Shown: positions 1-64,000 of the stretch, piece by piece
How positions within the stretch are numbered: the first letter of the stretch is position 1
Layout: every line of letters begins with the position of its first letter
Source of the DNA: a virus
Length of the DNA: 64,000 nt
Direction: 5' to 3' (one strand)
IMG/VR virus record: IMGVR_UViG_3300045988_145476
Notes under the pieces: generated by a model
Database searches by the model: none
What the model was told of the DNA's origin: nothing
What the model saw: only the letters and a program-made list of their open reading frames with translations
Made by a program: the position numbers and the translations under genes

Positions 1-855
1 CAACTCTATGATTTCGGTATCAGAGAAATGCTTGTATCATTCTTTTATATAAAGAAAAACCCCTCTTACTATGATAAGATGCTCCCTCTCCTTAAAAAGG
101 AAGGGGGTATCTTTATGACAGACTCCGGAGCCTTCTCCTTTATGGCTAAGTTCCGTGAAGACTCTCCCGAATACAAGGATTCCGTATATGAAAAATTCTG
201 GATACCCTATCTTGAAGAATATGTAGCGTGGATACGTGCCCATAAGGACTATATATTTTCCGCTGCCAATCTTGACTTGGATACTATTGTCGGTAGGGAT
301 GTGGTTGATAAGTGGAATAAGGAATATTTTGAACCCCTTGAACGTGAGGGCATCCAGATTGTGTATGTTGCACACTGGGATGAAGATATTGATAAGACCG
401 GTTTACGCAGACTTGAGGAGTACTTGCAAAAATACCGATATGTAGGTATCAATCAAAATCATAAACAGTGGGCATCCCGTATCTACCAACTGGTGAAAAA
501 GTACCGGCGTAGAATACATGGTTTCGCTTGGACGGAGTTTGATTTGCTAAAGCATTACCCGTTTTTTTCTGTGGATTCCGTTACATGGTTGGGTGGTGTT
601 CGATTCGGTACAACGTATAATTATGACGGAAAGAATTTCAGCACTATTGACTACAAGCATAAATACCGGAGAAAGGCCAATCGTCTTAAATATGAAAGTA
701 GGGGAATTGACTATGAGGGAATAAAAAGTGAGAAACGTGTCCCTATTAATCAAATGAACCTAATCGGTTGGTTAGGGTTTAGAAAAGAATACCTGCGTAT
801 GGCAAATTTAAAACTTCACACCAGAGTAGTAGGTGATTATGAGAGAAAGTTGTAG
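1..855 (+). CDS. dpdA: DpdA-like 7-deazaguanine transglycosylase (TGT superfamily); 5' end lies outside the window
   Basis: The frame is open from nt 1, with no stop before the listed Met at 28. 'IFMTDSGAFSFM' resembles the DSGGF/DSGAF substrate motif of tRNA-guanine transglycosylase and phage DpdA proteins. queE lies 1.7 kb downstream. Confidence 0.65.
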   Translation, partial: QLYDFGIREMLVSFFYIKKNPSYYDKMLPLLKKEGGIFMTDSGAFSFMAKFREDSPEYKDSVYEKFWIPYLEEYVAWIRAHKDYIFSAANLDLDTIVGRDVVDKWNKEYFEPLEREGIQIVYVAHWDEDIDKTGLRRLEEYLQKYRYVGINQNHKQWASRIYQLVKKYRRRIHGFAWTEFDLLKHYPFFSVDSVTWLGGVRFGTTYNYDGKNFSTIDYKHKYRRKANRLKYESRGIDYEGIKSEKRVPINQMNLIGWLGFRKEYLRMANLKLHTRVVGDYERKL

Positions 856-904
856 ATTTGCTTTCATTTTAGTATATTTGAATAATCATTGAAACGTAAA
901 CCGC

Positions 905-1660
905 ATGGAAACCAGTATTAAAAAACGGATTGATATTGTAAAAGCAACCAGTGATTATGAGACTTTAAAAACTCACCTATGCTCATTCTTTGAGAAAGGG
1001 GATTGCCCCGATTGTGTAGGTTGTCGAAAAGCAGAATCCGATATAGACGATTGTCGTTCTTATTATCTTGAACGTATAGTTATTCATCCTATGGATATTT
1101 GGCGTGAAGAGTTCGATACGATAAAAGTTCTTTCTCGTGATAAAGTCGCTGTTGAGGATATTGTCGGTATCGGAGTAAGTTGTGACAGATGCTATATGTA
1201 TGATAAATGCCCGTTATACAAGAAAGGGTATGTGTGCGCAATTGATTGGGGTTCTTCAAGACCTACCAGCCCTAAAGCATTTTATGACTTTCTTGTTGAC
1301 TTGCAATATGAACGAGTACAACGGGCAGCAATATTTGAGAAAGTAGACGGTGGTGTTGCGGACGGTAACTTATCCAATGAGATTGACCGTTTGACTGACC
1401 TTATAGAATCACAAGCCAATCTTAATCGGGAACGATTGAACATCAATATCGAGGCTTCGGGTTCTGCTACTGCCCCCGCTACCGGCGGTGGTCTTCTTTC
1501 CCGAATATTCGGAAGCGGTTCTCCTACACCTGCGGTAGAAGAAAAGAAAACAATCGAAATACCGGCAACTCCGTCTTCACGGGAAGATATTGCCGAAGTA
1601 GCCGAAATAATTGAGGAACCCGAAAAAGTAAAGGTTCCCCGTAAACGTAAGAGCGTATGA
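905..1660 (+). CDS. hypothetical Cys-rich protein with low-complexity acidic C-terminus
   Basis: 251-aa ATG ORF. Clustered Cys pairs (CPDCVGC, CDRCYMYDKC). No family recognised. Confidence 0.55.
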   Translation: METSIKKRIDIVKATSDYETLKTHLCSFFEKGDCPDCVGCRKAESDIDDCRSYYLERIVIHPMDIWREEFDTIKVLSRDKVAVEDIVGIGVSCDRCYMYDKCPLYKKGYVCAIDWGSSRPTSPKAFYDFLVDLQYERVQRAAIFEKVDGGVADGNLSNEIDRLTDLIESQANLNRERLNINIEASGSATAPATGGGLLSRIFGSGSPTPAVEEKKTIEIPATPSSREDIAEVAEIIEEPEKVKVPRKRKSV

Positions 1661-1977
1661 CAACAGTAAAGAAACATCTTCGGAAAAGGAAAAACAAGAA
1701 ATCGGTAGTCCGTAGTTATGTCCGTAAAGACAGAACTCACCGTATCGTGAACGGTGAAAGACAAGTATATGTAGACCATTTCTGGAAACATGACGACTAT
1801 CCCAATGCTCCTAAGCCGGGCTGGTCGTATGAACATTTGATGAAAGAACGCAATAAATTACAGCGTGACTTATCCGAAGGTCTTTCCGGCGCACAAACGC
1901 TTCCCCCTCGTAAATACGGGTTATTAACTCGACGTATCAGAAAGATAAATCGTATCTTAAAATCGAAAGGACGTTAG
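1657..1977 (+). CDS. small highly basic protein, member of the shared N-terminal motif family
   Basis: ATGA overlap with the upstream stop. The N-terminus MTTVKKHLRKRKNKKSVVRSYVRKD is nearly the same as that of the ORF at 46258 (MTTVKTHKRKGRNRVSVVRQHNRKD). Confidence 0.6.
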   Translation: MTTVKKHLRKRKNKKSVVRSYVRKDRTHRIVNGERQVYVDHFWKHDDYPNAPKPGWSYEHLMKERNKLQRDLSEGLSGAQTLPPRKYGLLTRRIRKINRILKSKGR

Positions 1978-2045
1978 TATGAGAAAAAAACCTCGTTCTT
2001 TCCATTTATCGAAATACAGAAAGAAACCAACTAAATGTACTCATT

Positions 2046-2522
2046 ATGGAACACAGAAAGATGCAAGACAGTCCGACAGGACTTCCTGCCCACCTTGAAA
2101 AATCTTTGGTGGGTTCGACTATCGAATATTCGTTCGGTAAGAAAGTAAGTTCGGCGCTCTCTATTTCCGGAAATATTGATGCTGCTAAAGAGAGGATTAG
2201 AGAAAACGTAAAATTGGCCCATTCAGTTCAGGGTATTTATTGCGTGACGCTTCTCGGAGAAATGACCGCCTATTACCGGAATGAGATTTATTACATGGCG
2301 GTTAGAAGCTGTATAGAAATGAGACGGTTTAGAATACCCGTTCTTGAATACCTAAACCTTTCCGTTTCCGAACGTGCCGAAAGACTTTGTGACTTATTAT
2401 CTAAGTCCAAACATCGTGAACTGGTGATAGAAGCTCTCAGATACTTTCTGCTTATCTATCCTAACAGAACATCTTCATTTAAAAAGTATCTCTCACGAGA
2501 AGAATACATAACCGTAGCATAA
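2046..2522 (+). CDS. hypothetical protein
   Basis: 158-aa ATG ORF ending 2 nt before the queE start. No motif recognised. Confidence 0.5.
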   Translation: MEHRKMQDSPTGLPAHLEKSLVGSTIEYSFGKKVSSALSISGNIDAAKERIRENVKLAHSVQGIYCVTLLGEMTAYYRNEIYYMAVRSCIEMRRFRIPVLEYLNLSVSERAERLCDLLSKSKHRELVIEALRYFLLIYPNRTSSFKKYLSREEYITVA

Positions 2523-2523
2523 T

Positions 2524-3243
2524 ATGGAAAAAAGAAAATTAATGGTGAATACCATCTACCCAGCATTTATGGGGGAAGTAAATTTATTAGGTATAGGTGC
2601 TCCATGCACCTTTGTTCGTTTATCCGGGTGTAATCTCCGTTGTTACAAAAACACTATGGGAACCTTGTGTGATACGCCCGAAGCTCTTGAATTAAAGTGC
2701 GGGAAACCTATGAGTGTTGACGAGATTATCATGCAGCTCGACAAGTATGCAGAACGCCCTATTATTTGTCTTACTGGCGGTGAACCGCTTATGCAAGATG
2801 TGGCCGAATTACTGGAAGAGTTATCCAGTAAAGGTTATGTCGTCATTGTAGAAACAAACGGAAGTATCAGTATCGCTCCATATAAGCATATAAAGAATGT
2901 GTATTTCGTGGTTGACTGTAAGAGCGAAAGTTCCGGAGAGCATCTTCGTATGTTTGAGACCAACTATAAAGTCATGGGTAAAGGCGATTATCTTAAATTT
3001 GTTATCAATGACGAGCTTGACTACTATGGTATGCGCAAGTGGATAATAGAGCATCCGGATTTTAGAGGTAATGTTGCGGTAGGGCTTTTTTGGGGGAGTG
3101 AACTCTCCTATAAGGAACTTATGAACTCCTTACGTGAAGACCGTCTTAATGTGTACGTAAATATGCAGACGCATAAAATGACTTGTTTGTATGACGAGCA
3201 CAGTGGTGAGCTAAGTAAGCTAATTATTCCCAAAGATTTGTAA
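2524..3243 (+). CDS. queE: 7-carboxy-7-deazaguanine synthase (radical SAM, QueE-like)
   Basis: N-terminal Cys cluster 'SGCNLRCYKNTMGTLCDTPEA', the SAM-binding 'LTGGEPL' motif and a ~240-aa size are typical of QueE. Confidence 0.8.
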   Translation: MEKRKLMVNTIYPAFMGEVNLLGIGAPCTFVRLSGCNLRCYKNTMGTLCDTPEALELKCGKPMSVDEIIMQLDKYAERPIICLTGGEPLMQDVAELLEELSSKGYVVIVETNGSISIAPYKHIKNVYFVVDCKSESSGEHLRMFETNYKVMGKGDYLKFVINDELDYYGMRKWIIEHPDFRGNVAVGLFWGSELSYKELMNSLREDRLNVYVNMQTHKMTCLYDEHSGELSKLIIPKDL

Positions 3244-3267
3244 TTCTGAAATTTATTTGTACCTTTG
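3237..3267 (+). promoter_or_regulatory. Bacteroides-type promoter (TTTG-N19-TAccTTTG)
   Basis: TTTG at 3237-3240 and TACCTTTG at 3260-3267, about 58 nt upstream of the ATG at 3325. Confidence 0.5.
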
Positions 3268-3324
3268 AGACGTTTCTAAGAATGGTTGAACAACCCGATA
3301 TGTAGAACTTTTAAATTAAACGAA

Positions 3325-3558
3325 ATGGCTAAAATTACTGAACTGGTTATCTTGAACCCCTCGGACAAGACACGTATGTATGCAGTGTCAACCGGAAAAG
3401 GTGCTCCCGCCGATGCAGACGATGTTATTGTTACCAATGTGCGTGATTTCCCAGTCGGCTCCCAGTACACCGACTTGACAGGTAAGAAATTCTTCGTACG
3501 AGTAGCAGTTGACAAAGCCGTTGCCGATTGGAAAGAAATCGGTGGTGCTGCCGGCTGA
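3325..3558 (+). CDS. small hypothetical protein in its own promoter-to-terminator unit
   Basis: I prefer the ATG at 3325 (MAKITELV...) over the TTG at 3286 used by the ORF track. A consensus promoter lies upstream and a strong terminator downstream. Confidence 0.55.
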   Translation: MAKITELVILNPSDKTRMYAVSTGKGAPADADDVIVTNVRDFPVGSQYTDLTGKKFFVRVAVDKAVADWKEIGGAAG

Positions 3559-3570
3559 TAACTGAGAATT

Positions 3571-3604
3571 AAAAGGCAGTCCCTAAAAACGACTGCCTTT
3601 TTTC
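3571..3604. terminator. rho-independent terminator, potentially bidirectional
   Basis: Perfect 9-bp stem AAGGCAGTC (3573-3581) / GACTGCCTT (3591-3599) with a 9-nt loop. It is followed by a T-run and preceded by an A-run. Confidence 0.7.
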
Positions 3605-3618
3605 AAGCCCTTTCCATT

Positions 3619-3990
3619 ATGAAGATACTTTGCCAGATTATCCGTTTATATGTTCCTTTTATGTGTACCGTTCTTGGTTTGGTACACGGAATATTGTTTT
3701 TCACTCACCAACTAACAGATGAACGCATTTATTTGTTGTCGGCTCTTTTCTCTATGCTGGTTTCCCTGTATATTGTAGCCACTTCAAGAAAAATGTGCAG
3801 ATGGTATAAGCTCAATACCCTGTTTTTGTCAATCATCCAACTACTGGGTATCGTGTATTTTATTTCCGACCTTACAGAGGTAAGTTACTTCTATTTAACC
3901 ACCTTATTTTCCGCTACCGGAGTATTTTGTTTTCTTGTCTACCGGATTACAAAGACGGTTTTGTATATTCGCAGACGTTTAGTAGGATAA
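3619..3990 (+). CDS. integral membrane protein (3-4 predicted TM helices)
   Basis: 123-aa ATG ORF with several long hydrophobic stretches (VLGLVHGILFF, LLSALFSMLVSLYIV, LFLSIIQLLGIVYFI, TGVFCFLVY). Confidence 0.55.
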   Translation: MKILCQIIRLYVPFMCTVLGLVHGILFFTHQLTDERIYLLSALFSMLVSLYIVATSRKMCRWYKLNTLFLSIIQLLGIVYFISDLTEVSYFYLTTLFSATGVFCFLVYRITKTVLYIRRRLVG

Positions 3991-4253
3991 GAATTGCTCC
4001 TATACCCACCTCTCTTATTGCAGCCATAGAAAAGTGTTTCTTGTTCAAGTGCAATGTAGAGCAACACGACCTCTTTGTCGTTTCTCAGACTATTCCTTTC
4101 CCTTACATTTCTTAGGTGATTGTTCACTGTATGCGGAGAAATACATAGCTTCTCTGCAATTTCCTTTTCTGTATAGCCTTGCGCTAATAATTCCACAGCT
4201 CTTAATTCAGATGTAGAAAATGGCGTTTTTACGCTATTGGTTTGATTTTTCAT
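3939..4253 (-). CDS. LuxR/GerE-type helix-turn-helix transcriptional regulator
   Basis: 'TSELRAVELLAQGYTEKEIAEKLCISPHTVNNHLRNV' matches the GerE/LuxR C-terminal HTH signature. This is the only convincing minus-strand gene in the window. Its 3' end overlaps the 3' end of 3619-3990 by 52 nt. Confidence 0.75.
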   Translation of the reverse strand: MKNQTNSVKTPFSTSELRAVELLAQGYTEKEIAEKLCISPHTVNNHLRNVRERNSLRNDKEVVLLYIALEQETLFYGCNKRGGYRSNSYPTKRLRIYKTVFVIR

Positions 4254-4259
4254 AGCCTT

Positions 4260-4283
4260 TATCTTTGCATTATCGCAAAAGTA
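4260..4283. promoter_or_regulatory. pair of interleaved -7 boxes for divergent transcription
   Basis: TATCTTTG on + at 4260-4267. CAAAAGTA at 4276-4283 reads TACTTTTG on the minus strand, 23 nt upstream of the LuxR start codon. No good -33 box was seen for either. Confidence 0.4.
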
Positions 4284-4330
4284 ACAAATTCGTAGAAATA
4301 TTGTTCGGAAATAATTTGAAAAGTAAAACT

Positions 4331-4636
4331 ATGGGAATAAAGGAAATGTACTATGATATTCTACGCATTGTGGAAGAAGTAACAGGAGTTACCGCAAAGG
4401 AGATGCTTACTTCCAATGCGGAAGAAAATGTGGATGCCCGACACATACTTGTGTATGTACTGGGTAATCGTGGTTTCTCTGATAACAAAATTGCGGAATT
4501 GACCGGACTTACACGCCCGTCTATTAATGTGATACGGAATAATTTCAAATACAGGAAGAAACGGTATTTCGTGAACCTTAATTATCAGGAAGTTTACCAC
4601 CGTGTATTTTCAAGTAAAGAAATAGTAGAGAATTAG
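4331..4636 (+). CDS. DnaA C-terminal-domain-like HTH protein
   Basis: I prefer the ATG at 4331 over the TTG at 4265. 'VDARHILVYVLGNRGFSDNKIAELTGLTRPSINVIRNNF' resembles the DnaA domain IV pattern (ARQIAMYL...IG..FG.RDHSTV). Confidence 0.5.
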   Translation: MGIKEMYYDILRIVEEVTGVTAKEMLTSNAEENVDARHILVYVLGNRGFSDNKIAELTGLTRPSINVIRNNFKYRKKRYFVNLNYQEVYHRVFSSKEIVEN

Positions 4637-4744
4637 TGTCGGGATAGTAGCGTATTTCTTCTCCGTCTACCGATTATTGGAGAACTTTGAAGCAATTCCC
4701 GTAGAGGGGAAGAAACCAAATTTATTACTATAATTTCTATTGTT

Positions 4745-5245
4745 ATGACAGCAGAAGAATTAATGACCGTTGTTAACATGAACAAGGGTACGGACATGAG
4801 TTCCTACGAACATTTTGCAGTTGCCGAGAAGTCTGCACGCAGACCTTCGGGAGTTGGTATCGCTGGTTTGGCAATCGGTTCTACCGCTTTGCTCGCAGCT
4901 ATCGGTGCTTGGATTTTCGGTGGCGTTTATGCCAACGCACAGAGTAAAGGCAACCAACGTGCAATTGATATTCTTGCTACGACTGCTTTGGCAGAACGTA
5001 ACGAACGTATCACTACACAGAACGGTCAGATGCCGAGCAATCTGGATATTATCCGCATCATTACGAACGCTCAAAGCGGTGCCGGCGCTGGTGCTAATGC
5101 AAGTGCTCTTGCACAGGCAGAAGCTCTCGCTCTGTTGCTGAACGGTGGCGGTTCTCGTAACGGTCAGGTAAATCCTCAGCCCGTAGCATTGTATCAACCG
5201 GCTATGCCGTGTTGCTGCAATACCGGATGTGGTTGCAACGGCTAA
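4745..5245 (+). CDS. membrane-anchored protein with Gly/Ala-rich region and Cys-cluster C-terminus
   Basis: 166 aa. One TM segment (GVGIAGLAIGSTALLAAIGAWIFGGVYA). The C-terminus ends ...MPCCCNTGCGCNG. Confidence 0.6.
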   Translation: MTAEELMTVVNMNKGTDMSSYEHFAVAEKSARRPSGVGIAGLAIGSTALLAAIGAWIFGGVYANAQSKGNQRAIDILATTALAERNERITTQNGQMPSNLDIIRIITNAQSGAGAGANASALAQAEALALLLNGGGSRNGQVNPQPVALYQPAMPCCCNTGCGCNG

Positions 5246-5256
5246 GAGCCATTATC

Positions 5257-5290
5257 GAGGGGGTCTGTAAAGGGACTCCCTCTCTTTCAC
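5257..5290 (+). terminator. putative terminator hairpin
   Basis: GAGGGGGTC (5257-5265) pairs with GACTCCCTC (5274-5282), giving 9 bp including one G-U pair. A T-rich tail TCTTTC follows. It starts 12 nt after the stop at 5245. Confidence 0.45.
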
Positions 5291-5305
5291 TAAAATTGGA
5301 AAACT

Positions 5306-5659
5306 ATGTTTTGGAACAAAAATCAAATTAATGTGGAAGCGATGAAGAACATTAGGACTACAAGTAAGCTATCTCTCAAATTCTCTTGTTACGCTATATG
5401 TAAAGGAGACGTTGAAAAGGCGGAACAACTCTATGACTATTTCGCCAAAGATATGCAGTTACCGGATGTAGACCCTATTAGTCCTACCACGTTTCAACAA
5501 GTAAAAGATACTGCGGGAACGTTGTTCGGTTGGTTTAAGGAAAATCGGGATGATGTAGTACAAGCATTTAACTTCGTACAGTCACTACGAAAGGGACAAC
5601 CGATTATCACAACTCCCTCAGCCCCTATTGAATCTATTCCACCACTACCAAATGAATAA
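5306..5659 (+). CDS. hypothetical protein
   Basis: 117-aa ATG ORF. No motif recognised. Confidence 0.5.
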   Translation: MFWNKNQINVEAMKNIRTTSKLSLKFSCYAICKGDVEKAEQLYDYFAKDMQLPDVDPISPTTFQQVKDTAGTLFGWFKENRDDVVQAFNFVQSLRKGQPIITTPSAPIESIPPLPNE

Positions 5660-5664
5660 AAGCC

Positions 5665-5871
5665 ATGCAAGTATTTGAGATGCCAATATACATTTACGCT
5701 GACAATCAGCAGGAAGTAGACGAATGTCGTAAAGCGGTAATATCTTTCATAGATGAAAATCGTGCGGAAGGTCGTGCGGTTACTGCTAAGAAACTTTCAA
5801 CGGCCTTATCCCACTGGAAAGATAACATGTTGGTAAAGGCGGGTATTATAAACTTTTTAAATAAACAATGA
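5665..5871 (+). CDS. hypothetical protein
   Basis: 68-aa ATG ORF, tightly packed, with an ATGA overlap to the next gene. Confidence 0.45.
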   Translation: MQVFEMPIYIYADNQQEVDECRKAVISFIDENRAEGRAVTAKKLSTALSHWKDNMLVKAGIINFLNKQ

Positions 5872-6107
5872 TTATGGCTAAAACTGGATGTGATAAAAAT
5901 TGCAGCACTTGTGACATTGGAAACAGAGCTTTCTGCGCTGTGCAATTGGGTCTGAAAAATCAAGAGCTTCTTCTTAACGTGCAGAATACGGTACAAGCCC
6001 TTATAGGTGTACTCGCTCCGTTACTCCCTGCACAAGATGCTGCCCCTATATCACCAATTCCGGGTGGTGAAGAAGTGAAAGTCCCGGAGCAAAAAACAAA
6101 ATCTTAA
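5868..6107 (+). CDS. small Cys-rich hypothetical protein
   Basis: 79 aa. N-terminus 'GCDKNCSTCDIGNRAFC', Pro-rich tail. Confidence 0.45.
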   Translation: MIMAKTGCDKNCSTCDIGNRAFCAVQLGLKNQELLLNVQNTVQALIGVLAPLLPAQDAAPISPIPGGEEVKVPEQKTKS

Positions 6108-6119
6108 TAGAATACAGTT

Positions 6120-6560
6120 ATGATTAATGTAACGCCTATTGCTATTGCGGCTACCTCACAGCAGTATGCAGTGAGTATAACCGAGAACTTGTGCCAATGC
6201 TACTGCTTGAACGCAGACATTCAGCCACAAGCAGATGTGAAGTTCTCCATTGCTTCACAGCAAGTTGTTAATGGAATGACCTACATCACCGTTCTCGCTA
6301 AGGGTAGTATTACCTATATGCCGAGAAATGCGGGTAGATGCTGCTGCAAACCTCTTACAAAGATGTTTGCTGAAACATTCGATATTATCTTCGACACAGC
6401 CGAAACCGCAGCTCCGACACTTACTGTTGGAACTACCGTTGAAAGTCCGGCAAATGTGAAGTGTAATGGGAATGTGTTCGCTTACAACTTATTGACACCC
6501 GTAACCATAGCTTTTGCGGCTACTCCCTCTGAGGCTGCGGTTGCGAAGACTAATAAGTAA
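6120..6560 (+). CDS. hypothetical protein with CQCYC and CCC motifs
   Basis: 146-aa ATG ORF containing 'LCQCYCLN' and 'GRCCCKP'. Confidence 0.5.
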   Translation: MINVTPIAIAATSQQYAVSITENLCQCYCLNADIQPQADVKFSIASQQVVNGMTYITVLAKGSITYMPRNAGRCCCKPLTKMFAETFDIIFDTAETAAPTLTVGTTVESPANVKCNGNVFAYNLLTPVTIAFAATPSEAAVAKTNK

Positions 6561-6877
6561 TGTGGGACTTACTACTCATAATGCTAATAGCCGTCCTCTT
6601 TAATCATTTGGGGCTTGCGGATACGGTTACGTTTCATACGAAACGGAACGTGGTCTTGAACTGTTCCAAATGCTTGACTTTTTGGACGTCACTCGGATAC
6701 TCCCTACTGGTATTGCAGTGGGGATGTATTCCGGGTATTGCTGTTTCATTTACTCTATCCTATCTGGCATTATGGGTTGAACTCCTGCTAAATCTCCTCA
6801 ATTTAATTTATACAAAAACGTATGGCAAAATATATCCGTCCGAAACCGGCGAAAGGGATAGTTCCCAGACCGATTAA
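6560..6877 (+). CDS. small membrane protein (about 3 TM)
   Basis: 105 aa. The start overlaps the upstream stop (TAATG). Hydrophobic segments LLLIMLIAVLF, LGYSLLVLQWGCIPGIAVSF and LALWVELLLNLL. Confidence 0.5.
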   Translation: MWDLLLIMLIAVLFNHLGLADTVTFHTKRNVVLNCSKCLTFWTSLGYSLLVLQWGCIPGIAVSFTLSYLALWVELLLNLLNLIYTKTYGKIYPSETGERDSSQTD

Positions 6878-6904
6878 ATGCCCAAACTGTAAATAATTGA
6901 TGTT

Positions 6905-7426
6905 ATGGAAAAGAAAGAATTACTTGAAAAATTTTGTGCCCTCTATAATGAGGCTATCAATTCTGGCGATAAGGAAGACATTGAAGTATCATTGGGTATG
7001 TTTAAAAAAGCGTTCGGTATCTTGGTTGATACGAATGTTAGAGAAGCAAAAGAGCTTGTTGAGTGCTATGAAGGAACTTTGAAGTACTACAACTTCCTCA
7101 CAGAGTCAGAAGCCATGAAAGTGGTGGAGAATTTCTCCAATCAAGACGGTAGTGTCGGCCCGAAATGGAAAGACGTTACTGACTTCTTCAAACGCATTGA
7201 CGATATGAACGGGAAAGTTGAGTGTGAGCCGTACTATAATAAGTGGGCTTTGTACGTTGCCATGAATAAGGCATACTCCGACCAGAACACTGTTCTGCTT
7301 AAATGGGTAGGAGACGACCGTACTAAATACTTCGAGGCTTGCTATGACCTTGCACTCTCCCAGTTAAAGGACAAAGACCGTCCTTACTGGATACGCAGTT
7401 ACTACGGATTGAGTTCCAAAATCTGA
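6905..7426 (+). CDS. hypothetical protein
   Basis: 173-aa ATG ORF followed by a terminator hairpin. Confidence 0.55.
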   Translation: MEKKELLEKFCALYNEAINSGDKEDIEVSLGMFKKAFGILVDTNVREAKELVECYEGTLKYYNFLTESEAMKVVENFSNQDGSVGPKWKDVTDFFKRIDDMNGKVECEPYYNKWALYVAMNKAYSDQNTVLLKWVGDDRTKYFEACYDLALSQLKDKDRPYWIRSYYGLSSKI

Positions 7427-7447
7427 TAGTTACTTGGTGAAAGAGGA

Positions 7448-7480
7448 AAGGGAGACGCTAATAACGTTTCCCTTTTGTAT
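7448..7480 (+). terminator. rho-independent terminator
   Basis: AAGGGAGACG (7448-7457) pairs with CGTTTCCCTT (7465-7474), giving 10 bp with one G-U pair and a 7-nt loop. TTGTATTTT follows. Confidence 0.55.
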
Positions 7481-7489
7481 TTTCAGCCA

Positions 7490-7521
7490 TTTGGATGTTT
7501 CCTTGCTTTTTCGTATATTAG
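7490..7521 (+). promoter_or_regulatory. near-consensus Bacteroides-type promoter (TTTG-N20-TAtaTTaG)
   Basis: TTTG at 7490-7493 and TATATTAG at 7514-7521, with one mismatch to TAnnTTTG. Confidence 0.4.
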
Positions 7522-7530
7522 TGTATAAAA

Positions 7531-7550
7531 AATGAAATGAAATGAAATGA
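7531..7550 (+). repeat. pentanucleotide tandem repeat (AATGA)x4
   Basis: AATGAAATGAAATGAAATGA read directly. It sits between the putative promoter and the ATG at 7554. Confidence 0.95.
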
Positions 7551-7553
7551 ACT

Positions 7554-7961
7554 ATGGAACTTGCCATGCTTGTAGCTACCCAATTATCTCTAAACTTTTC
7601 GGACGCAGAAAAAATACTTTTCATAGTACGAAAAAGGAACTATGACGAAATACCCTATTTGCGAAGCCAAATTGATATTTCCCAGTTCTACGGAGAAATT
7701 CAGATTATAAACCCCTTGCAGGAACTTACAGATGACATACTGATAGGCGGTATGAACGGTTTACTTGACAGGATGGCGTTTGAAGACCTCATTGAAGAAG
7801 ACCTTACGTTCTATTCCCGTAAATGTAACGGGTTCGAGGTATTGTTTACCAAACGTATGGAAGAAATCGCCCTTTCCTCAAAAGCCCTTTCGGTAGTACG
7901 CTCTTGGGGCATCCCCAAATCAGACGGTGCAAGAGTTATTGAATGTGAACTAATAGACTAA
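7554..7961 (+). CDS. hypothetical protein
   Basis: 135-aa ATG ORF. Confidence 0.5.
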   Translation: MELAMLVATQLSLNFSDAEKILFIVRKRNYDEIPYLRSQIDISQFYGEIQIINPLQELTDDILIGGMNGLLDRMAFEDLIEEDLTFYSRKCNGFEVLFTKRMEEIALSSKALSVVRSWGIPKSDGARVIECELID

Positions 7962-7965
7962 GTAT

Positions 7966-9135
7966 ATGGAAAAACTACATTTTACGTTGGGAGATGATGC
8001 CGGATTGCTTCTTTCCCAAATCGCTTGGGAGCGAATGTTCATGGATTTATCTCCCGCAAAAGCCATATCCATATTTGTAGACTCCCTACAAGGATTACCT
8101 TATTCTCTCGCTCTTGAGCTTCTTCATGGTGATAAAGTGGTCGAGGTTTCCGATAAGACCAGTGGAATTATGTCAATCGTCCCTTATGATAAAGACAAAC
8201 ATGAGGAATACCCCGTATTTGACTATACGGGATGGTATGAGAGAAATCATAAGTGGATTGGTGATTGCGGCAGGGAACTTTACCAACTTCTTGATACTTG
8301 CAGCCGGGACGTGGTTTCCGAATGCGTTGAAGTGCAGGTAAAAAACGTTATCCAGATGCTTCTTCAACATGAAGATGAAAGTGTCCGTGATAGATTGTAT
8401 GAGGAGTTTTCACGTTCTCCCAGAGTAGACCGAATCGTTCAAATCTGCAAGAGCGCTGAACAGTACCTCAGAAGGGTTTCCCAGTTAGGAGTGGTATTTG
8501 ACTTCATAGAAGATGTATTCCCCAATGATGTTTCCAAATTAGACACTGGTAAGCATTTTGTGGTTTCTTACGTGGCTTCTAAACTGTCAAATCTAATCTC
8601 TTTAGATTCCGATGCTCTTGAAAGAATCTGTGAACTTGAGGATGCCCCGATTAAAAACCATGTCAAGGCTGCTATCGAAATTAGCGAAAAATTAAAAGAC
8701 CTCATACAGCCTGTAGACATTCTTGATAATTATTCTGCCGGATGGTTATCTCCCACGGGAGAATATTTCGGTCTGAACGGGGAAATCTCGAATATGCTTC
8801 ATAAGACTATTGCCGATGCTATACGGGAAAGAATGATTGTTCTTGATGGTGTGGACCCTCTTGAAGATGATGATAAAAACATGGATGGTTGGTTATCCTT
8901 GCACGGCTGGGTAAAGATACACGGTTCATGGATACTGTATGACGGATATATGCAGGGAGCACACAATATGAAAGTAGTTCCGCTTACCGATATTCAAATA
9001 GAGAAAATCTCTCTTTATGGGAAAGTCTGTCATGGAGATAAACTTTTCTGCGGTCTTGAGAAGAAGTTCTGTTCCGGAACCCGTTTCGGATTTACGGATA
9101 AACCTATGCTTGCCAAATTATTTGATGCCCTATGA
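7966..9135 (+). CDS. hypothetical protein (389 aa)
   Basis: Long ATG ORF. No family recognised. Confidence 0.6.
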   Translation: MEKLHFTLGDDAGLLLSQIAWERMFMDLSPAKAISIFVDSLQGLPYSLALELLHGDKVVEVSDKTSGIMSIVPYDKDKHEEYPVFDYTGWYERNHKWIGDCGRELYQLLDTCSRDVVSECVEVQVKNVIQMLLQHEDESVRDRLYEEFSRSPRVDRIVQICKSAEQYLRRVSQLGVVFDFIEDVFPNDVSKLDTGKHFVVSYVASKLSNLISLDSDALERICELEDAPIKNHVKAAIEISEKLKDLIQPVDILDNYSAGWLSPTGEYFGLNGEISNMLHKTIADAIRERMIVLDGVDPLEDDDKNMDGWLSLHGWVKIHGSWILYDGYMQGAHNMKVVPLTDIQIEKISLYGKVCHGDKLFCGLEKKFCSGTRFGFTDKPMLAKLFDAL

Positions 9136-9329
9136 GAAATGTAACGAAAATCGCAAAACTTATGAACAGCCGTAGTAGAATGTGCACTATATGCCCACTC
9201 GGAAAGCAAATGAGATGTAACCTTGATATAATGCGGGTATGCTCCGATGCTTTCGTTGAGGGTTTTAAGAAAGGTGTCCAACTTGCGGAGAAAAATCATA
9301 AAGAACATGCTAAAAAAGAGAACGTTTAG
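9132..9329 (+). CDS. small Cys-containing hypothetical protein
   Basis: 65 aa with an ATGA overlap to the upstream gene. Confidence 0.45.
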   Translation: MRNVTKIAKLMNSRSRMCTICPLGKQMRCNLDIMRVCSDAFVEGFKKGVQLAEKNHKEHAKKENV

Positions 9330-9531
9330 AGTTGATTTTCGTGCTTACGAATATACTAAAGGGTATATAGAAATGACCGAAGACTTGGTTTTACCCTATC
9401 GTACAGAAGAACCTTTCACGGAAGAAACTTCTACGGTATTTATTCACGCACGAAAAATTTTGCATGGGATATTGAATACAATCATAGAGATAAAAGGTAT
9501 TTATCCCCTAACCGTTTATGAAGAACTTTAA
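9307..9531 (+). CDS. hypothetical protein
   Basis: I chose the internal ATG at 9307 within ORF 9247-9531. The start is uncertain. Confidence 0.4.
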   Translation: MLKKRTFRVDFRAYEYTKGYIEMTEDLVLPYRTEEPFTEETSTVFIHARKILHGILNTIIEIKGIYPLTVYEEL

Positions 9532-9542
9532 AAGGAGAAAAT

Positions 9543-9944
9543 ATGAAACAGACAGTAGAAGAAGCAGCAAAAGAATATTACGAAAGATACAAAATTCATT
9601 TGGCAAAAGATATATTCAGACCAAGAATAATAGATGTTTTCAAATCCGGTGCCGAATGGCAGGCAAAGCAATCTCCGTGGATAAGCGTTGAGGAACGGTT
9701 GTCAGAAGAGGGGCAAAAAGTTTTTGTTTTGGTGATGTGTTATGGCACACCATGTATTCGAGAAGAAAAGTTTTGTAGAAATAGCAATTTAGATAAAAAG
9801 GGAATGTGGATTCACGGAAACAGTATCGTGCTGGCATGGTTTCCCACCCCCTCTTTCGATGAGATACTCGAAGCCAACAAGGATGTACTTGAACGGATTA
9901 AAGAGAAAGGAGACCGAATACAGACATGCAGCCCAATGAAATAA
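9543..9944 (+). CDS. DUF551-like phage protein
   Basis: 'WISVEERLSEEGQKVFVLV' resembles the DUF551 core (WISVeDrLPe...Vlv). GGAG lies 5 nt upstream of the ATG. Confidence 0.45.
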   Translation: MKQTVEEAAKEYYERYKIHLAKDIFRPRIIDVFKSGAEWQAKQSPWISVEERLSEEGQKVFVLVMCYGTPCIREEKFCRNSNLDKKGMWIHGNSIVLAWFPTPSFDEILEANKDVLERIKEKGDRIQTCSPMK

Positions 9945-10237
9945 TAAATATAATATTGGATAATGGTCATATATCATTGCATAGATACAGTGACAATCCA
10001 AGTGAAATAATATTGTCATCCCTGTTTGTAAGAAAACAAAGACGAAATGGAAACGGAATCAATTTAATGCTTCGTGCAGAACAAATAGCCAAAGGATTAG
10101 GATGTGTCCGTGTATTTCTTGAGGCAAAGAAAGGTAGTTGGCAAGAGAAATGGTATGAACGATTAGGATATAACTACTGTGAATGTTGCCAAGAAAGAAG
10201 CGGACTAATATGGATGAAAAAAAACTTAGACAAATGA
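9926..10237 (+). CDS. GNAT-family N-acetyltransferase (small)
   Basis: 'VRKQRRNGNGINLMLRAEQIAKGLG' fits the acetyl-CoA-binding R/Q-x-x-G-x-G/A motif A. '...WYERLGY' fits motif B. Confidence 0.55.
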   Translation: MQPNEIINIILDNGHISLHRYSDNPSEIILSSLFVRKQRRNGNGINLMLRAEQIAKGLGCVRVFLEAKKGSWQEKWYERLGYNYCECCQERSGLIWMKKNLDK

Positions 10238-10428
10238 AAAGATACAGAATATACAGATACGGACTTTTTGACCACATTTTTGACGTTCAAGTGAAAAAAT
10301 GGTATGGCTGGGTACTTGTTAAGAGGTTTAAGGCAGATATAAGTTCTGATGACACAATGATAGATAATATTTATTATTGTGAAATGTTATCCAAGGAACT
10401 TTTGGAAAAATTGGAGGAGGAATTATGA
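10234..10428 (+). CDS. hypothetical protein
   Basis: The ATG at 10234 forms an ATGA overlap with the GNAT stop. 64 aa. Confidence 0.45.
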   Translation: MKRYRIYRYGLFDHIFDVQVKKWYGWVLVKRFKADISSDDTMIDNIYYCEMLSKELLEKLEEEL

Positions 10429-10847
10429 AATCAAAACAAGTATTATCAGTCGAACAGATGATGCATTTGAAGGAGCTTGGATTGGACACAAGCGATGGAA
10501 GCATGTGTTTCGAGTGGAATGAATCAGATTCAGACAACATGGTTGTAGCCTCTCCGGATGCCGATACGAATTACGACTATTATCATGAAACTTACACTTT
10601 GCAGGACATTCTCGATAAGCTGCCTTGTTTTATTGGCACACATGTACTAACCTTACAGAAGCTTGCAAATAGCGGAACATGTTTATATATGGAGCCTTAT
10701 TCGCGTTCTATATTAAACCTGACAGAGAGTAAGGAACTTATTAATTCAGCCTACGAGATGCTGTGCTGGTGTATTGAAAACAGGTATATTAAAACTAATC
10801 AGTATGAAAGCGAGAATAAAATCAACCGGAGAGATTGTAGAGGTTGA
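10425..10847 (+). CDS. hypothetical protein, paralogue family with 12689 and 23881
   Basis: N-terminal 'LSVEQMMHLKELGLDT', mid 'YTLQDILDKLP' and C-terminal 'INSAYEMLCWCIENRYI' parallel the other two ORFs. GGAGGAGG lies 4 nt upstream of the ATG. Confidence 0.5.
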   Translation: MKSKQVLSVEQMMHLKELGLDTSDGSMCFEWNESDSDNMVVASPDADTNYDYYHETYTLQDILDKLPCFIGTHVLTLQKLANSGTCLYMEPYSRSILNLTESKELINSAYEMLCWCIENRYIKTNQYESENKINRRDCRG

Positions 10848-11094
10848 AGACTTATATGATGATGGGACTGCCTTAGTGAATGGTAGGTATTTCAAAGTGT
10901 CAGAACTCGACTTCTTTGATAATTTTGAAACTATTGATTGGGAGCAAAGGCGTTATGAAATAGCAAAGTCAATGATGGCGGCATTTCTTAGCAATTCATG
11001 CTCAAATGTTTATATGAATACTTATGAAAATCAAGCACAGGAAGCTGTAAAATATGCCGATATGCTTATTGATGAATTGAAGAAAGGAAAATAA
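10804..11094 (+). CDS. hypothetical protein
   Basis: I chose the ATG at 10804 (MKARIKSTGEIVEV...). The start is uncertain. Confidence 0.45.
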   Translation: MKARIKSTGEIVEVEDLYDDGTALVNGRYFKVSELDFFDNFETIDWEQRRYEIAKSMMAAFLSNSCSNVYMNTYENQAQEAVKYADMLIDELKKGK

Positions 11095-11096
11095 TT

Positions 11097-11300
11097 ATGG
11101 AAAACAGAAGAAAGCTGGCAATAGCCAACCTATGTCGTGGATTCCTCCGCATACAAGGATTTCTGACAGATTCAGAAAACAAGAAAATCTATCAACGAAT
11201 ATTGAATTGGCAGGATGAAAATGAGGTTGAAATTACCGAGGAACAACTTCTATCTGCTGATTTTACTTATGATGATAACGCCAAAGAAGAGGAGGAATAA
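11097..11300 (+). CDS. hypothetical protein
   Basis: 67-aa ATG ORF with an acidic C-terminus. Confidence 0.45.
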   Translation: MENRRKLAIANLCRGFLRIQGFLTDSENKKIYQRILNWQDENEVEITEEQLLSADFTYDDNAKEEEE

Positions 11301-11302
11301 CT

Positions 11303-11500
11303 ATGGAAATTAAAAATGGTATAGTAATTAACGGCGAATTTCACGAAGCTATTAAAGTTAATGAACAGGTAATCTCGTGTAATGATTGTTCCCTAAAGCC
11401 AATGTGCTATAAAATTGTGGATAGTCTTTGTGGTATGCTTGACGAAAGTGACAAGTTTGTCAATCGTGGTAAGATAGCAGAATTAAAAGTAGAGGAGTAA
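11303..11500 (+). CDS. small CxxC protein, tandem paralogue A
   Basis: MEIKNGIVINGEFHEAIKV...SCNDCSLKPMC...FVNRGK aligns with the next ORF. GGAGG lies 7 nt upstream. Confidence 0.5.
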   Translation: MEIKNGIVINGEFHEAIKVNEQVISCNDCSLKPMCYKIVDSLCGMLDESDKFVNRGKIAELKVEE

Positions 11501-11505
11501 TAATC

Positions 11506-11724
11506 ATGGAAGTAAAAAACGGAATATTAATTAATGGTGAGCTTCACGAAGGAGTTGAGGAAACTGTTTCTTGTTCTCTTTGCTCTTTGTACAATGTATG
11601 TGCAGAACTTAACTATGCAGTATGTCCTGCCGAAATATTGAGATGCGAGAGTTTTGTCAATCATGGTAAGGTAAAAGTTGAAAAAGAAAGTAACCATGAA
11701 GAAAATATCAATAACGGACTTTGA
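11506..11724 (+). CDS. small CxxC protein, tandem paralogue B
   Basis: MEVKNGILINGELHEGVEE...SCSLCSLYNVC...FVNHGK aligns with the previous ORF. GAGGAG lies 8 nt upstream. Confidence 0.5.
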   Translation: MEVKNGILINGELHEGVEETVSCSLCSLYNVCAELNYAVCPAEILRCESFVNHGKVKVEKESNHEENINNGL

Positions 11725-11896
11725 ATTTAAAGTAACGGGTTACGGACATTATAACGTGACTTACACCAGCCCTGTAACCGGCAAGCAGTGGACAACAGCC
11801 ATTGATGATATGTCAATTATTGACGCTACCAAGAATAACGAAAATCCTAAGAAAAAGGATTTAGAGATGTTGAAATGGATTTGTAAGAACACGTAA
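11696..11896 (+). CDS. hypothetical protein
   Basis: I prefer the ATG at 11696 over the TTG at 11678. 66 aa. Confidence 0.45.
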   Translation: MKKISITDFEFKVTGYGHYNVTYTSPVTGKQWTTAIDDMSIIDATKNNENPKKKDLEMLKWICKNT

Positions 11897-11901
11897 TATA
11901 C

Positions 11902-12093
11902 ATGACTATGATAGCTATGCACCAATGTGAATTTTGTTGTTGGTATGTCGAAAGATATGGAACCTGTGAATGTCCTACTTCTATGAAACGGATTGCATGT
12001 GAAAAAGCTCGTAGAATGAAGAATCGTGTTAATGAGGATAAATGGAAAGAACTTTATGGAAACGAAAAGAAGAACAGCGTACTTCGGGACTAA
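11902..12093 (+). CDS. small Cys-rich hypothetical protein
   Basis: 63 aa, containing 'CEFCCWYVERYGTCECP'. Confidence 0.45.
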   Translation: MTMIAMHQCEFCCWYVERYGTCECPTSMKRIACEKARRMKNRVNEDKWKELYGNEKKNSVLRD

Positions 12094-12421
12094 TGGTTGT
12101 CCCAGACATTATTTTAGTGCTATTTCCGGAGAATTTTCTCCTCAAGAGGAAGAAGAACTTAGTAAGATAGATGAAGACTTTCAGTTATTCGATTTTTTCG
12201 GCTTTAGTTTTTTCTATTACAAAGGGTATGGGTGCCTTTCTTTCTCTGCAAGTCCGGATGATAATCGTCCCGGCAGTAAGACTGTATTTTTTGTTGAGGA
12301 CGTCTGTTTAAAAACAGAGGTGTTAGAGGCTTTGGAAGAATCTCCGTTTGTGAAAAAACAATTCCAGAAGTTAGCCGATATGTATGGTGTAGAAATACCT
12401 AAAATAAAAGATTATGAATGA
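12056..12421 (+). CDS. hypothetical protein
   Basis: I chose the ATG at 12056 within ORF 12026-12421. It overlaps the upstream gene by 38 nt, and the start is uncertain. Confidence 0.4.
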   Translation: METKRRTAYFGTNGCPRHYFSAISGEFSPQEEEELSKIDEDFQLFDFFGFSFFYYKGYGCLSFSASPDDNRPGSKTVFFVEDVCLKTEVLEALEESPFVKKQFQKLADMYGVEIPKIKDYE

Positions 12422-12686
12422 TATAAAACTATCACTCCGGCAAATAGAAAAAATGGAACATGCTATCGGATTTAGCCGTGAGAAAATAAAAAGAAATAGA
12501 TATGAGGCTTATCGTAATAGATTTGTAGTAAGTAACTCCGATAAGGACTGGGAGGAATTGGTATCTATCGGATATGCAGAAAAGCGAGAGTTTGAGATTG
12601 AAAAACAAATCGGGTACTATGTTTCCGAACTTGGGATGAAATATTTAGGGGTGTTATTTGGGTGTATAATAATAGAAAGTAAATAA
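12414..12686 (+). CDS. hypothetical protein
   Basis: 90-aa ATG ORF. Confidence 0.5.
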   Translation: MNDIKLSLRQIEKMEHAIGFSREKIKRNRYEAYRNRFVVSNSDKDWEELVSIGYAEKREFEIEKQIGYYVSELGMKYLGVLFGCIIIESK

Positions 12687-12688
12687 CT

Positions 12689-13090
12689 ATGACCGAAGAA
12701 CTTGTAACATTAGAAACAGCGAAGCTGCTGAAAGATAAGGGCTTCAATAGGAAGTGTGAACACCTAATAGACCGCAATAAGGTTATTACAAAATATGACC
12801 TTCCGCAAAGTATGTCGTGTTGTACGGAAATAGATGGCGAATCAGTTGAATTTTTGTGTCCAACATTGTATATCGCCCAAAAGTGGCTGCGTGAAATAAG
12901 AGGTGTGTATGTATATGTAGAACCTGTTATTGGAAAAAGATGGAAGCTTTCTTTTTGTGATTTCAATGTTCCAACAGAAGAAAGCGACTGGATGGAGAAC
13001 GAAATAAACAAAGGGAATGGCTATAAAGTATATGTCACCTACGAGGAAGCACTGGAAGCCGGAATACAAGAAGTATTAAAACTTATATAA
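12689..13090 (+). CDS. hypothetical protein, paralogue family with 10425 and 23881
   Basis: 'LETAKLLKDKGF' at the N-terminus and 'YEEALEAGIQEVLKLI' at the C-terminus parallel 23881 (YETAKKLNAIGF ... STALKEGVDYLIEKL). Confidence 0.5.
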   Translation: MTEELVTLETAKLLKDKGFNRKCEHLIDRNKVITKYDLPQSMSCCTEIDGESVEFLCPTLYIAQKWLREIRGVYVYVEPVIGKRWKLSFCDFNVPTEESDWMENEINKGNGYKVYVTYEEALEAGIQEVLKLI

Positions 13091-13092
13091 TT

Positions 13093-13344
13093 ATGAAAGC
13101 AAACCTAATATTTTTTCTTGCAATATTCATCATATCAGCATTACTCATCGGTCACTTCCGACTGGCATTCTCACCGTTCAGTGTATCCTTTCCCTATTGG
13201 CATAGGGCTGTAGGAGTTGTTCTTATCGTTGTAGGATGCTTGGTCTACAACATAGGTGAGCATGTATCCGGTTACAAGAAAGGGCTGGATGAAGGTATGG
13301 AGATTGTTTTGAAAGAGTTAAAAGAAAGATACAACCATGAATAG
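13093..13344 (+). CDS. small membrane protein (2 TM)
   Basis: 83 aa. Hydrophobic segments LIFFLAIFIISALLIG and AVGVVLIVVGCLVY. Confidence 0.5.
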   Translation: MKANLIFFLAIFIISALLIGHFRLAFSPFSVSFPYWHRAVGVVLIVVGCLVYNIGEHVSGYKKGLDEGMEIVLKELKERYNHE

Positions 13345-13522
13345 AAAAGAATATCAGGAACACTGCAAGCATAGCCCCTACAGTGGGCAATGCTACAAAA
13401 AGTCATTCATATCGGGTGTAGCAAACAATGTGCATGTGAACATGCGGTGTGACGGGAAATGCCCCCGTATGAGTAATTACGACAAGAGAAATAAATTAAA
13501 TAGCCTTGGACGGGCTTTGTAA
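13337..13522 (+). CDS. small Cys-rich hypothetical protein
   Basis: 61-aa ATG ORF. Confidence 0.4.
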   Translation: MNRKEYQEHCKHSPYSGQCYKKSFISGVANNVHVNMRCDGKCPRMSNYDKRNKLNSLGRAL

Positions 13523-13535
13523 AATCCATATTGAT

Positions 13536-14252
13536 ATGAAAAAGTATATTGGAACAAAAGAAGTTGAAGCAATGCCTATGACACTGGGTGAGCTTATCAA
13601 CAAAAGCGGTCGAAATCCGTATGAGAATGACGAAAAGATGCACGGTAACGATGAAAAAGGTTATCTTGTGAAGTACAAGGATGGTTACGAAAGCTGGTCG
13701 CCTGCCGAACCGTTTGAGGAAGCATATAAATGTGCAGATACATTCCTTGACCGCTTGCATATTGAAATGCGGGATTTATATGAAAAGATGGATAAGCTCT
13801 CTCCATTTATTGAATCTGGCAAAATAGATGAAATTGTGACTGACAAATATCAGAACTATTTGCTTCGGTTGCAACATAGAATCATGAGCAGGTATATCAA
13901 TGTATTGGAATGCCGTATTGGTAGGCTTGATGGAAGTCCCGAAGCACCTTTACATCAAATGTCATTTGGTGATGCTATTGAAGTTCTCAAACAAGGTGGT
14001 GCTATCCGTAGAGCTGGATGGAACGGTAAAGGGTTATTTGTTGTTAAGCAAATTCCGGCTCATATCACCGAAGACATTATTCCTAAAATGCAGTCACTTC
14101 CCCAGTCAGCCAAAGACATCATTATGTCCCGTGAGAATAAAGTAATTGACTACACAAGTCAAATGCTTATTATTAATCCGGACGGCAGGGCAGATTCATG
14201 GGTTCCGTCTGTCAGTGACGTGTTCGCAGAAGACTGGGAGATAGTTATCTAA
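13536..14252 (+). CDS. two-domain protein with a C-terminal DUF2829 (Tad2-like) domain
   Basis: I prefer the ATG at 13536. The C-terminal 'MSFGDAIEVLKQGGAIRRAGWNGKGLFVVKQ' matches the DUF2829 signature (F.eAl.alk.Gkkv.R.gWngkg). The N-terminal 'IGTKEVEAMPMT...GYLVKYKDGYESWSPAEPFEEAY' is a recurrent phage domain. Confidence 0.6.
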   Translation: MKKYIGTKEVEAMPMTLGELINKSGRNPYENDEKMHGNDEKGYLVKYKDGYESWSPAEPFEEAYKCADTFLDRLHIEMRDLYEKMDKLSPFIESGKIDEIVTDKYQNYLLRLQHRIMSRYINVLECRIGRLDGSPEAPLHQMSFGDAIEVLKQGGAIRRAGWNGKGLFVVKQIPAHITEDIIPKMQSLPQSAKDIIMSRENKVIDYTSQMLIINPDGRADSWVPSVSDVFAEDWEIVI

Positions 14253-14291
14253 CCATAGGGAGCCTCGTGCTCCCTTAAACTTTATAGGGCT

Positions 14292-14699
14292 ATGAATATT
14301 ACTATTAAAACAAGACAGATTCTATTCAGAGGAAAAAGTATCGGTGATGGACGTTGGGTTATCGGTGATTTATTTCACAGAAAGGGTGTTCCCTCACCAT
14401 CTATTACACCCACGCAAATCGGTACTTCGGGTGTCGTTAAGGAAACGGTGGGACAATTTACCGGCGAACGGGACATTAATATGACAATGGTCTACGAGCA
14501 TGACTTGCTTAGAGTTCCCGAAACGTTATCCAACGCAGAGCTTCTATGTGCCGTTACATTTAAGTTCGGACGTTACGTGGGAATCTCCGTATCGTCCAAT
14601 ACGACTTGGGATTTGGAATACCTTTTGCACCTTAATGCGGTTGTAGTGGGAAATATCCATGACAATCCGGATAAGGCTCCTAACTTTACAATAGAATAA
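14292..14699 (+). CDS. YopX-family phage protein
   Basis: 'ILFRGKS...GRWVIGDL', 'ETVGQFTGERD' and 'VVVGNIHDNPD' match the YopX pattern (FRg...g.WvyG; TvGQyTGlkD; evIGNIhdNPEL). Confidence 0.7.
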   Translation: MNITIKTRQILFRGKSIGDGRWVIGDLFHRKGVPSPSITPTQIGTSGVVKETVGQFTGERDINMTMVYEHDLLRVPETLSNAELLCAVTFKFGRYVGISVSSNTTWDLEYLLHLNAVVVGNIHDNPDKAPNFTIE

Positions 14700-14700
14700 C

Positions 14701-14994
14701 ATGGGACGGTACTATACAGGAATGGTGGTACGTACCAGTTATAATACCGGCCCGTACCGGATACTTGACATTACGGAGAATTGCAGGTGTCCGTCTTTTA
14801 TGGATTCCATAACACTCATGGATAAAGCTCCCGCTTCCCGTCCGCATGTACATCTTACCTGCCGTAAAGTCGGAGAGAAAACCGGATTTTTCTATTTAAG
14901 CGGATATGATGATACACTGCACTCCGTATGGAACTCAGACTATCTGATTGACTGCGCACAGGAAACATTACTAACTATAATTACATTGTTATGA
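14701..14994 (+). CDS. hypothetical protein
   Basis: 97-aa ATG ORF starting 2 nt after the upstream stop. Confidence 0.5.
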   Translation: MGRYYTGMVVRTSYNTGPYRILDITENCRCPSFMDSITLMDKAPASRPHVHLTCRKVGEKTGFFYLSGYDDTLHSVWNSDYLIDCAQETLLTIITLL

Positions 14995-15197
14995 ATGCAC
15001 AAGAAACCGCATTGTGGATATTACAAAGTGAAGACCATTTTATTTTGTGGGAGAATCGCCCTTGCCGGCCGCACGTCCTGCAAAAGGAAAGTTCCTACCA
15101 GCCTCTTATTCGTGTGAACGGAACTTATTACCATGTGAAATATGATAACGGAGAACCCGTAGTAGATTATTCCTCTCCCGTAGATTGCGATGAATGA
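14991..15197 (+). CDS. hypothetical protein
   Basis: 68 aa with ATGA overlaps on both sides. Confidence 0.45.
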   Translation: MNAQETALWILQSEDHFILWENRPCRPHVLQKESSYQPLIRVNGTYYHVKYDNGEPVVDYSSPVDCDE

Positions 15198-15651
15198 TAC
15201 ACAGTTTACACAAGCACTTACAAAGGCAATGCCTATGCTGACGGGTTATTCCCGTAACCTTATCGCAGAGGTTTCCGATGCGGATGATTTGCTCCAGCAT
15301 ACGTTACTGAAAGCGTGGGATAATCGTGACAAGTTCTATGATACAGGAAGTTTCACCGCATGGCTCTGTACGATAATGCGGAACACGTTCATCAATTTTA
15401 TCCGAAAGGAGAAGTCCACAGTAGTAAGTGAGGACTGGGTGTTTGACGGTTTCGCAAAGGACGATGTGAACGACTACGATATTAGACAGGCGGTACAGTC
15501 GTTACCTTTTCCCGAAAGAGAATTGTGCGTTTGGTGGATGCACGGTTACTCCTATAAGGAACTTGCGGAAGCGTATGATATTCCTATGGGAACGTTAAAG
15601 AGCCGTGTCTTTCACGTAAAGAAGTTGTTGCGGGAAAAATTAAACCGCTGA
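15190..15651 (+). CDS. ECF-type sigma-70 family RNA polymerase sigma factor
   Basis: Region 2: 'LLQHTLLKAWDNRDKFYDTGSFTAWLCTIMRNTFINFIRKE'. Region 4 HTH: 'LPFPERELCVWWMHGYSYKELAEAYDIPMGTLKSRVFHVKKLL'. Confidence 0.85.
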   Translation: MNDTQFTQALTKAMPMLTGYSRNLIAEVSDADDLLQHTLLKAWDNRDKFYDTGSFTAWLCTIMRNTFINFIRKEKSTVVSEDWVFDGFAKDDVNDYDIRQAVQSLPFPERELCVWWMHGYSYKELAEAYDIPMGTLKSRVFHVKKLLREKLNR

Positions 15652-15714
15652 CTTATGACGAATGAAAAATCTACTTTGGGATAGGGAATTATTGGATGAT
15701 ACAATTTAATTTTT

Positions 15715-15722
15715 TATATTTG
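15715..15722 (+). promoter_or_regulatory. -7 box TAtaTTTG upstream of the fibre cassette
   Basis: Exact TAnnTTTG ending 4 nt before the ATG at 15727. This implies a leaderless or very short leader transcript, or a different true start. No clean -33 TTTG. Confidence 0.35.
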
Positions 15723-15726
15723 CCAC

Positions 15727-16023
15727 ATGGATATACGCATTAGAGAACCTCTGTATATCACTCAAAACGGAGCCGAGTATGTAGTCCGGCCCGGAACAGT
15801 GGGTGTTGAGAAGAATAAAGTGGTGTTCTTCTACGATGTTACACGAACAGCTTCCGTAGGATTTGCCCGTGATTTTTGTTTGGAGAACCCTCAAATGTTC
15901 CAAGTAGCACGTACACTTGAAGACAAGGAAATTCCGCTAAAGGCGGTCGCTAAGGTACTAAGTGAATTTAATATAGGGGATGCCCCCCGACAAATGATAA
16001 TAGAAACTTTAAAATCTTACTGA
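15727..16023 (+). CDS. hypothetical protein
   Basis: 98-aa ATG ORF, first gene after the 75-nt gap that follows the sigma factor gene. Confidence 0.5.
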   Translation: MDIRIREPLYITQNGAEYVVRPGTVGVEKNKVVFFYDVTRTASVGFARDFCLENPQMFQVARTLEDKEIPLKAVAKVLSEFNIGDAPRQMIIETLKSY

Positions 16024-16024
16024 T

Positions 16025-16282
16025 ATGTATGCAGCACGTGACGGAGCAGGAAACATCATGCCTGCGGTAGTGGTAACTACTTCTAAAGATATTACAGGAG
16101 AGTATAATCTTCCTCACGGATTTTACCGTGTTTGTGCCAAAGAAGACTCTGTTTTGAGTATTGAGGGTATCGAGGGAGATGGAATTTATTTTCCTGCGGG
16201 TGTTGTAGATTACTTGCAGTTTCCGGACTGTAAGATTACCGTAACCGGCTCCTTGAACTTCATGGGGTCAAACTTGGAATAA
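16025..16282 (+). CDS. hypothetical protein
   Basis: 85-aa ATG ORF. Confidence 0.5.
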   Translation: MYAARDGAGNIMPAVVVTTSKDITGEYNLPHGFYRVCAKEDSVLSIEGIEGDGIYFPAGVVDYLQFPDCKITVTGSLNFMGSNLE

Positions 16283-16285
16283 GCC

Positions 16286-17662
16286 ATGATTGTGTCTGTC
16301 GGAAGAATGATGCGAAAAGGGGGCGGTGGTCTTATATGGCCGAAAGGTTTAAAAGAATCTATCAAGGCTATCTATGACCCTGCGAAGCAAGGTATGACTA
16401 ACTATGATGTGATTGAGGCCTATGCGGAAGATTTTACAAAATGGGCATATAGAAATAGTAGAGGTACTGCTAAAATTACTAATAATGCTATTGTTATAAC
16501 AAACGTAGTTGAAACTAATAATATTGTAGAAGACGCTAAAGAACCCTACTCTGATTTGACCATTCGCGTTACTGGAGTTACAGAAGATAAATATCTTATT
16601 GTTAGACAAGGAAGAGGAAAGCCTGAAGCCCATATTAAAAAAGATGGTATTTACACCTTTAAAGATAATAATCTCTATTTTGGTTTTGGTGTTAGTGTTA
16701 TCGGTGAATGTAATATCACTATTGCCCAGCTTCCTACTTCTATTCTAAAAGATTATAGCGGCAACGGCAACCACGCCTATTTGTATGCTGGTAAAGGTAG
16801 ATTGAATAGTGGTGTTGGCATTTATGCTCAAGACTTTACAAAATGGATTTTTGGTTCTGTTATTCATAATATAAGTACAAAAGCTCATAACAAACTTCAT
16901 ATTGTTAAAAAGAATCCTAATAATTATTTTGGTTTTACCGTTGGTATTCGAAAAGATAATTATTATAATAAGCCTTATAAACTTAAGTTTAATTTTAATA
17001 AAGAAATAAATGATATTAAATTTAGCGTTGTTTCTACTGATGGTAATTTAATTACTACTCAATGTTTTTCGGCTATTATAAATAATGGTTCTGTTGTAGA
17101 TGTTCCTATTATAAGTGAAGAAATATTTAACAATCAAAAAGAACCAAATATTTATTATGATTTTGGTACTAATAAAGATATTGAAATTGACGTAGAATTA
17201 ATTCCTGATTATCCTAATCAGCTCTGCTACGACGGCATGATGTACGCCGTCTGCTACGACTTCCCGATATTAACGGATTACACGGTGATGGCGGATAGGA
17301 CGTGGTTTGAGAGACAAAATAGAGCTTGTTTCTTGTCTAAAATTACTACGAGTGGAACTGGAGCTTTTGGATTTGAATTTTATAATGAATATAATGAAGA
17401 TACAACTTATAGTTTTGGTCGTGTGAACAATGTAGAGCAATTTAAAGACGGTATAACCTATCAAATAACAAATTCATATAATGGAATAGTGAAACTTGAT
17501 TACATTGTTAATGGTAAAGATAATGCAGAGTTGTATATTGGGAAATTACGTCCTTCTGAACGTCCTGCTTTTATCGGCTGTCACGGTGCCATCATAGTCG
17601 CCGACCGCAGCTTCACCGAAGAAGAGATAAACTGGCTAAAGGATAATTTATTTAGAAAATAA
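16286..17662 (+). CDS. LamG/concanavalin-like domain protein (putative receptor-binding or fibre accessory protein)
   Basis: 'LKDYSGNGNHAYLYAGKG' and C-terminal 'GAIIVADRSFTEEEINWLKDNLF' resemble the LamG-jellyroll signatures (D.SGNGN.g.l.G; G.IdevriynRaLs.eEI). It lies directly upstream of a fibre gene. Confidence 0.55.
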   Translation: MIVSVGRMMRKGGGGLIWPKGLKESIKAIYDPAKQGMTNYDVIEAYAEDFTKWAYRNSRGTAKITNNAIVITNVVETNNIVEDAKEPYSDLTIRVTGVTEDKYLIVRQGRGKPEAHIKKDGIYTFKDNNLYFGFGVSVIGECNITIAQLPTSILKDYSGNGNHAYLYAGKGRLNSGVGIYAQDFTKWIFGSVIHNISTKAHNKLHIVKKNPNNYFGFTVGIRKDNYYNKPYKLKFNFNKEINDIKFSVVSTDGNLITTQCFSAIINNGSVVDVPIISEEIFNNQKEPNIYYDFGTNKDIEIDVELIPDYPNQLCYDGMMYAVCYDFPILTDYTVMADRTWFERQNRACFLSKITTSGTGAFGFEFYNEYNEDTTYSFGRVNNVEQFKDGITYQITNSYNGIVKLDYIVNGKDNAELYIGKLRPSERPAFIGCHGAIIVADRSFTEEEINWLKDNLFRK

Positions 17663-17665
17663 TAT

Positions 17666-19003
17666 ATGGCTTCAAATGAAAAAGACTCTCCGATTAGTCT
17701 ACTTGAAACTCTATCGGAAATTGATGGTAACTTGGAGTATTTTGCGGTCGCTAAGGACGGGACTACCTATAAATGTACTCCCGCCCAATTAAAGGATTTT
17801 GTACTGAAAGGCGAAACTCCAGTGGTTCGCATACCTTTAGCGGTATTGAACTTGAGCAATTCTTCAAGCAGCGAGGATATACTCAACGCTTTTGGCGGTA
17901 AGGAAACTTTCATCGCCCTTTGTGAGAAAATCTATGGCAGGGATGTGGTATGCGTCTGTCAGGGTTTTGCCAGTGATGATGATGAAAACATGAAGACTGG
18001 ATATGTAACGCAGGCGATTTCCTGCAAGCATATTGACGCTGAGAACGCAATACTCATGTTCCTTATCAACATAGACAACGTTTCCCACCGGCTTATGATA
18101 AATTGCGTGGACGGTACGGCATCATTCTCCAAGACTACGGTGGATGATGCCAGTGTTATTTTGCTCCCCGATGATGTGAACAGTATTGAACAAAATTACT
18201 CGTCCAAACAGATATTTGACGCTTTTGGCGGTAAGGATGCCTATAACGGTTACGTAAGCAAAATCACCCAGAAGTCGGTTATAAAAATCGGAGATGCTTT
18301 ATATGCCGTTTCACAGGTGTTAGGTTCTTCCTATACCGACGAAAACAATAGCCAGTTAGTCGTGCAGACCATTGCTATGAACGTGATAAAGTACATACAG
18401 GTTACTGTAACCGGCGGTACCGCAAAAGCCATTGTCGGGAAATGGGACGTCGTTGACGCTGAGAAGATACTCACCAAAGACAATACGACCGCTTATACTC
18501 CGACCAATGATTATCATCCCGCTACGAAGAAGTATGTGGATAATATCAATTATGGTAAGGTTATTAACGTTTCTGTGGGCACTTATCTTACTACCAATAA
18601 AAACGAAAAAGACAGGGAAGCAATAGACCTTATAAATACCATTTTTGGTTCGGTTGATAATCTGAAAGAAATAATCCAGGATATTATAGCGAACCACACC
18701 AAGTATTATTTTCACAGTTATAATAGCAAAGATAATTGTATTGAACTTAGTAGCATTTACTCTTTTCACAACCCTGAAACTGAAGAATATAACTTGCAAT
18801 GCAATATCAGTTATTATACTAATAACGGTCCTGTTTCCAAGCGTATGGGATTTAAACTAATGCCCAATGATGAAGACTGCGCTGCCTCTATAGAAGATAT
18901 ACTCACTTCCGATAATCTACAAAGAGTTGTTAAACGTACTAAATCTGAATACGATGGTATTGGTATTAAAGATAATTCTACAATGTATGCAATAACTGAA
19001 TAA
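17666..19003 (+). CDS. tail fibre / receptor-binding protein
   Basis: 'TPTNDYHPATKKYVDN' matches the common fibre motif (..d.aaTKgYVD). There is an internal duplicated segment: 'EDILNAFGGKETF' and 'KQIFDAFGGKDAY'. Confidence 0.6.
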   Translation: MASNEKDSPISLLETLSEIDGNLEYFAVAKDGTTYKCTPAQLKDFVLKGETPVVRIPLAVLNLSNSSSSEDILNAFGGKETFIALCEKIYGRDVVCVCQGFASDDDENMKTGYVTQAISCKHIDAENAILMFLINIDNVSHRLMINCVDGTASFSKTTVDDASVILLPDDVNSIEQNYSSKQIFDAFGGKDAYNGYVSKITQKSVIKIGDALYAVSQVLGSSYTDENNSQLVVQTIAMNVIKYIQVTVTGGTAKAIVGKWDVVDAEKILTKDNTTAYTPTNDYHPATKKYVDNINYGKVINVSVGTYLTTNKNEKDREAIDLINTIFGSVDNLKEIIQDIIANHTKYYFHSYNSKDNCIELSSIYSFHNPETEEYNLQCNISYYTNNGPVSKRMGFKLMPNDEDCAASIEDILTSDNLQRVVKRTKSEYDGIGIKDNSTMYAITE

Positions 19004-19015
19004 AAATTCAAAGGT

Positions 19016-19395
19016 ATGGATAGTAATTTAAAAGTTGGTTCTAATAATGCAGGATTGTTTGTTGGTAATATTGAGATATTAGGGGGATAACAGTTGATTA
19101 TGAAGATGGCTTCTTTAATGATAATGGTTCGGCGTGTATTATAGTTAATAATTCGCAAGAAACTAAATCTTTTAATATAGATAATAATACAGTTAATGTT
19201 GCTTCAAATAGTATTTCCTTTTTATATAGTTATTCCAATTGGAAAATATCTACTAATACAGATATTATATATGATTTTCGTTTTGGCGATGCTGATAATG
19301 GAGAAGCTAATGATACTATTACAGCAAAGGCAAATGATGTATTATTTAATTTTACTGGTTATGGTTCTTATTTAGTTTTAGTAATAAAAGAATAA
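19016..19395 (+). pseudogene. frameshifted small gene, interrupted at a G5 tract; paralogue of 19407-19868
   Basis: From the ATG at 19016 there are 24 codons to a TAA at 19088. The -1 frame is open from 19087 to the TAA at 19393-19395. One extra G in the 19082-19086 run, or a -1 slip, would give one ORF of about 126 aa. Confidence 0.5.
19082..19086 (+). repeat. G5 homopolymer at the frame break
   Basis: Read directly: TTAGGGGGATAA. Confidence 0.95.
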
Positions 19396-19406
19396 ATATA
19401 ATTGAT

Positions 19407-19868
19407 ATGGATAAAGATACGAAAGATATTAACGGGGGGGGGGTAAGAGTAGGTATAAGTAATACGAGTATTCGTATTGGAAATCAACTTATTGCTGGCA
19501 AAGAATTTGATATTAAACAACTTGTTGATAATATTATATTTGCAGATGATTTAGTACATAAAGAAATTAATGGACAACTTGTTCTTATTTGCAATCTTAG
19601 TAGTATCCCTATTTATTTATATCGAGATTCAGTAAGAATTGAAATAAAAAAACAACATATCGAATGGTATTCATTTAGAGCACCTACTGCTATTAGTCTT
19701 TTTAATGAAGATAATACTCCAATAAGAGCTATTACACAAAAGGAGTCTATATCCAATAATTTTGTTATAGAAATAACTGATTCTGTCGTTAATAATGGCG
19801 ATAGTGTATTTGATATTGCAGATAGTACAGGGATTTTCGGTTTGGTTTGTGTTCTAATGAATGCGTAA
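19407..19868 (+). CDS. hypothetical protein with a G10 tract in codons 10-13
   Basis: 153-aa ATG ORF. The tract encodes 'NGGGV'. It lies in a very AT-rich context downstream of the fibre genes. Confidence 0.55.
   Translation: MDKDTKDINGGGVRVGISNTSIRIGNQLIAGKEFDIKQLVDNIIFADDLVHKEINGQLVLICNLSSIPIYLYRDSVRIEIKKQHIEWYSFRAPTAISLFNEDNTPIRAITQKESISNNFVIEITDSVVNNGDSVFDIADSTGIFGLVCVLMNA
19434..19443 (+). repeat. G10 homopolymer inside a coding region
   Basis: Read directly: AACGGGGGGGGGGTAAG. Confidence 0.95.
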
Positions 19869-19912
19869 AACAATAATATTAATAAAATAACAAAGTGTTT
19901 ACTTTTTTGATT

Positions 19913-20356
19913 ATGAGAGTAAAAGTATTTTATGAGAATTGGCTCGCTAAAGCCATTCTGTTCAAGAACTACGGTACGATGATGTTCTTTGGTTTCATCA
20001 TTACCAAACATGCAAGTTTGCCTATTGAGGCACAACGTGAGGAGCGTATTCATCAGCTCCAGTTCAAGGAATGTATGGAAATTGCTACGATACCGGCGGT
20101 TTTCCTTTCTCTGTATGTGAGCTGGTGGTGGATGCTTCTTATTCCCACCTTGTACTATATAATGTACGGTGTGGAATGGTTTATCAGTTTTATATATCAT
20201 TTGTTCAAGGACAAACAAATCGGTGATGGGAAAGTGAACGCCAATGCCTATTATGCAAGCGCCTTTGAAATGGAAGCTAAGGAGAACCGGAACAGCCAGA
20301 TTTATCTGCGTTTCCGCAAATGGGGGGCTTGGTTCAAATATTACGGGAAGTTATAG
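19913..20356 (+). CDS. membrane protein
   Basis: I prefer the ATG at 19913 over the GTG at 19895. Hydrophobic segments GTMMFFGFIIT and IPAVFLSLYVSWWWMLLIPTLYYIMYGVEWFISFIY. Confidence 0.5.
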   Translation: MRVKVFYENWLAKAILFKNYGTMMFFGFIITKHASLPIEAQREERIHQLQFKECMEIATIPAVFLSLYVSWWWMLLIPTLYYIMYGVEWFISFIYHLFKDKQIGDGKVNANAYYASAFEMEAKENRNSQIYLRFRKWGAWFKYYGKL

Positions 20357-20361
20357 GAGCG

Positions 20362-20393
20362 TTTGCAATATTGCGTAGTATTTCCTATATTTG
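20362..20393 (+). promoter_or_regulatory. consensus Bacteroides-type promoter (TTTG-N20-TAtaTTTG)
   Basis: TTTG at 20362-20365 and TATATTTG at 20386-20393, 20 nt upstream of the folE ATG. Confidence 0.6.
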
Positions 20394-20413
20394 TATATCA
20401 AACTTAAATCATT

Positions 20414-21088
20414 ATGCTGGACAAATCAAAAACGGACCCGAAGTTAGGTAGGGAAATCCACCAACTTCTACATGACACAGGAATCGAAACCCCTATGATA
20501 GACTCAACGTTTCAGACCGAATCTGAAAAGTTTACCGCCATACGGGACAGCTTTAAGACTATCATGCAAACTCTTGGAATGGACTTGACCGATGATAGCC
20601 TTTCGGAAACCCCAAATCGTATTGCCAAGATGTACCTCAACGAAATATTTTGGGGTCTTGATTACAACAACTTCCCGAAAGTAACCACCATAGACAATAA
20701 GATGCAGTATAATTCCATGCTGCTGGAAAGAAACATAAAAGTTTCTTCATTCTGTGAGCACCACTTTGTGAACTTTGTAGGCAGTGCGTATGTTGCTTAC
20801 ATCCCGCACGGGAAAATAATCGGTTTGTCAAAGATAAACCGCATTGTTGAGTTCTTCTGCCGCAGGCCACAAGTGCAGGAACGCCTGTGTGAACAAATAT
20901 GGGCGGCTCTCTGCCATGTACTTGAAACCGAAGACATTGCCGTTCTTATTCGTGCAGAACATTTCTGCGTTAAGTCAAGAGGAGTTGAGGATATTAATTC
21001 CGATACGGTTACTTCCCGTTTGGGCGGTTTGTTCTATGACAGTGAGCAAAGGGACGAGTTTTATAAGGTACTCAACTTTGGTGTATGA
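20414..21088 (+). CDS. folE: GTP cyclohydrolase I
   Basis: 'SFCEHHFVNFVGSAYVAYIPHGKIIGLSKINRIVEFFCRRPQVQERL' contains the FolE hallmark motifs CEHH, GLSK and RPQVQERLT. Confidence 0.9.
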   Translation: MLDKSKTDPKLGREIHQLLHDTGIETPMIDSTFQTESEKFTAIRDSFKTIMQTLGMDLTDDSLSETPNRIAKMYLNEIFWGLDYNNFPKVTTIDNKMQYNSMLLERNIKVSSFCEHHFVNFVGSAYVAYIPHGKIIGLSKINRIVEFFCRRPQVQERLCEQIWAALCHVLETEDIAVLIRAEHFCVKSRGVEDINSDTVTSRLGGLFYDSEQRDEFYKVLNFGV

Positions 21089-21657
21089 AAGGATTTACTC
21101 TGATTGATAACGTATGGGTGGAGAATAGAATATTTCCCACCTATTTTTCTTGTGACTATGACAAGTGTAAGGGAGCGTGCTGCTGGGCTGGTGATGCCAA
21201 AGATTATGACGGTGGTACATTGCTCGCCGAGGAAGCTCAGGAAATACTCCTTAGAAAAACCGCTCTCTCTCCGTTCACGAGTGAAGACTTGCGTAGTATT
21301 GCCGAGAATAGTCCAGTATATACCCGTAACGGCGGCATTTACACGAAACTTCATTCTGACGGTAGATGCGTGTACATGAACGGAAAAGGATGCGCATTGA
21401 AAGACGCATGTGCTGCTGGAAAACTTTCATTCGATATTCCCGTTTATTGTCAGTTGTACCCGTTATGGGTGAGTGAACATTCTGACGGGAACATGAAGCT
21501 TTTCTTGGCTGATTCGTTCGAGGAGTTCTGCCGGCCCGCCTTTGAAAAGGGGCTTCGTGATAAAACAACTCTGTTACAGTTTTGCCGGATACCACTAATA
21601 AGATTTTTCGGTGAACCTTTCTACCAGACCTTATTCAATATGGTTACTCAAGAATGA
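21085..21657 (+). CDS. Cys-rich DUF3109-like protein
   Basis: ATGA-coupled to folE. 'FSCDYDKCKGACCWAGD...GGTLLAEEAQEIL' and 'DGRCVYMNGKGCALK' resemble the Bacteroidota DUF3109 / CxxCxxCC-type family, from memory only. Confidence 0.45.
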   Translation: MKGFTLIDNVWVENRIFPTYFSCDYDKCKGACCWAGDAKDYDGGTLLAEEAQEILLRKTALSPFTSEDLRSIAENSPVYTRNGGIYTKLHSDGRCVYMNGKGCALKDACAAGKLSFDIPVYCQLYPLWVSEHSDGNMKLFLADSFEEFCRPAFEKGLRDKTTLLQFCRIPLIRFFGEPFYQTLFNMVTQE

Positions 21658-21661
21658 ACGA

Positions 21662-21970
21662 ATGATACCACTTTGGCAAACAGTATTACTCCTCGGCAAT
21701 TCTACCGAGGAGTTTTCATTTACGTATAACGGTGAACAAAAAATATTTCTTGACGGTAAGAAATTAGACGGTGAGTGGGTAATATCTTTACGAGTTATTA
21801 TGTTTGCCCAGTTCGCATGGGGAGTAAACCGTTTCCGTACGAGAATGAATGGAAGCTCCCATGAGGTTACCCGCTATTATTTGACAGTAATACTCAACTG
21901 GCTTGTTGAAAACCATATCGTGAAGGGACGTGAGGAACTTAAATCACTTATAAAGGCTCATTTGGAATAA
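21662..21970 (+). CDS. hypothetical protein
   Basis: I chose the ATG at 21662 within ORF 21611-21970. Confidence 0.45.
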   Translation: MIPLWQTVLLLGNSTEEFSFTYNGEQKIFLDGKKLDGEWVISLRVIMFAQFAWGVNRFRTRMNGSSHEVTRYYLTVILNWLVENHIVKGREELKSLIKAHLE

Positions 21971-22014
21971 TACTTATCTTTTTGTATATTTACGATATAT
22001 GAAACGAAAAACGT

Positions 22015-22320
22015 ATGAAAACAGTACACGAAGGTATGGTAGAGCAACGGTTTTTCCCAGTAAGTAAGCTTACTGATATAATCGAAATTCAGCCGGGAGA
22101 ATTAATCTATGTTAGGTACGCAAAATATAACGTACTTTTTCAGAACGCCTATAAGACCATTTCCGCACCCAATATGAAGTTGTGGGCTATTCCGGGTACT
22201 TCCGTATATGCCGAAACACTCAAACCATGCGGATATAATGTTATCGGCGTTAGTATTTCTCAATGTAGGTTTCCTACACATAGTGAATTTAGTAAATATG
22301 AATTATGTCAGACAGTATAA
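22015..22320 (+). CDS. hypothetical protein
   Basis: 101-aa ATG ORF. Confidence 0.5.
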   Translation: MKTVHEGMVEQRFFPVSKLTDIIEIQPGELIYVRYAKYNVLFQNAYKTISAPNMKLWAIPGTSVYAETLKPCGYNVIGVSISQCRFPTHSEFSKYELCQTV

Positions 22321-22646
22321 TAACATTTTGCTCTGAGGAAGGGAAAAAAGATTACGGTTATCACGCCATATATGAATATGTTAGAACTCTCGAATTGAGT
22401 GAGGGTACCGTTCTTGCTTTTCCTTGTGGTGGTGATTTTGTAGCTCTGTTCCAAACCTCACGGAATATAGACCTTCTTGAAAATGAGATTGACATACTGA
22501 ACGGCTCACTGGTTATTCTGGGTGATGGAGATGCTAAACTTCACCATTACGCTTCCGTTTATGAGCTTGAATCTATTGCCACAGGAGCTTGCCGGCTCCC
22601 TACTAAGGAAGAATATGATGAATACCAAAAAAGACCGTCCGTTTAG
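22305..22646 (+). CDS. hypothetical protein
   Basis: 113-aa ATG ORF. Confidence 0.5.
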   Translation: MSDSIITFCSEEGKKDYGYHAIYEYVRTLELSEGTVLAFPCGGDFVALFQTSRNIDLLENEIDILNGSLVILGDGDAKLHHYASVYELESIATGACRLPTKEEYDEYQKRPSV

Positions 22647-22648
22647 TT

Positions 22649-22909
22649 ATGAAAGATATTCTTCTTTACAGTTTCCCGTTACTGGCAACGCTTTGGCTTG
22701 TTGCCCATTGCTGGCTCTGGTACAGATATATCCGTTTGCGTAAACAAAAAGAGAATGAATACTATACGGATTATGTGCATAACAATCTTATCTTGCGCAT
22801 TTACAAACCGGAGTTCGAGTATCAAGCTATTGGAAATGTGCCTCTTGACAAACTATTGGATAGAGGAAATTTCTCCCAGTTTTATGTTTGGGCTTTAATA
22901 GAAAAGTAA
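22649..22909 (+). CDS. small protein with N-terminal TM segment
   Basis: 86 aa, starting 'ILLYSFPLLATLWLVAHCWLWY'. Confidence 0.45.
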   Translation: MKDILLYSFPLLATLWLVAHCWLWYRYIRLRKQKENEYYTDYVHNNLILRIYKPEFEYQAIGNVPLDKLLDRGNFSQFYVWALIEK

Positions 22910-22910
22910 T

Positions 22911-23165
22911 ATGGAAAGTTATGAATGGAAATTTGACGGAGCAGTAAAATATCGTATCGTTGAAGTCCATGTAGACACAATTAGACCGGGGGATACGGTA
23001 CTTTTATCTGATGGGATTCTTCATACGGTAGGTAAAAAAGATATTTCTTATAACCCATTCATGGGAACGAGTATCTTTGGGTATAATTACAAATGCGGGA
23101 CTGAACCCGTAAAAAAAGCAATAATTTATCATGGATTTAAACAAATTTGCAAAACGTGCGTTTAG
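22911..23165 (+). CDS. hypothetical protein
   Basis: 84-aa ATG ORF. Confidence 0.45.
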   Translation: MESYEWKFDGAVKYRIVEVHVDTIRPGDTVLLSDGILHTVGKKDISYNPFMGTSIFGYNYKCGTEPVKKAIIYHGFKQICKTCV

Positions 23166-23430
23166 TAATGCACTTAAAAGAAAAAAGATTACCGACACGT
23201 CTAATCTGGGCGTACAAGGTGCTGAGGCTCTCAAAGGCCTTATGAGTGAAGTGGAAGAATTTCACAAAGCAAACCCTTGTGAGCCGTCCGAACATCTTCC
23301 CCAGTATTCAGAAGAAGTAGAGGAACTCGCTGATATTGCGATAACCGCATTTACCGAACTCTACCGTAGAGGTGTTGATATAGAGAAAGTGTTACATGAA
23401 AAAATGAAATTCAATGAGCAAAGAACTTAA
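23131..23430 (+). CDS. MazG-like nucleotide pyrophosphohydrolase (all-alpha NTP-PPase)
   Basis: 'EVEEFHKA' followed by 'EEVEELADIAITAFTELYRRGVDIEKVLHEKMKFNEQR' fits the MazG pattern E..E...(E)E.aD. Confidence 0.6.
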   Translation: MDLNKFAKRAFSNALKRKKITDTSNLGVQGAEALKGLMSEVEEFHKANPCEPSEHLPQYSEEVEELADIAITAFTELYRRGVDIEKVLHEKMKFNEQRT

Positions 23431-23481
23431 TCTTCCAGAACGAGTAGCGAAATTCCAAACGGATGTGCTACAAACTTTGAA

Positions 23482-23697
23482 TTGTCCGGCCACTTATCCG
23501 TTCTCCGTCTTGAAAACGGAACGATACAGGTTGACCGCAAGGACTGTGATGCCGATGAACTACTGTTGAAAGTATCCCGCTGCCCGATTGCAGGAAAACT
23601 TCGTGTACAGGGTAGCGTGCTTGAACTTGATTACCCCGAAACAAGAGACTGCATCAAGACTCTTTCGGAGTCCTTATCTTTAGATGTTACCTTATGA
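23482..23697 (+). CDS. hypothetical protein with unresolved start
   Basis: This frame has only a TTG start and is the same frame as mazG, directly continuing past its TAA. Its stop forms an ATGA overlap with the next gene. An ATG ORF (23414-23569) overlaps it in another frame. Confidence 0.3.
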   Translation: MSGHLSVLRLENGTIQVDRKDCDADELLLKVSRCPIAGKLRVQGSVLELDYPETRDCIKTLSESLSLDVTL

Positions 23698-23870
23698 CAC
23701 AATCTGATTTAAAACTAATCGAAAAAGCCCGTATGGTTAGCTGTTATGACTTCGGTGAGATTGATAATCTTATTGCTCTTGCCGAAAGTGATGAAGCCAA
23801 AGAACAACTTCGTCTTATACGGAACCGAAAGTACCACATGGAAGAAATGCGGTATGATATGGGCCGCTAA
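23694..23870 (+). CDS. small hypothetical protein (58 aa, below the ORF-track cutoff)
   Basis: My own translation: MTQSDLKLIEKARMVSCYDFGEIDNLIALAESDEAKEQLRLIRNRKYHMEEMRYDMGR. It fills the space before 23881 and has an ATGA overlap upstream. Confidence 0.45.
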   Translation: MTQSDLKLIEKARMVSCYDFGEIDNLIALAESDEAKEQLRLIRNRKYHMEEMRYDMGR

Positions 23871-23880
23871 TATTTTAACT

Positions 23881-24261
23881 ATGGCAAATACCGTTGTACC
23901 CTATGAAACAGCCAAGAAGCTGAACGCTATTGGCTTTTGTGAACCGTTGAACAGATATTATACCAAAAGAGGTGTATTCATAACAACCATTGGGCATATA
24001 TCTCCCAAGGCGTTTTCTTTACCCTCCTTGTTTGACGTTCTGGCTCCCACTTACCAAGAAGCTGCCGATTTTCTCCGGAAGAAGTCCTATTGTGTAGGTG
24101 TTATCCCTATGATTGATAAAGATGGAATATACTTTCATGTGAAGGTTCTCTACGCTCCGAACTTTATCGAAGAGCATTTTGAGAAACGTTATGCTCATTT
24201 TTCTACTGCATTGAAAGAGGGTGTTGACTATTTAATCGAAAAGCTATATGAAGTACGCTAA
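23881..24261 (+). CDS. hypothetical protein, paralogue family with 10425 and 12689
   Basis: I prefer the ATG at 23881 (MANTVVPYETAKKLNAIGF...). The upstream part of ORF 23746 overlaps the small gene. Confidence 0.5.
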   Translation: MANTVVPYETAKKLNAIGFCEPLNRYYTKRGVFITTIGHISPKAFSLPSLFDVLAPTYQEAADFLRKKSYCVGVIPMIDKDGIYFHVKVLYAPNFIEEHFEKRYAHFSTALKEGVDYLIEKLYEVR

Positions 24262-24619
24262 AGTATTAAGGCAAGCACTGAACGCCTTATTTTATCTCTG
24301 CTCTCTAATAGGATTCATGCAGTTCTTATCTCTTATAATGTTTCCTCACTTGAGATTGGTTGTTCTCATACTTATTGCCGTTGGAATTTTCCTATGGTGT
24401 ATTATCTATGCTGTGGAAACCCCAAGCCAGTATTACTACTATGTGGTCGCACAAGTAGAGGGGAAATTCTTATATACTCGAATAAAGTCCGAAAAGGAGC
24501 TTACCTATTGGGGAGCCACTGAACTAATTTCGAGGGAAAGGGAACTCGCTTATCCTATTATCGTTATTAACATGCAAAGAATAACCGAAGAAGAATATAA
24601 CTCCGTATATTTTCCCTAA
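24248..24619 (+). CDS. membrane protein (2 TM)
   Basis: 123 aa. Hydrophobic segments LFYLCSLIGFMQFLSLIMF and LVVLILIAVGIFLWCIIYAV. Confidence 0.5.
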   Translation: MKYAKVLRQALNALFYLCSLIGFMQFLSLIMFPHLRLVVLILIAVGIFLWCIIYAVETPSQYYYYVVAQVEGKFLYTRIKSEKELTYWGATELISRERELAYPIIVINMQRITEEEYNSVYFP

Positions 24620-25014
24620 TGCTTAGCCCCTTGCAAATTCGGATGCTTAAAGGACTTGTTTGCCCTTATTGTCACCGACCCACCCAGCTTGTAGACAGTT
24701 CCGAAGTGTATGGCCGTTCTTATGGTATGATTTATTTGTGTAGACCTTGTAATGCGTACGTGGGATGCCACCAAGGAACGACCAACGCTTTGGGACGTGT
24801 CGCAAATGCTGAATTGAGGATAGCCAAAAAGTTGGCGCATGAAAAGTTTGACCCGTTATGGAGAAACGGTTACATGACAAGGCATGAAGCGTACAAGTGG
24901 TTGTCTGACAAATTAGGAATCCCTGCCGAATATACCCATATAGGAATGTTTAATGTGGACACTTGTCACAAAGTTGTTTCCCTTTGTATAAATTATCTTC
25001 AAGAAAAGTTATGA
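24619..25014 (+). CDS. DUF3268-like zinc-finger protein
   Basis: 'CPYCHRPTQLVDSSEVYGRSYGMIYLCRPCNAYVGCHQGTTNALGRVANAELRIAKKLAHEKFDPLW' matches the DUF3268 zinc-ribbon pattern as I remember it. Confidence 0.6.
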   Translation: MLSPLQIRMLKGLVCPYCHRPTQLVDSSEVYGRSYGMIYLCRPCNAYVGCHQGTTNALGRVANAELRIAKKLAHEKFDPLWRNGYMTRHEAYKWLSDKLGIPAEYTHIGMFNVDTCHKVVSLCINYLQEKL

Positions 25015-25307
25015 ACCTTACTTTTGACGAAATGATAGAGAGGACTTTACGCCCGAATGTACATACGATATTCTATTCCTTGAAGAAAGTGGTAGATGAA
25101 GTTCTCCCTTTACTTGGGATAAAGGAGTTTTATGTGAAACCCGCCCATCCGGGTTGCAGAGGGGTCGAGTTCTTTGTACTATCTAAAGAAGACAAAGAGA
25201 AGATGGAATCCCTTTTGTGTAAAAACTACAAATACGGTGATAGGATAATCATTTTCTCCCCATTAAGAGAAAAAGGCATATTCTATGCTTCTGTACGTAG
25301 AAGTTAA
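25011..25307 (+). CDS. hypothetical protein
   Basis: The ATG at 25011 forms an ATGA overlap with the upstream stop. Confidence 0.5.
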   Translation: MNLTFDEMIERTLRPNVHTIFYSLKKVVDEVLPLLGIKEFYVKPAHPGCRGVEFFVLSKEDKEKMESLLCKNYKYGDRIIIFSPLREKGIFYASVRRS

Positions 25308-25348
25308 CTTTAAATAAACGTGTATTTACTCATCAAAAGATATAGGCT

Positions 25349-25678
25349 ATGATTATAAAAGTACCAATTGTTACAGTAAGTAATGAAGAGGAATATTACT
25401 ATTACTGCTGTTGTAAAGACCTTCGTTGCTCCACAAAAGGTAATTCCGTAGAAAAAGTGGAGAAACAAATAGTACAAATGATTAAGAGCGTACTCACCCC
25501 TCTGGATATTGACTATCTGAAAGAGTTGGGCTGGTCGTATTCAGGCTCCGTATTGGAAAACCCAAAATATACTACCTATGACTTGCAGGATTTCCTAAAG
25601 GCTAACTGCCCATTCACTATTACGGAATCAACTCATATATTTCCCGTAAAGACAGTATCTATTCCAGTCGGTGAGTAG
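25349..25678 (+). CDS. hypothetical protein (weak HicB/UPF0150-like N-terminus)
   Basis: 109 aa. 'IIKVPIVTVSNEEEYYYYCCCKDLRCSTKGNSVEKVEKQIVQMIKSVL' loosely resembles the HicB-fold pattern. The resemblance is weak. Confidence 0.45.
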   Translation: MIIKVPIVTVSNEEEYYYYCCCKDLRCSTKGNSVEKVEKQIVQMIKSVLTPLDIDYLKELGWSYSGSVLENPKYTTYDLQDFLKANCPFTITESTHIFPVKTVSIPVGE

Positions 25679-25708
25679 ACCGTTTTCCACCTTTTAAGAA
25701 GGGGTAAT

Positions 25709-25740
25709 TTTGGTTTTGTCGTTCCGATAGACTATATTTG
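25709..25740 (+). promoter_or_regulatory. consensus Bacteroides-type promoter (TTTG-N20-TAtaTTTG)
   Basis: TTTG at 25709-25712 and TATATTTG at 25733-25740, 29 nt upstream of the dps ATG. Confidence 0.6.
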
Positions 25741-25769
25741 TGGTGTTGTACAACTTAAAAGATTTGATT

Positions 25770-26222
25770 ATGGTAACTATTCAAGAAGAAACAGCAGTTA
25801 AAATGCGCAGCTTGCTTGCGTCTTTGACAGTGTTTTATCAAAAGACCCATGTATATCACTGGGATTTGGTCGGTAGAAGTTTCAATCAGCTCCATGCGTT
25901 CTTCGAGGAACTCTATAATGAGGCGGTGAAAAATACCGATGCAGTCGCAGAACGTTTACGACAGGCAAATATACGTACTAACCTATCGTTGACGGAAGCG
26001 GTAAGACTTTCCGGAGTAGAAGATGACGTATCTGCCGAGAGTGACGAGGAAATGGTAACTGATTTGATACGTTCTCTGGCAATATTAACTGCCTTGCAAA
26101 CGGAAATATTCATGGAAGCCAATGATGCAAACGATTATGTAACGGCTGACCTAATGACCCAGCTAACCAAACAGGCCGATTTCAATAGTTGGTTCTTGAC
26201 CTCTTGGAAAGAAAACAGATAG
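25770..26222 (+). CDS. dps: Dps / ferritin-like DNA-binding protein
   Basis: 'FYQKTHVYHWDLVGRSFNQLHAFFEELYNEAVKNTDAVAERLRQ' matches the Dps signature (hvyHWnv.G..F..lH..fee.y.e....D.iAERi). I prefer the ATG at 25770 over the GTG at 25740. Confidence 0.8.
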   Translation: MVTIQEETAVKMRSLLASLTVFYQKTHVYHWDLVGRSFNQLHAFFEELYNEAVKNTDAVAERLRQANIRTNLSLTEAVRLSGVEDDVSAESDEEMVTDLIRSLAILTALQTEIFMEANDANDYVTADLMTQLTKQADFNSWFLTSWKENR

Positions 26223-26392
26223 TGAAAAAACAGTTTTTGTGTGTTAGTTTAATTCATTCAGTTAAGAATAGCGGTTCCCGTAGGTTATTTAGTAATGTTT
26301 CGTTTCGTATTAGTAGTAAATTGAAATGCACAGGATTTGCGTCCTTATAGACCAAGCGAGGTCGAACTATTGGAATTAGTTATTCGGTAAAG

Positions 26393-26422
26393 AGAGTGGC
26401 TTGTGAAAGTCGCTCTTTTTTC
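26393..26422 (+). terminator. rho-independent terminator
   Basis: AGAGTGGC (26393-26400) pairs with GTCGCTCT (26409-26416), giving 8 bp including two G-U pairs. A T6 run follows at 26417-26422. Confidence 0.55.
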
Positions 26423-26872
26423 TGCCTTGTCAGAACGAAAAACGGGTAAATTTATCTCTGAAACTAAGACAACCTCATTTTTCTATTTTAAAAAGACCAA
26501 TTTTTACCCTCTTCCAACAGATACTATCCACATGCAGGAAAAATTTCCTTTTTTGCAGGGAAAATCTTCCCTTTTCCATAGAAATAACATAACTGCCTAA
26601 CTAAGCTAACCAATAGAAAGTGTAGGGTAAACCGTACTTCTTTAAGTAATTACGTATGAACGCTCCCAAAAGAAAACAGATTCGCGGCTGAATGTTTTCT
26701 GTACTCTATAATACTTAATACTATATAATACTACATAAAAGATATATGTGGTGGGTTTCTCTCAAATTACGTAAACTCATGTGGTGGGTAATGGGTAGAT
26801 AGGTAGAAAAGAAAGGTTATTGTAGATACCGATAGAAAATGGCCCTACGCATACGTGTAGACGTGGTTGTGG

Positions 26873-27072
26873 GCTTATTCTAATTAGCTATTTACGGCAA
26901 TAAGCATTATTTTCCATGCGTAATTAGCGTTATTTACTGCGTGTAATTAGCTATTTTCTCTCTGTACGAGCGTTTATTTTAATTAGAAACGCAGTTATTT
27001 TAATTAGAAATACGCTTATTCTAACTGGAAATAGGTTTATTTTTCTGTGCAAATAAGCTATTTTAGGCGAAA
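26873..27072 (+). repeat. iteron-like array built on TTATT(N)TAATTAG(A/C)(A/T)A
   Basis: Core motifs at 26980 (TAATTAG), 27001 (TAATTAG) and 27022 (TAACTGG) are phased exactly 21 bp apart, each ending in GAAA. Degenerate units lie on both sides, including TAATTAG at 26881, 26921 and 26944. Confidence 0.75.
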
Positions 27073-27207
27073 TTTCCATAGATGTTTACAAAAACGCCTA
27101 TTTTTTAATTTAAGCCGATATTGATTATCAGATAGTTAGCAAAAAATCTCCTATGAAAGTATAAAAAACGCAGATTTAGAAATATTTTTACTTTCTAATT
27201 AGATTTT

Positions 27208-27223
27208 GGTTATTGCAATAACC
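27208..27223. repeat. perfect 16-bp palindrome GGTTATTGCAATAACC
   Basis: Read directly. Related GGTTATTG half-sites lie at 26815-26822, 28084-28098 (GGTTATTGTAATAAC) and 28147-28154 (reverse complement). Confidence 0.9.
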
Positions 27224-27428
27224 ACAACTACGTATGTAGATAACCAGTTACGCAGTAGAATTGGTGGTTTATTATGTGTAATTAGTATATAGCTGTATGT
27301 AACTATATGTAATTACCGCAGATTTATTATATAACTACCGGATTAATTGTTCCTGCGTGTTATTTTTCCGTATTAATTAAGTAGGAAATATATTATATAG
27401 AGTAATTGGGAGTTATTTTATTTATCGT

Positions 27429-27681
27429 ACGGCGAAAAATTTAATTTTTGGCGGGATAATTTCTAATTAGCGTATTATAATAAGTAATTAATCACCGTAA
27501 TAAGGAAAGATTTTATTCTCCGTGCGGATTATTCGTATTATCTACGGGAATATTATATGAATTTCTAACTGGAAACCTTTTTACGGCGGAAAATTAAGTA
27601 GTAATTATATTAGTTAGCGTATAAAGCGAAAAACAATTCGGCGAATTTTTAATTTACGGCGGGATAATAGTACGTAGCGTA
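27429..27681 (+). repeat. three copies of a composite ~40-45-bp repeat (CGGCG-A/T run-GGCGGGATAAT-TAGCGTA)
   Basis: R1 27429-27474, R2 27583-27621 (degenerate) and R3 27639-27681. GGCGGGATAAT occurs at 27450 and 27658. TAGCGTA occurs at 27468, 27615 and 27675. Confidence 0.7.
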
Positions 27682-28171
27682 GACAGGATTTCAGTTCACG
27701 GAGCTGAATTTACTGGCAGGGGGGTACCCTTAAATGGAATGCGGCGCACGGTCGGCTTGGGGTAGTACGGTTAGGTAAGAAAGGAGTGGTGGAAAGTCGG
27801 ACAATAATTAGTGTATATATGATAACTTCGGAAGTTTGTGTATGTGTGGTAACTTTGGTGGATACGGGTGGTGTGCGTGTGAAAATCGGTGGTAACGGGT
27901 GAAAAACGGGTGATTTGGAAATGTACTTGAAAATACAGGGTGCGGTTGACGTTTGGTGTGGAAATAAATTGCCGGAAGTTTGGAGTTCTCACTAAATATT
28001 AGTATATTAATATATAATTACTTGTATATAGTACTATGAAAGATATAGTGTCCGGATGTTTGGGATGCTTATCGGTCGGTTATGGTTATTGTAATAACTG
28101 GTAGTCGGTACGGTGGTATTTCCGTTAAATAATGTTATTATATAAACAATAACCAAATATTTTACCGGATA

Positions 28172-28207
28172 TGTTTGGTTATCTTATATAAAGTAACTAT
28201 ATTTGTA
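28172..28207 (+). promoter_or_regulatory. consensus promoter inside 36-bp repeat copy 1
   Basis: TGTTTGGTTATCTTATATAAAGTAACTATATTTGTA. TTTG at 28174-28177, N20, TATATTTG at 28198-28205. It is identical to 30727-30762. Confidence 0.7.
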
Positions 28208-28270
28208 ATGTGAAAAACGAAACGCACCTATCGGTATATTGCTGACGGGTAACCAGAAAATCCTACGACA

Positions 28271-28462
28271 ATGAAAACGAAAGAAATCAAGAAGCAACTC
28301 GAAATGATGTACAATTTCTATGAAGCGGATGCGCAGCTCTGTGCGATGGCTGACATGAACTACAATTGGGGAATGCATATCGAACAGGGGTACCAAATAA
28401 TCTCTGAGCGATTAGGAGTCAGTGTTGACGAAGTAAGAAGCGTTGACGAATGTTGTGAATAA
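28271..28462 (+). CDS. hypothetical protein
   Basis: 63-aa ATG ORF, first gene after the promoter. Confidence 0.5.
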   Translation: MKTKEIKKQLEMMYNFYEADAQLCAMADMNYNWGMHIEQGYQIISERLGVSVDEVRSVDECCE

Positions 28463-28476
28463 AAAGCATAAGGACT

Positions 28477-29019
28477 ATGGAACGAAACGAATTAATCATG
28501 GAGATACACAAATGTTCTCCGATGTATCCAGTTAAGAAGTTGCAGCAGATGAATGACGACACGCTGGCTAATCTCTACAAGTGGACGTGCAAACCTGCGA
28601 AAGTGGTAAAGGACGACCGTCTTTATTCCCAATCGGGAGACGTGGTGAAAGTAAAGGAAACGTATGAGGAGAAATGCGGTGAGTTGCTTGACCCGTACGA
28701 CCCGGATTATCTGAGCACGTCCCCTACGAAGGACGACCCTATCTCCCCTTATGAGAAACGGTTCCTGCATAAGGTGTCTATCTTGCAGAACAAGTTGCGC
28801 AGGGAAGGCGTTTCCGCTGACTGGGACGAGTACCGCCAGTGTTTCCGTGTCGCAAGGTACATAAGTTCGTACCCGACTTATCGGTATGTGCGGGTGAACT
28901 TGGACGAGAACGACTATTCGTTCGGTGACGAAAAGGACGATTTCTTTTGGGACGGTAAAGTATCTGCCGTGGTTGCGGAAGTGAAAAAATGGGTGAACGC
29001 CAAACTTATCAAAAAATAA
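28477..29019 (+). CDS. hypothetical protein
   Basis: 180-aa ATG ORF in a GC-richer region. The long antisense shadow ORF is judged spurious. Confidence 0.6.
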   Translation: MERNELIMEIHKCSPMYPVKKLQQMNDDTLANLYKWTCKPAKVVKDDRLYSQSGDVVKVKETYEEKCGELLDPYDPDYLSTSPTKDDPISPYEKRFLHKVSILQNKLRREGVSADWDEYRQCFRVARYISSYPTYRYVRVNLDENDYSFGDEKDDFFWDGKVSAVVAEVKKWVNAKLIKK

Positions 29020-29025
29020 AACGCT

Positions 29026-29223
29026 ATGAAAAGGATATGTGATTTTATACACGGACGGTTCGGACGCAAAGTTTTGAAACCGGGTTACAGGGAAATATGG
29101 GTTCGCACGATGTATTGCCTGCTGCTCGTAATCGGAGTACTGGCTATGGCGGTGGTCGTGCAAGTGTGGAGCTGGCTGGTCGGTTTCCTTAATGCGATGG
29201 CTTGGGGGACTACGGTATGGTGA
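29026..29223 (+). CDS. small membrane protein
   Basis: 65 aa. Hydrophobic segments 'MYCLLLVIGVLAMAVVVQVWSWLVGFL'. Confidence 0.45.
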   Translation: MKRICDFIHGRFGRKVLKPGYREIWVRTMYCLLLVIGVLAMAVVVQVWSWLVGFLNAMAWGTTVW

Positions 29224-29981
29224 CTATCGGTATATTCGGCAGGGAGTACAGGTTTTGTCGCAGTGTGAAGGCCTCTTACAGTGACCGGCATAATCGTGCG
29301 GTGAAACTTGCGGAAAGGTTCGAGAGCCTGTCCGAGAAGTTTGACGGTATGTTCAGTAGGGGCGGTTGCGGTGAGACGCTCAATTCCCGTCTGGCGCTTG
29401 CCTGCAAGATGATGATGTACACCGGCATCCGTATCGGTAACGAGGGAAGTGCCGAGGGGTATATGACTAAACCGCACCCCAATTCCAAGGAACAGCCCCA
29501 GTTCGTGCAGACGTACGGCCTTACCACGCTTCTTCCCCAGCACATGAGTATCAGACGTGGGAAAGTGTACCTTAACTTTCTTGGTAAGAGACGTGTGGAC
29601 AACAGCTTTGTACTTGACGGTAAACTCGCAGGACAGGTTAGGGACATGTCCGGGTATATCTCCGAGGGGGAAACCCTTTTCGAGATTACTTCCTACGAAC
29701 TTACCAAGTTCATAAAGAAGTATGTGGGCAGACAGTTTACCCCGAAGGACTTCCGTACCATGAGGGCTAATATGTACGCATGGGAAAAGTTCGAGGAGAT
29801 ATGCGAAAGGGAGCTGCCCAGTACCAAGACCGAGTATAACGGAGAGGTTAAGGAAATCGCCACTTATGTCAGCGAGAAACTCAACAATACTCCGGGTGTA
29901 TGTAAGAAAAGCTATATTGATGAACTGCTTTGGGACGAGTTCAGTGACGCCCGTCCCGTAACTAAAAGGAATAAAAAATGA
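29217..29981 (+). CDS. type IB DNA topoisomerase (compact, bacterial/poxvirus-like catalytic domain)
   Basis: All five catalytic-pentad contexts are recognisable: 'TGIRIGNE' (Arg), 'YGLTTL...LNFLGKRRV' (Lys), 'FTPKDFRTMRAN' (Arg), 'LNNTPGV' (Asn/His position) and 'CKKSYI' (Tyr). I prefer the ATG at 29217 over the TTG at 29202. Confidence 0.8.
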   Translation: MVTIGIFGREYRFCRSVKASYSDRHNRAVKLAERFESLSEKFDGMFSRGGCGETLNSRLALACKMMMYTGIRIGNEGSAEGYMTKPHPNSKEQPQFVQTYGLTTLLPQHMSIRRGKVYLNFLGKRRVDNSFVLDGKLAGQVRDMSGYISEGETLFEITSYELTKFIKKYVGRQFTPKDFRTMRANMYAWEKFEEICERELPSTKTEYNGEVKEIATYVSEKLNNTPGVCKKSYIDELLWDEFSDARPVTKRNKK

Positions 29982-30298
29982 ATAAACAAGAAGCTATCCA
30001 ATGGATGTTGCGTGGCGCAAGGCTCACGCACAAGTATTTCTCCTCTGACGAATGGGTTACTATCGGTGAGGACGGTCTTATCGAACTCGAAGACGGGGTG
30101 AGGTGTACCCCCGCTGAATTTTGGTCGTGCCGCAGTGGAGAATGTTTTGAGACGGGGTGGGATTTTGTAAGCTCCCCCGATGTATATACGTGTATTGCCG
30201 CAAGGGAGTTCAACTGTGCGGTTGAGGATGTTTCCCCTCTTGAGCGGGCATGTATGAAAAGCAAATATTTCGTTTTTATGTATAATTCTAAAAGATAA
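29978..30298 (+). CDS. hypothetical protein
   Basis: 106 aa with an ATGA overlap to the topoisomerase stop. 'EAIQWMLRGARLTHKYF...EW' is only loosely DUF2829-like. Confidence 0.5.
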   Translation: MNKQEAIQWMLRGARLTHKYFSSDEWVTIGEDGLIELEDGVRCTPAEFWSCRSGECFETGWDFVSSPDVYTCIAAREFNCAVEDVSPLERACMKSKYFVFMYNSKR

Positions 30299-30303
30299 AT
30301 GTT

Positions 30304-30657
30304 ATGGGTATTCATTTAAGTAAAAAACACGGGGTAAACCCAAGTATAGAAATTTGTGCCGTTTGCGGTAAGGGAATTGGAGTTGCATTACTCGGTAGGT
30401 TAAAGAATGATGCAGAGGCTCCCGGAGAAGTGTGCCTTGGAAATCTTTGTGACACTTGTCAGGGTGTAGTTGATGCCGGCGGTACCCTTATCATAGAGAC
30501 TGTTGACGGTGAACCATGCAGTAAGAACCCTACCCGTACGGGGCGTATCGTTGGTATCACGCACGAAGCCGCTGAAAGGCTCTTCCATAGTCACGCACCC
30601 GTTGCCTATATGGTACATACCGACTTTACAAATATATTCGGAGAATCATTCAATTAG
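30304..30657 (+). CDS. hypothetical protein with two CxxC pairs
   Basis: 117 aa, with 'CAVCGKG' and 'CDTCQG'. Confidence 0.5.
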   Translation: MGIHLSKKHGVNPSIEICAVCGKGIGVALLGRLKNDAEAPGEVCLGNLCDTCQGVVDAGGTLIIETVDGEPCSKNPTRTGRIVGITHEAAERLFHSHAPVAYMVHTDFTNIFGESFN

Positions 30658-30726
30658 TCGGTATCACTCTGATATAACAGTACTTATTCGGTTATTCCTT
30701 ATGCGTTAACTATTATTAATACTCTT

Positions 30727-30762
30727 TGTTTGGTTATCTTATATAAAGTAACTATATTTGTA
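30727..30762 (+). promoter_or_regulatory. consensus promoter inside 36-bp repeat copy 2
   Basis: Identical 36-mer to 28172-28207, lying 29 nt upstream of the ATG at 30792. Confidence 0.7.
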
Positions 30763-30791
30763 CATGAATTAAAACTAACAGTTGAGGATAT

Positions 30792-31460
30792 ATGAAGACT
30801 AACAGACAACAAGCGAAAGATATCATGGCACGTATCCATGAATTATTGCAGCCCCTCGCATCGGAGTTTAACATGAACGCATACGTGGACAGTGCAACGT
30901 TTTCCAGCGAGGGAACCTCTTTGAACTCACTTACTTGTAAGTTGCGGATAGTTCCTTTGGAAGGCGGAACGAAAGTAAGTTTTGAAAAAGCTCCCTCTGG
31001 CAAGTACCCCGTTGGCACTGTATGGTATTCGTCCAGTAAGGACATGTATTACAAAGTTCTCGAATGTGTTCTGAAACGGAAGTATTCCTATTCTGTTATG
31101 GCTTACGATGGTAAGAACGTTGTCAGCAGAACGACAGGAACCTTTCTTGATTCTTGCACGCAGGTAACTATTCCGACATTTGCGGATTTCCGACTTTACC
31201 TTACGATGGCTTATGACGACGACAGGCTTACTTCCCAACAGCTTACTATTTGGGATTCCGTTGATAATACGTACGCTTTTATCTTTCGTGAAAACGAGGA
31301 ACTGGCTCAGAAAGTGCTTGATTTGGTTGACAAACTTTCCGAAGCCACCCGAAAGGCTAACGTCAAGAGTATCTACGATACGCTGTTCATTAAGAAATCA
31401 ACCACCGCTCTAAATGATACTTATTTATTACTCAAAAAATTGTATAAAGATGGAAAGTAA
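30792..31460 (+). CDS. hypothetical protein
   Basis: 222-aa ATG ORF. Confidence 0.55.
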   Translation: MKTNRQQAKDIMARIHELLQPLASEFNMNAYVDSATFSSEGTSLNSLTCKLRIVPLEGGTKVSFEKAPSGKYPVGTVWYSSSKDMYYKVLECVLKRKYSYSVMAYDGKNVVSRTTGTFLDSCTQVTIPTFADFRLYLTMAYDDDRLTSQQLTIWDSVDNTYAFIFRENEELAQKVLDLVDKLSEATRKANVKSIYDTLFIKKSTTALNDTYLLLKKLYKDGK

Positions 31461-31782
31461 AAGAAACACTTCTGAGGTTAAAACCTTAATTCGTATCGGT
31501 TTTGAGAAACCGTCCTATTTTAAACGAAGCGTCTGGGTAAAAGTTGAACGGATAATGACGTTCCTGCAACACAGAGGCGAGGTTTATGAAAACAACGGCG
31601 AATGTAAATTCATCCCCCGTAACGGTAACTATACCGAACATGATTTGGAACGTTGGGCTAACATGTGGTTGGACTCTCCTTTTGAAGACCACCTTGACGA
31701 ACTCCGCAGATTGTCAGCGGAAACGGGACTCCCGTTAAATGACAAGCGTTTATTGAACAAATATTATAACTGTAAAAACTAA
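31450..31782 (+). CDS. hypothetical protein
   Basis: I chose the ATG at 31450 (MESKRNTSEV...). Confidence 0.5.
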   Translation: MESKRNTSEVKTLIRIGFEKPSYFKRSVWVKVERIMTFLQHRGEVYENNGECKFIPRNGNYTEHDLERWANMWLDSPFEDHLDELRRLSAETGLPLNDKRLLNKYYNCKN

Positions 31783-31787
31783 AGATT

Positions 31788-33251
31788 ATGGAAGCAAAAA
31801 AATTCGTATCAACAATCAAAGGTTATAGAACTCGTTTTACAAATAAGCCTAATGCCGAACTTGAGAAGAAACAAATCGAAGGAACTATTGAGAACTTCGG
31901 TGGTAAGATAACCGCATTTACCGAATTGAAAAAAGCCGATGCCGAATTGCTGGCATACGTTAAGGGAGTTCTTGGTATGGTTAAGGTTGCACCCGTTGAA
32001 AATGCTGAGAAACCAGTTGAAAAAGCTGCACCTAAAAAGTCCTCTAAGAAGCAGGCTCCTGTTGAAGCCGACAGTGAGGAAGAAACGCTCGCTTCCTCTA
32101 CAAGCGGAAGTCTGTACGAAATAGATACCGTTAAGAAAACATGCAAACGTATCTTTAAGGATTTGAAACAGATTGACATTGACGCTATCGAAGTTACGGA
32201 AATGCCAATGACTACCTATCACAGATATTTGCTTGATACATTCCCCGGCGAAGGAGCCAAACTGAACAAAAAAGGACAACTTACTTTTCGTGGCTACCGC
32301 ATACAGTGTACTATTGAGAACGGTTTCACTATTGAGGACATTAAAACACGTGCATTGGTGGCTACACCTTTCGAGGGCATCCCTACTCCGAGAGAATTGG
32401 GAGACTTTTTCAAACGACCCGTTGTTGAACATACACCCGAAGAACTTCAAGAGGCTGTAAAACGTGGTAAGGAACTGATGGAGAAATCCGAAAAAGAACA
32501 TAAGGAAGAAGCTCCTATTGATTTTGAACTTCTGAGAAAGAAAGTTATCGGTAAAATCATAGCTATTCGTAACAAGAAGGTTTCCGATTTCGACCCAGAA
32601 ACTTTCCCCGAAATGATACCGTTCAGACGTTGGAAAATCAATGCCCGTATGCTTCTTAATAAGTGGAAAGAACGTAAGATGCGTTATCCTAAATTCTTGG
32701 ATGAACTTGAAAAACTTACTCGTGAAGAAACCTTTGAAACGAAAAAACAAAAGGCTCCCAAGTTTGTTGGAACTTTACTTCCCGAATACACATCGGTAGG
32801 TGAACTCAAAGGCGATACGATAATCGTTGACGGTAAGAGCGTTCCCGCTTCTCCGTTTATACGGGATGTTCTTCTCCACTTTGAACCGGCAGTGATGCCG
32901 CAACTTATGCGATATGCTACGGGAGCTATTGACAGGATACAACTTCTTACCTCTCCGATTGAGAAGCATCCCGAAATAGAATATAATTCAAAGGTCTGTG
33001 AACATGTATCAGCGGAATTATTAACTTTGCTGTGTACGAGCGTCGGTATTGTTCCCCCGCAAGATTTACTCTATGACAGCGGTCTGGAAGTTGACGACAG
33101 AGTTCTGTTCCATGACGGTGATGAATGGGTGGTTAAGAAAGTTACCGAAATCTCGGATGCGGTTTATCTCGGCAAGGACTTTGCTTTACTCAAAACGGAT
33201 AAGTGGTTAAAACTTGAAGAAGGTGAAAAATCGAAGAAACAAAAGAAGTAA
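31788..33251 (+). CDS. hypothetical protein (487 aa, Lys/Glu-rich)
   Basis: Long ATG ORF with a charged linker 'AEKPVEKAAPKKSSKKQAPVEADSEEE'. The antisense 313-aa ORF is judged a shadow. Confidence 0.6.
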   Translation: MEAKKFVSTIKGYRTRFTNKPNAELEKKQIEGTIENFGGKITAFTELKKADAELLAYVKGVLGMVKVAPVENAEKPVEKAAPKKSSKKQAPVEADSEEETLASSTSGSLYEIDTVKKTCKRIFKDLKQIDIDAIEVTEMPMTTYHRYLLDTFPGEGAKLNKKGQLTFRGYRIQCTIENGFTIEDIKTRALVATPFEGIPTPRELGDFFKRPVVEHTPEELQEAVKRGKELMEKSEKEHKEEAPIDFELLRKKVIGKIIAIRNKKVSDFDPETFPEMIPFRRWKINARMLLNKWKERKMRYPKFLDELEKLTREETFETKKQKAPKFVGTLLPEYTSVGELKGDTIIVDGKSVPASPFIRDVLLHFEPAVMPQLMRYATGAIDRIQLLTSPIEKHPEIEYNSKVCEHVSAELLTLLCTSVGIVPPQDLLYDSGLEVDDRVLFHDGDEWVVKKVTEISDAVYLGKDFALLKTDKWLKLEEGEKSKKQKK

Positions 33252-33291
33252 CAATACATTGTTGGGAGCTTTACGGCTCCCGCAATCTGTT

Positions 33292-33582
33292 ATGCAGTTA
33301 CGAGGTGACTTGGCAGTTCTCTCAAAGGATGCGTTTATGGATGTACATGAATGTTCCGAACAGGATTACTGGAAATACTTCGACCAGTTCGGGCCTTCCG
33401 AATTGCTGGCGTTTATTCATAGCTTGATTACAGACCTTATGATAGGACGTATTCGTTGTGAGCCTGCCGAACTTATACCTTTTATTATACACAACTATTT
33501 AAAAAGATACATTGAATTAACTTTTATAAAAGACGGATATGAAACGACTAACTTTTACCTTAGCGATTTTGATGTTTGCTAA
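33292..33582 (+). CDS. hypothetical protein
   Basis: I prefer the ATG at 33292 over the TTG at 33214. Confidence 0.45.
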   Translation: MQLRGDLAVLSKDAFMDVHECSEQDYWKYFDQFGPSELLAFIHSLITDLMIGRIRCEPAELIPFIIHNYLKRYIELTFIKDGYETTNFYLSDFDVC

Positions 33583-33997
33583 TTTGGCATTCGCACAAGT
33601 AAGATTTGACTTATTACCTCGGAACGTGTACAAAGTTCTCGGCCATACCGACCGGACATCCTTTGAAGCTATCGTAGGGGAACCAGTCGGTGAGGAGAAC
33701 GGGTGTATCGTCTATGAAGTCGAATCGGCTTACGATAACATGGTAACGGCTATCCGCTGTACCTACAAGAATGACACCCTTGTAGCCATTACATTCGGCA
33801 CCGCATATTATTCTGCGTACTGGCTTGGCATGGTTACACTAAAATCTCCGCACAAGACACAGCGTACTTTCCGTGAAAATGAGTACGGACAGAGAACCGC
33901 CATTTATTCTTGGAACGGTAAGTTCGGCTGTAACATTCTTGGAATAAAACAAGACTCCGAACGCTCTACGGCAATCATCAATTACTTTTTAAAATGA
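33539..33997 (+). CDS. secreted protein (signal peptidase I-type signal peptide)
   Basis: The N-terminus 'MKRLTFTLAILMFANLAFA/QV' has the n-h-c layout with an AxA cleavage motif. There is no lipobox Cys. Confidence 0.55.
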   Translation: MKRLTFTLAILMFANLAFAQVRFDLLPRNVYKVLGHTDRTSFEAIVGEPVGEENGCIVYEVESAYDNMVTAIRCTYKNDTLVAITFGTAYYSAYWLGMVTLKSPHKTQRTFRENEYGQRTAIYSWNGKFGCNILGIKQDSERSTAIINYFLK

Positions 33998-34105
33998 TAA
34001 CGCTCGGAATTATCTTCGTGATATGTGCTTGCTGCACGAAACGAACCTTTTGGAAATGCGTGTTTTGGACACTCGCTATATTATCAGTATTTTAAAACAG
34101 TAATT

Positions 34106-34414
34106 ATGGAACTTAGAAGTACAAACGTTCAACGGATTTGGAAAGAAACTGTTCTCTGTGTTATCGGAGAAGACCTCGGTATCAATAAACAAAAGTTCGA
34201 GGAGAATAAAAGTAATATTAAATCAATGCTCTCGCAGATTAAGACCGAAGACGGTTATGCGTATTGTTGCGGTTGCCACATACGGACTGACGGTGAACAA
34301 TGGACACCTTACATTCAGATAATCGAAATGCTTCTTCGTATGGGAAAGAAAATCGGTTGCATAAAATATGTCGGAGCATTGAAAGAACATACATTAATTA
34401 AAATCATACTATAA
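34106..34414 (+). CDS. hypothetical protein
   Basis: I prefer the ATG at 34106 within ORF 34025-34414. Confidence 0.45.
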   Translation: MELRSTNVQRIWKETVLCVIGEDLGINKQKFEENKSNIKSMLSQIKTEDGYAYCCGCHIRTDGEQWTPYIQIIEMLLRMGKKIGCIKYVGALKEHTLIKIIL

Positions 34415-34698
34415 TGGCAAAGATAAACAGACCTAAAGGAACACCCATTGAACTTGCGGCCATACGCAAGCGTTTACGGGAAGTAGTGATTGATAAATAT
34501 GGAAGTATCCCTAAATTCCTGCGTACTGACGAGGGAATTAAACTTGGCGGTATGCGTATAAAGCCTTGTTTCTACGATAAGGGTACGGTTAGTATATCTG
34601 TATTAAATAACCTTTGTCAGTATTTCGGCATCGGTGAATTAACTCGAAAAGTTCGCATTATACGAACGGTTGATTATTTCCTGAATACTCCTATTTAA
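34414..34698 (+). CDS. hypothetical protein (possible HTH)
   Basis: 94 aa. 'VSISVLNNLCQYFGIGEL' is weakly XRE-like. Confidence 0.45.
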   Translation: MAKINRPKGTPIELAAIRKRLREVVIDKYGSIPKFLRTDEGIKLGGMRIKPCFYDKGTVSISVLNNLCQYFGIGELTRKVRIIRTVDYFLNTPI

Positions 34699-34753
34699 TA
34701 ACCTAAAAAGTTCCGCAAATCGCCCGAAAATGCGTGTTTTTTATGCTAAATTT

Positions 34754-34805
34754 CCTACACCGTTACGACTTATGAAAGTTTTTTCTATCTTTGTAACGGT
34801 GTAGG
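34754..34805. promoter_or_regulatory. -7 box bracketed by a perfect 13-bp inverted repeat (operator-like)
   Basis: CCTACACCGTTAC (34754-34766) and GTAACGGTGTAGG (34793-34805). TATCTTTG at 34786-34793 overlaps the right arm by 1 nt. The ATG is at 34835. Confidence 0.6.
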
Positions 34806-34834
34806 ATTTAATCTATTAGCTAATAGTATTTCGT

Positions 34835-35305
34835 ATGAAAAAAGAGAAAACAATTAAAACCTATCAGCGTCGCACGAAAACCGGAAAGACTGTGACGGTG
34901 AGAGCGCATAAATCTTCCTACGAGGCTGGTAACGGTAAACGTGATACTGTGAAGACCCGTTCCAAGAAAAATGCGGGCGTTGAATTTGAGAAGCGTACTT
35001 CCATGCCCGACCCTAAATTGTCGGCAAAGGATTATTTGGATGCCTTGAAAAAACGACAGGCTGATTTACGTAAAGAGAAAATCAAAAAGACCAAACGCCC
35101 AGTCAACGGTAGCATTACTGGTCTTGAACCGAAAAAGAAATCTCCTGCAAAAAAGAAGGGTGCTTCTCGTAGAGAAAAACCATCTGAAAAAAATGCGAAG
35201 AAACTTATATATAGTTCAAGCTCGGATGTGTATAAGAGAGATAGTAAGGGAGAACTTATTAAAGTTGGAAAATGGGATGGTAAGAAACCCTCTGTAAAAA
35301 AGTAA
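34835..35305 (+). CDS. Lys-rich basic protein, shared N-terminal motif family (tandem copy 1)
   Basis: MKKEKTIKTYQRRTKTGKTVTVRAHKSSY..., then 'KKNAGVEFEKRTSMPDPKLSAKDYLDALKK'. It is collinear with copy 2 over about 75 aa. Confidence 0.65.
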   Translation: MKKEKTIKTYQRRTKTGKTVTVRAHKSSYEAGNGKRDTVKTRSKKNAGVEFEKRTSMPDPKLSAKDYLDALKKRQADLRKEKIKKTKRPVNGSITGLEPKKKSPAKKKGASRREKPSEKNAKKLIYSSSSDVYKRDSKGELIKVGKWDGKKPSVKK

Positions 35306-35309
35306 CGCT

Positions 35310-36221
35310 ATGAAAAAGGAAAAACAAGTCAAATCATATCAACGCAGAACCAAGTCGGGTAAAGTGGTTACTGTAAAAGCCCATACTGCAAAGTATGATG
35401 CTGCTGAAAAAGCTAAGGAAGCTGCCAAGAAAAAAGGTGCTGGTAAAGAACTTGAGGATAAGTTCGGTAAAAAGAAAATGCCTGACCCTAATCTTTCTAT
35501 GAATGAATACCTTGATGAATTGAAGAAAGGAAAAAAATCTGGGTCTAATGAGGTGGCTAATGAGGACGAGAAAACTCAACGTAGTGGTCTTTCATCTTTG
35601 GAAAAGAAACTTACCTCTAAGGAGAGTAAGCTTAAAGAGTTAAAGAACTCCCATTCTACTATGAAACGGAGTGACCCCAAAAAGTTGGCACTCGCTAAGA
35701 AAATCCAAAAATTGCAGTCTGATATTATTGAGACTAAGAGTGCTGTGGCTTCACAAAGAAAGGTTGTTACAGACCTGAATACTTCAAAGTCTAAAAAACG
35801 CTCTGAGGGTGAAGGTGCTTCTATGGTTGAACATAATGGGAAGCAGTATTTTGTCAATTTTAAGACTGGTAAGGTTGAAACTTCTTCTGGAAAACCTATT
35901 AGTAGTAATGGAGCTATCGCAAAAGCAATTTTATCTAAACATAAGGAGAACCGTGTTACTCCTAAAGATAAGAAACCTATGGTACAAACTACCAAGAGTT
36001 CTGCTAAACCGACATCTTCTGGACAGGCATTTACGGCCGCTGAATTTAAAGAATGGTATCGTGGTACAGGAAGTGCTGCCGATAAAAAAGTCGCTAAAGC
36101 ACTCCGTTCGCAATTAGGACGTTCCGGATACCGTAAATTTGAAGACGAAGCCATTAACAATTATTCCTCAAGAGGACATTTGTCGATGTTCAAGAGAATA
36201 GGAGCAAATATCGAAAAATAA
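35310..36221 (+). CDS. Lys-rich basic protein, shared N-terminal motif family (tandem copy 2)
   Basis: MKKEKQVKSYQRRTKSGKVVTVKAHTAKY..., then 'KKGAGKELEDKFGKKKMPDPNLSMNEYLDELKK'. 303 aa. Confidence 0.65.
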   Translation: MKKEKQVKSYQRRTKSGKVVTVKAHTAKYDAAEKAKEAAKKKGAGKELEDKFGKKKMPDPNLSMNEYLDELKKGKKSGSNEVANEDEKTQRSGLSSLEKKLTSKESKLKELKNSHSTMKRSDPKKLALAKKIQKLQSDIIETKSAVASQRKVVTDLNTSKSKKRSEGEGASMVEHNGKQYFVNFKTGKVETSSGKPISSNGAIAKAILSKHKENRVTPKDKKPMVQTTKSSAKPTSSGQAFTAAEFKEWYRGTGSAADKKVAKALRSQLGRSGYRKFEDEAINNYSSRGHLSMFKRIGANIEK

Positions 36222-36241
36222 AATTCAAAAGGTATAATATT

Positions 36242-36613
36242 ATGTCAATACAAGTAAAGTCCTACACATATAAGCGTAATGGGAAAACTATTGTTGTGAA
36301 AGGATATACAAGAAAAGGAAATTCTGCACAGAGTAAATCTCCTCGTAGTAGAAAAGGAGCAGGAGGTGAACTTAAAGACAGGGTTTTGCCTAAAATTAGG
36401 TATAATTCTCTGCACGCTATGGAAGATTATCCTTCAACAAATGCTCCACAAAGCCGTCATGGACAAAATTCAAAGGCTGATTGGGAGGGTTATGTAGCTC
36501 GTTTACAAAAGGCGATTAGTATGGAAAACTTACATGGAGGTAGTAAGGAAAGAATTACTAAGCTAAAGGGTAAACTTCGCAGTGCAGAGAAAAAAGTAAG
36601 GACTTGGAAATGA
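36242..36613 (+). CDS. basic protein, shared N-terminal motif family (tandem copy 3)
   Basis: MSIQVKSYTYKRNGKTIVVKGYTRKG..., then 'RKGAGGELKDR'. Confidence 0.6.
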   Translation: MSIQVKSYTYKRNGKTIVVKGYTRKGNSAQSKSPRSRKGAGGELKDRVLPKIRYNSLHAMEDYPSTNAPQSRHGQNSKADWEGYVARLQKAISMENLHGGSKERITKLKGKLRSAEKKVRTWK

Positions 36614-36625
36614 CCGTCAATGCTA

Positions 36626-36695
36626 TTTAGGTAATTCAAATTAAATTTTTATCTTTGCAGGTGAACATCAGTAAAATGGTGTTCACCTATTTTTG
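36626..36695 (+). promoter_or_regulatory. promoter-like element followed by a leader hairpin and T-run
   Basis: TTTA at 36626-36629, N20, TATCTTTG at 36650-36657. Then GGTGAACA (36660-36667) pairs with TGTTCACC (36680-36687), followed by TATTTTTG. Confidence 0.45.
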
Positions 36696-36715
36696 CGTCT
36701 AAAGCGTAGTAAGGT

Positions 36716-36928
36716 ATGAATATATCTTCGTCAAATATCAGAACGGCTGACTATGATAGAAAATCACGGACGTTGACTATGGTCTTTATCAATAGACCCC
36801 GATGGGTATATACCTATTATAATGTCCCCCCTACTGTATGGACACGTTTTTTACAGTCAAACAGTAAAGGACAATATTTTTCTGCCGCTATCCGAGACAT
36901 TTACCAGTATTCGAGAACAATCAAGTAA
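36716..36928 (+). CDS. KTSC-domain protein
   Basis: 'SSNIRTADYDRKSRTLTMVFINRPRWVYTYYNVPPTVWTRFLQSNSKGQYFSAAIRDIYQY' follows the KTSC pattern (SS.I..v.Yd...~.L.v.F..g..Y.Y..VP..vy..l..a.S.G.yfn..Ir..Y). Confidence 0.75.
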   Translation: MNISSSNIRTADYDRKSRTLTMVFINRPRWVYTYYNVPPTVWTRFLQSNSKGQYFSAAIRDIYQYSRTIK

Positions 36929-36945
36929 CTTAAATATCAAAGACT

Positions 36946-37482
36946 ATGGCTACAATTACAAGAGCGTTTGAGTTCGACGCAGCACATCGTGTAATGAATG
37001 AGAAAGTAAAATGCTTCAATTTGCACGGGCACCGTTTTAAAGTGGAAATGACTTTTGAGTATAACTCCAAGAGTCTTCTTGGATACGCTATTGACTTTAA
37101 GGAGATAAAGCGTATTGCCTGCGGATATATTGATGAACATTTAGACCACGCTTGCCTACTTAACCCCGAAGATACCGAGCTTATTGAGCTGTGCAGAAAA
37201 CAAAACTGGCGTCTGTGGGTTATGGGAATGGGTGTGTATGGTGACATCAACCCGTCTGCGGAGAATATTGCTTCCGAGCTTTTCTATATTATCAGACAGT
37301 TATTCATTAATGAGCCTTGCGGTTTGCGTCTTACAAACTTACGGCTGTATGAGACACCGAATTGCTGGGTTGATTGTTCCCGCATTGATTATGTGGCTAC
37401 AAATATGTTCCTTGAGAATCTTGGTACATGGAGAAAACAAAAGGGTTCAATGAAGTACGACATAAGAGAAGACCATGAGTAA
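36946..37482 (+). CDS. queD: 6-carboxy-5,6,7,8-tetrahydropterin synthase (QueD/PTPS family)
   Basis: 'FEFDAAHRV...KCFNLHGHRFKVEMTFE' contains the QueD Cys-x3-His-Gly-His zinc/catalytic motif. 'DFKEIK' is typical. It overlaps the terL start by 8 nt. Confidence 0.85.
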   Translation: MATITRAFEFDAAHRVMNEKVKCFNLHGHRFKVEMTFEYNSKSLLGYAIDFKEIKRIACGYIDEHLDHACLLNPEDTELIELCRKQNWRLWVMGMGVYGDINPSAENIASELFYIIRQLFINEPCGLRLTNLRLYETPNCWVDCSRIDYVATNMFLENLGTWRKQKGSMKYDIREDHE

Positions 37483-40198
37483 AAAGAAAAAAATAACGCC
37501 TAAAGAAGAAGGATACGTATTTCCTACCGAGGGTGGTAGAATCGAAGACATCCACACCGAAGAACTTGCGGGTAAATCGGTATCGTTTGACGCACACGAA
37601 ATCACTTCCAAGATTATAGAGTTCGGTAAAATACTTACCGGACTTTCTTTGTATAAATACCAAGAAGAAGCGGTGTATGCGATTATTTATTCTATCATAA
37701 CTTTTTCCGGCGATGTGAAAACAATGCTTTTCAGTCGTCAATCAGGTAAATCGGAAGCTATGGCTTTTGTTATTGATACGCTTACCGTATTACTTCCGGC
37801 CCTTGCCAAAGTGATACCCGATTTGGAGCAATTCTCCAGCGGTTTCCGTATCGGATTGTTTGCTCCGCAATCAGACCAAGTTGTTACTACCTATTCTCGT
37901 GCAATGACCCGTATAAATTCGGCTAATGCGGAGATGGTTCTTAGTGACCCAGATATTGACGTGTACTTAGAAAGTTCCGCCCGTCTTGAACTTTCAAACG
38001 GTTCTTATCTTGCCGGACAGGTTGCGAGTAAACAGTCCAAGATTGAATCAAAGACGTATGATTTGGTAATAGTCGAAGAGGCACAGGACGTTGACGACCT
38101 TATTGTTCAGAAATGTTATGCTGAGGATACTTTAATAAATTTGCCCTATGGAGATTATGCCACTATTAAAGATGTGGTTGAGAGAAAACTTCCCGTGTTA
38201 ACTCCAGAGGGAAAAATGAAACCGTCTGCATGGCATAATACGGGTGTTCAGGGTGTTTATAAAATCACATTATGCAACGGCAGGGAGCTTGAAGTAACTT
38301 CTCAACATAGACACTTGGTTAGACGTAGGAATGTTAAGGAGTCTTTTGAACTTCATACAGATAAACTAAAAGTTGGTGATAGACTTGCTGTTCCCGATTT
38401 TATTCCGACATTCGGACATTATGGTGACTATTCTATGGGAGTAGTTATCGGTTTTTTGCTTGGTGACAGATGCTTTAGCGGAAGTCAAGTGCAGTTCTGC
38501 GGTTTTGAAGAAGTTTGGAATTTCGTTTCCCCTCATGTGGAAAAACTCGGCTGTGTTGCTTTTACCAATTGCTTTAATAAAAACGGTTTATATGAGGGTA
38601 CTTTCCGAAACGTTGATGGAAAAAATACTCCTAATAAAATAATTGGTCTTTTGAAAGATTTAGGTCTTTGGGGATTAAAAGGAGAGAATAAGTTTATACC
38701 TAATTTACCCTACTCTAAAGAGTTTCTTGTAGGCCTTATTTGCGGACTATTTGAAAGTGATGGAAGTGTACAGGCTCTTAAAAAGGGTAACATACGATAT
38801 GCGTCAATTTCTAAGAAGTTGGTTTATGGTTTAAGCCTTCAATTGCAAAAGTTTGGAATACACTGCTCTATATCTGTAAAGAGTAACATTGGTAAAGGAG
38901 TGTATGAAAATACCAAGCCCTTATATGAATTGCATATTAGGGATAACATTTCGGTTATACGTTTTTGTGAGAATTTTCGCCTTGTAACAAAAAATGAGAA
39001 GCTCGATAAGGCTAAGTTAATTGCTGAAAGAATTAATAAGAAAGCCGGAGCTACTAAGGTATATGATGGTAACAGATATGTAAGAATCAAGTCTATTGAA
39101 TACACAGGTGAAAAACAGACCTATTGTGTAACGGTTCCTACCGAGGGGCATTGGATAATCGCTAACGGAATTGTAAGTGGTAACTCAATAGAACCTATGT
39201 TATCTGCCACTGGTGGAACACTTATAAAGGTAGGAACTACTGGTATGGTTAAAAACCATTTTTGGTATGAGATACAACATAACAAGAATATTGACCGGAA
39301 AATAGTAGACCCCCGTATAAAGAATCATTTCGAGTATGACTACAAGCGTATTATCCATGACCGTAGACTTCAATACGATATAGACCATAAACGTTTCCAC
39401 CTTAACTATGAAGCGGATATTCAACGTAAAAAGGAACGTTGGGGTGAAGACTCACAAGCTTTCAAACTCGCTTATGCGCTTATTTGGGACTTAGAAAGCG
39501 GTATGCTTCTTTCCGATAAGGAGTACAACGGTATCATAAACAGGAAACTCGGTTTGCAAGATGCCCGTAATGAGGATTACGTGGTTGCCGGCCTTGATAT
39601 TGGTAAGCATCCTGCCGAAACGGTTCTTACTATTGTCAAGGTATTCCACGGTGAAGATGTATTCGACCGACCGTATAAACAGATACTTGCGTGGGCTTGT
39701 CTTGGTGGTCTTGATTATGAGAGCCAGCATCATGTGATAATGGATTTTATTGTAGAGTTTAATATTTCTGTTATCTTTGCGGATTATACGGGTGTCGGTA
39801 AGCCAGTTGTTGACCGTCTTATGTATGCCTGCGGAGAGTATGTGACAATAGAACCTTATACGTTCACCGCACAAAGCAAATCGGATATGTGGTTTAACTT
39901 CCTTTCCGATATACAGACCCACCACCTTATTGTACCGGCCAATAAGAAGACCCGTATGACACCGGAGTACATGAAGTTTGAGGAGCAAATGAAAAATTGC
40001 CAGAAGTACTATAATGGGACATATTTGGTATGTGAAAAGAGTGAGGGTTACTTTGATGATATGGTAGACAGTTGTGCCCTTGCTTGCATGGCCGCTACTT
40101 ATGAACAGGAAGTAAAGGAAGAAATGGAAGTTACTCCGAATCCTTTGTATGAAGGAGTAACAAGTACCATACAAGCGATAAGAAGACATTCATTTTAA
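37475..40198 (+). CDS. terL: terminase large subunit, interrupted by an intein
   Basis: Walker A 'LFSRQSGKSE' and Walker B 'YDLVIVEEAQ'. The C-terminal half has the size and layout of a nuclease domain. It is followed directly by the portal gene. The 907-aa length is explained by a 357-aa insertion. Confidence 0.9.
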   Translation: MSKKKKITPKEEGYVFPTEGGRIEDIHTEELAGKSVSFDAHEITSKIIEFGKILTGLSLYKYQEEAVYAIIYSIITFSGDVKTMLFSRQSGKSEAMAFVIDTLTVLLPALAKVIPDLEQFSSGFRIGLFAPQSDQVVTTYSRAMTRINSANAEMVLSDPDIDVYLESSARLELSNGSYLAGQVASKQSKIESKTYDLVIVEEAQDVDDLIVQKCYAEDTLINLPYGDYATIKDVVERKLPVLTPEGKMKPSAWHNTGVQGVYKITLCNGRELEVTSQHRHLVRRRNVKESFELHTDKLKVGDRLAVPDFIPTFGHYGDYSMGVVIGFLLGDRCFSGSQVQFCGFEEVWNFVSPHVEKLGCVAFTNCFNKNGLYEGTFRNVDGKNTPNKIIGLLKDLGLWGLKGENKFIPNLPYSKEFLVGLICGLFESDGSVQALKKGNIRYASISKKLVYGLSLQLQKFGIHCSISVKSNIGKGVYENTKPLYELHIRDNISVIRFCENFRLVTKNEKLDKAKLIAERINKKAGATKVYDGNRYVRIKSIEYTGEKQTYCVTVPTEGHWIIANGIVSGNSIEPMLSATGGTLIKVGTTGMVKNHFWYEIQHNKNIDRKIVDPRIKNHFEYDYKRIIHDRRLQYDIDHKRFHLNYEADIQRKKERWGEDSQAFKLAYALIWDLESGMLLSDKEYNGIINRKLGLQDARNEDYVVAGLDIGKHPAETVLTIVKVFHGEDVFDRPYKQILAWACLGGLDYESQHHVIMDFIVEFNISVIFADYTGVGKPVVDRLMYACGEYVTIEPYTFTAQSKSDMWFNFLSDIQTHHLIVPANKKTRMTPEYMKFEEQMKNCQKYYNGTYLVCEKSEGYFDDMVDSCALACMAATYEQEVKEEMEVTPNPLYEGVTSTIQAIRRHSF
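38114..39184 (+). mobile_element. intein with LAGLIDADG homing-endonuclease domain
   Basis: Starts with Cys ('QK|CYAEDTLINLP'). Block B is 'VTSQHRH'. Two LAGLIDADG motifs: 'VVIGFLLGDRCF' and 'LVGLICGLFESDGSV'. Ends 'HWIIANGIVSGN|SIEP' with a +1 Ser. 1071 nt, in frame. Confidence 0.85.
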
Positions 40199-40209
40199 AA
40201 TAAACGACT

Positions 40210-41784
40210 ATGGGAATTGATGTTGGTGGAATGAACCCTACGGGAGTTGGTAGCTATAACGGTTATCCGGGTTCTAAATATTGGAATGTGGACTCTCGTC
40301 CTCTTAGCGAGGCTACTAATGTATTGCGCTCTTTCGTATTGCAGAATATCGTTCAAGATAACCAGTGGGAACTTGACCGTATTACTAAATACTACTTGTA
40401 TTGGAAGTTCTATGACGGGATGCATTATAAGGACTTCAATGATGGGATGCTTTCTTTCAACTATATCAAGGCATTTATTGATAAGGTTAACATGTTCCTG
40501 CTTGGAAACGAGGCTTTCAATTTTCGTGTGCAGAGCTATTATACCACCCAAGTTGATAAGGAAGTTGAGAAGAACGCTGAGGAACTTATGATGTACCACT
40601 GGGGTAAGTCCGATAAATTGCAGCTCGCCTATGAAATGCTCCAGATGGGTAGTATTACTGGTGATTGTTGGCTCGGTGTTAATTGGGAAGAAGAGGAACG
40701 TTACTGCCGTATTTCTGTTTATGACAGCCGTCAGTGCTTCGTTACATTTAAGAACGGAGATTACAATAGACAAGAAAGCTTTATGGTTCGTATGCCCCTC
40801 GACCAGAACTCCAATGAGAAACATTACCGTTTGTACGTGGTTCGCTGGACGGAAGAAAGTTACGAGACTTGGTACCAGACTGATGTTTCCATTGAGGAGA
40901 GTAAAGTCGCCAAATACGAATACCAGAGAACTGATAACCCGTATGGCTTTATACCAGTAGTCCATATAAAGAATAAGCCTAACTCTGCTGGGTATTACGG
41001 TAAATCGGACGCAAATGATATTCTCAAAATCAATAAGATTTATAACGAGATTATGCAACAGTTGAAAGCCGTAATTGATTATCATGTTACACCGACAACG
41101 GTAATTACCGGAGCTTCTGCTAAGTCGCTTAAAAAAGGCCTCGGCCAAATATGGTCTGGACTACCTGCCGAAGCTAACGTGTTTAATCTTGGCTTGGATG
41201 TTGACCTTTCCGCTACGGTGAATTTTGCCAAGGACTTAAAGACAGCCATGCACGAACTTTCCGATGTTCCGGAAAACGCACTCGGTAAAATTCAGGCTAT
41301 CAGTAATACTTCTGCGGCCGCTTTACAAATTACTTATCACCCGCTGATACAACAGGCGAATATCAAAGCTCTTACTTATGGTGAGGGAATTACCAAAGTA
41401 AACAGCATGATACTCCGGATGCTTCAAGTAATGGACCCCGATAATTCACGTTTGAAGAAACTGCTCCGGAAGTCCAAAGACTTTTTAGTTGAAAACAAAA
41501 TCGAGCCTGTATTCGCTTACGGTTTTCCGAAAGATAAAATGGATGAACTTCAACGGGCACAACTTGAATTGCAAATGAAGTTGAGTTCCCGTAAGGACAT
41601 TATGGAACGTATGGGTAAACAAAATATTCCCGAACTTCTGGATGAAATTGATGAAGATACCATACATCAGGCGATGGTTCAAGAACAAATTAACCGTCTT
41701 TCGGGTTTTGGTACTGTGAGTGAACAAGCCGGTGAAAATACTGGCGAAGATACTGGTGAAAACGGTCTGGAAAATGAAGAATAA
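40210..41784 (+). CDS. portal protein
   Basis: 524 aa, immediately after terL. '...ISNTSAAALQITYHPLIQQA...' resembles the SPP1-gp6-type portal core (SG.ALk..Y.PL). Acidic C-terminal tail. Confidence 0.8.
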   Translation: MGIDVGGMNPTGVGSYNGYPGSKYWNVDSRPLSEATNVLRSFVLQNIVQDNQWELDRITKYYLYWKFYDGMHYKDFNDGMLSFNYIKAFIDKVNMFLLGNEAFNFRVQSYYTTQVDKEVEKNAEELMMYHWGKSDKLQLAYEMLQMGSITGDCWLGVNWEEEERYCRISVYDSRQCFVTFKNGDYNRQESFMVRMPLDQNSNEKHYRLYVVRWTEESYETWYQTDVSIEESKVAKYEYQRTDNPYGFIPVVHIKNKPNSAGYYGKSDANDILKINKIYNEIMQQLKAVIDYHVTPTTVITGASAKSLKKGLGQIWSGLPAEANVFNLGLDVDLSATVNFAKDLKTAMHELSDVPENALGKIQAISNTSAAALQITYHPLIQQANIKALTYGEGITKVNSMILRMLQVMDPDNSRLKKLLRKSKDFLVENKIEPVFAYGFPKDKMDELQRAQLELQMKLSSRKDIMERMGKQNIPELLDEIDEDTIHQAMVQEQINRLSGFGTVSEQAGENTGEDTGENGLENEE

Positions 41785-41811
41785 GGTATTAACCGTTAAA
41801 ATTTAATTGTT

Positions 41812-41819
41812 TACCTTTG
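41812..41819 (+). promoter_or_regulatory. -7 box TAccTTTG
   Basis: Exact TAnnTTTG in the 113-nt gap between the portal gene and the next gene. No clean -33 box. Confidence 0.4.
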
Positions 41820-41897
41820 CAATTTAAAAAATAAGGCGTATTTTTGATGCGCTATCAGTAGAAATCATAGTATGTTTCACATTTAAAATTTAGAATT

Positions 41898-42095
41898 ATG
41901 GCTGGACTACAAACGTTAGACCCCAAAAATCCCGAAGCTCTGCACGATATAGGGCAGAACAAAGGTATGCAGGTAAGCGAGAAGTTCGTGAATCCGGGTA
42001 CACCGGACGCTCCTCTTGTAAACAGAGAACAAATGACACAGGCTACCATTAAAGGTAACGGTGCGGACATCTTGAAAGCAAACCTCATTAAGTAA
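41898..42095 (+). CDS. small hypothetical head-module protein
   Basis: 65-aa ATG ORF. It shares a 12-nt leader with the gene at 43968. Confidence 0.45.
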   Translation: MAGLQTLDPKNPEALHDIGQNKGMQVSEKFVNPGTPDAPLVNREQMTQATIKGNGADILKANLIK

Positions 42096-42134
42096 ACCAA
42101 CAATTTGTAAAACTTCTAATTGTAGAAAAGAACA

Positions 42135-42887
42135 ATGAACGAAGACGAAAGAAAAGTAGGAATACCGGAAAGTATTACGATTAATGGCGTTACTTATTCT
42201 GTAAAGGATACTCCAGAACTGCAACAGTTCATTCAATCAGTCGCCAAAGTAGAAAAAGCTAAATTGTACTCCCAGTTTGAGAGTATGAAGCGGCAAATTG
42301 ATGCCCTCGGCAAAGTACAGGTTTTACCGGAAACATCCACTGTACAAGAAATGCTCGAACAGGTTAAAAGTACACTCAAAGAGGATTTGCGGAATGAACT
42401 TCCCTCTCTCCTTAAAGAAGTTGTTCAACCAGTACTTACCGCTACCGAGCAATCCCGTTTGAATGAAATTGAAGCGTTCAAGGAAAAACTTTTGAAGGAA
42501 AACGAGGGAGCCTGCTTCCCCGAACTTGTAGAAGGAAACACACGAGAAGAGTTACTCGCATCTATGGAAAAATCAAAGAATCTCCGTGCTAAGTATAGCG
42601 CTCCTTTCATTAATCCAAATGCGGATACTCACGTAACAGACCCGTTGCTTGAAAAACAAAGAGCGGAAATGATGGGGCAACAATCTACTCCTACGCCAGC
42701 TCCCGCACCTGCTCCCGCACCTCAAGCACCGTCTACTCCTACGGTTCCACCGGCAGCACCACGTGTTCCCTCTCCAGAGGCTTCCGAACCGACTAACATC
42801 AAACGGATGTCAATGTCAGAGTTTGAAAAGAACCGTGAGCAGTTGAGAGCACAGCTTGAACAGACTTACGGTAACGGAACTCTCTAA
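42135..42887 (+). CDS. scaffolding protein (putative)
   Basis: It lies between the portal and capsid genes. Long helical, charged sequence with a 'PTPAPAPAPAPQAPSTPTVPPAAP' linker. Confidence 0.55.
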   Translation: MNEDERKVGIPESITINGVTYSVKDTPELQQFIQSVAKVEKAKLYSQFESMKRQIDALGKVQVLPETSTVQEMLEQVKSTLKEDLRNELPSLLKEVVQPVLTATEQSRLNEIEAFKEKLLKENEGACFPELVEGNTREELLASMEKSKNLRAKYSAPFINPNADTHVTDPLLEKQRAEMMGQQSTPTPAPAPAPAPQAPSTPTVPPAAPRVPSPEASEPTNIKRMSMSEFEKNREQLRAQLEQTYGNGTL

Positions 42888-42921
42888 GACAAGTAATTAC
42901 AATTAAAATTTAAAGCTCTTT

Positions 42922-43920
42922 ATGAATACACTTTTGTTTATTGTGGTAGCCTTTGTGCTTCCATTCTTATCCGGATTGTTCTTTGGTACTACCACTTCGG
43001 CGGGTGCCAATGAGGGCGGATATACTTCAATTCCCCAAGCAGTTCGTGATTTCTATTCACGTGAAGTTCTTTTCCAAGCACAGCCCCGTTTACGTTTCTT
43101 GCAGTTCGCTAAGGTAAAACGTGACTTACAAGCGGTACGAGGAAAGTCTATTGTTTTTGTTAAATATGATAATTTGGCCGGCGGTGGTTCACTGGAAGAA
43201 AGTGATGTATTGACACCCGAAGGTATGAGTACTTCGGAAATCATTTGTCCAGTTAAAGAACAGGCTAATTCCGTACAAGTAACAGAATATTTATTGCGTA
43301 CATCATTGTTGGACGTATTAGGAGACGCTTCAAAATTGCTCGCTAATAACATGGCGGTTGTTTTGGATAAGCAATTCCGTGATACCGTATTGGGTACGAC
43401 TAACGCTGTTTATGGTGGAGACGCTACCTCACTTACAACACTTGCAGCCGGTGACGGATTTACTACTAAGACCGTTAAAGACGCAGTTGAAACGCTTGCT
43501 ACACATAACGCCCCTCGTATTAATGGAGACTACTATGTATGTATAGCCCACCCGCATCAATTAAGACAGCTTCGTGATGATAGTAACTGGATTAATGCCA
43601 ATACTTATATGGGCCGTCGTCAGTTGTATATCGGAGAGGTAGGTATGTATGAAGGATGTATCTTCATTGAAACTACACAGATGCCTGTATTGGACGCTGC
43701 TGCTATTAAGGAAAAATATGGTGACGGAGCCACTATCTCTACCGCTTATGAAGCAGTGTTCTTCGGAGATAACGCATACGCATGGGGTGTAGCTCTTGAC
43801 GTTGAGCTTCGTGACGATGGTGTTGTAGAACTCGGCCGTAAACACACACTTGGTTGGTACGGTATTTGGGGTACTACTATCCTCGAAGAAAAGAATATTG
43901 TAAAGGCTCTCACCGCATAA
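42922..43920 (+). CDS. major capsid protein
   Basis: 332 aa, after the scaffold gene. 'LRFLQFAKVK...GKSIVFVKYDNL...LTPEG...ICPVKEQANSVQVTEYL' resembles the N4-gp56/HK97-fold capsid families, from memory. A hairpin follows the stop. Confidence 0.7.
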   Translation: MNTLLFIVVAFVLPFLSGLFFGTTTSAGANEGGYTSIPQAVRDFYSREVLFQAQPRLRFLQFAKVKRDLQAVRGKSIVFVKYDNLAGGGSLEESDVLTPEGMSTSEIICPVKEQANSVQVTEYLLRTSLLDVLGDASKLLANNMAVVLDKQFRDTVLGTTNAVYGGDATSLTTLAAGDGFTTKTVKDAVETLATHNAPRINGDYYVCIAHPHQLRQLRDDSNWINANTYMGRRQLYIGEVGMYEGCIFIETTQMPVLDAAAIKEKYGDGATISTAYEAVFFGDNAYAWGVALDVELRDDGVVELGRKHTLGWYGIWGTTILEEKNIVKALTA

Positions 43921-43924
43921 CGGT

Positions 43925-43943
43925 GGGAACCTTTTCCCTTTTT
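43925..43943 (+). terminator. weak terminator hairpin after the capsid gene
   Basis: GGGAA (43925-43929) pairs with TTCCC (43934-43938) across a 4-nt loop. A T5 run follows. Confidence 0.35.
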
Positions 43944-43967
43944 AAATTCATCTAAAAAATTTAGAAT

Positions 43968-44243
43968 ATGGCTAAAGTTAAAAATCCCGTAGACACAGAG
44001 CTTGAAGAAACTCTGAATAATGAAGAAAGAAATGAAACCCAAGCCCCACAGGAAGAAGCCCATGCTCCGGAACCTACGCCAGTGGTGAACACCCGCACAA
44101 AGAATGTGCGTATTCGTGTAGTCGAAGACGTTGATTGTATTGTAGCGCAAAAACGTTATACGTACAAAAAGGGTGTAGATGTTGCAGTGCCTACTGATGT
44201 AGCAGCTATTTTATCAAACTCAAAAAAAGCGTATAGACTATAA
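43968..44243 (+). CDS. hypothetical head-module protein
   Basis: 91-aa ATG ORF with an acidic N-terminus. Confidence 0.5.
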   Translation: MAKVKNPVDTELEETLNNEERNETQAPQEEAHAPEPTPVVNTRTKNVRIRVVEDVDCIVAQKRYTYKKGVDVAVPTDVAAILSNSKKAYRL

Positions 44244-44246
44244 TCT

Positions 44247-45227
44247 ATGGCTCAATCTAAGGTAACTTTGAATGAAATAATGACAGCGGTTCGGGAGCTT
44301 ACTTTCGACCGCTTCATTATTCCCGCATTTGCCGTTAAGCAAATGGGAAAGGGAACTTTTTTGAAAGTTGACAAGACGTATCAACCGGAAGTAAGTGACG
44401 AAACCGAAGAAGTTATATTGGGAAAATTATCCATATACACCGTAACATCCGCCACTGAGGAAACCGAAGAACCTATTGAAAAAGAAATCGTAGCTTTGCC
44501 TTTCCAAGATTATCCCAATCTTGAAAGACTTATGGAAGGACTTATTGACCGAGGAATTGTTGTTGCATATACCCCGTACTTTAGAGGTGAAGAACCGTCT
44601 ACCTCACTTATTCAAGTTACTAAAGAGCTTACCGAAGATTTGACGCTTTTCCGGAAATACTTTTTCTCGGATGAAGATATAAAGGACATGATACGTTGGT
44701 ATTACCGATGTGTCTTGGATATTCCCGATGTAGACCTCAATGATGAAACGGTAGGTAAATTGAAAAGACCTTCCGAAAAACACCTTATTATATGGGTATC
44801 CTATTACCTTGTTGATAAACGCAGATTGTACGAAAACGCTGCTGGCGCAATAGGACAGTCGTTTACTGACGGCTCCGATTACAATGGTTCTACTGATATG
44901 AGCAATAGTGCCGGAACTACGACCACCGTACAAATCGGCTCTGTATTCTCCGTTACCGAAGACCCGTCCAAAGGTTATTTCTATGAAGATTATAATCGTG
45001 TCGGTTCTGATAATGTTTGGGGAGACAGATATTCGTTTTGGTATAGGCTTATGCTTTATTTGCGTGACTTGCTGGAAAATACTTTCGGAGATTACTCTTT
45101 ACGGAAAGACAACGTTATACCGGGTTATATCTCGTTGCAGCGTGAACTTGACTTTAGAGAATACTTCGACTCGTACCCTTTCGTTTTATCACCTCTTTCA
45201 AGAGGTATTATTTCAAAGACACCTTAA
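44247..45227 (+). CDS. hypothetical structural protein
   Basis: 326-aa ATG ORF in the head module. Confidence 0.55.
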   Translation: MAQSKVTLNEIMTAVRELTFDRFIIPAFAVKQMGKGTFLKVDKTYQPEVSDETEEVILGKLSIYTVTSATEETEEPIEKEIVALPFQDYPNLERLMEGLIDRGIVVAYTPYFRGEEPSTSLIQVTKELTEDLTLFRKYFFSDEDIKDMIRWYYRCVLDIPDVDLNDETVGKLKRPSEKHLIIWVSYYLVDKRRLYENAAGAIGQSFTDGSDYNGSTDMSNSAGTTTTVQIGSVFSVTEDPSKGYFYEDYNRVGSDNVWGDRYSFWYRLMLYLRDLLENTFGDYSLRKDNVIPGYISLQRELDFREYFDSYPFVLSPLSRGIISKTP

Positions 45228-45228
45228 T

Positions 45229-45810
45229 ATGGAACTTGGAATTTTACATAGTATTATTGGCGAGGTTTGGAAACCTATTAAGGATTTTCCTAATTATGTT
45301 GTATCTAATCGTGGAAGAGTGTATTCTTTTGCACGAGAGGAAATATACTGTGGAGTTATTCGTATGCGACATGGAAGATTTCTTGTGCCACGTTTAGGAA
45401 AGCAAGGATATTTGTATGTTGCCCTATGTAAAGAAGGACATACAAGTACTAAAAAGATTCATAGGCTTGTTGCTGAGGCTTTTTTGGACAATCCTAATAA
45501 CTTAGAGTGTGTAAACCATAAAGATGAATGTAGAACTAACAATAACGTAGAAAATCTTGAATGGTGTACCGTTGCTTATAATGTTACCTATGGAGATGCA
45601 AAAAAGAAAGCACAAAAACGGTTTATTGAAACTGGTTGGGCAAAAGGGGTTGAACAGTATGATATGAATGGAAATCTAATAGGAGTATTTTCTTCTATTT
45701 CTGAGGCTTCAAGAAACTCTGCATCATCTATGGCTGGAATTTGCTCTTGTTGTAGAGGGAGTAGAAACTCTGACAACGGGTTCATTTGGAAATATAAAAA
45801 AGCATCATAA
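45229..45810 (+). CDS. free-standing HNH homing endonuclease (NUMOD4 + HNH + C-terminal DNA-binding module)
   Basis: 'VWKPIKDFPNYVVSNRGRVYS' is the NUMOD4 part. 'HRLVAEAFLDNPNNLECVNHKDECRTNNNVENLEWCT' is the HNH_3 part. 'ISEASRNSASSMAGICSCCRG...GFIWKY' is IENR/NUMOD1-like. The ATG at 45229 starts 2 nt after the upstream stop. Confidence 0.9.
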   Translation: MELGILHSIIGEVWKPIKDFPNYVVSNRGRVYSFAREEIYCGVIRMRHGRFLVPRLGKQGYLYVALCKEGHTSTKKIHRLVAEAFLDNPNNLECVNHKDECRTNNNVENLEWCTVAYNVTYGDAKKKAQKRFIETGWAKGVEQYDMNGNLIGVFSSISEASRNSASSMAGICSCCRGSRNSDNGFIWKYKKAS

Positions 45811-45812
45811 TC

Positions 45813-46256
45813 ATGTTAGTTTCAAGAGCTTCTTTTCTGCGTTACCAGAATATGTTTTACCAGAAAATTCTTGCTACGCCATACGAAATTTCCTTGGAGA
45901 TTGTTACAGTACAACCTACACAACCTACCGAAGAATTTTCCTATGAGGCTTTTGTCGGTAACAGCCCCCGAACTTCTGAAACGTTTAAATTCAAGGCTCT
46001 CTACGAGAAGGAGATTCCTACTCGTGTTCGTGAAAAATATGGTATCCCTAAAGAAGTAAACGGAGTTGTTTATCTTTCACCAAAGCAGCTTACTCCGATT
46101 TTCGGAGATTTTCATTTAGATTGGAACCGCACCAAAGTTCACTTTGAAGGACGGGTGCAAGTAATCGAAAAAATAGTTTACCTTGAGGAGCTTACCCTGT
46201 ACAAAGATTGTGTAGGTATCCAGATATTCGTCAAGGACGACTTAAAAGGTGGATAA
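45813..46256 (+). CDS. hypothetical head-completion/adaptor-region protein
   Basis: 147-aa ATG ORF. The call is based on position only. Confidence 0.5.
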   Translation: MLVSRASFLRYQNMFYQKILATPYEISLEIVTVQPTQPTEEFSYEAFVGNSPRTSETFKFKALYEKEIPTRVREKYGIPKEVNGVVYLSPKQLTPIFGDFHLDWNRTKVHFEGRVQVIEKIVYLEELTLYKDCVGIQIFVKDDLKGG

Positions 46257-46257
46257 T

Positions 46258-46566
46258 ATGACAACTGTAAAAACGCATAAAAGAAAGGGACGTAATAGAG
46301 TCTCTGTTGTACGGCAGCACAATCGTAAAGATAAAGTGTCTGCCTTTCGTGGTGCTAAGACCTTTAGTTCCGCAACACGTGAAAATATGGCTGATAAGGG
46401 GACTGCTTTACCGGACGGTTCTTATCCGATAAAAAGTAAGCGTGATTTGGCTAACGCTATTTCTGCCTACGGTCGTGCAAAAAACCCAGAAGTGGTGAAA
46501 CGTTGGATTAAGAAACGTGCGAGAGCACTCGGTATGTGTGATATGTTACCCGCTAAATGGAAATAA
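46258..46566 (+). CDS. basic protein, shared N-terminal motif family
   Basis: The ATG at 46258 gives MTTVKTHKRKGRNRVSVVRQHNRKDKVS. The C-terminal half is 'LPDGSYPIKSKRDLANAISAYGRAKNPEVVKRWIKKRARALG'. Confidence 0.6.
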   Translation: MTTVKTHKRKGRNRVSVVRQHNRKDKVSAFRGAKTFSSATRENMADKGTALPDGSYPIKSKRDLANAISAYGRAKNPEVVKRWIKKRARALGMCDMLPAKWK

Positions 46567-46567
46567 T

Positions 46568-46903
46568 ATGAAAAGACATCGTGTTACACGGCATTGCAAG
46601 TCAGGAAAGTGTATTACCTATTGGAGAGGTAAAGAGGGTTCCCGTAGATTTGGTGAGGGTTCTGAATTTGAAAAGAAATTTTCTTCTTCCCGTGTAAACC
46701 GGATTAACAGAGCCTATGATGAAGCTGGAGTTTCCGCACCGAAAGGTAAGGGAATACATACAGTCGCTTTCCATGAACGTGCTACCGCTATTATGGGTTC
46801 TATGAAAAAAGGCAATAAACCCGTTAATAGAAACATGGCTTATGCGATTGCCATGAAACAACTTGGCCGTAAGAAGTCAGTTCTTAAACCACATAGGAGA
46901 TAA
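46568..46903 (+). CDS. basic protein, divergent member of the shared N-terminal motif family
   Basis: The ATG at 46568 gives MKRHRVTRHCKSGKCITYWRGKEGSRRFGEGSEFEKKF. Confidence 0.5.
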   Translation: MKRHRVTRHCKSGKCITYWRGKEGSRRFGEGSEFEKKFSSSRVNRINRAYDEAGVSAPKGKGIHTVAFHERATAIMGSMKKGNKPVNRNMAYAIAMKQLGRKKSVLKPHRR

Positions 46904-46907
46904 CGCT

Positions 46908-47126
46908 ATGAGTAAGACTAATAAGGATTTGATACACAACCCGTCCAAGATACCTCGTTATCCGGAGTTGGAAAGGGTTATCATGCGTGAACGGACTCCT
47001 CATGCTCCCATACGGGAAACCAATGAAGTACAGGCCGCTTATGAACAAATAGGATACACCCCTAACCACAATACGAAAAGCTGGTACAGGGATATTTATG
47101 AGTTCTACCAAAACAACGAAGTATAA
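46908..47126 (+). CDS. hypothetical protein
   Basis: The ATG at 46908 gives a 72-aa ORF. Confidence 0.45.
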   Translation: MSKTNKDLIHNPSKIPRYPELERVIMRERTPHAPIRETNEVQAAYEQIGYTPNHNTKSWYRDIYEFYQNNEV

Positions 47127-47599
47127 TGGGTAAGTTTCCTAAGATGCCTAAGTCTTTGCTCCGACTTCCACCGGGTTTCAAGAAACCTAAAGTGTCCGAT
47201 TTCAAAGACGATATGCAACACCTCGGAGAGGAAATCGCTGAGGAATTTAAGGAGACTGTCATTAACAATATCGAAAACAACGAGTACGGATTTCCTCTTG
47301 CAGAATCTACGGTAAAACGGAAAGGTTCTTCAACCCCGTTAATAGATAGTGGGCAACTTGTAGACTCTATCTACCGTGAAGGGACTTCCGTTTCCGTAAA
47401 GAATACCCCACGTGATGATAGCCCGCTTACTAATCTTGAATTGGCTATGGTACAAGAATACGGTACGAAAGACCGGCATATTCCTGCTCGTCCAGTATGG
47501 AGAAATACCTTTCGTGATTTTAAGGAAACCGCCCACGAGCGCATTTCCGATTTTTTAGAGAAACCAAAATTCAAAGACAGTGGAAGAAGTTCAGATTAA
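47126..47599 (+). CDS. virion morphogenesis / head-tail joining protein (HK97 gp10- or Mu G-like)
   Basis: 'LAESTVKRKGSSTPLIDSGQLVDSI...VQEYGT..RHIPARPVWR' resembles the family pattern (..kg...pLidtG.L..si ... e.Gt...iPaRPf). Confidence 0.5.
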   Translation: MGKFPKMPKSLLRLPPGFKKPKVSDFKDDMQHLGEEIAEEFKETVINNIENNEYGFPLAESTVKRKGSSTPLIDSGQLVDSIYREGTSVSVKNTPRDDSPLTNLELAMVQEYGTKDRHIPARPVWRNTFRDFKETAHERISDFLEKPKFKDSGRSSD

Positions 47600-47981
47600 A
47601 CCTTATAAACGCAGAGGTAAAAACGGTTCGATGGTTTCTGTAAGCGGTTATACCCGTAGAGTTGGACGTAAAGGACAACGCTCTCCCAAAAGGGAGAAAA
47701 AGTCTTCTTCCAACGCTGCTGCACCGGGTTCCGAATTTATCAATAAAAAAGCTGCTGCCGAAAGCGTGAAAAAACGACCTCTGACACCCAAAGAAGAAAA
47801 ATGGATGCGTGATTGGGATGCCGCTGCCCGTAAAGCGAGTATGCGGAACTCCTCTTTTGCATACGACCGACAAAAAGGAATTAACAGTTATTCCGCTAAG
47901 GAAGAACCCAAGAAGTCTTCCATGTCGGATATAAAGAAACTAACCAAACGAGTATTTAACTTTATAAAGAAGAAAAAATAA
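47580..47981 (+). CDS. basic protein, shared N-terminal motif family (GTG start)
   Basis: (GTG)MEEVQIKPYKRRGKNGSMVSVSGYTRRVGRKG, then 'APGSEFINKK'. There is no in-frame ATG before the motif. Confidence 0.5.
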   Translation: MEEVQIKPYKRRGKNGSMVSVSGYTRRVGRKGQRSPKREKKSSSNAAAPGSEFINKKAAAESVKKRPLTPKEEKWMRDWDAAARKASMRNSSFAYDRQKGINSYSAKEEPKKSSMSDIKKLTKRVFNFIKKKK

Positions 47982-48283
47982 TGGACGGTTTATTTATCAG
48001 ATTATTCGATATATTCTCTTTAGAGTATATGTTCTCCGTGATTATCGCTACATACTTTCTTATCAAGCTGATAGACATTCTGAACGGGGAAGCTACTGTA
48101 CCAACGTGGCAAAAACGGTTAGTCACTTTTGCGGTGGGAACCGCTGCTTTCGTTATCTTTCGGAAGTTTACCGATATTCCTACCGATAGTTTGATTGCTT
48201 CTTACTTTGCGGCCCTTTTCGTTTATGATACGGCTATAAAGTTCCTTATTAAGAAATTCAATGTTGACTATAAGAAATGCTGA
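47981..48283 (+). CDS. small membrane protein (2 TM; holin-like topology)
   Basis: 100 aa. Hydrophobic segments 'YMFSVIIATYFLIKLIDIL' and 'LVTFAVGTAAFVIF'. Confidence 0.45.
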   Translation: MDGLFIRLFDIFSLEYMFSVIIATYFLIKLIDILNGEATVPTWQKRLVTFAVGTAAFVIFRKFTDIPTDSLIASYFAALFVYDTAIKFLIKKFNVDYKKC

Positions 48284-48867
48284 CTACAATAAAACAGGTA
48301 AACGAGGAGTTTTTCCGTATTTTTCACGGCGTTAAAATCAATGTGAACGGTACAGAAAAACTCCTTTTGTGTCGTTATGCCAAGAAGTCCAGTTACGACT
48401 ATGTGGAAGAACAGGAGAACCAGATTTATCCTTGTATCGCCATTCAGGATTACGTTCCCACTCCGAAACAGGAATGGTTTATTGACATGAAAGCCTATTT
48501 TGGTGGTAAGTCATTAGATGGTCTTACCGGATATTTGTATCAAAGACCTATATGGATGAATTTCCGCTATGATGTCAGTATCGTTTCCAAGAGTTACTTC
48601 GAGTTTATGGCTATGCAGGAGTACTTTATGAAGAATCTTGTCTACGGAAAACGCTTCTTGTTTAATTCCCAGTTGACTGGAGACGACCAAGTAGGGGATG
48701 TTGTTCCGTACACCATAAGGGAAACCGATATTCCCCGTACAGACGGGGTACATGAAATGAACTACGAGTTCAATCTTTCCGTATGGCTTTATCCGAAAGA
48801 TGCAGAGGAAGTTTCTCTTGTGCAGAATGTTGTCCTCCAACTTATACAAAAAGATTTGGATAAGTAG
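48277..48867 (+). CDS. hypothetical structural protein (neck/tail-terminator region)
   Basis: 196-aa ATG ORF. The call is based on position only. Confidence 0.5.
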   Translation: MLTTIKQVNEEFFRIFHGVKINVNGTEKLLLCRYAKKSSYDYVEEQENQIYPCIAIQDYVPTPKQEWFIDMKAYFGGKSLDGLTGYLYQRPIWMNFRYDVSIVSKSYFEFMAMQEYFMKNLVYGKRFLFNSQLTGDDQVGDVVPYTIRETDIPRTDGVHEMNYEFNLSVWLYPKDAEEVSLVQNVVLQLIQKDLDK

Positions 48868-48886
48868 TTTTTAGTTTATATATTTG
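48855..48886 (+). promoter_or_regulatory. consensus Bacteroides-type promoter (TTTG-N20-TAtaTTTG)
   Basis: TTTG at 48855-48858 and TATATTTG at 48879-48886. Confidence 0.55.
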
Positions 48887-48906
48887 AGCATAAAAAGTTA
48901 TTGGCT

Positions 48907-49116
48907 ATGAGTAAGAACAAGACAGAAGTCACCGAGCAAATCGGCGCAAAAAAATCTCCGAATGTCAAGACTAAAGTTCTCCGTAACAACGGGTTCAATA
49001 AAGTAGAACTTATCTTGGACGGTAAAAACGTTACGGTAGTGAAACCGGGTGATACCGTAACAGTTCCGGCAAATTATGTAGTACCTAAAGGTGTATCATT
49101 GATTGAGAGATTATGA
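48907..49116 (+). CDS. hypothetical protein
   Basis: I prefer the ATG at 48907 over the TTG at 48901. Confidence 0.45.
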   Translation: MSKNKTEVTEQIGAKKSPNVKTKVLRNNGFNKVELILDGKNVTVVKPGDTVTVPANYVVPKGVSLIERL

Positions 49117-49601
49117 AAGGAGACGTTGTAGGTTTTATCGTAACCGATTATAAAGGTTATGAGAAATACGCAGTAAAGTTTATCCAGACCTACTGTATTC
49201 TTGACGATTTACGGATTGCCGAGAATATCGTAAAAGTAGGGCCGGGTCTTCCTATCTATACTGCTGACCTAAACGTACTTTCAGAGGAGTTCCTCGCACA
49301 ACAGCCTTTTGAGTGTACTCCGATAATAACCGAGCCGGGAACATGGATGATAATCTCCCTTGTGAATTTTATTGTGGAGATTCCTTATAACGGAACGACA
49401 ATGCGCTTGCGTCCTTGCGAATACAGAAATGTTTATCCCTCTGATGTAAGCCAGTTCAGGTTCTTTGAACGTCAAGGACTTATAAGACTGATTGAAACCT
49501 CGTTGCACGCACCGAGTATTCAGCTTGAACAAGGCGGTTATTTGCTTCTTGAGAATGGTGGACGAATAAATATTTCCGTTTATGAACAGTATCGTGGATA
49601 A
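49113..49601 (+). CDS. hypothetical protein
   Basis: 162 aa with an ATGA overlap to the upstream gene. Confidence 0.5.
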   Translation: MKGDVVGFIVTDYKGYEKYAVKFIQTYCILDDLRIAENIVKVGPGLPIYTADLNVLSEEFLAQQPFECTPIITEPGTWMIISLVNFIVEIPYNGTTMRLRPCEYRNVYPSDVSQFRFFERQGLIRLIETSLHAPSIQLEQGGYLLLENGGRINISVYEQYRG

Positions 49602-49950
49602 TCTCGAACTTATCTGTGACAAAGAAAACCCACAGGATAGGAAGTTGTTGCTGCTGGCTCACCTTATGCAGTCCAAGTGCGACACGTTAAACGCTAACCA
49701 ACAAGAACTCAAGAGTAGCCTAAAGGATACCAATGAGAAACTTGACCGCCTTTTAAATGTTATGACCGCTTATGAAGAGGTTATTGACAATAAAGAGTCT
49801 TTCGAGCATTTGCTTATGATAGTCAAATATCCGAAAGCATTTATCCTGCTTTTAGTGGGATGTTTGTCTTTGGTAGGCGGTGCTTTTGGAAATAAAATTT
49901 GGGACTTTATAAAAATGTTACTTAGCGCATTATGGAAAATGTTATCGTAA
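49582..49950 (+). CDS. coiled-coil protein with C-terminal TM segment (holin candidate)
   Basis: 'KAFILLLVGCLSLVGGAFG' lies near the C-terminus. The gene overlaps the amidase start by 19 nt. Confidence 0.45.
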   Translation: MNSIVDNLELICDKENPQDRKLLLLAHLMQSKCDTLNANQQELKSSLKDTNEKLDRLLNVMTAYEEVIDNKESFEHLLMIVKYPKAFILLLVGCLSLVGGAFGNKIWDFIKMLLSALWKMLS

Positions 49951-50549
49951 TCTTAGACCCTGCACATGGTAAAGACGTGCTCGGTAAATGTTCTCCGGAC
50001 AAATCTCATTTCGAGTGGATATGGAGTCGTGAACGTTGTAAAGAACTTGAAGGTATCCTTACTGATATGGGATATGAGGTACATCTTACCAATTGTAGTG
50101 ATAACGAAATCGGACTTACTAAACGTAAGAACTTTGCTTCCAGTATCCGACCGGGTAAACGGAAACTTCTTCTCTCCCTGCATAACAATGCGGCCGGCAA
50201 CGGTGATAAGTGGAAAGATGCGACTGGTGTTGAGTTCTGGACTACGGTAGGAGTTACCGATGCGGATATTTGTGCGGATATTCTGTTTCAACAATTTAAA
50301 ACGGACTTTCCGGAATTGCGATTTCGTCTGAATGAAGACGTGTACTTACGGCGTGACAAGGAGAAGAACTTTACGGTTCTTACCGGAAATGGTTACATGG
50401 GTGTGCTAATAGAGTGGTTGTTCCAAGACAATATTGGTGATGTTGAAAGATTAAAGACCCGGACGTACAATGACCGTTTTAATCTTTCACTTGTATATGG
50501 CATAGAAAAAATCAACGCTTATTTTTCTAAACATGAAGAAACCAAGTAG
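49932..50549 (+). CDS. N-acetylmuramoyl-L-alanine amidase (endolysin, Amidase_3-like)
   Basis: 'VILDPAHGKD', 'LLLSLHNNAAG' and 'GVLIEWLFQDN' match the Zn-amidase pattern (DpGHGg, SiHaNA, E.gF.sN). Confidence 0.8.
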   Translation: MENVIVILDPAHGKDVLGKCSPDKSHFEWIWSRERCKELEGILTDMGYEVHLTNCSDNEIGLTKRKNFASSIRPGKRKLLLSLHNNAAGNGDKWKDATGVEFWTTVGVTDADICADILFQQFKTDFPELRFRLNEDVYLRRDKEKNFTVLTGNGYMGVLIEWLFQDNIGDVERLKTRTYNDRFNLSLVYGIEKINAYFSKHEETK

Positions 50550-50928
50550 AGTGAATTTATTTTTATTAGGTATAGCGTTAGTTTCTGTTATATTTGCTAT
50601 ATTTGCGCTGTTCGATAACTCACAACCGGCACAAGAAAACAGTGCCTATGAGAGAGAACTGCGGGCTATGGAAGATACTATCAAGTCTTTGCGTAGGGAT
50701 GTTTCCCGTTATGAGGAACAAATTACCCAGCTTGATTTGGAACGTACTAAGTTGAAAGCGGATTTAATTCAAATACTAAAGGATTATGAAAAGGTTGATA
50801 ATGTTCTCACTAACGGCTCTCTTGATGATAATGTCAAGTTTCTCTCAGAGTACTTATCCAAAGATAATATTGAACGAGGGAGATACGGTAGTAGCAGTGA
50901 CACCCAATCAATTGGTACGGATAAATAG
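50533..50928 (+). CDS. i-spanin-like protein (N-terminal TM + coiled coil)
   Basis: 'VNLFLLGIALVSVIFAIFALF' is followed by heptad-rich charged sequence. It lies directly after the endolysin. Confidence 0.45.
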   Translation: MKKPSRVNLFLLGIALVSVIFAIFALFDNSQPAQENSAYERELRAMEDTIKSLRRDVSRYEEQITQLDLERTKLKADLIQILKDYEKVDNVLTNGSLDDNVKFLSEYLSKDNIERGRYGSSSDTQSIGTDK

Positions 50929-51208
50929 GGATTTGAATAGCTTCAACTATCTTCAAAAGTCCTATTTGAACATAGTCAATCAGCTTTCTGTTGCAGACTC
51001 TCTGAATACTGTACAGAAACAAATGCTTTCCACGCAGGATGAAATTCTTGCTGTGGAAAGTTTGAAGTTTGAGAGGGTTATGTTAGTGAATGACAATTTA
51101 CGTACCACTTTTAAAAAAGAGAAAAAGGAAACCCGCAATAAAGCCCTGCTAATCGGTGGGGGAGTGGGTTTATCAATAGGATTTATCGTAGGAGTAATTA
51201 TAAAGTAA
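50786..51208 (+). CDS. protein with N-terminal signal-like and C-terminal TM segments (spanin-like)
   Basis: 'MKRLIMFSLTALLMIMSSFSQS' at the N-terminus and 'ALLIGGGVGLSIGFIVGVII' at the C-terminus. It overlaps the previous gene by 143 nt in another frame. No lipobox Cys. Confidence 0.45.
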   Translation: MKRLIMFSLTALLMIMSSFSQSTYPKIILNEGDTVVAVTPNQLVRINRDLNSFNYLQKSYLNIVNQLSVADSLNTVQKQMLSTQDEILAVESLKFERVMLVNDNLRTTFKKEKKETRNKALLIGGGVGLSIGFIVGVIIK

Positions 51209-51217
51209 TTTTAAAGT

Positions 51218-52939
51218 ATGGCTAATATTGGTTTAACAATCACAGAAGGCGTTGCCAATGGCGCAACCGGCTATTCTGAACCTGCCAAAAGAAACATCGG
51301 TCTTTTAGGACAGTTCATTCGTGGAGCATCTTTTGTTCCCAATAGAGTGGAGTCTATGGAAGATTTTAATGTGATGTTCGGTGGACAGAGTTCATCATTC
51401 TATGGCCCTGCTATTGTCAAGAGTATTTTTGACGAGGCAGGTGATGCGCAAGTGACCTTGTATATAGCTCGTGTAACTGGTAGTGATACGGTTGCTGCTA
51501 ATGGAGAAGTTTCCATTGGCGAAACAGCCGAAAGTGCCAAGATGAACGCAACGGCTGCATATAAGGGTACTGCCGACCCAGGTACTTGGGCTAATGGTAT
51601 CAAAGTCGCTCTTTACTCTTACGGGTATCGTGTAAAGGATTGCTTTACGCTTACTATCACATATAAGGATACAGTAGAGACTTACTCTTATAACTCGCTG
51701 GCTGAAATACAGGAAGCTGTGAACAAAGTCAGCAAGTATGCAATGATAACTTTCGACAAGGAAATCGAGAAGACTGTTCTTGAGGCCGTTGAAGGTACCG
51801 TAACCACACTTACCACAAGTAAGGAAGTTACTGGTGTTGGTACGTCTTTCAAGACTTCCGTTGCTGTCGGAAATGTTCTGTATGATACGAACGGAAAGAT
51901 TATCGGTACGGTAGCTTCTATTGAAAGCGATACGGAACTTACTCTTACAAGTAAGGCTTTTGTCGCTGTAAATGCCGCATCTATCAAGAAACGTAAGGAT
52001 GCTGTTTACGAACTTACAATGGCTAACGGTGTTGACGGGGATGTTTCCGAAAGCGATTTCTATCCCGTTTATGACGTAGCTAACCCGAAAGGTCTTGCCT
52101 GCTTTGACGGATACGATATTCAGATACTCACCACTACGGAGTACCACTCTTTGTCTATGGCGAAAGTACTGAACGAATATCTGAAAGAGTGGAAGAACCC
52201 TATCGGAGTTATCAACCTGCCTATGGATGCTGACGAAGGTACTGCCGAATTGTACGCTATCGAATTGCAGACCAACGACAAGAGTTTCATGGCCGGTGCT
52301 TATATGGGATGGGCTAAAGTACCCGATGAAAACGGAAACCCGATTCTTATCCCCGCTATCGGGCCAGTATTGGGAGCAGCTTACTTGCGTACCCCGTACA
52401 TTCAAGGAGACTTTATCCATATACCGCCCGGCGGTGTAGACTCCTTGTTCAATAATGTATTGGATATGGTTCCGCAGCGTTTGTCACAGTCTGTAATCAA
52501 CAGACTTGTTCAGCAATACTCTTGTAACGTTATCCAGTATGTTGAGAACTTGGGCTTCTATGTTGGAAGTTCCCGTACGTACTCTACGAATAAACTGTAC
52601 CAGAGTATTCATATCCGTTTGCAGACATCTTACTATGTACGTGCGCTCAATTCCAAGATGCGTTTTGCTGAGCAGAAACCCAATACTCCCGAACTTAAAC
52701 GGGAATGCTTGGTTGAATTGGATACGTTCTTCCGTACAGAGTACGACAACGGAGCACTCGAAAGAAGCGTTGATTTCAGCACCGCTTACAAAGGTATCTG
52801 CGATAAGAGTAACAATCCTGCTACTCAAGACCGCAAACTGTTGAACATTACAGTACTGTGGATACCTACCGAGTGTACCGAAAGCATCCAGATTGCCCTG
52901 CAAAGAAATGACGGAGTACTAACCACAACAGAAGTATAA
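51218..52939 (+). CDS. contractile tail sheath protein
   Basis: 573-aa ORF directly followed by a ~150-aa tube-sized gene, two small ORFs and a tape-measure gene. This is the canonical myovirus order. Confidence 0.7.
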   Translation: MANIGLTITEGVANGATGYSEPAKRNIGLLGQFIRGASFVPNRVESMEDFNVMFGGQSSSFYGPAIVKSIFDEAGDAQVTLYIARVTGSDTVAANGEVSIGETAESAKMNATAAYKGTADPGTWANGIKVALYSYGYRVKDCFTLTITYKDTVETYSYNSLAEIQEAVNKVSKYAMITFDKEIEKTVLEAVEGTVTTLTTSKEVTGVGTSFKTSVAVGNVLYDTNGKIIGTVASIESDTELTLTSKAFVAVNAASIKKRKDAVYELTMANGVDGDVSESDFYPVYDVANPKGLACFDGYDIQILTTTEYHSLSMAKVLNEYLKEWKNPIGVINLPMDADEGTAELYAIELQTNDKSFMAGAYMGWAKVPDENGNPILIPAIGPVLGAAYLRTPYIQGDFIHIPPGGVDSLFNNVLDMVPQRLSQSVINRLVQQYSCNVIQYVENLGFYVGSSRTYSTNKLYQSIHIRLQTSYYVRALNSKMRFAEQKPNTPELKRECLVELDTFFRTEYDNGALERSVDFSTAYKGICDKSNNPATQDRKLLNITVLWIPTECTESIQIALQRNDGVLTTTEV

Positions 52940-52942
52940 CGT

Positions 52943-53401
52943 ATGAAACCTCAGAAACCACAAGATTTATATGTAGTTAACGGGTGGTATCTTACCATAC
53001 CCGTTGCTGGCATTATGAGTGACGGTATTTTCGAGACTTTGGAAGGTATGCAAGCGCAGTCCGGGTCTGTCGAAATTGTTGATGCCGGCACGAATAAGAA
53101 ATATCGGTTCTCCGACCAGATTACTGACTACGGAGAAATGACCTTAACTCGTACTTATCAAGGCAATGCTGCCGATAGAGCTTTGGAAGTACTGGTTCGC
53201 ACTATGATTGATAACGGACTCAAACTTCCCGTTACCGCTGTGAAGATGCACAACGGACAGGAAGTTTTCACAGTTGTGTTCGAGGGCTTCCGTTTCAATT
53301 CTACTACGTTCCCCACATGGGACGTAAATGGAACTGATAAGTTCACTGTAAGTTATGGCGCTACTTGTGACGGATGGACTATTATTCCGGCCGGTAGCTA
53401 A
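52943..53401 (+). CDS. tail tube protein
   Basis: 152 aa, immediately after the sheath gene. Confidence 0.65.
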   Translation: MKPQKPQDLYVVNGWYLTIPVAGIMSDGIFETLEGMQAQSGSVEIVDAGTNKKYRFSDQITDYGEMTLTRTYQGNAADRALEVLVRTMIDNGLKLPVTAVKMHNGQEVFTVVFEGFRFNSTTFPTWDVNGTDKFTVSYGATCDGWTIIPAGS

Positions 53402-53429
53402 TTATTAATCATAAAAACACTATCGTAAA

Positions 53430-54311
53430 ATGGACTCTTTGTATTACGAGCTTCCTATCGGTTTGTCCTCAAACGGGGAAATGCTCAAAAATGTAGAACT
53501 GCTTAGAACTAATGGTGTTGCAGAAAAAGTATTTGTCACAAAGATTGCTGAGAAACCGTACACATGGCAGGGAAACGTGCTTTCCGTAGCCATTAAGAGT
53601 ATCGGAAATGTCGAAATCGGTGCGGGAGTACGTGAAAAGTATCTTAAAGAGGGTTCGGTTACTATACCCGAAGCCATTCTTCATCTTACTTTAGCGGATG
53701 TAAATACTTCCCTTGTGGAGATTCACCGCCGTTGTTGGGTATCCCAGATTCCAAAACAAGAAGTCGTATGTAAGTTCTGTGGCCGACGTTTAGAGGCTGA
53801 TATTGATTTGGATAAAATTGACTATCTCCCCGAAACCAAGCAACAAATGCAGGAAACTCTGGATTACTCACAACTGGCGGTTGATTTGAAATACGGATTT
53901 CAACCACCGGCTCTTGGAAAAATCACTGAACAAGAAAAGTATGCAGGAATTACGGATACAGTCTATAACCGTTTCGTGTTCCGCCCACCGTTACTGAAAG
54001 ACGCTATTCGCAATGAAGCCTATTTTACTGATAGCATTACGTTCTGGCGACGCATTGCCCTTGACTGTCTTGTAGGTATTCAGTTGGTAGAGAACGGAGA
54101 AGTTATTGATGTTCTTCCGGACGAGTTCAAGACTTATTACGGATTGAAGATTTTCAATGAGTACCTTACTGGTTCTGATTTGAAGGCCGTTCGTGATATT
54201 CTTACCGAGCATCTTCCTACATTACCTTTTGCGTACTACGAGCCTTGCGGTTGCAATGAACAACGGATGATTCCCGTTATCATGGAAGCCAGCAATTTTT
54301 TCTCGGAATGA
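53430..54311 (+). CDS. tail assembly protein (chaperone position)
   Basis: 293 aa, between the tube and tape-measure genes. Contains 'CKFCGRR' and 'CGCNEQ'. Confidence 0.45.
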   Translation: MDSLYYELPIGLSSNGEMLKNVELLRTNGVAEKVFVTKIAEKPYTWQGNVLSVAIKSIGNVEIGAGVREKYLKEGSVTIPEAILHLTLADVNTSLVEIHRRCWVSQIPKQEVVCKFCGRRLEADIDLDKIDYLPETKQQMQETLDYSQLAVDLKYGFQPPALGKITEQEKYAGITDTVYNRFVFRPPLLKDAIRNEAYFTDSITFWRRIALDCLVGIQLVENGEVIDVLPDEFKTYYGLKIFNEYLTGSDLKAVRDILTEHLPTLPFAYYEPCGCNEQRMIPVIMEASNFFSE

Positions 54312-54595
54312 CGTTTCATCCCGACAACTATCAGCTTTGGCAGAAAGAATATCCCCTATTTACCCTTTGGGCATTAAGAAGGGATATTCTTTTTCTACCA
54401 AAATCTCTTTCCGAAGTAGATGAAGATAAACAGTGGGATTTAACGTCAAAAGCATACATCTTAATGAAACGTTTGGGACAGAGTTATGGTGAGATAATGC
54501 AAATGGACGCTTCCGAACGTGATACACTCTTTGAGATGGAAATGAAACTTATCAAAGAGGAAGCTAAAGACAATAAAACTCAACCACATGGCTAA
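54308..54595 (+). CDS. tail assembly chaperone-position protein
   Basis: 95 aa with ATGA coupling upstream. It overlaps the tape-measure start by 8 nt. Confidence 0.45.
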   Translation: MTFHPDNYQLWQKEYPLFTLWALRRDILFLPKSLSEVDEDKQWDLTSKAYILMKRLGQSYGEIMQMDASERDTLFEMEMKLIKEEAKDNKTQPHG

Positions 54596-56771
54596 AACGT
54601 CTATAAATCAAGCGCAATTCACTTATGACTTTGGCATAATGATTGCACAAAGCACAGTCAACAAAGTGGCACGTCTTACCGGCGTAACACTTTCGTTGGC
54701 TTCTGCTTTTTATGCCTTGCAGACTACTGGTGATAAATACGTAAAAACGCTTCGGGAAAATTCCCTGCGTTTTGGCGGTTTCATCTCCACTATACAACAA
54801 ATGGAGAAAGCGCAGGAACGTCTTATCAAAGGACAAACATCCTTTTCCGTTGACGACCAATTGAAAGGACTTAATCAGTTGGCCGCTGTCGGTATCAATG
54901 TGCGAAAGGATTTTGACTTTATCAATAAGTCGGCCCACGCTACCGGAAAATCATTCAGTGAATTTTCTTCGGCAATCGCAAATGCTGTTCAAGGAAACAT
55001 GCAGTCCCTTGTTGATATGGGTTTAATGACGCAACGGGCTACACGCATGTTTGATAAATATACGGCCAATACGGTTATGCGTCAACAGGCTATTCTTAAT
55101 TTCGTCAAGCAACATAAGGGATTAAACGACCTTATTAAAAATGACTTTGAGAATATCCAAGACCAAATTGTTCGTATCAAGGCTACGTGGTCTGGCTTCT
55201 TAAAAGGAGTGGTCGGTAAACCGAATGACCCAGAAAGTCTTTATGGAATGGTGAATAAGTCACTGAAAAGCATTGCACAAAAGTTCTCCCAAAGCTACAA
55301 GGACTTGAAACAGTACGGTAAAGGTATCGGTATCGTAATGGGTTGGACTGTACGACAAATCGGACGTACTATCGAATGGCTTGGAAGGCAGGGTAAAAAA
55401 GCTATTAACTTCTTGCTCGGTTCTTCTGAAACTTTCGTAGAACGTATGAGAACTCTTGTCGTATGGCTTGAGTTTTGGCGTCTTAAAGTACGGGATTTCT
55501 TTGATGAATACGGTAACTCCATAAAGAGCATCATTAAATGGCTTCTGATATTCAAGGGTCTTAAAACTGTATTTGTTATCAGTAAGGCCGCTATCGCATC
55601 TGCCTATGCCTACAATGCGGCTTTGTTCGGTAGACTTGGATTCTTTACCCGTATCAAGAGGGTTCAGAAAAGTATCGGTGGTATCTCATGGTGGAAAGCG
55701 TTCTGGCTTTCTGTTATCCCCCGTTGGCTTAGACGAACGCTTACATGGTTCTCCCGTTTCTTTAGCGTAACGCTTCCTAAAGCCCTGCCCAAAACTCTCG
55801 GCCTTTTTAAGAAAATCGGTTCGTTTATTGGTGGTGGTCTTACAAGTTCCGCAGGTAAACTTATAGGTAAATTTGCCGGCGCAGTAGGTATATGGACCAC
55901 CGTTTATGAAACTCTTCAATGGATTGACCGTAAAGTGTTCGGGATTGACAATTCATTCGGTACGATGATGAAGAATCTAAAGACTTCTTGGATTTCTTTG
56001 AAGAATAATTTCTTTAGCTTCTATGATGATTTCCGTTATCAATGGAGCAGTTTTTCTGATTGGTGGTCTGAACATGTAACCGAACCGATACGGAAACGCT
56101 GGCAAGATGCCGGATGGTCTGACTGGTTTACGAACATGAAGAATAACTTTAAAGACCTCATTGATACTGTTAAGGGTTGGTTGGAACCTATATTCAAGCC
56201 GTTCCGTTCGCTTATGAACTGGTTTGATGAAAGAGTTGCCACATTCAAGAGTGTACAGGGGCAGAAACTTATCCAACAGAATAACTTTAGAAACCAACAG
56301 GCTCTCAACAATATCAATTGGGTAAACGCCAAACGTAAAGAAGCGGTTGCCCGTGGCTATGACCCGAACCGCTATCAATATACGCCAAGAGCGCAGGAGC
56401 TTATTGAACAAGGTAAGAAAATCAATGCGAAGAACTCTCGTACTGACGGAACCACACCGCTTACACCGAAAGAACGTAATGCTTTTGTCGGAGCACTCCG
56501 TTCCCAGTACGCATCAACCAAGCCACTTTCCGAGGGAACCGAAAAAGTTGAGAATCCGATTACTGCTGTTAAAAATGATACACAGCCTACCTATACTGCG
56601 CAAGACGTATTTAATGAGACTGACTATTCCTCTCCTATCACGTTGGAAAACGGTGCGGTACAGATTATCGTACAGAAAGGAGAAGGCATTGATGAACAAA
56701 AACTCGCTTCCAAAGTAAAACGGATTATTTCCGATTTGCAACGTGAAACAAGAATGAGAAAGGGACAATAA
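54588..56771 (+). CDS. tail tape measure protein
   Basis: 727 aa, in the position after the chaperone-like ORFs. Long helical stretches and Trp/hydrophobic central segments ('SWWKAFWLSVIPRWLRRTLTWF'). Confidence 0.75.
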   Translation: MAKTSINQAQFTYDFGIMIAQSTVNKVARLTGVTLSLASAFYALQTTGDKYVKTLRENSLRFGGFISTIQQMEKAQERLIKGQTSFSVDDQLKGLNQLAAVGINVRKDFDFINKSAHATGKSFSEFSSAIANAVQGNMQSLVDMGLMTQRATRMFDKYTANTVMRQQAILNFVKQHKGLNDLIKNDFENIQDQIVRIKATWSGFLKGVVGKPNDPESLYGMVNKSLKSIAQKFSQSYKDLKQYGKGIGIVMGWTVRQIGRTIEWLGRQGKKAINFLLGSSETFVERMRTLVVWLEFWRLKVRDFFDEYGNSIKSIIKWLLIFKGLKTVFVISKAAIASAYAYNAALFGRLGFFTRIKRVQKSIGGISWWKAFWLSVIPRWLRRTLTWFSRFFSVTLPKALPKTLGLFKKIGSFIGGGLTSSAGKLIGKFAGAVGIWTTVYETLQWIDRKVFGIDNSFGTMMKNLKTSWISLKNNFFSFYDDFRYQWSSFSDWWSEHVTEPIRKRWQDAGWSDWFTNMKNNFKDLIDTVKGWLEPIFKPFRSLMNWFDERVATFKSVQGQKLIQQNNFRNQQALNNINWVNAKRKEAVARGYDPNRYQYTPRAQELIEQGKKINAKNSRTDGTTPLTPKERNAFVGALRSQYASTKPLSEGTEKVENPITAVKNDTQPTYTAQDVFNETDYSSPITLENGAVQIIVQKGEGIDEQKLASKVKRIISDLQRETRMRKGQ

Positions 56772-56772
56772 C

Positions 56773-57642
56773 ATGGGAGTATTTGACGTACTGGGGAGTT
56801 CCCCCATAAATTCTGCCGTTACTGCGGGTCTTGGGAAATTCACTTCCCTTTTCCGAGATAAACCGTCTGGCGCATATATGGAAGATGCCGGACGTTATCC
56901 ACGTAGGTATGTTACCACACGTGGAATACTTATTGATAAGAGCAGTCTTGAGAAGAACCAGTTCGATAAAGGATATTTCTTCCAGTTTAACCCTGCACAG
57001 ATACAGGATATAAAATCCACGTTGTATGAAGTCAGACCTTATGCCGGACTTTCCTATAACGACTATATATGGAGTAATGGCGGAGAGAGAATCATTACTT
57101 TTCAACTCTTTCTTGACAATACCCCCCAATCAAAGACATCCGCTTTCCGACCTACGGCTTTCGGTTTTCCTACCGCAAATACCGTTAGGGCGGATGGCGT
57201 GACGTTTGGTAAGAACGGTGAGATAAAAGTCAAACGCAGCCTTACCGATAAAGTTAAAATGGAATTTGGTGTTGATGTCAATAAAGGAGACACTGCGCTA
57301 TCATGGAATAGTGAAGGTGCTTGGAGTAATTCACGGGTTTCCGAAAGGGGTATTCTTGATGAAGTAGAGCTTATCCAGTCCTATCTTAGACCTGCGGCTA
57401 TTGACGGTGAGGCTACTCCGAAATTTTCAGAGGGTGGTATCATATCCGCAACACAATTCAGGCCACCGTCTACGGTCGTGTTTTCTATGGGTCCGTTTTA
57501 CCTTGAGGGAATCATAAAAAGCGCACCCGTAACTTATACGCTTTTTGATTCAGACCTTACACCTTTGCGTGGAACCGTTGATATAGAGTTTGCCGTATTT
57601 GAATATGAGAACATTAATAAAGTGGAGATACCTACAAAATGA
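56773..57642 (+). CDS. tail/baseplate protein (position-based)
   Basis: 289 aa, between the tape-measure gene and the LysM-like gene. Confidence 0.45.
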   Translation: MGVFDVLGSSPINSAVTAGLGKFTSLFRDKPSGAYMEDAGRYPRRYVTTRGILIDKSSLEKNQFDKGYFFQFNPAQIQDIKSTLYEVRPYAGLSYNDYIWSNGGERIITFQLFLDNTPQSKTSAFRPTAFGFPTANTVRADGVTFGKNGEIKVKRSLTDKVKMEFGVDVNKGDTALSWNSEGAWSNSRVSERGILDEVELIQSYLRPAAIDGEATPKFSEGGIISATQFRPPSTVVFSMGPFYLEGIIKSAPVTYTLFDSDLTPLRGTVDIEFAVFEYENINKVEIPTK

Positions 57643-57971
57643 TTAGCCCTAATTTCTATACGACCAAGAACCTTATCGCTACTTTTCTCGGCGGTAAGGT
57701 TTTGCATTATCCAGTAAAGGATGCTTCTATCACCGTAGAGTGGTATGACTACCTCATTAAGGCCAATGAGACGGTTTACACGATTGCCGCTAAGATATTC
57801 GGCGACAATTTGGAGTATATGTGGACGTATATCGCTGATAACAATCCCCCTCGGATGCCGGATGATTGGAATGTAGGCGATACGATACGTCTTCCGAAAA
57901 TAATAATCAGAGATTCAGATACAATTCATACCAATTACAGCGATGTACCAACCTCTACAACCACAATTTAA
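57639..57971 (+). CDS. LysM-like tail protein (P2 gpX-like)
   Basis: 'YTIAAKIFGDNLEYMWTYIADNN...NVGDTIRLP' resembles a LysM / tail protein X motif. Confidence 0.5.
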   Translation: MISPNFYTTKNLIATFLGGKVLHYPVKDASITVEWYDYLIKANETVYTIAAKIFGDNLEYMWTYIADNNPPRMPDDWNVGDTIRLPKIIIRDSDTIHTNYSDVPTSTTTI

Positions 57972-59343
57972 GATACGTCTGTATCCTCGTGGATACCGGC
58001 CGAGCAGTGGAGAATCTTTCGCTGCTAAGGGACTTTCATATAGTTCTTCGTCTTTTGACAAGTATATGGATATTGAGGAGTGCGTTTCTTATCCCGTCAC
58101 ACTTAAAGAGGGTGCGGATATGTTGAATACACTCTCCTTTACAGTAAATAAACATGCAGATGTTATTTTGCAGCGTTGCTATTTGGGAATGTGGGTTGTT
58201 ATGTATGGTGGTTACTATTCTCCGGACGGTTCGGGTGTTAGGAAAGTCTTTTCCGGCACTATAACCCGTATCAAAACCTCTTTTCCAGATAACGGAGCAA
58301 TCAGTTTCAACGTTGAGTGCATGAGTTACGGATATAACCAACTCGGTAAGGACACTTATAAAAGTTATGTATATCCGGATAAAGGAAGTGAACGTGGTTT
58401 CGCAAAGGGTAAATCCGAACTTAGCCTTGAGCAACTCGTTAGGGGTATCGCTGAGGATAACAAATTTCAAATCGGGGAAATCGCCCTCCCCAAGCAAAGT
58501 GCTAAGATGAAGTTTACCCTTACGAGGCCACGTTATCAAAAAAACGTTTCCGATTGGGGATTCTTATTGCAACTTGCCAGCTCTTACGGTTGTTCCGTAT
58601 GGATTGATATGAAAAACGGACAAGAATACCTGTATTTTGTTGACGTTTCCCGTGCCAAGAATGTTATTAACGACCGGATTACATTCGTATTCCCTCTTAA
58701 AAGTGAGAAAATAGAAAATGCTACGGAATCTTCTCCCGCAGACCGTAGTGTAAAGTCCTTGCAAGGCTCAGAAATACAAACTTTCCCCGATAGTACTTGG
58801 AACCGCCCCCGTCTTTTACGCAGCGTTACCGTTGACGAGGATATTTCTCTTGCTACGGCTGTCGTCCGTTCATCTACAAACATAGACCCAGTTGACGGAA
58901 CCATAAAGGAAGTCGTTACCGAAATCGGTGAAGAAGACGGCCGGCGTGTTATCTATCAATATGAACTTGACGAGGCACGTGTGGAATACATACATCGTAC
59001 AGACCCTAAACTTGCCGATGATTTACGGAATCAGGGCCTTGCAAACTGGAAATGGAGCAGTGGTTGTAAAATAGAGGATGAAGACCCACACTACGCCCGT
59101 TATTACTATAAACTTGTGAAGCGTGTTGAGGCTGATGTAGCCGTATTCGACCAGTCATTCTTTGGAATCAGTATCTCCGCTACGGTAAATCAGGATTTGG
59201 ACATCAAGACTCAACGTTCCTACTCCATTCGTGGGATTTCCCGTTATAATACAAGTGGAAATACTGACCGTTATTTCTTACGGGAACTTACTCATGTATG
59301 GGATTCCGATGGAACTCGAACCGAATTAGATTTTATACGATAA
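57943..59343 (+). CDS. baseplate hub protein (P2 gpD / Mu gp44-like, position and size)
   Basis: 466 aa, following the gpX-like gene as in P2/Mu-type baseplate modules. Confidence 0.5.
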   Translation: MYQPLQPQFKIRLYPRGYRPSSGESFAAKGLSYSSSSFDKYMDIEECVSYPVTLKEGADMLNTLSFTVNKHADVILQRCYLGMWVVMYGGYYSPDGSGVRKVFSGTITRIKTSFPDNGAISFNVECMSYGYNQLGKDTYKSYVYPDKGSERGFAKGKSELSLEQLVRGIAEDNKFQIGEIALPKQSAKMKFTLTRPRYQKNVSDWGFLLQLASSYGCSVWIDMKNGQEYLYFVDVSRAKNVINDRITFVFPLKSEKIENATESSPADRSVKSLQGSEIQTFPDSTWNRPRLLRSVTVDEDISLATAVVRSSTNIDPVDGTIKEVVTEIGEEDGRRVIYQYELDEARVEYIHRTDPKLADDLRNQGLANWKWSSGCKIEDEDPHYARYYYKLVKRVEADVAVFDQSFFGISISATVNQDLDIKTQRSYSIRGISRYNTSGNTDRYFLRELTHVWDSDGTRTELDFIR

Positions 59344-59768
59344 TGGAAGCAGAATTTGCAAAACTGACCGATGAAATGGAAGGCGATTACGTAAAATGCG
59401 TAATGCGTACGGGAGAAGCCATCTATGCTCCTATGATTAATATAGGAACAGCTTCTTTTATGCCCTCTAAAAAATGGCTTACTGCCAACAAGGATAATTT
59501 TATCGCTCTTATAACGTATGAAAGGAACTACTATTCAAACCCGCTTATTATCGGATTTTATCCAGTAAAAGGTGCTAAGATGGATTCTTTCAATACGTTG
59601 TACATGATTGAGGAACTCCTCTTTAAACTGGTTGAACAATTGGGTAAGGCTAAAATCAATACGCAACTCGGCCCCCAACAATTTATGCCGGATACACTTG
59701 TCGTACTGGACGAAATCAAGCAGTCCCTTACTGACACTATGAGTAACGTTTTAAAATTGGAAAAATAG
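59343..59768 (+). CDS. baseplate spike/assembly-position protein
   Basis: The ATG at 59343 overlaps the upstream stop (TAATG). 141 aa. The call is based on position only. Confidence 0.4.
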   Translation: MEAEFAKLTDEMEGDYVKCVMRTGEAIYAPMINIGTASFMPSKKWLTANKDNFIALITYERNYYSNPLIIGFYPVKGAKMDSFNTLYMIEELLFKLVEQLGKAKINTQLGPQQFMPDTLVVLDEIKQSLTDTMSNVLKLEK

Positions 59769-59769
59769 T

Positions 59770-60336
59770 ATGGAAACAAGAGCTGTTGAAGAAGATGTTG
59801 ACAAGGCTGCAAAAGAAGCCCTTGCAAATTTACGTGGTAGCATCAGTGTTCCCGGACTTGACCCAAGTTCCGTTGTAGATAAGTACTGTGAGGTCGAGTT
59901 CAAAGAGTCCCTCGATAATGCGACCACTCCCGAAAAACGTGAGGAAATGAAAAAGAAGTTTGTGGACTACTACATAGTAGGGCCGGGTAAAGCGTTTATT
60001 GACGAATGTATCTCTCAGATACAGTTTTACTATAAACAGGCTAAAGAGGGGTTGGAATCTCTGCAAACAAGTGTAGCCAAAGTTACGGCTTCCAATGCTA
60101 TCCCGTCTGTACTTACTACGGGTTCCGCTACTTCTACGGCCAATCCCGCATGGACAGTTATAGAGAACTCCCAGAAGAAGAACTCCCTTGCTTCAATCAT
60201 AAAGTCGGTAACGGATTTTCTTTCTGGTGTTCTCAGGTATTGCATACTTCTTCATTTTGAGGTTCCCTCTCCTATTATGGCTACTATTACGTTACTTGGA
60301 ACAGTCAGTGGTCTTATAGATGCGATTCCCGGATAA
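59770..60336 (+). CDS. hypothetical baseplate-module protein
   Basis: 188-aa ATG ORF. Confidence 0.45.
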   Translation: METRAVEEDVDKAAKEALANLRGSISVPGLDPSSVVDKYCEVEFKESLDNATTPEKREEMKKKFVDYYIVGPGKAFIDECISQIQFYYKQAKEGLESLQTSVAKVTASNAIPSVLTTGSATSTANPAWTVIENSQKKNSLASIIKSVTDFLSGVLRYCILLHFEVPSPIMATITLLGTVSGLIDAIPG

Positions 60337-60347
60337 CGGAACATTTA

Positions 60348-60379
60348 TTTGCTTAATCGGGTTATTATTTTTATTTTTG
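60348..60379 (+). promoter_or_regulatory. consensus Bacteroides-type promoter (TTTG-N20-TAttTTTG)
   Basis: TTTG at 60348-60351 and TATTTTTG at 60372-60379, upstream of the ATG at 60402. Confidence 0.5.
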
Positions 60380-60401
60380 AACGGTTTTAAGTTTATGTGA
60401 T

Positions 60402-60767
60402 ATGGGAAAAGGATTGCCATGCAGATTTTTTCTACAAGACGGAAGATTTCAACTTGCGAGTGGAACACAAAAAGCCAAAGACGCAATATGGTTCTATTGT
60501 ATCTTTGATAAATTCCGCATTTATACATCGGATTTCGGTGCGAATTTTCATACACTTGTGCAGAGGTCGGTGGCTTTCCTTTTTGCCAACCGTAATTTGA
60601 TACTAGGAAATCTCCGTAGAGGGATAACCAAATATGTGGAAGACGTTTCCATTAAGGATTTGGACATCGGTTATGTGGATAACGACCGTACCCACATGCT
60701 TCTTAGGGTGGAGTACACTTCCGTAGAGGAAAACAAGACCACAATCAATGATGTTACTTTTGTATAA
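60402..60767 (+). CDS. gp25/GpW-like baseplate wedge protein
   Basis: 121 aa. Size, position before the J-like gene and the pattern 'KDAIWFYCIFDKFRIYTSDFGANFHTLV...' are compatible with the GPW/gp25 family. Confidence 0.45.
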   Translation: MGKGLPCRFFLQDGRFQLASGTQKAKDAIWFYCIFDKFRIYTSDFGANFHTLVQRSVAFLFANRNLILGNLRRGITKYVEDVSIKDLDIGYVDNDRTHMLLRVEYTSVEENKTTINDVTFV

Positions 60768-60783
60768 CTTATAATTTACGGAT

Positions 60784-62289
60784 ATGGCTCAAACTAAAGA
60801 ACAACTTCTTCAATACTTTGCCGGACTTGACCTTTCCTTGTTGCAAAAACTGGAGAAATATTCAAAGCTGCTGATTATCCCCGATGAAGACTTGCTTACC
60901 TACGCCACTATGGTACAGATGGTAGAGAAAGCCCATTCTGTTGCGGATTCCCTTTTCCCCGAATGGACTGACAGGAGTAAATCTGATTTCGGAGAATTTT
61001 TGGTGGAGCTTATTGCGCTTTTCTCCGAAAAGGACTTTTGGTATTTGAACGCTTTCGCAAATGAAGGCATTCTCCGTAAGATGCGTTCTTACAGTAACGC
61101 TTTTTCAAAGGCTTCCTCTCTCGGATACTTTCCTACGGTGTGCGCTTCTGCCAAAGCCACGTTCAATATAACGTTCTCCGCTGGAGAGGCTTCCACTTAT
61201 AAACAAGGAGACTTGGTTATTGACGTTGACGGTAAGAAATTTACCAACGTAGAGGATATTTCCCTTGAGACTTCCTCTGCCGAAGTCACGCTTCCTATTG
61301 AGCTTCACGAAGGAAATTATTTTGCGGAAGATATTACCTATAACGGGTACTCGGTTATTATCCGTAAGGAAAATATTGACATTGACAGCATTAGGCTTAT
61401 CATTGACAATATCATTTATACCAGAGTTCGGACATTCGGAGAGTCTGATGCCGGCAGTACGCACTATATGGTTCTTCCAGATGAAGACGGTTCTGTGAAC
61501 ATATTCTTCGGCTCAGAGGGATATGGTATTTCTCCGTCTATCGGTAAAGGTATCCGTGTTGAATATCTAAAATGTAACGGTTCTGACGGAAATATTACTT
61601 CCCGTGAGGCTACTGTTACAGACTCTCTTGCTTCCCGTGAGGCTACTGCCGTTACCATGCTTACAGATGCAACCGGCGGTACTTATGCGGAAACTCTTAC
61701 TTCCATTAAGAACCGTACTTCATTGATATTCGCTACGAAAAATGCAGCTATCAATGAACAGGTTTCTACGGACATTCTGAACAGCTTCAATTTTGTGTAC
61801 CAGTCACGTGTGGAAGTTGTGGGTCGAAACGTAAACTATTCCGTAATAGTGAATACCGGAACTCCGGAACCTACCGAAGAACAGAAACAATATTTGGTGG
61901 ATAATTTCACTCCCTACCTTTTGGTGGGTTATGTTGGTGTTTATACTCCGAATAACTATGTGGATGCTCTTGAATATCTCGGCGCTGACAGCATGGTAGT
62001 AAAAGTTATCATTCTTTCCGGATATAACGCTAAGAGTATAAAGGCTTCCGTTGTCAGCTTGGTACAAGATTACACCAATCCGTTGGTGAAAGCTACTTAT
62101 GGCGGTTCTTTCCTAAAGACTGAACTGGATGTGCTGATACGTTCCTCTGTACAAGGAGTGCAGAACTGTACTTTCTTCGTAAAGAAAGGGGAAAGTGAAG
62201 AACTTATGTCTGATATTACGCTTTCTGCGGGGGATATATTCTCTACATTGAGCGCAGACAAAATAACCGTTACTACAAATGTCCTATAA
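60784..62289 (+). CDS. baseplate J-like protein
   Basis: 501 aa, directly after the gp25-like gene, which is the canonical W-J-I order. Confidence 0.55.
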   Translation: MAQTKEQLLQYFAGLDLSLLQKLEKYSKLLIIPDEDLLTYATMVQMVEKAHSVADSLFPEWTDRSKSDFGEFLVELIALFSEKDFWYLNAFANEGILRKMRSYSNAFSKASSLGYFPTVCASAKATFNITFSAGEASTYKQGDLVIDVDGKKFTNVEDISLETSSAEVTLPIELHEGNYFAEDITYNGYSVIIRKENIDIDSIRLIIDNIIYTRVRTFGESDAGSTHYMVLPDEDGSVNIFFGSEGYGISPSIGKGIRVEYLKCNGSDGNITSREATVTDSLASREATAVTMLTDATGGTYAETLTSIKNRTSLIFATKNAAINEQVSTDILNSFNFVYQSRVEVVGRNVNYSVIVNTGTPEPTEEQKQYLVDNFTPYLLVGYVGVYTPNNYVDALEYLGADSMVVKVIILSGYNAKSIKASVVSLVQDYTNPLVKATYGGSFLKTELDVLIRSSVQGVQNCTFFVKKGESEELMSDITLSAGDIFSTLSADKITVTTNVL

Positions 62290-62935
62290 AGATTCTACTC
62301 CCGAAATAGTACTGGAGCAAAATGTAAACGCTTCCAGATTTTTGGATGTTCTTGATGCGGTACAGGAGTATAAGACCGAAAACATCTCTAATGCGTTACG
62401 TACATTCAACGGAGCCGTTTCCATGAACAGGAAATGGCTTATCAAGTATATTGCGGAGTACGGTCTTACGGATATTCCCTATGATTATCCGATACAGATT
62501 CTTACTCAGACTCTTTTGAACATAGATTCCCTTTTCCGTATGCGGGGAAGTATTGCCGGCCTTGAATTTATGCTAAGTCTTTTTTCTCTTGGGGACGTAC
62601 TGGTTGATGCCGGCGGTTTCTATGCCAAGCCCGGAGTTCTTCTTTTGGACGACCTCATACAAGGACACCTTACCGGCGATAATGATACCGATTTCTACTG
62701 TTTGATAGATGATAATGCATCCCTTAATGAGGATATGACGTTAATCATAAAGGTTAAAAGTAAATTTTTCAGCGATGCCTATCCCGTTGAAACTCAAGAC
62801 CTTATAAAAGATTATATCCAAAAAAAGACTCCCGAATTTTTAGGTTTCTCTCCAAGTAAGCAGATAACCTATACATTCGAGCCGTATGATAGATTTGTGT
62901 ACTCAAAATATCTGAATCCGTATTTTCACCCTTAA
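62279..62935 (+). CDS. baseplate protein (P2 gpI position)
   Basis: 218 aa. It overlaps the end of the J-like gene by 11 nt. Confidence 0.4.
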   Translation: MSYKDSTPEIVLEQNVNASRFLDVLDAVQEYKTENISNALRTFNGAVSMNRKWLIKYIAEYGLTDIPYDYPIQILTQTLLNIDSLFRMRGSIAGLEFMLSLFSLGDVLVDAGGFYAKPGVLLLDDLIQGHLTGDNDTDFYCLIDDNASLNEDMTLIIKVKSKFFSDAYPVETQDLIKDYIQKKTPEFLGFSPSKQITYTFEPYDRFVYSKYLNPYFHP

Positions 62936-62948
62936 AAAATTAAAGACC

Positions 62949-64000
62949 ATGAGTGCTATTATAGATAAAGTTTATGACGCTACCAAGCGTATATACAAGA
63001 GTGTTTTCAAAGGTGCTCCCAACCTTATCACCACAGCCGACTTGAACCGCCAGATGTCTGCGTTCCAAGCCCAGCTTGAAAATCTCTACCGTTTTGTCGG
63101 CCCTATTACCGACTTATCATTTACATTTGAACAGGATAATGAGACTCCGTCTTTCTCCGCTTCCTATACTCTTTCCAAGATGGTTGCACGAGGTTGCGAC
63201 TTTACCAACCTTTTACCAGCAAGCGGTACATTATCCGGCGATTTACCCGTTACGGCTAATGAACGGTTATGGGTGTTACTTATCGCTACCCAGAAACTTG
63301 TTACTTATGCTGACGACCCCTCTCACGATATTGCAGGAGCGAAATTTTCGGACGGTACTACCTATCCTGCTGCCGACCAGATTGTCTATGAAACAGCTTC
63401 TTTAGTAACTTCCCCAGATAACTACGATTCTGTTGAGAATGTGGTTGAGGCTCTCGGTTACTTTTATCGTGACAGCTCTACACCTCAGATGGTAAAGTTC
63501 ATGCCTAACTTTGTGCCTTTGAAGACTTTATATACGGGCCACATGTTTCCGGCATCTCCCCAAATGACGTTACCTCAGGCTATTGCCGCAAATACGCTTA
63601 CTGACGGAAGCATTCCCTCAGCTCTTAATGTTGGCATGGGTTCTACATTTAATGTAGCTCTCAAGAAGTTCTATGATAAATATGCTTCATACACTACGGA
63701 TACCACTTCGGATATTACCAAAATTAAAAACTCCTTAAGACTATCCTATAATAAGGCAGTTAGTTCATACGAGATTAAACAATTAGGTTCTGAGACAGGT
63801 ATTATGCAACAATATGTAGTTATGGCTACTTTTAATTACGACCAATTTGATTTTGGTATTGAGGGTAATAGACCTGAACGAGGAACTTTTTTCTTAGTGA
63901 ACGCTCATAGGTTTCAGGGAGACGCTGATTACAAAGGGTATTTTGACTTTCCGGCATTTTTTATACCTCCTTCCGAATATTCTGATGAAGACCCACAAAT
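62949..64000 (+). CDS. tail fibre / baseplate-distal structural protein, 3' end outside the window
   Basis: It is absent from the ORF track because no stop occurs. My translation from the ATG at 62949 (MSAIIDKVYDATKRIYKSVFKGAPNLITTADLNRQ...) stays open to nt 64000. Confidence 0.6.
   Translation, partial: MSAIIDKVYDATKRIYKSVFKGAPNLITTADLNRQMSAFQAQLENLYRFVGPITDLSFTFEQDNETPSFSASYTLSKMVARGCDFTNLLPASGTLSGDLPVTANERLWVLLIATQKLVTYADDPSHDIAGAKFSDGTTYPAADQIVYETASLVTSPDNYDSVENVVEALGYFYRDSSTPQMVKFMPNFVPLKTLYTGHMFPASPQMTLPQAIAANTLTDGSIPSALNVGMGSTFNVALKKFYDKYASYTTDTTSDITKIKNSLRLSYNKAVSSYEIKQLGSETGIMQQYVVMATFNYDQFDFGIEGNRPERGTFFLVNAHRFQGDADYKGYFDFPAFFIPPSEYSDEDPQ

Follow-up and report, generated by a model that had tools for sequence, protein, structure and literature searches.

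Whether two adjacent genes with runs of G near their 5' ends form a phase-variable switch is the question raised by the region from 19016 to 19868 of the 64-kb stretch of viral DNA analysed here (the window). The window belongs to a crAss-like Bacteroides phage, the nearest relative of which is BS162P1. The switch proposed in the preliminary description is supported by length polymorphism on identical flanks, by the occurrence of ON and OFF states, and by intact downstream open reading frames (ORFs), and we consider the locus to be, probably, a slipped-strand contingency locus of tandem paralogues directly following the tail-fibre gene.

The fibre gene (17666..19003, plus strand) encodes a protein of 445 amino acids, of which residues 425 to 444 match Pfam Phage_tail_C (E = 6e-5). 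A conserved tip motif (SDNL..V.KRTKSEYDGIGIKDNSTMYAITE) makes up the C-terminal ~30 amino acids, and in the window the fibre stop codon is separated by 12 nt from a member of a small-gene family. A like fibre C terminus followed by a family member was identified in BS162P1, cr11_1, cr110_1, cr114_1, cr4_1, and L098-L101, with a spacer of 11 to 12 nt in the window, BS162P1, L098-L101, L120-L139, cr114_1, and cr4_1. In some relatives, the family genes lie within a module that includes a Baseplate_J-like protein. The two genes had initially been placed after fibre and LamG genes; the fibre assignment holds by virtue of the C-terminal Phage_tail_C match, while no LamG match was obtained with Pfam at E ≤ 0.1 in the gene preceding the fibre gene. 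PDB sequence searches with the fibre protein and a 458-amino-acid protein gave no match. The conserved downstream gene (19895..20356, plus strand; probable ATG at 19913), which has a weak match to a PHROG annotated "protease," lies outside the switch and served as the anchor with which 80 related loci were collected. An Rfam search of positions 18500 to 20500 returned no match, and a scan for sigma-70 promoters and terminators was uninformative, as the DNA is AT rich and Bacteroides and phage promoters fall outside its model.

The first of the two genes (gene A) begins with a leader ORF (19016..19090, plus strand; MDSNLKVGSNNAGLFVGNIEILGG, then a stop) that carries the N-terminal motif of the family and is cut off by a frameshift. 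Tract A (19082..19087, plus strand) is a shortened, interrupted poly-G, consisting of G5 (19082-19086) followed by A, that reads TTA GGG GGA TAA (the TAA stop occupies 19088-19090) and is out of frame (OFF). In the -1 frame, no stop is met between 19075 and the one at 19393-19395, and in this frame the gene A body (19087..19395, plus strand; 102 codons and a stop) is intact, without a start codon of its own. One additional G was computed to restore a protein of 126 amino acids, and the coordinates originally given for the break of the ORF from the ATG at 19016 and for its fusion, by an extra G, to the frame ending at 19395 were confirmed. The body shares 94 to 96% identity with its counterparts in full-length homologues, P0121-P0198 have this leader in frame with a body, and the fused product is encoded at full length (126 to 128 amino acids) in hundreds of contigs. 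At the position of tract A, relatives have G6, G7, G8, G9, G10, or G11, and products of G13 length also exist. The G5+A allele itself was found in identical form in the window, L083, L105, L107, L118, and L096, representing at least five independent assemblies, with tract B at G10 in all five G5+A contigs. Bodies of gene A downstream of G5+A, of which three are divergent, show pN/pS values of 0.6 to 0.9. L150 and L151 harbour G6+A, which is in frame at the tract, with gene A of L150 carrying a further disabling slip, from (AT)4 to (AT)5. Tract A of the window is a decayed tract that leaves gene A nearly locked OFF and hardly switchable; as the tract has decayed to G5+A, reversion of gene A should be rare.

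Gene B (19407..19868, plus strand) is in frame (ON) and encodes 153 amino acids, comprising the leader MDKDTKDIN, three glycines encoded by tract B, the motif VRVGISNTSIRIGNQLIAGKEFD, and a predicted beta-sandwich body. Tract B is a G10 run in codons 10 to 13 (19434..19443, plus strand), and here the earlier reading of the gene, its frame, and its tract was correct at every coordinate. With G9 or G12, an immediate stop was computed for gene B, and with G8 or G11 the frame is open only from a TTG (19402..19404, plus strand) that precedes the gene B ATG by 5 nt in the +1 frame and from which the body could be read. In some relatives, such as L086, an ATG replaces this TTG (ALT:ATG-32 versus ALT:TTG-32), and two gene-caller products, P0007 and P0012, begin MIWIKIRKILTGG.. 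and LIWIKIRKILTGG.., respectively, consistent with predicted use of an alternative gene B start. Tract B in relatives is G7, G8, G9, G10, or G11, or is interrupted (GGGGGAGGGG and G6AG7). A second, shorter homopolymer within gene B, an A7 tract in codons EIKKQ (19646..19652, plus strand), is A6 in many assemblies, and A6 alleles yield truncated products of 94 amino acids (P0087-P0111 and L141-L146, the latter from six different samples).

The N termini of the two genes had been described as related in appearance. As the pairwise BLAST match between A and B is weak (E = 0.037), the case for paralogy rests on profiles and intermediates. When gene B homologues alone were used to build a profile, the gene A leader ORF was the best non-self match among 1727 ORF segments of the window (E = 0.0038); profile-profile comparison of the two genes gave an E value of 1.4e-4 over 67 columns, and sequences intermediate between A and B were found together with leader/body chimeras. 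By these sequence comparisons, genes A and B are paralogues, and the suspected relatedness of their N termini is upheld.

Members of the family, always encoded right behind a fibre gene, share a layout in which an N-terminal motif of ~20 amino acids is followed by a predicted beta-sandwich of ~100 amino acids with a variable distal part. Relatives carry one to three copies. Most homologues begin at the motif (MLKIGELTSG...), 12 nt after the fibre gene, without a tract, thus the leader is dispensable; a single ungated copy is present in 37 of the 80 anchor-collected loci, and single-copy homologues have neither leader nor tract. In multi-copy arrays, at least five unrelated leader peptides were identified, each ending in a glycine run encoded by poly-G. 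A like design is present in Suoliviridae crAss phages, and the poly-G junction occurs in two Crassvirales families. The gene A leader is joined via the G run to four body types, gene-B-like bodies among them (P0186, P0188, P0195, P0197, P0221, and P0223), and the window and BS162P1 have a 22-amino-acid leader in common and diverge fully right after the tract. At 50% identity, the gene B family forms only 51 clusters in a set of 1.84 billion representatives, its members being no longer than 175 amino acids save for one marginal match of 802 amino acids (E = 7.6e-4), and all clusters for which the context was examined are located in crAss-like phage loci.

In the AlphaFold2 (AF2) model of gene B (mean pLDDT, 76.7), residues 1 to 19 are disordered and residues 56 to 152 form a beta-sandwich; in that of the gene A homologue P0121, a beta-sandwich spans residues 39 to 124 (pLDDT, ~90). 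When both models were searched with Foldseek in PDB and BFVD, the matches were limited to weak, generic beta-sandwiches (TM, <0.45), among them streptococcal pilins and aegerolysin/Cry34-like proteins, from which no function was drawn. The gene B profile had no match among PDB sequences. Tail-fibre assembly chaperones and gp38-like adhesins share with the family gene its placement directly 3' of a fibre gene; Pfam and PHROG searches with genes A, B, and C matched no family, known chaperone and adhesin families included, and with both fibre-like genes matched only Phage_tail_C, on the fibre.

The G10 of tract B is the sole run of G or C longer than 6 nt in the window, where dinucleotide shuffling predicts 0.03 such runs (present in 3 of 100 shuffles). 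Apart from it, no G or C run of at least 7 nt occurs, against ~3 matches expected for 7-mers. The G5 of tract A, by contrast with the rarity of longer runs, is unremarkable by itself, being one of 11 G5 runs in the window. Across 955 kb of related loci, 9 of the 11 G or C runs of at least 7 nt are located at the small-gene family, and in the complete 98-kb genome cr114_1 all four G runs of at least 7 nt are clustered in 2.6 kb of the corresponding locus. Comparison of cr114_1 with cr4_1 revealed G7 versus G11 and G9 versus G8, with altered frames. Poly-G is avoided elsewhere in these genomes and retained at a specific site.

As had been proposed, tract lengths were compared among isolates and metagenomes. 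The tracts are present in related genomes, are variable in length, and show the pattern expected for a slipped-strand switch. The related alleles, 32 distinct ones in all, have lengths of G5 to G11 in tract A and of G7 to G14 in tract B. Within a set of 21 contigs, mostly Illumina assemblies from different samples, that are identical over the ~850-nt A-to-B region when the tracts are masked, eight tract-length combinations were found, namely, tract A of G7 or G10 with tract B of G7, G8, G9, or G10. Flanks without a single mismatch accompany tracts that differ by 1 to 3 nt; L091 and L111, for example, have 0 mismatches in 1500 downstream positions but differ in tract A (G10 versus G7). Judged from the canonical ATG, the alleles include ON, alternative-start, and OFF states, and every OFF allele retains an open body of 102 to 149 codons. 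The cultured BS162P1 has G9 in tract A (ON) and G9 in tract B (OFF), with gene B annotated solely from an internal ATG, and carries a third copy with G8 just 5' of its ATG; as a plaque-forming isolate, it is viable with gene B OFF. Interrupted alleles, comprising GGGGGAGGGG in L090 (synonymous and in frame), GGEG in P0152, and G5+A in the window, would lock the tract. Contigs of fully identical sequence usually agree in their tract lengths, and the (7,8) state is shared by eight contigs; thus, the consensus state is fairly stable. Both copies are OFF in L004 and L104, which implies that the phages can, at least at times, do without these proteins. With gene A ON, gene B is ON in seven cases, in the alternative-start state in six, and OFF in four, and a trend towards at least one paralogue always being ON (10/15 versus 7/17) was not significant once duplicates were removed (Fisher P = 0.18).

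The locus thus combines the features of a contingency locus: a 5' homopolymer of at least ~7 nt, length polymorphism, toggling of the frame with an intact ORF, and site-specific retention. In the mechanism that we propose, a poly-G tract would gate each copy of a multi-copy array, lying between the functional protein and a short dispensable leader that supplies the ATG or, in gene A, just after the motif. Slipped-strand mispairing during replication of the phage DNA would add or remove G, bringing the body in or out of frame or, in some alleles, into frame with a second start codon. Such a change would be heritable and reversible, and a burst could then release progeny with differing sets of accessory proteins; the window would represent the state with gene B ON (G10) and gene A OFF (G5+A). 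The N-terminal motif of ~20 amino acids may be a docking segment, and switching presumably proceeds within populations at a useful rate. The proteins are putative virion components, and their genomic context suggests a role in adsorption or host range. More tentatively, it is possible that across Crassvirales a modular leader/poly-G/body system picks interchangeable beta-sandwich accessory proteins stochastically, with starts in two frames and with the tract doubling as a joint for cassette exchange; under this wider reading, the accessory proteins would be fibre-tip adhesins or capsid decorations, and the states would be graded rather than binary.

Length variation could also arise if the tracts were neutral mutational hotspots in dispensable, decaying genes, with OFF alleles as incipient pseudogenes. 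The genomes with both copies OFF fit this explanation, as do the extra frameshifts at the A7 of gene B and the (AT)n of gene A, the near-even distribution of gene B frames when gene A is ON (7/6/4), and the degenerate G5+A common to three divergent bodies; the both-OFF genomes, these frameshifts, and the pN/pS values of the bodies also fit relaxed constraint. However, the bodies of OFF alleles contain no stop codon across 102 to 149 AT-rich codons, poly-G recurs at one junction behind at least five unrelated leaders in two Crassvirales families whose genomes otherwise avoid G runs, and the leaderless single-copy homologues show that leader and tract are an add-on; we regard neutral decay as unlikely. 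That one gene A leader is found with four body types through the G run, and that the window and BS162P1 part completely right after the tract, would agree with poly-G serving mainly as a recombination joint, or as a flexible glycine linker between a docking leader and exchangeable bodies, with length variation as a by-product. A linker does not need a homopolymer in the DNA, though, and interrupted synonymous versions exist but are rare, whereas out-of-frame lengths are common. We consider this account quite improbable as the main one; it is compatible with the switch model and no substitute for it.

Two further explanations were considered. Expression might correct the frame, either through RNA polymerase slippage on the G run or through a programmed -1 ribosomal frameshift at GGGGGA-TAA: the -1 frame opens just 13 nt before the stop, the stop directly follows the run, and runs of G9 to G11 could permit transcriptional slippage. 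The trans-frame peptide that such correction would produce from the G5+A template of gene A is ...EILGGITVDYEDG.... However, A GGG GGA departs from the canonical X XXY YYZ heptamer, relatives encode the like protein in one frame, and frame states vary freely with no conserved shift. The predicted fold of the 83 nt downstream of the G5 is no more stable than that of shuffled sequence (z = -0.06), and nothing supports the -1 slip that had been suggested as a second route to the fused gene A if it is taken as a programmed ribosomal event. Correction in expression is thus very improbable. Homopolymer error in sequencing or assembly had been named as the obvious alternative, and G9 to G11 runs are error prone on several platforms. 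Nevertheless, for the G5 it is excluded because G5+A recurs in at least five independent assemblies, and for the tracts at large lengths repeat in independent assemblies, with (7,8) in eight, and differ by up to 3 to 4 nt (G7 versus G10 or G11) between flanks that are 100% identical, T5 runs included. Most contigs are SPAdes or MEGAHIT short-read assemblies, and error as the source of the tract lengths or of the G5 frameshift is extremely improbable. Slipped-strand switching accordingly remains our preferred reading of the locus.

crAss-like phages are the most abundant human gut viruses. Bacteroides hosts evade them through phase variation of their capsules and surface proteins (Porter 2020 and Shkoporov 2021, cited in PMC12823448). 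The full-text searches performed yielded no account of random, heritable switching by the phage partner in Crassvirales, and a search for BS162P1, or for crAss with poly-G or homopolymers, found nothing relevant. If confirmed, the switch would extend poly-G bet-hedging of the Campylobacter phage type to the main gut phage group, and the Crassvirales-wide reading, if true, would supply a phage-side counterpart of Bacteroides capsule phase variation and contribute to an explanation of how crAss-like phages and their hosts coexist over the long term. Because BS162P1 is cultured and has three tracts, the idea can be put directly to the test. There are also consequences for annotation and strain tracking: cr114_1 and cr4_1 have unannotated gaps at the family genes, OFF alleles are missed or truncated by annotation pipelines, and indel-based tracking will misread tract sites.

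Within Crassvirales, a possible architectural parallel is provided by the crAss001 head fibres gp21 (trimeric) and gp29 (dimeric), which are 97 to 122 amino acids long (Bayfield et al. 2023, PMC10172136). An anchoring segment at the N terminus of each precedes a C-terminal domain that in gp29 is a beta-sandwich. gp29 is encoded between tail-fibre and lysis genes, as is the family in relatives, and the AF2 models are predicted to have a comparable layout, although their fold matches are generic. The crAss001 genes differ in having no poly-G in the sequence examined. The like architecture and neighbourhood raised the possibility of homology, which was set aside without significant sequence similarity: hhalign of A1 gave a probability of 4.6% (E = 0.0088, 22 columns) against gp29, 0.1% against gp21, and 0.3% against gp50, the "head fiber" of cr11_1.

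Phage tropism is switched by the invertible fibre segments of Mu (Gin) and P1 (Cin) and by the diversity-generating retroelement of BPP-1 (cited in PMC12823448). Like the switch proposed here, these systems vary a fibre-associated specificity module stochastically and heritably within a phage population, but they do so by site-specific inversion or mutagenic retrohoming with dedicated enzymes, whereas the crAss locus would need none. Bacterial contingency loci include the poly-G genes of Campylobacter and Neisseria and lic1 of H. influenzae, which has starts in two frames. Slipped-strand mispairing in a 5' coding repeat would be the common principle, and the second start that precedes the gene B ATG by 5 nt could give three states, judging from the open frames; the difference is that the repeats here belong to a lytic phage, the genome of which is copied by a phage polymerase. 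In coliphages T2 and T4, homopolymer runs give rise to reversible frameshifts that have been read as bet-hedging, and runs of at least 6 nt were found to be underrepresented in coliphage infection genes, those for tail fibres included (bioRxiv 10.1101/2025.10.21.683753). In comparison, the runs described here are longer and are concentrated beside fibre genes.

The nearest known system is that of the Campylobacter Fletchervirus phages, in which the genes for receptor-binding proteins contain hypermutable G7 to G11 tracts (Sorensen et al. 2021, Cell Rep 35:109214, cited in bioRxiv 10.1101/2025.10.21.683753 and PMC12823448). Fletchervirus is a myovirus group, unlike the Crassvirales phages studied here, and its hosts belong to a different phylum. 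The crAss family is probably unrelated and lacks database annotation; it consists of small tandem paralogues with a putative common docking motif and has its tract at the leader/body junction. In both systems, G7 to G11 tracts lie in the 5' part of several genes, of a host recognition module in Fletchervirus and of a putative one here, and a shift in tract length shifts the frame; a mixed phage population would result here as it does in Fletchervirus, and the host itself phase-varies its surface.

Gene A starts at an ATG at position 19016 of the window and opens with a leader ORF of 24 codons (MDSNLKVGSNNAGLFVGNIEILGG) that stops at 19088 to 19090, where the five G residues of tract A (19082 to 19086) are read TTA GGG GGA TAA. 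The body lies in the -1 frame, open between 19075 and a stop at 19393 to 19395, and insertion of one G yields a 126-amino-acid (aa) protein. Gene B (19407 to 19868; 153 aa) is in frame, with a run of 10 G residues (tract B, 19434 to 19443) in codons 10 to 13; with G9 or G12 this frame meets an immediate stop, and a G8 or G11 tract leads into another frame, open solely from a TTG at 19402. All of these features are on the plus strand, and rereading of the sequence showed that the coordinates of both genes and tracts in the preliminary description were exact. The window has gene B ON (body in frame with its start codon) and gene A OFF, with a tract that has decayed to G5+A, leaving gene A near-locked. 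The G10 of tract B is the sole run of G or C longer than 6 nt in the 64 kb, for which dinucleotide shuffles give an expectation of 0.03, and no run of 7 or more was found in the rest of the window. Positions 19001 to 20000 also form the lowest-GC kilobase (28%, against approximately 40% elsewhere) with strongly positive GC skew, which fits a cassette exchanged among phages.

The window comes from a crAss-like (Crassvirales) Bacteroides phage; its flanks share 97 to 99% identity with Bacteroides phage BS162P1, a sewage isolate with B. salyersiae as its host, and two large upstream genes match the Delmidovirus genome cr11_1 in parts. At the homologous site BS162P1 carries three small genes, each with a G run. 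The first shares its 22-aa leader with the 19016 ORF of the window and has a G9 that is in frame, with a completely different body; the second is the gene B homologue, out of frame at G9 and annotated only from an internal ATG; the third has a G8 placed 10 to 17 nt upstream of its own ATG, ending a short upstream ORF.

The suggestion that genes A and B are related held when examined by sequence comparison, and they are paralogues. When a profile was made from gene B homologues only, its top non-self match in the window was the leader of gene A (E = 0.0038), and profile-profile comparison aligned 67 columns (E = 1.4e-4). The N terminus encoded at the related locus L084 is intermediate between the two, and four protein clusters (P0195, P0197, P0221, and P0223) are natural chimeras in which the gene A leader and G run precede a gene-B-like body. 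The gene B family is small, with 51 clusters at 50% identity among 1.84 billion representatives, and its members do not exceed 175 aa, bar one marginal 802-aa match (E = 7.6e-4). No match to the family was found among Pfam, PHROG, or PDB sequences. The layout predicted by AlphaFold is shared by gene B and a gene A homologue: 20 to 30 N-terminal residues of low confidence (followed in gene B by two short helices) lead to a confident terminal beta-sandwich of approximately 90 to 100 residues; Foldseek matches of both models were generic.

Related loci were gathered via a conserved downstream gene, two leader sequences (searched in IMG/VR and metagenomes), and exact-protein look-ups. The 32 distinct alleles recovered range from G5 to G11 in tract A and from G7 to G14 in tract B, and in-frame and out-of-frame states relative to the canonical ATG are both common. 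In every out-of-frame allele the bodies of 102 to 149 codons are uninterrupted. The fused gene A product that had been predicted is real, with 78 homologues; two of these, P0128 (126 aa with G7, in 101 contigs) and P0144 (127 aa with G10, in 156 contigs), are alike except for one glycine. With the tracts masked, 21 contigs are identical over approximately 850 nt reaching from the start of gene A into gene B. Most were assembled with SPAdes or MEGAHIT from short reads of different samples; the 21 nevertheless hold eight tract combinations (A7 or A10 with B7, B8, B9, or B10, the numbers being G counts in tracts A and B). Contigs L091 and L111 have 0 mismatches in 1,500 downstream positions, yet carry A10 and A7, respectively. 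Since lengths vary on identical flanks, the tracts change much faster than any other position. Homopolymer sequencing error had been named as the alternative to a switch; the A7/B8 state, however, is reproduced in eight contigs from independent assemblies and G5+A in the window, L083, L105, L107, L118, and L096, and lengths differ by up to 3 to 4 nt, so random error is ruled out, also for the window's G5.

The phase variation proposed in the preliminary description is thus supported by comparative evidence, namely, tract polymorphism on identical flanks and open OFF bodies, and a slipped-strand contingency locus is the best-supported reading of the region as judged from these sequences. Replication slippage would alter G-run length and shift each paralogue into the reading frame of its start codon or out of it, leaving progeny that differ in the set of accessory proteins made. 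At gene B, two start codons in different frames are spaced 5 nt apart on the plus strand (19402 to 19409; TTGatATG in the window, ATGatATG in alleles of the L083 type), an arrangement that resembles bacterial loci with starts in two frames. The second start would rescue the class with 8 or 11 G residues, and only tracts of 9 or 12 would be fully off. The G8 and G11 products would still be full length, with a different 10-aa leader, and gene callers have produced such proteins (P0007 and P0012); the open frame behind the second start could be due to chance. The gene A leader likewise contains an ATG in an alternative frame (aataATGcagg; P0174). In a third paralogue type (6458 to 6500 of L001, the BS162P1 locus, also L083, L086, L088, and L150), a G8 or G9 lies outside the ORF, 10 to 17 nt before its ATG, and the upstream ORF (MKSIMKLRSKYIWGGG..) stops in all three frames beside the gene's own ATG; there, the effect of tract length might be to adjust translational coupling instead of the reading frame. 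No support was found for programmed ribosomal frameshifting at gene A.

Interrupted alleles, comprising GGGGGAGGGG (L090; synonymous and in frame), GGEG (P0152), and the window's G5+A, should lock the ON or OFF state. Contigs L150 and L151 carry a G6+A allele that is in frame at the tract, and their gene A (an L083-type allele) is frameshifted further on, at about position 1730, by expansion of (AT)4 to (AT)5; gene A is therefore disabled there by a different simple-repeat slip. Extra slips at this (AT)n repeat and at an A7 run, the genomes in which both copies are OFF, and a pN/pS of 0.6 to 0.9 among G5+A gene A bodies point toward relaxed constraint. The A7 run, in gene B (19646 to 19652, plus strand, codons EIKKQ), is shortened to A6 in many independent assemblies (L141 to L146, from six samples, and approximately 25 protein clusters, P0087 to P0111). 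The A6 alleles give 94-aa truncated products, mostly in a leaderless lineage without poly-G, and the site may serve as a weaker second switch or reflect repeated knockout.

Homologues are mostly single copy and start at a conserved N-terminal motif (MLKIGELTSGLFAGDKLIAGKEFD...) without a G run. One ungated copy was present in 37 of the 80 loci collected via the downstream anchor gene, among which tracts were confined to multicopy arrays. Each of at least five unrelated leaders, all short and hydrophilic (MDKDTKDIN, MESNLKMENVDVYNNM, MDNQNDVALANTVD, MNKEENKIAAFSV, and MDNKVKMLNM), ends in a Gly run directly before the motif; in the gene A type the G run directly follows the motif instead. From these arrangements, leader and poly-G together look like an add-on switch. 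The arrangement is also found beyond the lineage of the window. Genome cr110_1 has two tandem family copies with a G7 in each, and two Suoliviridae RefSeq genomes that read TAG as a sense codon hold further poly-G-gated members, some in unannotated gaps (cr114_1, locus L148 at 4017, 6137, and 6548; cr4_1, locus L149 at 4017 and 6133). Between these two, tract lengths of G7 versus G11 and G9 versus G8 alter the frame, and the complete cr114_1 genome (98 kb) has four G runs of at least 7, all within 2.6 kb at the homologous locus. A G10 also lies approximately 30 nt upstream of a fibre-like gene in cr114_1.

A fibre gene ends at 19003, and the final 20 residues it encodes match Pfam Phage_tail_C. 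A C-terminal motif (SDNL..TK.T..EY..I..KD..T.Y..TE) is kept among otherwise differing fibres of Intestiviridae and Suoliviridae genomes, and the family member always lies 3' of the fibre gene bearing it, usually at a spacing of 11 to 12 nt. In relatives, the locus sits between fibre genes and holin/endolysin genes, in one case adjoining a Baseplate_J-like protein. On different contigs of one metagenome assembly (L098 to L101; GCA_027494185.1), an identical leaderless 142-aa protein (P0072) follows fibres of 280, 332, and 518 aa; the middle of the fibre is swapped, its C-terminal tip and the small family gene remaining constant. Elsewhere in the window, an ORF at 13506 to 14252 is a candidate anti-defence gene in which a Tad2-like Thoeris anti-defence domain (Pfam PF11195; E = 1.7e-19) is joined to a domain related to crAss001_48 (E = 7e-15), and a YopX-domain protein is encoded at 14292 to 14699. 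Downstream of the locus are genes for GTP cyclohydrolase I (20414 to 21088) and an Rv0495c-like protein (21085 to 21657), both assigned by Pfam via homologous genes in L102.

A capsid-decoration role remains an alternative to a role at the fibre tip, by analogy with the crAss001 head fibres gp21 and gp29 (PMC10172136), which have a similar small anchor-plus-domain architecture, gp29 also having a similar genomic neighbourhood; homology to either was unsupported by sequence comparison. No description of poly-G tracts in crAss-like phages was found in the literature searched. As a cultured isolate exists, the proposed switch is directly testable. Contingency loci have been described for T2 and T4, and poly-G tracts for BPP-1 and PB1-like phages (bioRxiv 10.1101/2025.10.21.683753); the present locus adds a case from the most abundant human gut phage group to this known kind. 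Its closest precedent is found in Campylobacter Fletchervirus phages, which have G7 to G11 tracts in receptor-binding protein genes (Sorensen 2021, as cited in the same preprint).

Follow-up and report, generated by a model that had tools for sequence, protein, structure and literature searches.

What purpose is served by a 2-kb stretch without convincing genes in an otherwise gene-saturated phage genome is the question raised by positions 26223-28270 of IMG/VR virus record IMGVR_UViG_3300045988_145476, a DNA sequence of 64,000 nucleotides that was analysed over its full length and is referred to below as the window. A preliminary description of this gap had listed a replication origin, a packaging or terminal-repeat boundary, a multi-operator regulatory hub and a structured non-coding RNA as candidate explanations. 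The best explanation, to which we give an even chance of being correct, is a composite cis-acting region that would join an iteron-type replication origin to a packaging or genome-end site, with a terminator at one edge of the region and an early promoter at the other.

The source genome shares 99.3-99.7% identity with the Bacteroides phage BS162P1, a sewage isolate according to its deposited record, and fits the description of "Flandersviridae". The phage is a very common human-gut Bacteroides phage type, among the most widespread in human guts; for one protein encoded next to the gap, the exact sequence has been recorded in 1024 blocks of the public assembly collection. A literature search by phage name turned up no paper on BS162P1, the gap goes unmentioned in the "Flandersviridae" paper, and the deposited BS162P1 record (OP172706.1) carries zero annotation inside it. 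The conserved sites described below, namely AATTAG iterons, a unique block and palindromes, represent concrete targets in this cultured isolate and candidate handles for engineering such phages.

Non-coding character of the gap

Of the 146 CDS in the BS162P1 record, all but one (145) share a strand, and the last gene is separated from the first by the gap. ATG-initiated ORFs of at least 60 aa occupy ~91% of the window, in which 26223-28270 is the sole + strand stretch of more than 500 nt devoid of ORFs reaching 70 aa, in agreement with the gene-poor gap originally described. The two short ORFs noted at that time (26403-26600 on the + strand and 27771-27992 on the - strand) both exist. The gap ORFs gave zero tblastn matches against 15 divergent relatives, in which the flanking Dps-like and 180-aa (28477-29019) genes did match, and the conserved frame in homologues that had been named as a refuting outcome was not seen. 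The gap is non-coding. A micro-ORF starting at the invariant ATG of the block at 27702-27830, with a 14-codon frame open in 7 of 11 lineages, was dismissed because diversity by codon position (5.69, 7.16 and 6.04) lacks a third-position excess; the +1 frame is also open across the entire segment in 7 of the same 11 lineages, and the ATG is missing in lineage L026.

A locus for long or structured non-coding RNA, one or several, would be in keeping with the marked G/T strand asymmetry and the high conservation of the 130-nt block. However, an Rfam search of the gap returned 0 matches at gathering and 0 at E<=1, the consensus fold of the 11-lineage block alignment reaches only -0.42 kcal/mol and includes 0 compensatory pairs, and shuffles fold as well as the block and G/T stretch taken together (z = +0.9). 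Furthermore, no promoter match was found upstream, and it is fixed nucleotides that are conserved while their spacing to AGCTGAA varies. The Rfam and covariation checks suggested at the outset therefore disfavour an RNA locus, which we regard as extremely improbable.

Modules of the gap and their conservation

The features identified in and around the gap are compiled in Table 1. Relatives were gathered via the neighbouring topoisomerase IB gene (57-73% identity), and every one of these topoisomerase-linked relatives has a gap, of 0.85-2.5 kb. The module order common to most of them is a terminator hairpin, 20-21-bp AATTAG arrays, the unique block, a G/T-rich segment, GTTATTGNAATAAC palindromes and a promoter, so that the conservation of repeat architecture, which the preliminary description had proposed to check, is borne out for the gap in all relatives and for the module order in most. 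In most lineages three DNA motif classes of putative protein-binding type are shown to keep their identity and order within surroundings that can no longer be aligned, and the gap is, on this comparative evidence, an evolutionarily conserved DNA control region. The contrary proposal, that decayed genes or a neutral recombination scar left a functionless remnant, could draw on the AT-richness, the many stop codons and one repeat that differs in copy number among strains, but the gap is retained in every lineage with the same module order in most, invariant motifs survive where flanking sequence is too diverged to align, and the within-species diversity of the block is as low as that of the coding flanks. 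As far as sequence comparison can tell, a functionless reading is already contradicted by these conservation data, and we give it next to no credence.

Table 1 Positions of features in and bordering the non-coding gap (window coordinates)
Feature	Position	Strand	Basis or remark
Last gene, Dps/ferritin-like	25740-26222		Borders gap upstream
Whole non-coding region	26223-28270	.	Between last gene and first gene
Intrinsic terminator, hairpin between A-run and T6	26386-26426	+	Folding
Short blocks AACCAATAGAAA (26608-26619) and AAAGAAAACAGATTCGCGGC (26668-26688)	26608-26688	.	Conserved in distant relatives
~33-nt tandem unit with ATGTGGTGGGT (26746, 26779)	26738-26792	+	Motif count, strain comparison
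21-23-bp-phased array, units AATTAGAAA-N-CGC-N-TTATTTT	26874-27064	+	TRF, repeat family D1
TAATTAG cluster, 12 sites, three forming palindrome CTAATTAG	26880-27811	.	Motif count
Perfect 16-bp palindrome GGTTATTGCAATAACC	27207-27222	.	Repeat search
Composite GGCGG repeats AATTAAGTAG... then TTTAATTT(TT/AC)GGCGGGATAAT	27375-27669	+	Families D2, D8, D16
Unique invariant block	27702-27830	+	Once per genome in lineages checked
G/T-rich stretch, GGTGG motifs	27780-27990	+	GC skew, motif count
Operator-like palindromes GTTATGGTTATTGTAATAAC and GTTATTATATAAACAATAAC	28079-28153	.	Just 5' of promoter
Predicted Bacteroides-type promoter TTTG-N20-TATATTTG, palindromic spacer	28174-28205	+	Motif match
First gene	28271-28462		Borders gap downstream

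The terminator and promoter bracket of the gap is the only well-supported part of the composite reading. The opening hairpin, already described as a terminator followed by T6, folds at -20.2 kcal/mol (z = -5.0, with 0 of 200 shuffles as good) and combines the properties of an intrinsic terminator, being a stable G+C-containing hairpin with a T-run 3' of a gene. An equivalent hairpin lies 3' of the last gene in L008 and L011, a single stretch folded in L004 contained none (z = -0.29), and a rule-based terminator scan did not flag the hairpin of the window. At the other edge, the consensus promoter reported previously is present and is of the exact Bacteroides type rather than of the E. coli sigma-70 type; E. 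coli-type promoter and terminator scans gave nothing above shuffles. The Bacteroides primary-sigma consensus, reportedly defined by Bayley et al. in 2000, is said to consist of TTTG at -33 and TAnnTTTG at -7, ~19-21 nt apart. The predicted promoter matches it exactly (TTTG at 28174-28177, N20, then the -7 element at 28198-28205), lies 65 nt 5' of the first ATG and is conserved in L004, L006 and L008. A near-verbatim duplicate was found at 30729-30760, and the same predicted promoter class recurs at 20386, 25733, 30753 and 48879. The full two-element form (TTTG-N19-21-TAnnTTTG) has a single match in the gap, where a search of both strands for further Bacteroides-type promoters gave none besides two lone -7-type motifs (27850 and 28170). 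The operator-like sites preceding the promoter (28079-28098 and 28134-28153) are related to the 16-bp palindrome; 4 of the 7 window matches to GTTAT-N-ATAAC fall inside the gap, to which, within the window, the GTTATTG(C/T)AATAAC form is confined.

The interior is dominated by repeats. TRF called the best-preserved part of the phased array (26974-27043) with a period of 21, 3.3 copies and a score of 77, from which the limits of ~26874-27064 were extended by eye, and in TRF runs jointly covering the genome all tandem arrays of 20-21-bp period fell in the gap. TAATTAG occurs 12 times on the two strands of the gap versus 1.27 ± 1.13 times in dinucleotide shuffles; three further sites are found in the rest of the window (15 in total), and on the + strand the gap holds 9 of the 10 sites of the 88.9-kb BS162P1 genome. 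The motif is also enriched in the gaps of nine other lineages. Across nine lineages, AATTAG sites are most often spaced 20-21 bp (24 of 134) or 41-42 bp apart, with 8 successive units in L031, and 20-21-bp arrays on this core were found in L026, L028, L031, L034 and L022; AATTAG sites are few in L004, L006, L007, L010 and L016. GTTATTGTAATAAC is identical in L022 and L034 and has a related form in L004, and ACAGATTCGCGGC is present in L026 as well. The 33-nt unit has 2 copies in the window and 3 in some strains. Two copies of the composite repeat (27375-27460 and 27592-27669) lie 208-217 nt apart with a partial third at 27580-27596, and ACGGCG-type motifs are also found in the gaps of relatives. 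One short block (26668-26688) came from a blastn comparison with L008, and AACCAATAGAAA was picked out by eye. All five repeat families listed in the preliminary description are thus present; they are not unrelated, as had been stated, the 21-bp array and several others sharing the AATTAG core.

The unique block is composed of AGCTGAA (27702-27708), a G/C run (27719-27729), TTAAATG (27730-27736) and GGGGTAGT (27759-27766), followed by a tail of the form ...TAAGAA...GTTAT/ATAAC. Its signature, AGCTGAA...S-run-CCCTTAAATG-N22-GGGGTAGT, retrieved only relatives in an IMG/VR pattern search, and the block is nearly invariant among 12 strains, G-run length aside. GC skew reaches +0.49 to +0.67 over 27700-27950. 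The gap has 8 copies of GGTGG, half of them (4) in the G/T-rich stretch, and 0 of CCACC. The stretch also contains GGGTGATTTGGAA (27908-27920), conserved in L004, L006, L008, L022 and L024, and takes the form of a TGTGGTGG microsatellite of 10-12 copies in L028 and L031.

Evidence on replication, packaging and genome ends

Iteron origins are known from lambda ori, SPP1 oriL/oriR and the oriV of the P1, F and RK2 plasmid classes. The gap resembles them in its tandem direct repeats of ~19-22 bp in helical phase, at least three repeats of ~17-22 bp being typical of such origins, beside a candidate AT-rich unwinding element (22-29% GC over 26950-27450, compared with 40.6% in the rest of the window), and the replisome likewise uses a loader-dependent helicase. 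It differs in having neither an adjacent cognate initiator nor DnaA boxes, and in arrays that in several lineages occur in either orientation and are irregularly dense. The flanking genes are without initiator domains, Pfam and PHROG giving no match to an initiator next to the gap, consistent with the earlier observation that no initiator gene sits beside the gap, and no initiator or small terminase was identified there or elsewhere among the proteins scanned. Among the proteins of the phage are a DnaC-like loader (E = 1e-32), a primase of the DnaG type, RecA, PolA and a candidate SSB (E = 2e-8), and a defined origin is therefore expected. The loader gene lies ~43.5 kb into the BS162P1 record, without repeats nearby, and a 257-aa protein is encoded upstream of it. 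A DnaA-dependent origin, or DnaA boxes in the style of T5, was rejected given that no DnaA-box cluster occurs in the gap, which holds two unpaired one-mismatch boxes (26524 and 27235). GC skew was dropped as an origin locator; total skew is monotonic and GC3 skew is flat along the genome, so that it neither supports nor places an origin.

The nearest TerL relatives with determined ends are the Streptomyces phages Alone3 and BRock (Borockvirus), with TerL and portal proteins 31% identical to those of the Bacteroides phage and exact short terminal repeats of 197 bp and 221 bp, respectively, crowded with a lineage-specific 6-7-bp motif in both orientations. Gene orientation in these Streptomyces phages differs in not being unidirectional. 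Their repeats end in a G/C run and then TAGT, loosely like the S-run...GGGG/TAGT seen here, a likeness spotted by eye and regex. The block regex matched the end of the BRock terminal repeat with 0 false matches in 1.15 Mb, but this is a post hoc likeness, because an unbiased nhmmer profile of the Bacteroides-phage block had no match at the Streptomyces terminal-repeat ends (best E = 0.77, elsewhere). Bacillus phage BCD7, another TerL relative, is without the block signature, and homology of the block to terminal-repeat ends, unsupported by the profile, is kept as a lead only.

The sole virion-derived assembly, BS162P1, breaks inside the gap with a 55-nt overlap, a position with a chance probability of ~2%. 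The block is internal in all 9 IMG/VR pattern matches and in all long metagenomic contigs. A cos site at the G/C run was rejected because the BS162P1 record and other assemblies run through it. Contig ends were likewise set aside as terminus markers: those of L009 and L010 lie <=14 nt apart yet 3 kb outside the gap, L037 begins inside the arrays, and a consistent pile-up is absent. TerL is encoded 9.2 kb downstream of the gap and preceded by a QueD-like gene, and neither Pfam nor PHROG gave a match to a small terminase next to the gap.

The closest analogues appear to be the T7 concatemer junction and the T5 injection-stop region, whose defining properties the gap shares in part. The T7 junction, reportedly described by Dunn and Studier in 1983, is said to run from the last gene through a repeat array, a 160-bp terminal repeat and a second repeat array to early host-RNAP promoters and the first gene. 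Shared with it are genes all on one strand, ~1.4 kb of repeat-dense non-coding DNA between last and first genes, and a unique segment between short-motif arrays followed by strong host-type promoters, predicted in the present case, which would place a host-type early promoter just inside the left end, as in T7. The 160-bp terminal repeat itself is a property of T7, the Bacteroides phage being known here from assemblies, which collapse terminal repeats. Further differences are the heptamers of T7 compared with AATTAG in 20-21-bp units, and a myovirus-type structural module with a DnaC/DnaG replisome; no phage RNA polymerase was found. In T5 the injection stop signal (Repeat Region 3 of the left terminal repeat) is a 1662-bp non-coding, repeat- and palindrome-rich region of conserved order that lies across the terminal repeat's inner boundary (10.1101/866236). 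The likeness extends to 1.2-1.7 kb of non-coding DNA in an otherwise dense genome and to the D10-like helicase and HNH endonucleases that the Bacteroides phage also encodes. There is no sequence similarity, however, TerL is not T5-like, and the eight DnaA/DnaA* boxes of T5, paired 3 bp apart, are absent from the gap. The 10-kb terminal repeat with its pre-early genes, the genes dmp, A1 and A2, and two-step injection belong to T5, whereas the present phage is represented by its genome sequence.

Weighing of the explanations

Under the composite reading, the gap would be a single non-transcribed cis-acting DNA region at the seam of a unidirectionally transcribed genome. An intrinsic terminator for the last operon stands at its start, and a predicted host-type (Bacteroides sigma-A) early promoter with operator-like palindromes at its end. 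The AT-rich DNA at ~26870-27700, with its 20-21-bp AATTAG-core direct repeats, may serve as an iteron-type replication origin, where an initiator of the phage, bound along one helix face of the repeats, would melt the adjacent AT-rich segment, the DnaC-like loader would place the helicase, and DnaG primase and PolA would follow. The block and the G/T-rich stretch after it would form the packaging or genome-end site, recognised and cut in concatemers by the terminase, probably giving a short direct terminal repeat, for which 27762/27763 is one candidate boundary; the G/T-rich + strand would then be the 3'-ending strand of the right-hand end, a form on which the phage RecA could suitably be loaded for end invasion. 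An origin and a packaging or terminal role are compatible with each other, and the comparative data lend support to both candidate roles through particular modules. The step from module to function, which we infer, is the weakest in the composite reading.

Each of the two roles might alternatively account for the whole gap. If the gap served only as a terminal or packaging region, like the T7 junction or the T5 iss, it would constitute the concatemer junction, with arrays binding terminase, packaging or injection-halting proteins, the block as cut site or terminal-repeat boundary, and replication starting from an origin elsewhere or, by recombination, from the ends. We consider this rather unlikely. 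The one-strand gene order with its bracketing terminator and promoter, the break in the BS162P1 contig, the short motif repeats filling the terminal repeats of the TerL relatives, the phage-encoded RecA and D10-like helicase and the repeat- and palindrome-rich T5 iss (10.1101/866236) are all in its favour, but regular direct arrays of 20-21 bp characterise origins more than they do known pac or cos sites, no small terminase gene is nearby and TerL is distant, the profile search fails to tie the block to known terminal-repeat ends, and DnaA-box pairs like those of T5 are absent. An origin alone, with headful packaging from a pac site, or with ends, located elsewhere, would leave the block and the G/T stretch in an accessory role at the origin, for example as a site of helicase loading or priming or as a G-rich non-template strand prone to R-loops. 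Consistent with this, the iteron arrays adjoin the most AT-rich DNA of the region, the genome is without other tandem arrays and encodes a DnaC-like loader and DnaG primase, and assemblies circularise and run through the gap. We nevertheless judge it unlikely, given the absence of an adjacent initiator gene, of DnaA boxes and of a skew inflection (although skew is uninformative here), and given that the coincidence of the gap with the seam between last and first genes would be left unexplained.

The regulatory hub of the preliminary description held up at the edges, with their terminator, promoter and palindromic operators, and not for the remainder of the gap. In its pure form, arrays and palindromes would be operators timing early transcription with no role in replication or packaging; the palindromes do lie beside and across the promoter region, a second copy of the promoter cassette exists, and the first gene after the gap differs among strains, as early regions often do. 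This is quite improbable in our estimation, since a distance of 0.5-1.3 kb separates most motifs from the only full two-element promoter match in the gap, which lies downstream of them, and nearly all genomic + strand TAATTAG sites are there rather than at other promoters. There is only the faintest chance that the arrays act as a parS-like centromere of an episomally persisting phage. Short-repeat arrays do look like plasmid centromeres, and Benler et al. speculated on extrachromosomal circles given frequent closed contigs, but they found no partition or lysogeny genes (PMC8008677). Among the proteins scanned there is no ParA or ParB family match, zero relatives, as prophage or episome copies, were found in the 185,579 species-representative genomes of GTDB, and BS162P1 was isolated as a phage, from sewage.

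A more specific role for the block, which we regard as very improbable, is that its S-run-CCCTT/AAATG segment is a dedicated site-specific target of a poxvirus/bacterial-type topoisomerase IB at the genome seam; if so, the enzyme would, for example, carry out end or junction processing, or provide a swivel at the starting point of packaging, ejection or replication. Poxvirus-type topoisomerase IB cleaves at a (C/T)CCTT pentamer and has a poxvirus-like specificity domain. The phage enzyme is nearest to D. radiodurans TopIB, in an alignment limited to the C-terminal domain, and the D. radiodurans enzyme is reportedly without CCCTT preference (PMC2666729). In 11 of 12 lineages the block contains CCCTT, yet this pentamer is common genome-wide (45 + strand copies and 57 of AAGGG). 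The topoisomerase IB gene itself lies 0.8-1.5 kb downstream of the block in every lineage.

Phage identity and the non-coding gap

The gene-free stretch reported earlier at 26223-28270 (the gap) is real: it is the only + strand stretch of >500 nt in the window to lack any ORF of 70 aa or longer, where ORF coverage is ~91%. Strain differences inside the gap include 1-nt homopolymer indels, and a micro-ORF reading was rejected because a codon-position signal is absent. The preliminary description had named a conserved frame in homologues as the counter-case; tblastn of the gap's small ORFs gave no match in 15 divergent relatives, and the gap is thus non-coding. The flanking 180-aa and Dps-like genes gave tblastn E-values of 1e-21 to 1e-45 in closer lineages, with the match of the 180-aa gene weakening to E of about 1e-6 in the remotest.

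The sole deposited phage matching both the gap and positions 24000-31000 is Bacteroides phage BS162P1 (OP172706.1, 88,902 bp; host B. salyersiae, from sewage), with 99.3-99.7% identity. One strand of this record carries 145 of 146 CDS, and the part equivalent to the gap has zero annotation. The record's first nucleotide corresponds to window position 27390 and its last to 27444, both inside the gap, and the two termini share an exact 55-nt overlap, a hallmark of assemblies closed on themselves; BS162P1 is the only lysate-derived assembly, and its break point lies within the gap. Read from the gap, small genes and topoisomerase IB are followed by the large terminase (TerL), portal and tail/baseplate genes, then by a D10-like helicase, DnaC-like loader, DnaG primase, PolA and RecA, ~25 kb of small ORFs without known function, and finally the Dps/ferritin-like gene and the gap again. 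This phage fits the published description of the "Flandersviridae" (median 85 kb, colinear genomes, Bacteroides hosts, often assembled as closed contigs; PMC8008677), a paper in which the gap is unmentioned. No earlier description of the gap seems to exist for this group of abundant gut phages. The exact Dps-like protein beside the gap was found in 1024 blocks of the assembly collection, which marks the phage as very common. Coordinate offsets (TerL at record position 9334 versus window 37475, with record position 1 at window 27390) imply ~752 nt extra in the window relative to BS162P1 between the gap and TerL (~31000-37475). One relative with a ~78-kb genome lies inside a 238-kb metagenomic contig (L030; BNJU01000003.1, 238,388 nt) of roughly three genome lengths, which may be a concatemer assembly.

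Modular architecture across lineages

Relatives were sought with the topoisomerase IB gene, located 1 kb downstream of the gap, yielding nine IMG/VR and 34 metagenomic loci with 36-99% protein identity. Wherever a lineage's sequence extends far enough upstream, an ORF-free gap of 0.85-2.5 kb occupies the same place. These gaps are not alignable end to end between lineages; a common order of modules is present in most (see table). Several lineages have a second, weaker copy of the conserved unique block ~110 nt downstream, which is absent from the window. In a set of 12 near-identical strains, the block and palindrome region vary no more than the coding flanks do, and the copy number of one 33-nt unit is variable.

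Features of the gap and its surroundings, in window coordinates
Feature	Position	Details
GTP cyclohydrolase I gene	about 20374-21048	605-1279 in the relative's locus L054
Other TTTG-N20-TATATTTG promoters	20386, 25733, 48879	
Presence/absence variation between strains	25070-25470	
Last gene, Dps/ferritin-like	25740-26222	Pfam PF00210, E = 1.7e-15; same position in L004, L007, L016
Module 1, terminator hairpin	26386-26426	-20.2 kcal/mol, z = -5.0
Pyrimidine-rich stretch just past terminator	26450-26600	GC skew -0.43 to -0.55, opposite to remaining gap
21-nt unit within this stretch	26533-26575	two copies
Module 2		~0.4 kb with a few short conserved blocks
Module 3		arrays on AATTAG/CTAATT
Module 4, unique block	27702-27830	AGCTGAA(A/T)T, spacer, pure G/C run of 8-10 nt (sequence variable), CC(C)TTAAATG, 22 nt, GGGGTAGT, then ...TAAGAA...GTTAT-ATAAC
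Module 5, G/T-rich stretch	27780-27990	with GGGTGATTTGGAA; TGTGGTGG microsatellite in L028 and L031
Module 6		GTTATTGNAATAAC palindromes
Module 7, promoter		
Promoter cassette, ~34 nt (TTTGGTTATCTTATATAAAGTAACTATATTTGTA)	28174-28207	near-verbatim copy 2.5 kb away, 30729-30762
First gene past gap	28271-28462	about 8490-8700 in L054-L063
QueD-like gene	36946-37482	6-pyruvoyl-tetrahydropterin synthase
TerL gene	37475-40198	907 aa

All five repeat families attributed to the gap were recovered. The clearest statistic is that of TAATTAG, with 12 sites in the gap compared to 1.27 ± 1.13 in shuffles; these are 12 of the window's 15 sites, and nine of the ten + strand sites in the whole genome fall inside the gap. 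Across nine lineages, distances between successive AATTAG sites show peaks at 20-21 bp (24 of 134) and at 41-42 bp; L031 has eight 20-21-bp units in a row. Tandem Repeats Finder detected no array of 20-21-bp period elsewhere in the genome. DNA adjoining the arrays has a GC content of 22-29%.

The terminator proposed at the opening of the gap proved to be a strong hairpin, and L008 and L011 each have a counterpart downstream of their last gene. The promoter proposed at its close holds as an exact Bacteroides-type TTTG-N20-TATATTTG match, with no E. coli-type match, and recurs almost unchanged at 30729-30760. It is well supported that the terminator closes the last operon and that the first is opened by an early promoter of host type, accompanied by operator-like palindromes. 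Between these edges, neither strand has a two-element Bacteroides-type promoter, only lone -7-type motifs at 27850 and 28170, which makes putative DNA-level binding sites the best reading of the interior.

Origin and packaging readings

Replication origin and packaging both need a cis site in the genome, and the gap, as its only sizeable non-coding DNA, is the candidate. The phage encodes a DnaC-like helicase loader (PHROG E = 1e-32), DnaG primase, a candidate SSB and PolA, and DnaC-loader/DnaG-type systems start at defined origins. Phased arrays beside AT-rich DNA are the classical iteron layout, which, judged from sequence, is that of the 20-21-bp arrays and their 22-29% GC surroundings. No initiator was identified among the phage genes and none is adjacent to the gap, which sets it apart from iteron origins; GC3 skew is flat along the genome. 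Regarding packaging, the gap is positioned at the seam of the one-strand genome. Among phages whose ends have been determined, those nearest in TerL (31% identity) carry exact terminal repeats, 197 and 221 bp long, in which a short motif specific to the lineage is densely repeated. No small terminase was identified among the phage genes. We favour, as an inference, a composite region in which the iterons would act as origin and the block and G/T stretch as terminase or terminus site. In this reading, the 3'-ending strand at a right-hand end would be the G/T-rich + strand, which would suit the phage RecA as a substrate. Use of the whole gap for packaging and ends only, or for replication only, are both live readings.

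The nearest analogues would be the T5 injection-stop region, the T7 concatemer junction and iteron origins, and the gap is best called a kind of phage control region that may work like these. The T5 region comprises 1662 bp of non-coding DNA, made of repeats and palindromes in a conserved order, and spans the terminal-repeat boundary (10.1101/866236). The gap differs in that DnaA boxes are absent, and, compared with the T5 and T7 systems, in that the terminal repeat is putative for this phage.

A regular expression (C-run-TTWA...S-run, then TAGT) indicated that the block resembles the right boundary of the repeats of Streptomyces phages Alone3 (197 bp) and BRock (221 bp). An unbiased profile search with the block did not recover this boundary, and a block-like signature is absent in Bacillus phage BCD7; we treat the resemblance as a lead, not evidence. 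The block also contains CCCTT, the poxvirus topoisomerase site, and the topoisomerase IB gene is always nearby; the pentamer is common genome-wide, and the best match to the phage enzyme is D. radiodurans TopIB, reported to lack CCCTT preference (PMC2666729).

Several readings were rejected. The structured RNA offered in the preliminary description, with Rfam and covariation as its check, fails on both: Rfam gave no match, whether at the gathering thresholds or with the limit relaxed to E<=1, the block consensus of 11 lineages folds at -0.42 kcal/mol with zero compensatory pairs, and the block and G/T stretch fold no better than shuffles. A cos site was rejected because assemblies continue through, and a DnaA-box array because none is present in the gap. 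Regarding a prophage or episome, no relative was found in species-representative genomes.

Neighbouring genes and strain variation

Strains otherwise 97-100% identical are hypervariable in the first gene past the gap, with versions of 63, 66 or 55 aa, or the gene missing. Contigs L009 and L010, from different samples, end ≤14 nt apart at their position 1, ~3.2 kb upstream of their gap, with no special sequence there. Within TerL, residues from about 257 to 573 match segments of primase/helicase and NrdE proteins from unrelated phages, which suggests an inserted intein; on either side, the protein matches terminases of the BRock and BCD7 type. The QueD-like and GTP cyclohydrolase I genes suggest a 7-deazaguanine (queuosine-precursor) DNA modification pathway. 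BCD7, related in TerL and portal and likewise with a one-strand layout, encodes QueC/D/E as well as a transglycosylase.

Follow-up and report, generated by a model that had tools for sequence, protein, structure and literature searches.

A TAATTAG site cluster in the sole large non-coding region of a gut Bacteroides phage family, possibly part of a terminal or packaging control region

The DNA analysed here (the window) is a stretch of 64,000 nucleotides of the IMG/VR record IMGVR_UViG_3300045988_145476. It is about 99% identical to the Bacteroides phage BS162P1 (OP172706.1, 88,902 bp), whose host is B. salyersiae and which originates from sewage, and an 88,946-bp ENA metagenomic contig is 100% identical to the window over 8.5 kb. 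The window is part of an uncharacterised family of gut Bacteroides phages with genomes of approximately 85-90 kb, which comprises the isolate BS162P1 and many metagenomic contigs and in which hardly any protein has an annotation other than hypothetical. With one exception, the genes are oriented on the plus strand, and an ECF-like sigma factor is also encoded by the phage. The GC skew is positive throughout both the window and the BS162P1 genome, with no switch. The replication genes sit outside the window, in the BS162P1 record, and encode an intein-bearing helicase, HU, a DnaC-like loader, a DnaB-like helicase, a DnaG-type primase, Pol A and RecA. The genes of the window that are referred to below are the following:

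3939-4253, minus strand: LuxR/GerE HTH, the sole minus-strand gene
25770-26222, plus strand: ferritin/Dps-like gene with its own promoter, the upstream neighbour of the gap
29202-29981, plus strand: topoisomerase IB, poxvirus-type
37475-40198, plus strand: TerL, apparently split by an intein
40210-41784, plus strand: portal
42922-43920, plus strand: major capsid protein

The TerL, portal and major capsid protein genes come after about 9 kb of small, early-looking genes, so that TerL lies about 10 kb downstream of the gap, and no TerS family match was found among the proteins just upstream of TerL. The gap is adjoined by the gene (28477-29019) of a conserved 180-aa protein, the first of the early proteins, whose AlphaFold model has a pLDDT of 80; searches of this protein returned no fold match in the PDB (best E 0.5) and no Pfam or PHROG family. 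It was considered as a DNA binder and set aside, as nothing in the fold and family searches points that way.

The phage has a single large non-coding region, at about 26223-28270, within which 26601-28270 is free of ORFs; no other ORF-free stretch of the window comes near it in size, and the single further gap that reaches 150 bp measures 192 bp. It is bounded upstream by a terminator and downstream by a canonical Bacteroides early promoter, and it holds the following elements:

26395-26422, plus strand: terminator-like hairpin with a T-run that closes the transcription unit after the ferritin/Dps-like gene (read from the sequence)
26707-26746: AT-rich block A, with 10-bp ATACTACATA repeats, the second least stable 40-mer of the window (nearest-neighbour stability scan, TRF)
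26783-26806, plus strand: conserved purine-rich box GGTGGGTAATGGGTAGATAGGTAG, between block A and the array (seen in the sequence)
26873-27072, plus strand: degenerate tandem array of about 9-10 units (repeat finding, TRF, autocorrelation)
26881-27007, plus strand: dense group of five exact TAATTAG, with the variant TAACTGG at 27022
27019-27031, plus strand: variant site TTCTAACTGGAAA, with an exact second copy at 27563-27575 (repeat family, 13 nt, 100% identity)
27076-27150, plus strand: conserved block 2 (GTTTACAAAAACGCCTATTTTTTAATTTA...TATCAGATAGTTAGC...), directly 3' of the array (sequence reading)
27196-27470, plus strand: dispersed TAATTAG at 27196 (palindromic), 27279 and 27464 (palindromic), irregularly spaced
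27700-27775, plus strand: conserved block 3, GGAGCTGAA ... GGGGGGTACCCTTAAATGG, 22 nt, GGGGTAGTAC, once per genome
27780-27990, plus strand: G-rich, C-poor stretch with a 20-bp repeat
27993-28032: AT-rich block B, the least stable 40-mer of the window (stability scan)
28174-28207, plus strand: canonical Bacteroides promoter, TTTG-N20-TATATTTG, which drives the first genes after the gap

A simple terminator scan missed the hairpin at 26395-26422. The 1-kb interval 27001-28000, which includes the G-rich stretch, has a GC skew of +0.32. A copy of the promoter stands near 30729, the 26-bp core used in the search being identical between 28174-28199 and 30729-30754, and palindromes of the form GTTAT...ATAAC that resemble the promoter spacer are found at 27207-27222 and 28083-28097. 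No Rfam family and no tRNA was found that would give the region an RNA explanation.

Relatives of the phage were traced through the topoisomerase IB gene, the 180-aa early protein and the block 3 pattern; the topoisomerase worked as the anchor, whereas the 180-aa protein as the lone query against viral contigs retrieved nothing. About ten further lineages were obtained in this way, with topoisomerase identities of 57-73%, and in every one of them an ORF-free gap occupies the corresponding position and its elements follow one another in the same order, although in BLAST comparisons between lineages almost none of the gap is alignable except for three short blocks. GTGAA-loop hairpins with T-runs are present at the place of the terminator in L124 and L129. 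AT-rich blocks occupy the position of block A in L124, L128, L129, L131, L146 and L266, and the GGGTAAGGG...ATAGGTAG theme of the purine-rich box recurs in L124, L126, L128, L129, L146, L266 and L267. Block 2 is recognisably common to L146 (9284-9350) and L266 (about 3412-3470), and GT-rich stretches similar to the G-rich one occur in L128 and L146. Block 3 is present in every lineage examined, with the spacing of its boxes fixed in the relatives and with a diverged form, CCGTTAAATGG, in L126; its invariant core TTAAATGG reads CCCTTAAATG in 10 of 11 lineages, and no conserved RNA structure was found in it.

The initial annotation had counted nine exact TAATTAG copies, at 26881, 26921, 26944, 26980, 27001, 27196, 27279, 27464 and 27805, and every one of these plus-strand coordinates is correct, as is the statement that three of them are CTAATTAG palindromes (at 26880, 27195 and 27463). 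Every non-palindromic copy in the cluster, which spreads over 930 bp, is on the plus strand. That the motif is absent from the rest of the window holds for the plus strand, but three minus-strand copies are present at 3220, 45290 and 53398. Shuffling of the whole window is uninformative in this case (15 copies seen against 15.9 expected), and the signal therefore lies in the clustering rather than in the overall frequency. Against the local composition, the enrichment that the initial annotation had asked to see checked was borne out, with nine copies observed versus 0.6 expected from dinucleotide shuffles of the gap, of which 0 out of 2000 reach nine. In the complete 88.9-kb BS162P1 genome, nine of the ten plus-strand copies fall inside the gap. 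Terminal short-repeat arrays are recognised by one 6-7-bp word that is repeated at least five times and essentially confined to the terminal non-coding region, and the 7-bp word found here is repeated in, and confined to, the gap in this manner. A hidden ORF or an alternative genetic code was rejected as the source of the repeats, as the site spacings are not multiples of three and the motif has stops in two frames. An exact scan of viral contigs for TTATTTTAATTAGAAA gave single chance matches only, in unrelated AT-rich contigs.

Part of the cluster is organised as the tandem array, in which each unit contains YTATTT and most units contain TAATTAG. The unit cores lie 21 bp apart as claimed, with TTATTTTAATTAGAAA at 26974 and 26995 and TTATTCTAACTGGAAA once at 27016. 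By autocorrelation, 26972-27065 gives its best value at lag 21 (66% self-identity) and 26873-26971 at a lag of about 23 (53% self-identity), both above all 1000 shuffles, and no periodicity was detected past 27066. Repeat finding recovers a family of four copies at exactly 21-bp spacing with a unit identity of 68-77%, and TRF gives 3.3 copies at 79%. Therefore, the exact 21-bp phasing is real for three to four units, but the rest of the array stands outside that register, and the degenerate flanking units are likewise real but have a period of about 23 bp rather than 21. The suggestion that the sites are kept on the same face of the helix did not survive comparison with the relatives. Their short tandems have periods of 19, 20, 22 and 24 bp, and the spacings of neighbouring TAATTAG sites across the lineages show no 10.5-bp phase (Rayleigh p 0.33, n=22), so that the two-helical-turn register reflects one recent local duplication, here a tandem triplication, and not a conserved design. 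The 21-bp phasing is thus the outcome of local tandem duplication of one unit.

The motif itself, as distinct from its spacing, is shared by much of the family. TAATTAG is the top shared word within the gaps and has at least two copies in six of nine lineages, with 38 sites in 9.7 kb of gaps versus 5 in 73 kb of flanks, which is an enrichment of more than 50-fold; CTAATTAG is found 20 times in the gaps versus 0 in the flanks. The shorter word AATTAG is significantly enriched against local shuffles in the window phage, L128, L131 and L146. The consensus of 39 aligned sites is the 14-bp palindrome TTTCTAATTAGAAA, and a second class of sites reads GCGTAATTAGCG. In L126, L127, L129/130 and L267 no TAATTAG enrichment was found, and the lineages without TAATTAG have other strongly one-strand words at the same place, for example ATAAGAAT and ATTTTTA. 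Such lineage-specific words at one place are what would be expected if a protein and its site co-evolve. Among four strains that are 98-99.7% identical to the window phage, every site and the number of array units are invariant, which is a weak test. The view that this is a non-random cluster of short motifs in non-coding DNA is thereby upheld, and its conservation across related phages fits with putative protein-binding sites.

The terminase and capsid proteins lead to phages whose genome ends are defined. TerL (about 31% identity) and the major capsid protein (about 39%) are related to those of the Streptomyces phages LuckySocke and BRock, and both proteins are also distantly related to those of Bacillus phage BCD7. 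The GenBank records of LuckySocke and BRock carry exact direct terminal repeats of 344 bp and 221 bp, respectively, both non-coding. In the LuckySocke repeat, GCAAAG/CTTTGC occurs 8 times, against 2 in the neighbouring 9.3 kb, and in the BRock repeat, CTATTC/GAATAG occurs 5 times, against 0 in the neighbouring 5.6 kb. In both, a non-coding terminal region holds a 6-7-mer five to eight times that is essentially absent nearby and that differs from lineage to lineage, much as the non-coding gap studied here holds its own lineage-specific word. Unlike in the Bacteroides phage, however, these motifs stand in both orientations, in shorter repeats and without a tandem 21-bp sub-array, and the two are GC-rich actinophages in which gene orientation is not uniform.

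A second resemblance is to the left end of T7, where CCTAAAG occurs 11 times on the plus strand and 0 times on the minus strand within about 330-340 bp, upstream of the early promoters and with spacings that are mostly 13 bp or near-multiples of it. Several features are common to the two arrays. The T7 array lies within and just inside the 160-bp terminal repeat, in non-coding DNA before the early promoters, and the array of the window likewise follows the last gene of the map and precedes the early promoters, as is characteristic of terminal arrays. Both genomes have a single gene orientation and carry about ten copies of a 7-bp word, 11 in T7 against 9 in the window; some of the copies stand in tandem at a constant period, which is 13 bp in T7 and 21 bp in the window, and they keep to one strand, completely in T7 and for all non-palindromic copies here. 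The differences are that CCTAAAG is not palindromic, that its array covers 330 bp against 930 bp, and that the ends of T7, a member of an unrelated phage family, are known from experiment, whereas those of the Bacteroides phage are inferred. By analogy, these cases suggest that terminal regions filled with a motif are a recurrent feature of phages that have direct terminal repeats.

Based on these comparisons, we propose, at somewhat less than even confidence, that the TAATTAG cluster represents protein-binding sites in a terminal or packaging control region. First, the TAATTAG copies would be sites, with the consensus TTTCTAATTAGAAA, for a sequence-specific and probably dimeric DNA-binding protein of the phage, for which the candidates are the LuxR HTH, the protein at 4265-4636, HU, a DUF3268 protein (24619-25014), the 180-aa protein and the proteins upstream of TerL. 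Second, the non-coding region, situated just upstream of the early promoter, would most likely hold the physical ends of the genome, as a short direct terminal repeat; their placement in the gap follows from the homology with terminase- and capsid-related phages of defined ends. Third, the array would be the counterpart of the terminal motif clusters of LuckySocke and BRock and of the CCTAAAG arrays of the T7 left end, and may serve as a platform where the machinery for packaging and concatemer processing is loaded or recognises its DNA, through a small-terminase-like or end-binding protein. We infer protein binding, ends at the gap and a role in packaging, and favour them because the array agrees with those of the reference phages in word length, copy number, confinement, position upstream of promoters and lineage specificity.

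The assemblies bear on the location of the ends in two ways. In favour of ends at the gap, three of them break inside it: the BS162P1 record starts at window position 27390 and ends at 27444, with an overlap of 55 bp that we read as a circle made by the assembler; an ENA contig ends at 27394; and MT835482 starts within its own gap. However, the full-length metagenomic contigs (87-89 kb) break elsewhere, as is expected of circularised assemblies, so that nothing places a terminus in the gap directly; nor were any contigs found that start at block 3, which would be a sign of a physical end. The proposal of a terminal and packaging region is further weakened by several points. In lambda, P1 and SPP1, the cosB R sites, the pac hexamers and pacL/pacR are short repeated elements in about 150-200 bp near the packaging start. 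The cluster resembles these in having short recognition elements grouped near the presumed packaging start, but theirs lie beside or within the terminase genes, whereas here TerL is 10 kb away and no TerS is recognised. The arrangement typical of a TerS site, which adjoins the terminase genes in a genome that encodes TerS, was thus not found, and the absence of a recognised small terminase together with a TerL 10 kb downstream counts against the packaging part. Additionally, the identity of TerL to the reference phages is only about 31%, the 930-bp cluster is longer than the 221-344-bp reference repeats, and the AT-rich flanks of low stability and the 21-bp tandem would fit an origin as well. 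Since the function of the T7 and Streptomyces arrays is unproven, the analogy transfers the location better than the mechanism.

The initial annotation had regarded the cluster as iteron-like sites for an initiator, and an iteron-type origin is the foremost alternative and a live one, although we regard it as rather unlikely. An origin-binding protein of the phage would bind the TAATTAG units and the 21-23-bp array, the adjacent AT-rich block would melt, and the DnaC-like loader would place the DnaB-like helicase. With its DnaB-like helicase, DnaC-like loader, DnaG-type primase, Pol A and HU, the phage requires both an origin and an initiator, and no repeat array is found around the replication genes. 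The dimensions agree as claimed: the period of 21-23 bp matches that of plasmid iterons, the copy number is iteron-like, and there are at least three tandem direct repeats; in lambda ori, P1 oriR, R6K and RK2 there are likewise tandem units of this size (here 4 clear ones, or about 9-10 with the degenerate ones) and a low-stability AT-rich block nearby. In the gap an easily melted AT-rich block lies 130 bp from the array, and the two least stable 40-mers of the window (26707-26746 and 27993-28032) bracket the site cluster, as AT-rich unwinding would call for. The turnover of the motif between lineages also fits co-evolution of an initiator and its site. However, classical iterons are asymmetric direct repeats, whereas the sites here are palindromic, with the consensus TTTCTAATTAGAAA, and the unit identity is only 68-77%; their helical phasing is not conserved in the relatives. 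No Rep- or O-type gene is adjacent, the neighbours being the ferritin-like gene and the 180-aa protein without a family. By position, a candidate initiator is a 257-aa protein upstream of the loader (record 42704-43477), which matches no family; on the genome map its gene follows the gap at a distance of about 15 kb and is not part of the window. The gap contains no DnaA-box cluster, and the uniformly positive GC skew gives no origin signal. For an iteron reading, the tandem array and the nearby AT-rich block are thus supported, but conserved phasing, asymmetric units, an adjacent initiator gene and a DnaA-box cluster are not, and by analogy the terminal motif clusters of T7 and of the terminase-related phages fit better than iterons do.

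It is improbable, in our assessment, that the cluster is an operator or enhancer array through whose palindromes a dimeric regulator of the phage would govern early transcription, with the LuxR-type HTH at 3939-4253 (minus strand) or a neighbouring weak HTH as the candidate regulators. HTH dimers typically bind a palindromic consensus of 12-14 bp, as is seen here, the early promoter follows the cluster, the phage encodes both a LuxR/GerE HTH and an ECF-like sigma factor, and the promoter-spacer-like GTTAT...ATAAC palindromes at 27207-27222 and 28083-28097 are in accord with such a role. Yet the sites are 370-1300 bp from the only canonical promoter (28174-28207) and none overlaps it; the outlying site at 27805-27811 is separated from the promoter by 363 bp and the main cluster by roughly 700 bp or more. 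Nine or more sites over 930 bp would also be unusual for an operator, and the LuxR HTH was detected only in the contigs of L123 and L124 and not in those of the TAATTAG-rich lineages L128, L131 and L146, in a search that finds close relatives only.

We consider it decidedly improbable that the cluster is a functionless by-product, namely repeats that slippage has produced in AT-rich spacer DNA under no constraint. Apart from the three short blocks, the gaps of different lineages cannot be aligned, many short tandems with differing periods are present, and a strong bias in strand composition could explain the orientation bias of the motif. Against this, the same 7-8-mer has been kept, with more than 50-fold enrichment, in six lineages that have diverged beyond alignment, its copies are dispersed and not solely tandem, and the nine cores are invariant in four strains, which is a weak test.

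Two further readings carry very little weight. The TAATTAG palindromes could form, together with block 3 (27700-27775, core TTAAATGG), a previously undescribed end-making module, in which topoisomerase IB, and not the terminase alone, would cut or join DNA at CCCTT and so generate or resolve the ends; this is very improbable, and was downgraded because L126 has CCGTT in block 3 despite a 71%-identical topoisomerase. A partition centromere of the parS/parC type for plasmid-like carriage, the other function that had been put forward for the sites at the outset, is hardly credible: the repeats are clustered, partly palindromic and non-coding, and L267 and L127 have the gene of a 421-aa ParA/MinD-like ATPase 1.3 kb upstream of their gap, but both of these lineages lack TAATTAG, tblastn with that protein found no match in BS162P1, no ParA, CbiA or ParB family is present among the 109 BS162P1 proteins, no integrase or plasmid Rep was found, and the family marker protein has no relative in 185,579 species-representative bacterial genomes, so that partition-protein sites are unlikely.

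Searches of the literature on BS162P1, B. salyersiae phages, CTAATTAG and terminal-repeat motifs returned nothing relevant. Motif arrays in terminal or origin-proximal control regions of phages are already known, and the Bacteroides array would add one to them; the finding overturns nothing that is known. For the family, whose proteins are nearly all hypothetical, it provides a single control region in which a conserved palindromic site that co-evolves (TTCTAATTAGAA), a conserved block present once and a canonical early promoter come together. The search for the genome ends, and for the packaging signal and/or the origin, can start from this region, and the TTCTAATTAGAA site offers a way to fish out its putative DNA-binding protein.

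A single-copy block at window 27700-27775, reading GAGCTGAA...GGGGTACCCTTAAATGG followed by 22-23 nt and then GGGTAGT, is among the few parts of the large ORF-free gap that can be recognised across all lineages, and the spacing of its boxes is constant among them. Its occurrences in the window and in the related contigs are as follows.

Window, 27700-27775: conserved block, single-copy
L124, about 9183-9273: conserved block
L128, about 8980-9070: conserved block
L129, about 7802-7892: conserved block
L131, about 8706-8796: conserved block
L146, about 9973-10063: conserved block
L266, about 4026-4116: conserved block
L267, about 3843-3933: conserved block, with an extra degenerate copy in this lineage
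L126, about 8975-9050: conserved block, with an extra degenerate copy in this lineage

The poxvirus topoisomerase IB pentamer CCCTT lies inside the block and reads CCGTT in the L126 version, and a search of the block for an RNA fold common to the lineages found none. Possible roles for the block are cleavage or recognition, as a pac/cos site or a terminal-repeat boundary.

Within the same gap, in the interval 27390-27444, two SPAdes assemblies made independently have breaks 4 bp from each other: the GenBank record of the near-identical Bacteroides phage BS162P1 (OP172706) starts at window 27390 and ends at window 27444, and NODE_5624 of ENA ERZ505399 ends at window 27394. The breaks at 27390/27394 might mark a physical end, might reflect a local drop in coverage where the DNA is AT-rich, or might coincide by chance. 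The scaffold of a more distant relative (L132, MT835482.1; capsid protein 79.5% identical) also starts within its own gap (1-600), wherein the first 40 nt are CA-rich and the repeated word is GTAATTAC, not TAATTAG.

The plus strand of the window carries eight canonical Bacteroides promoters of the form TTTG-N19-20-TAnnTTTG, listed here with the putative regulatory genes.

28174-28207, plus: promoter, 26-bp core identical to that at 30729-30754
30729-30754 (core), plus: promoter, 26-bp core identical to that of 28174-28207
3260, 20386, 25733, 41839, 48879 and 60372, plus: promoter -7 elements
3939-4253, minus: LuxR/GerE-type HTH protein gene, the sole minus-strand gene
4265-4636, plus: gene with a weak HTH_19 match, divergent from the preceding one
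About 15190-15651 (BS162P1 record 75609-76025): small ECF-like sigma factor of 138 aa with Sigma70_r2 and r4_2, its window coordinates obtained through the offset to that record

The promoter spacers contain a GTTAT...ATAAC inverted repeat that recurs in relatives; this repeat also lies at 27207-27222 and 28083-28097, where no -7 box accompanies it. The divergent pair looks like a regulatory switch, and the encoded sigma factor implies that promoters specific to the phage exist at some place in its genome.

The final gene ahead of the gap, a ferritin/Dps-like gene (25770-26222) with its own canonical promoter, is kept in several relatives. In two relatives (L267, 136-1401; L127, 5011-6249), the gap lies 1.3 kb downstream of a gene whose 421-aa product is a ParA/MinD-like ATPase extended by 200 aa at its C terminus; the phage of the window lacks this protein. 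A frameshift or a variant may be present in the window strain at 17666-19407, since the 445-aa ORF there ends at 19003, whereas BS162P1 has a single 633-aa protein annotated at this place; the DNA following the ORF is very AT-rich (GC 0.28), and 19004-19195 is ORF-free.

The large terminase (907 aa, 37475-40198) matches its relatives in two pieces and probably carries an intein, because the central portion (about residues 257-573) matches a Stx-phage primase/helicase and NrdE, which are intein-bearing proteins unrelated to it. Hint and LAGLIDADG domains occur in the D10-like helicase of BS162P1, encoded outside the window.

Judged from its Tad2-like (anti-Thoeris) and crAss001_48/sequestin domains, the protein encoded at 13506-14252, which has a homologue in L266, is likely the product of an anti-defence gene. 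Additionally, the phage has a 7-deazaguanine/queuosine precursor gene set comprising a QueE-like radical-SAM protein, GTP cyclohydrolase I, QueD/PTPS and QueC (window 2524-3243, 20414-21088 and 36946-37482; QueC at 60181-60909 of the BS162P1 record), and this gene content suggests that its DNA is modified.
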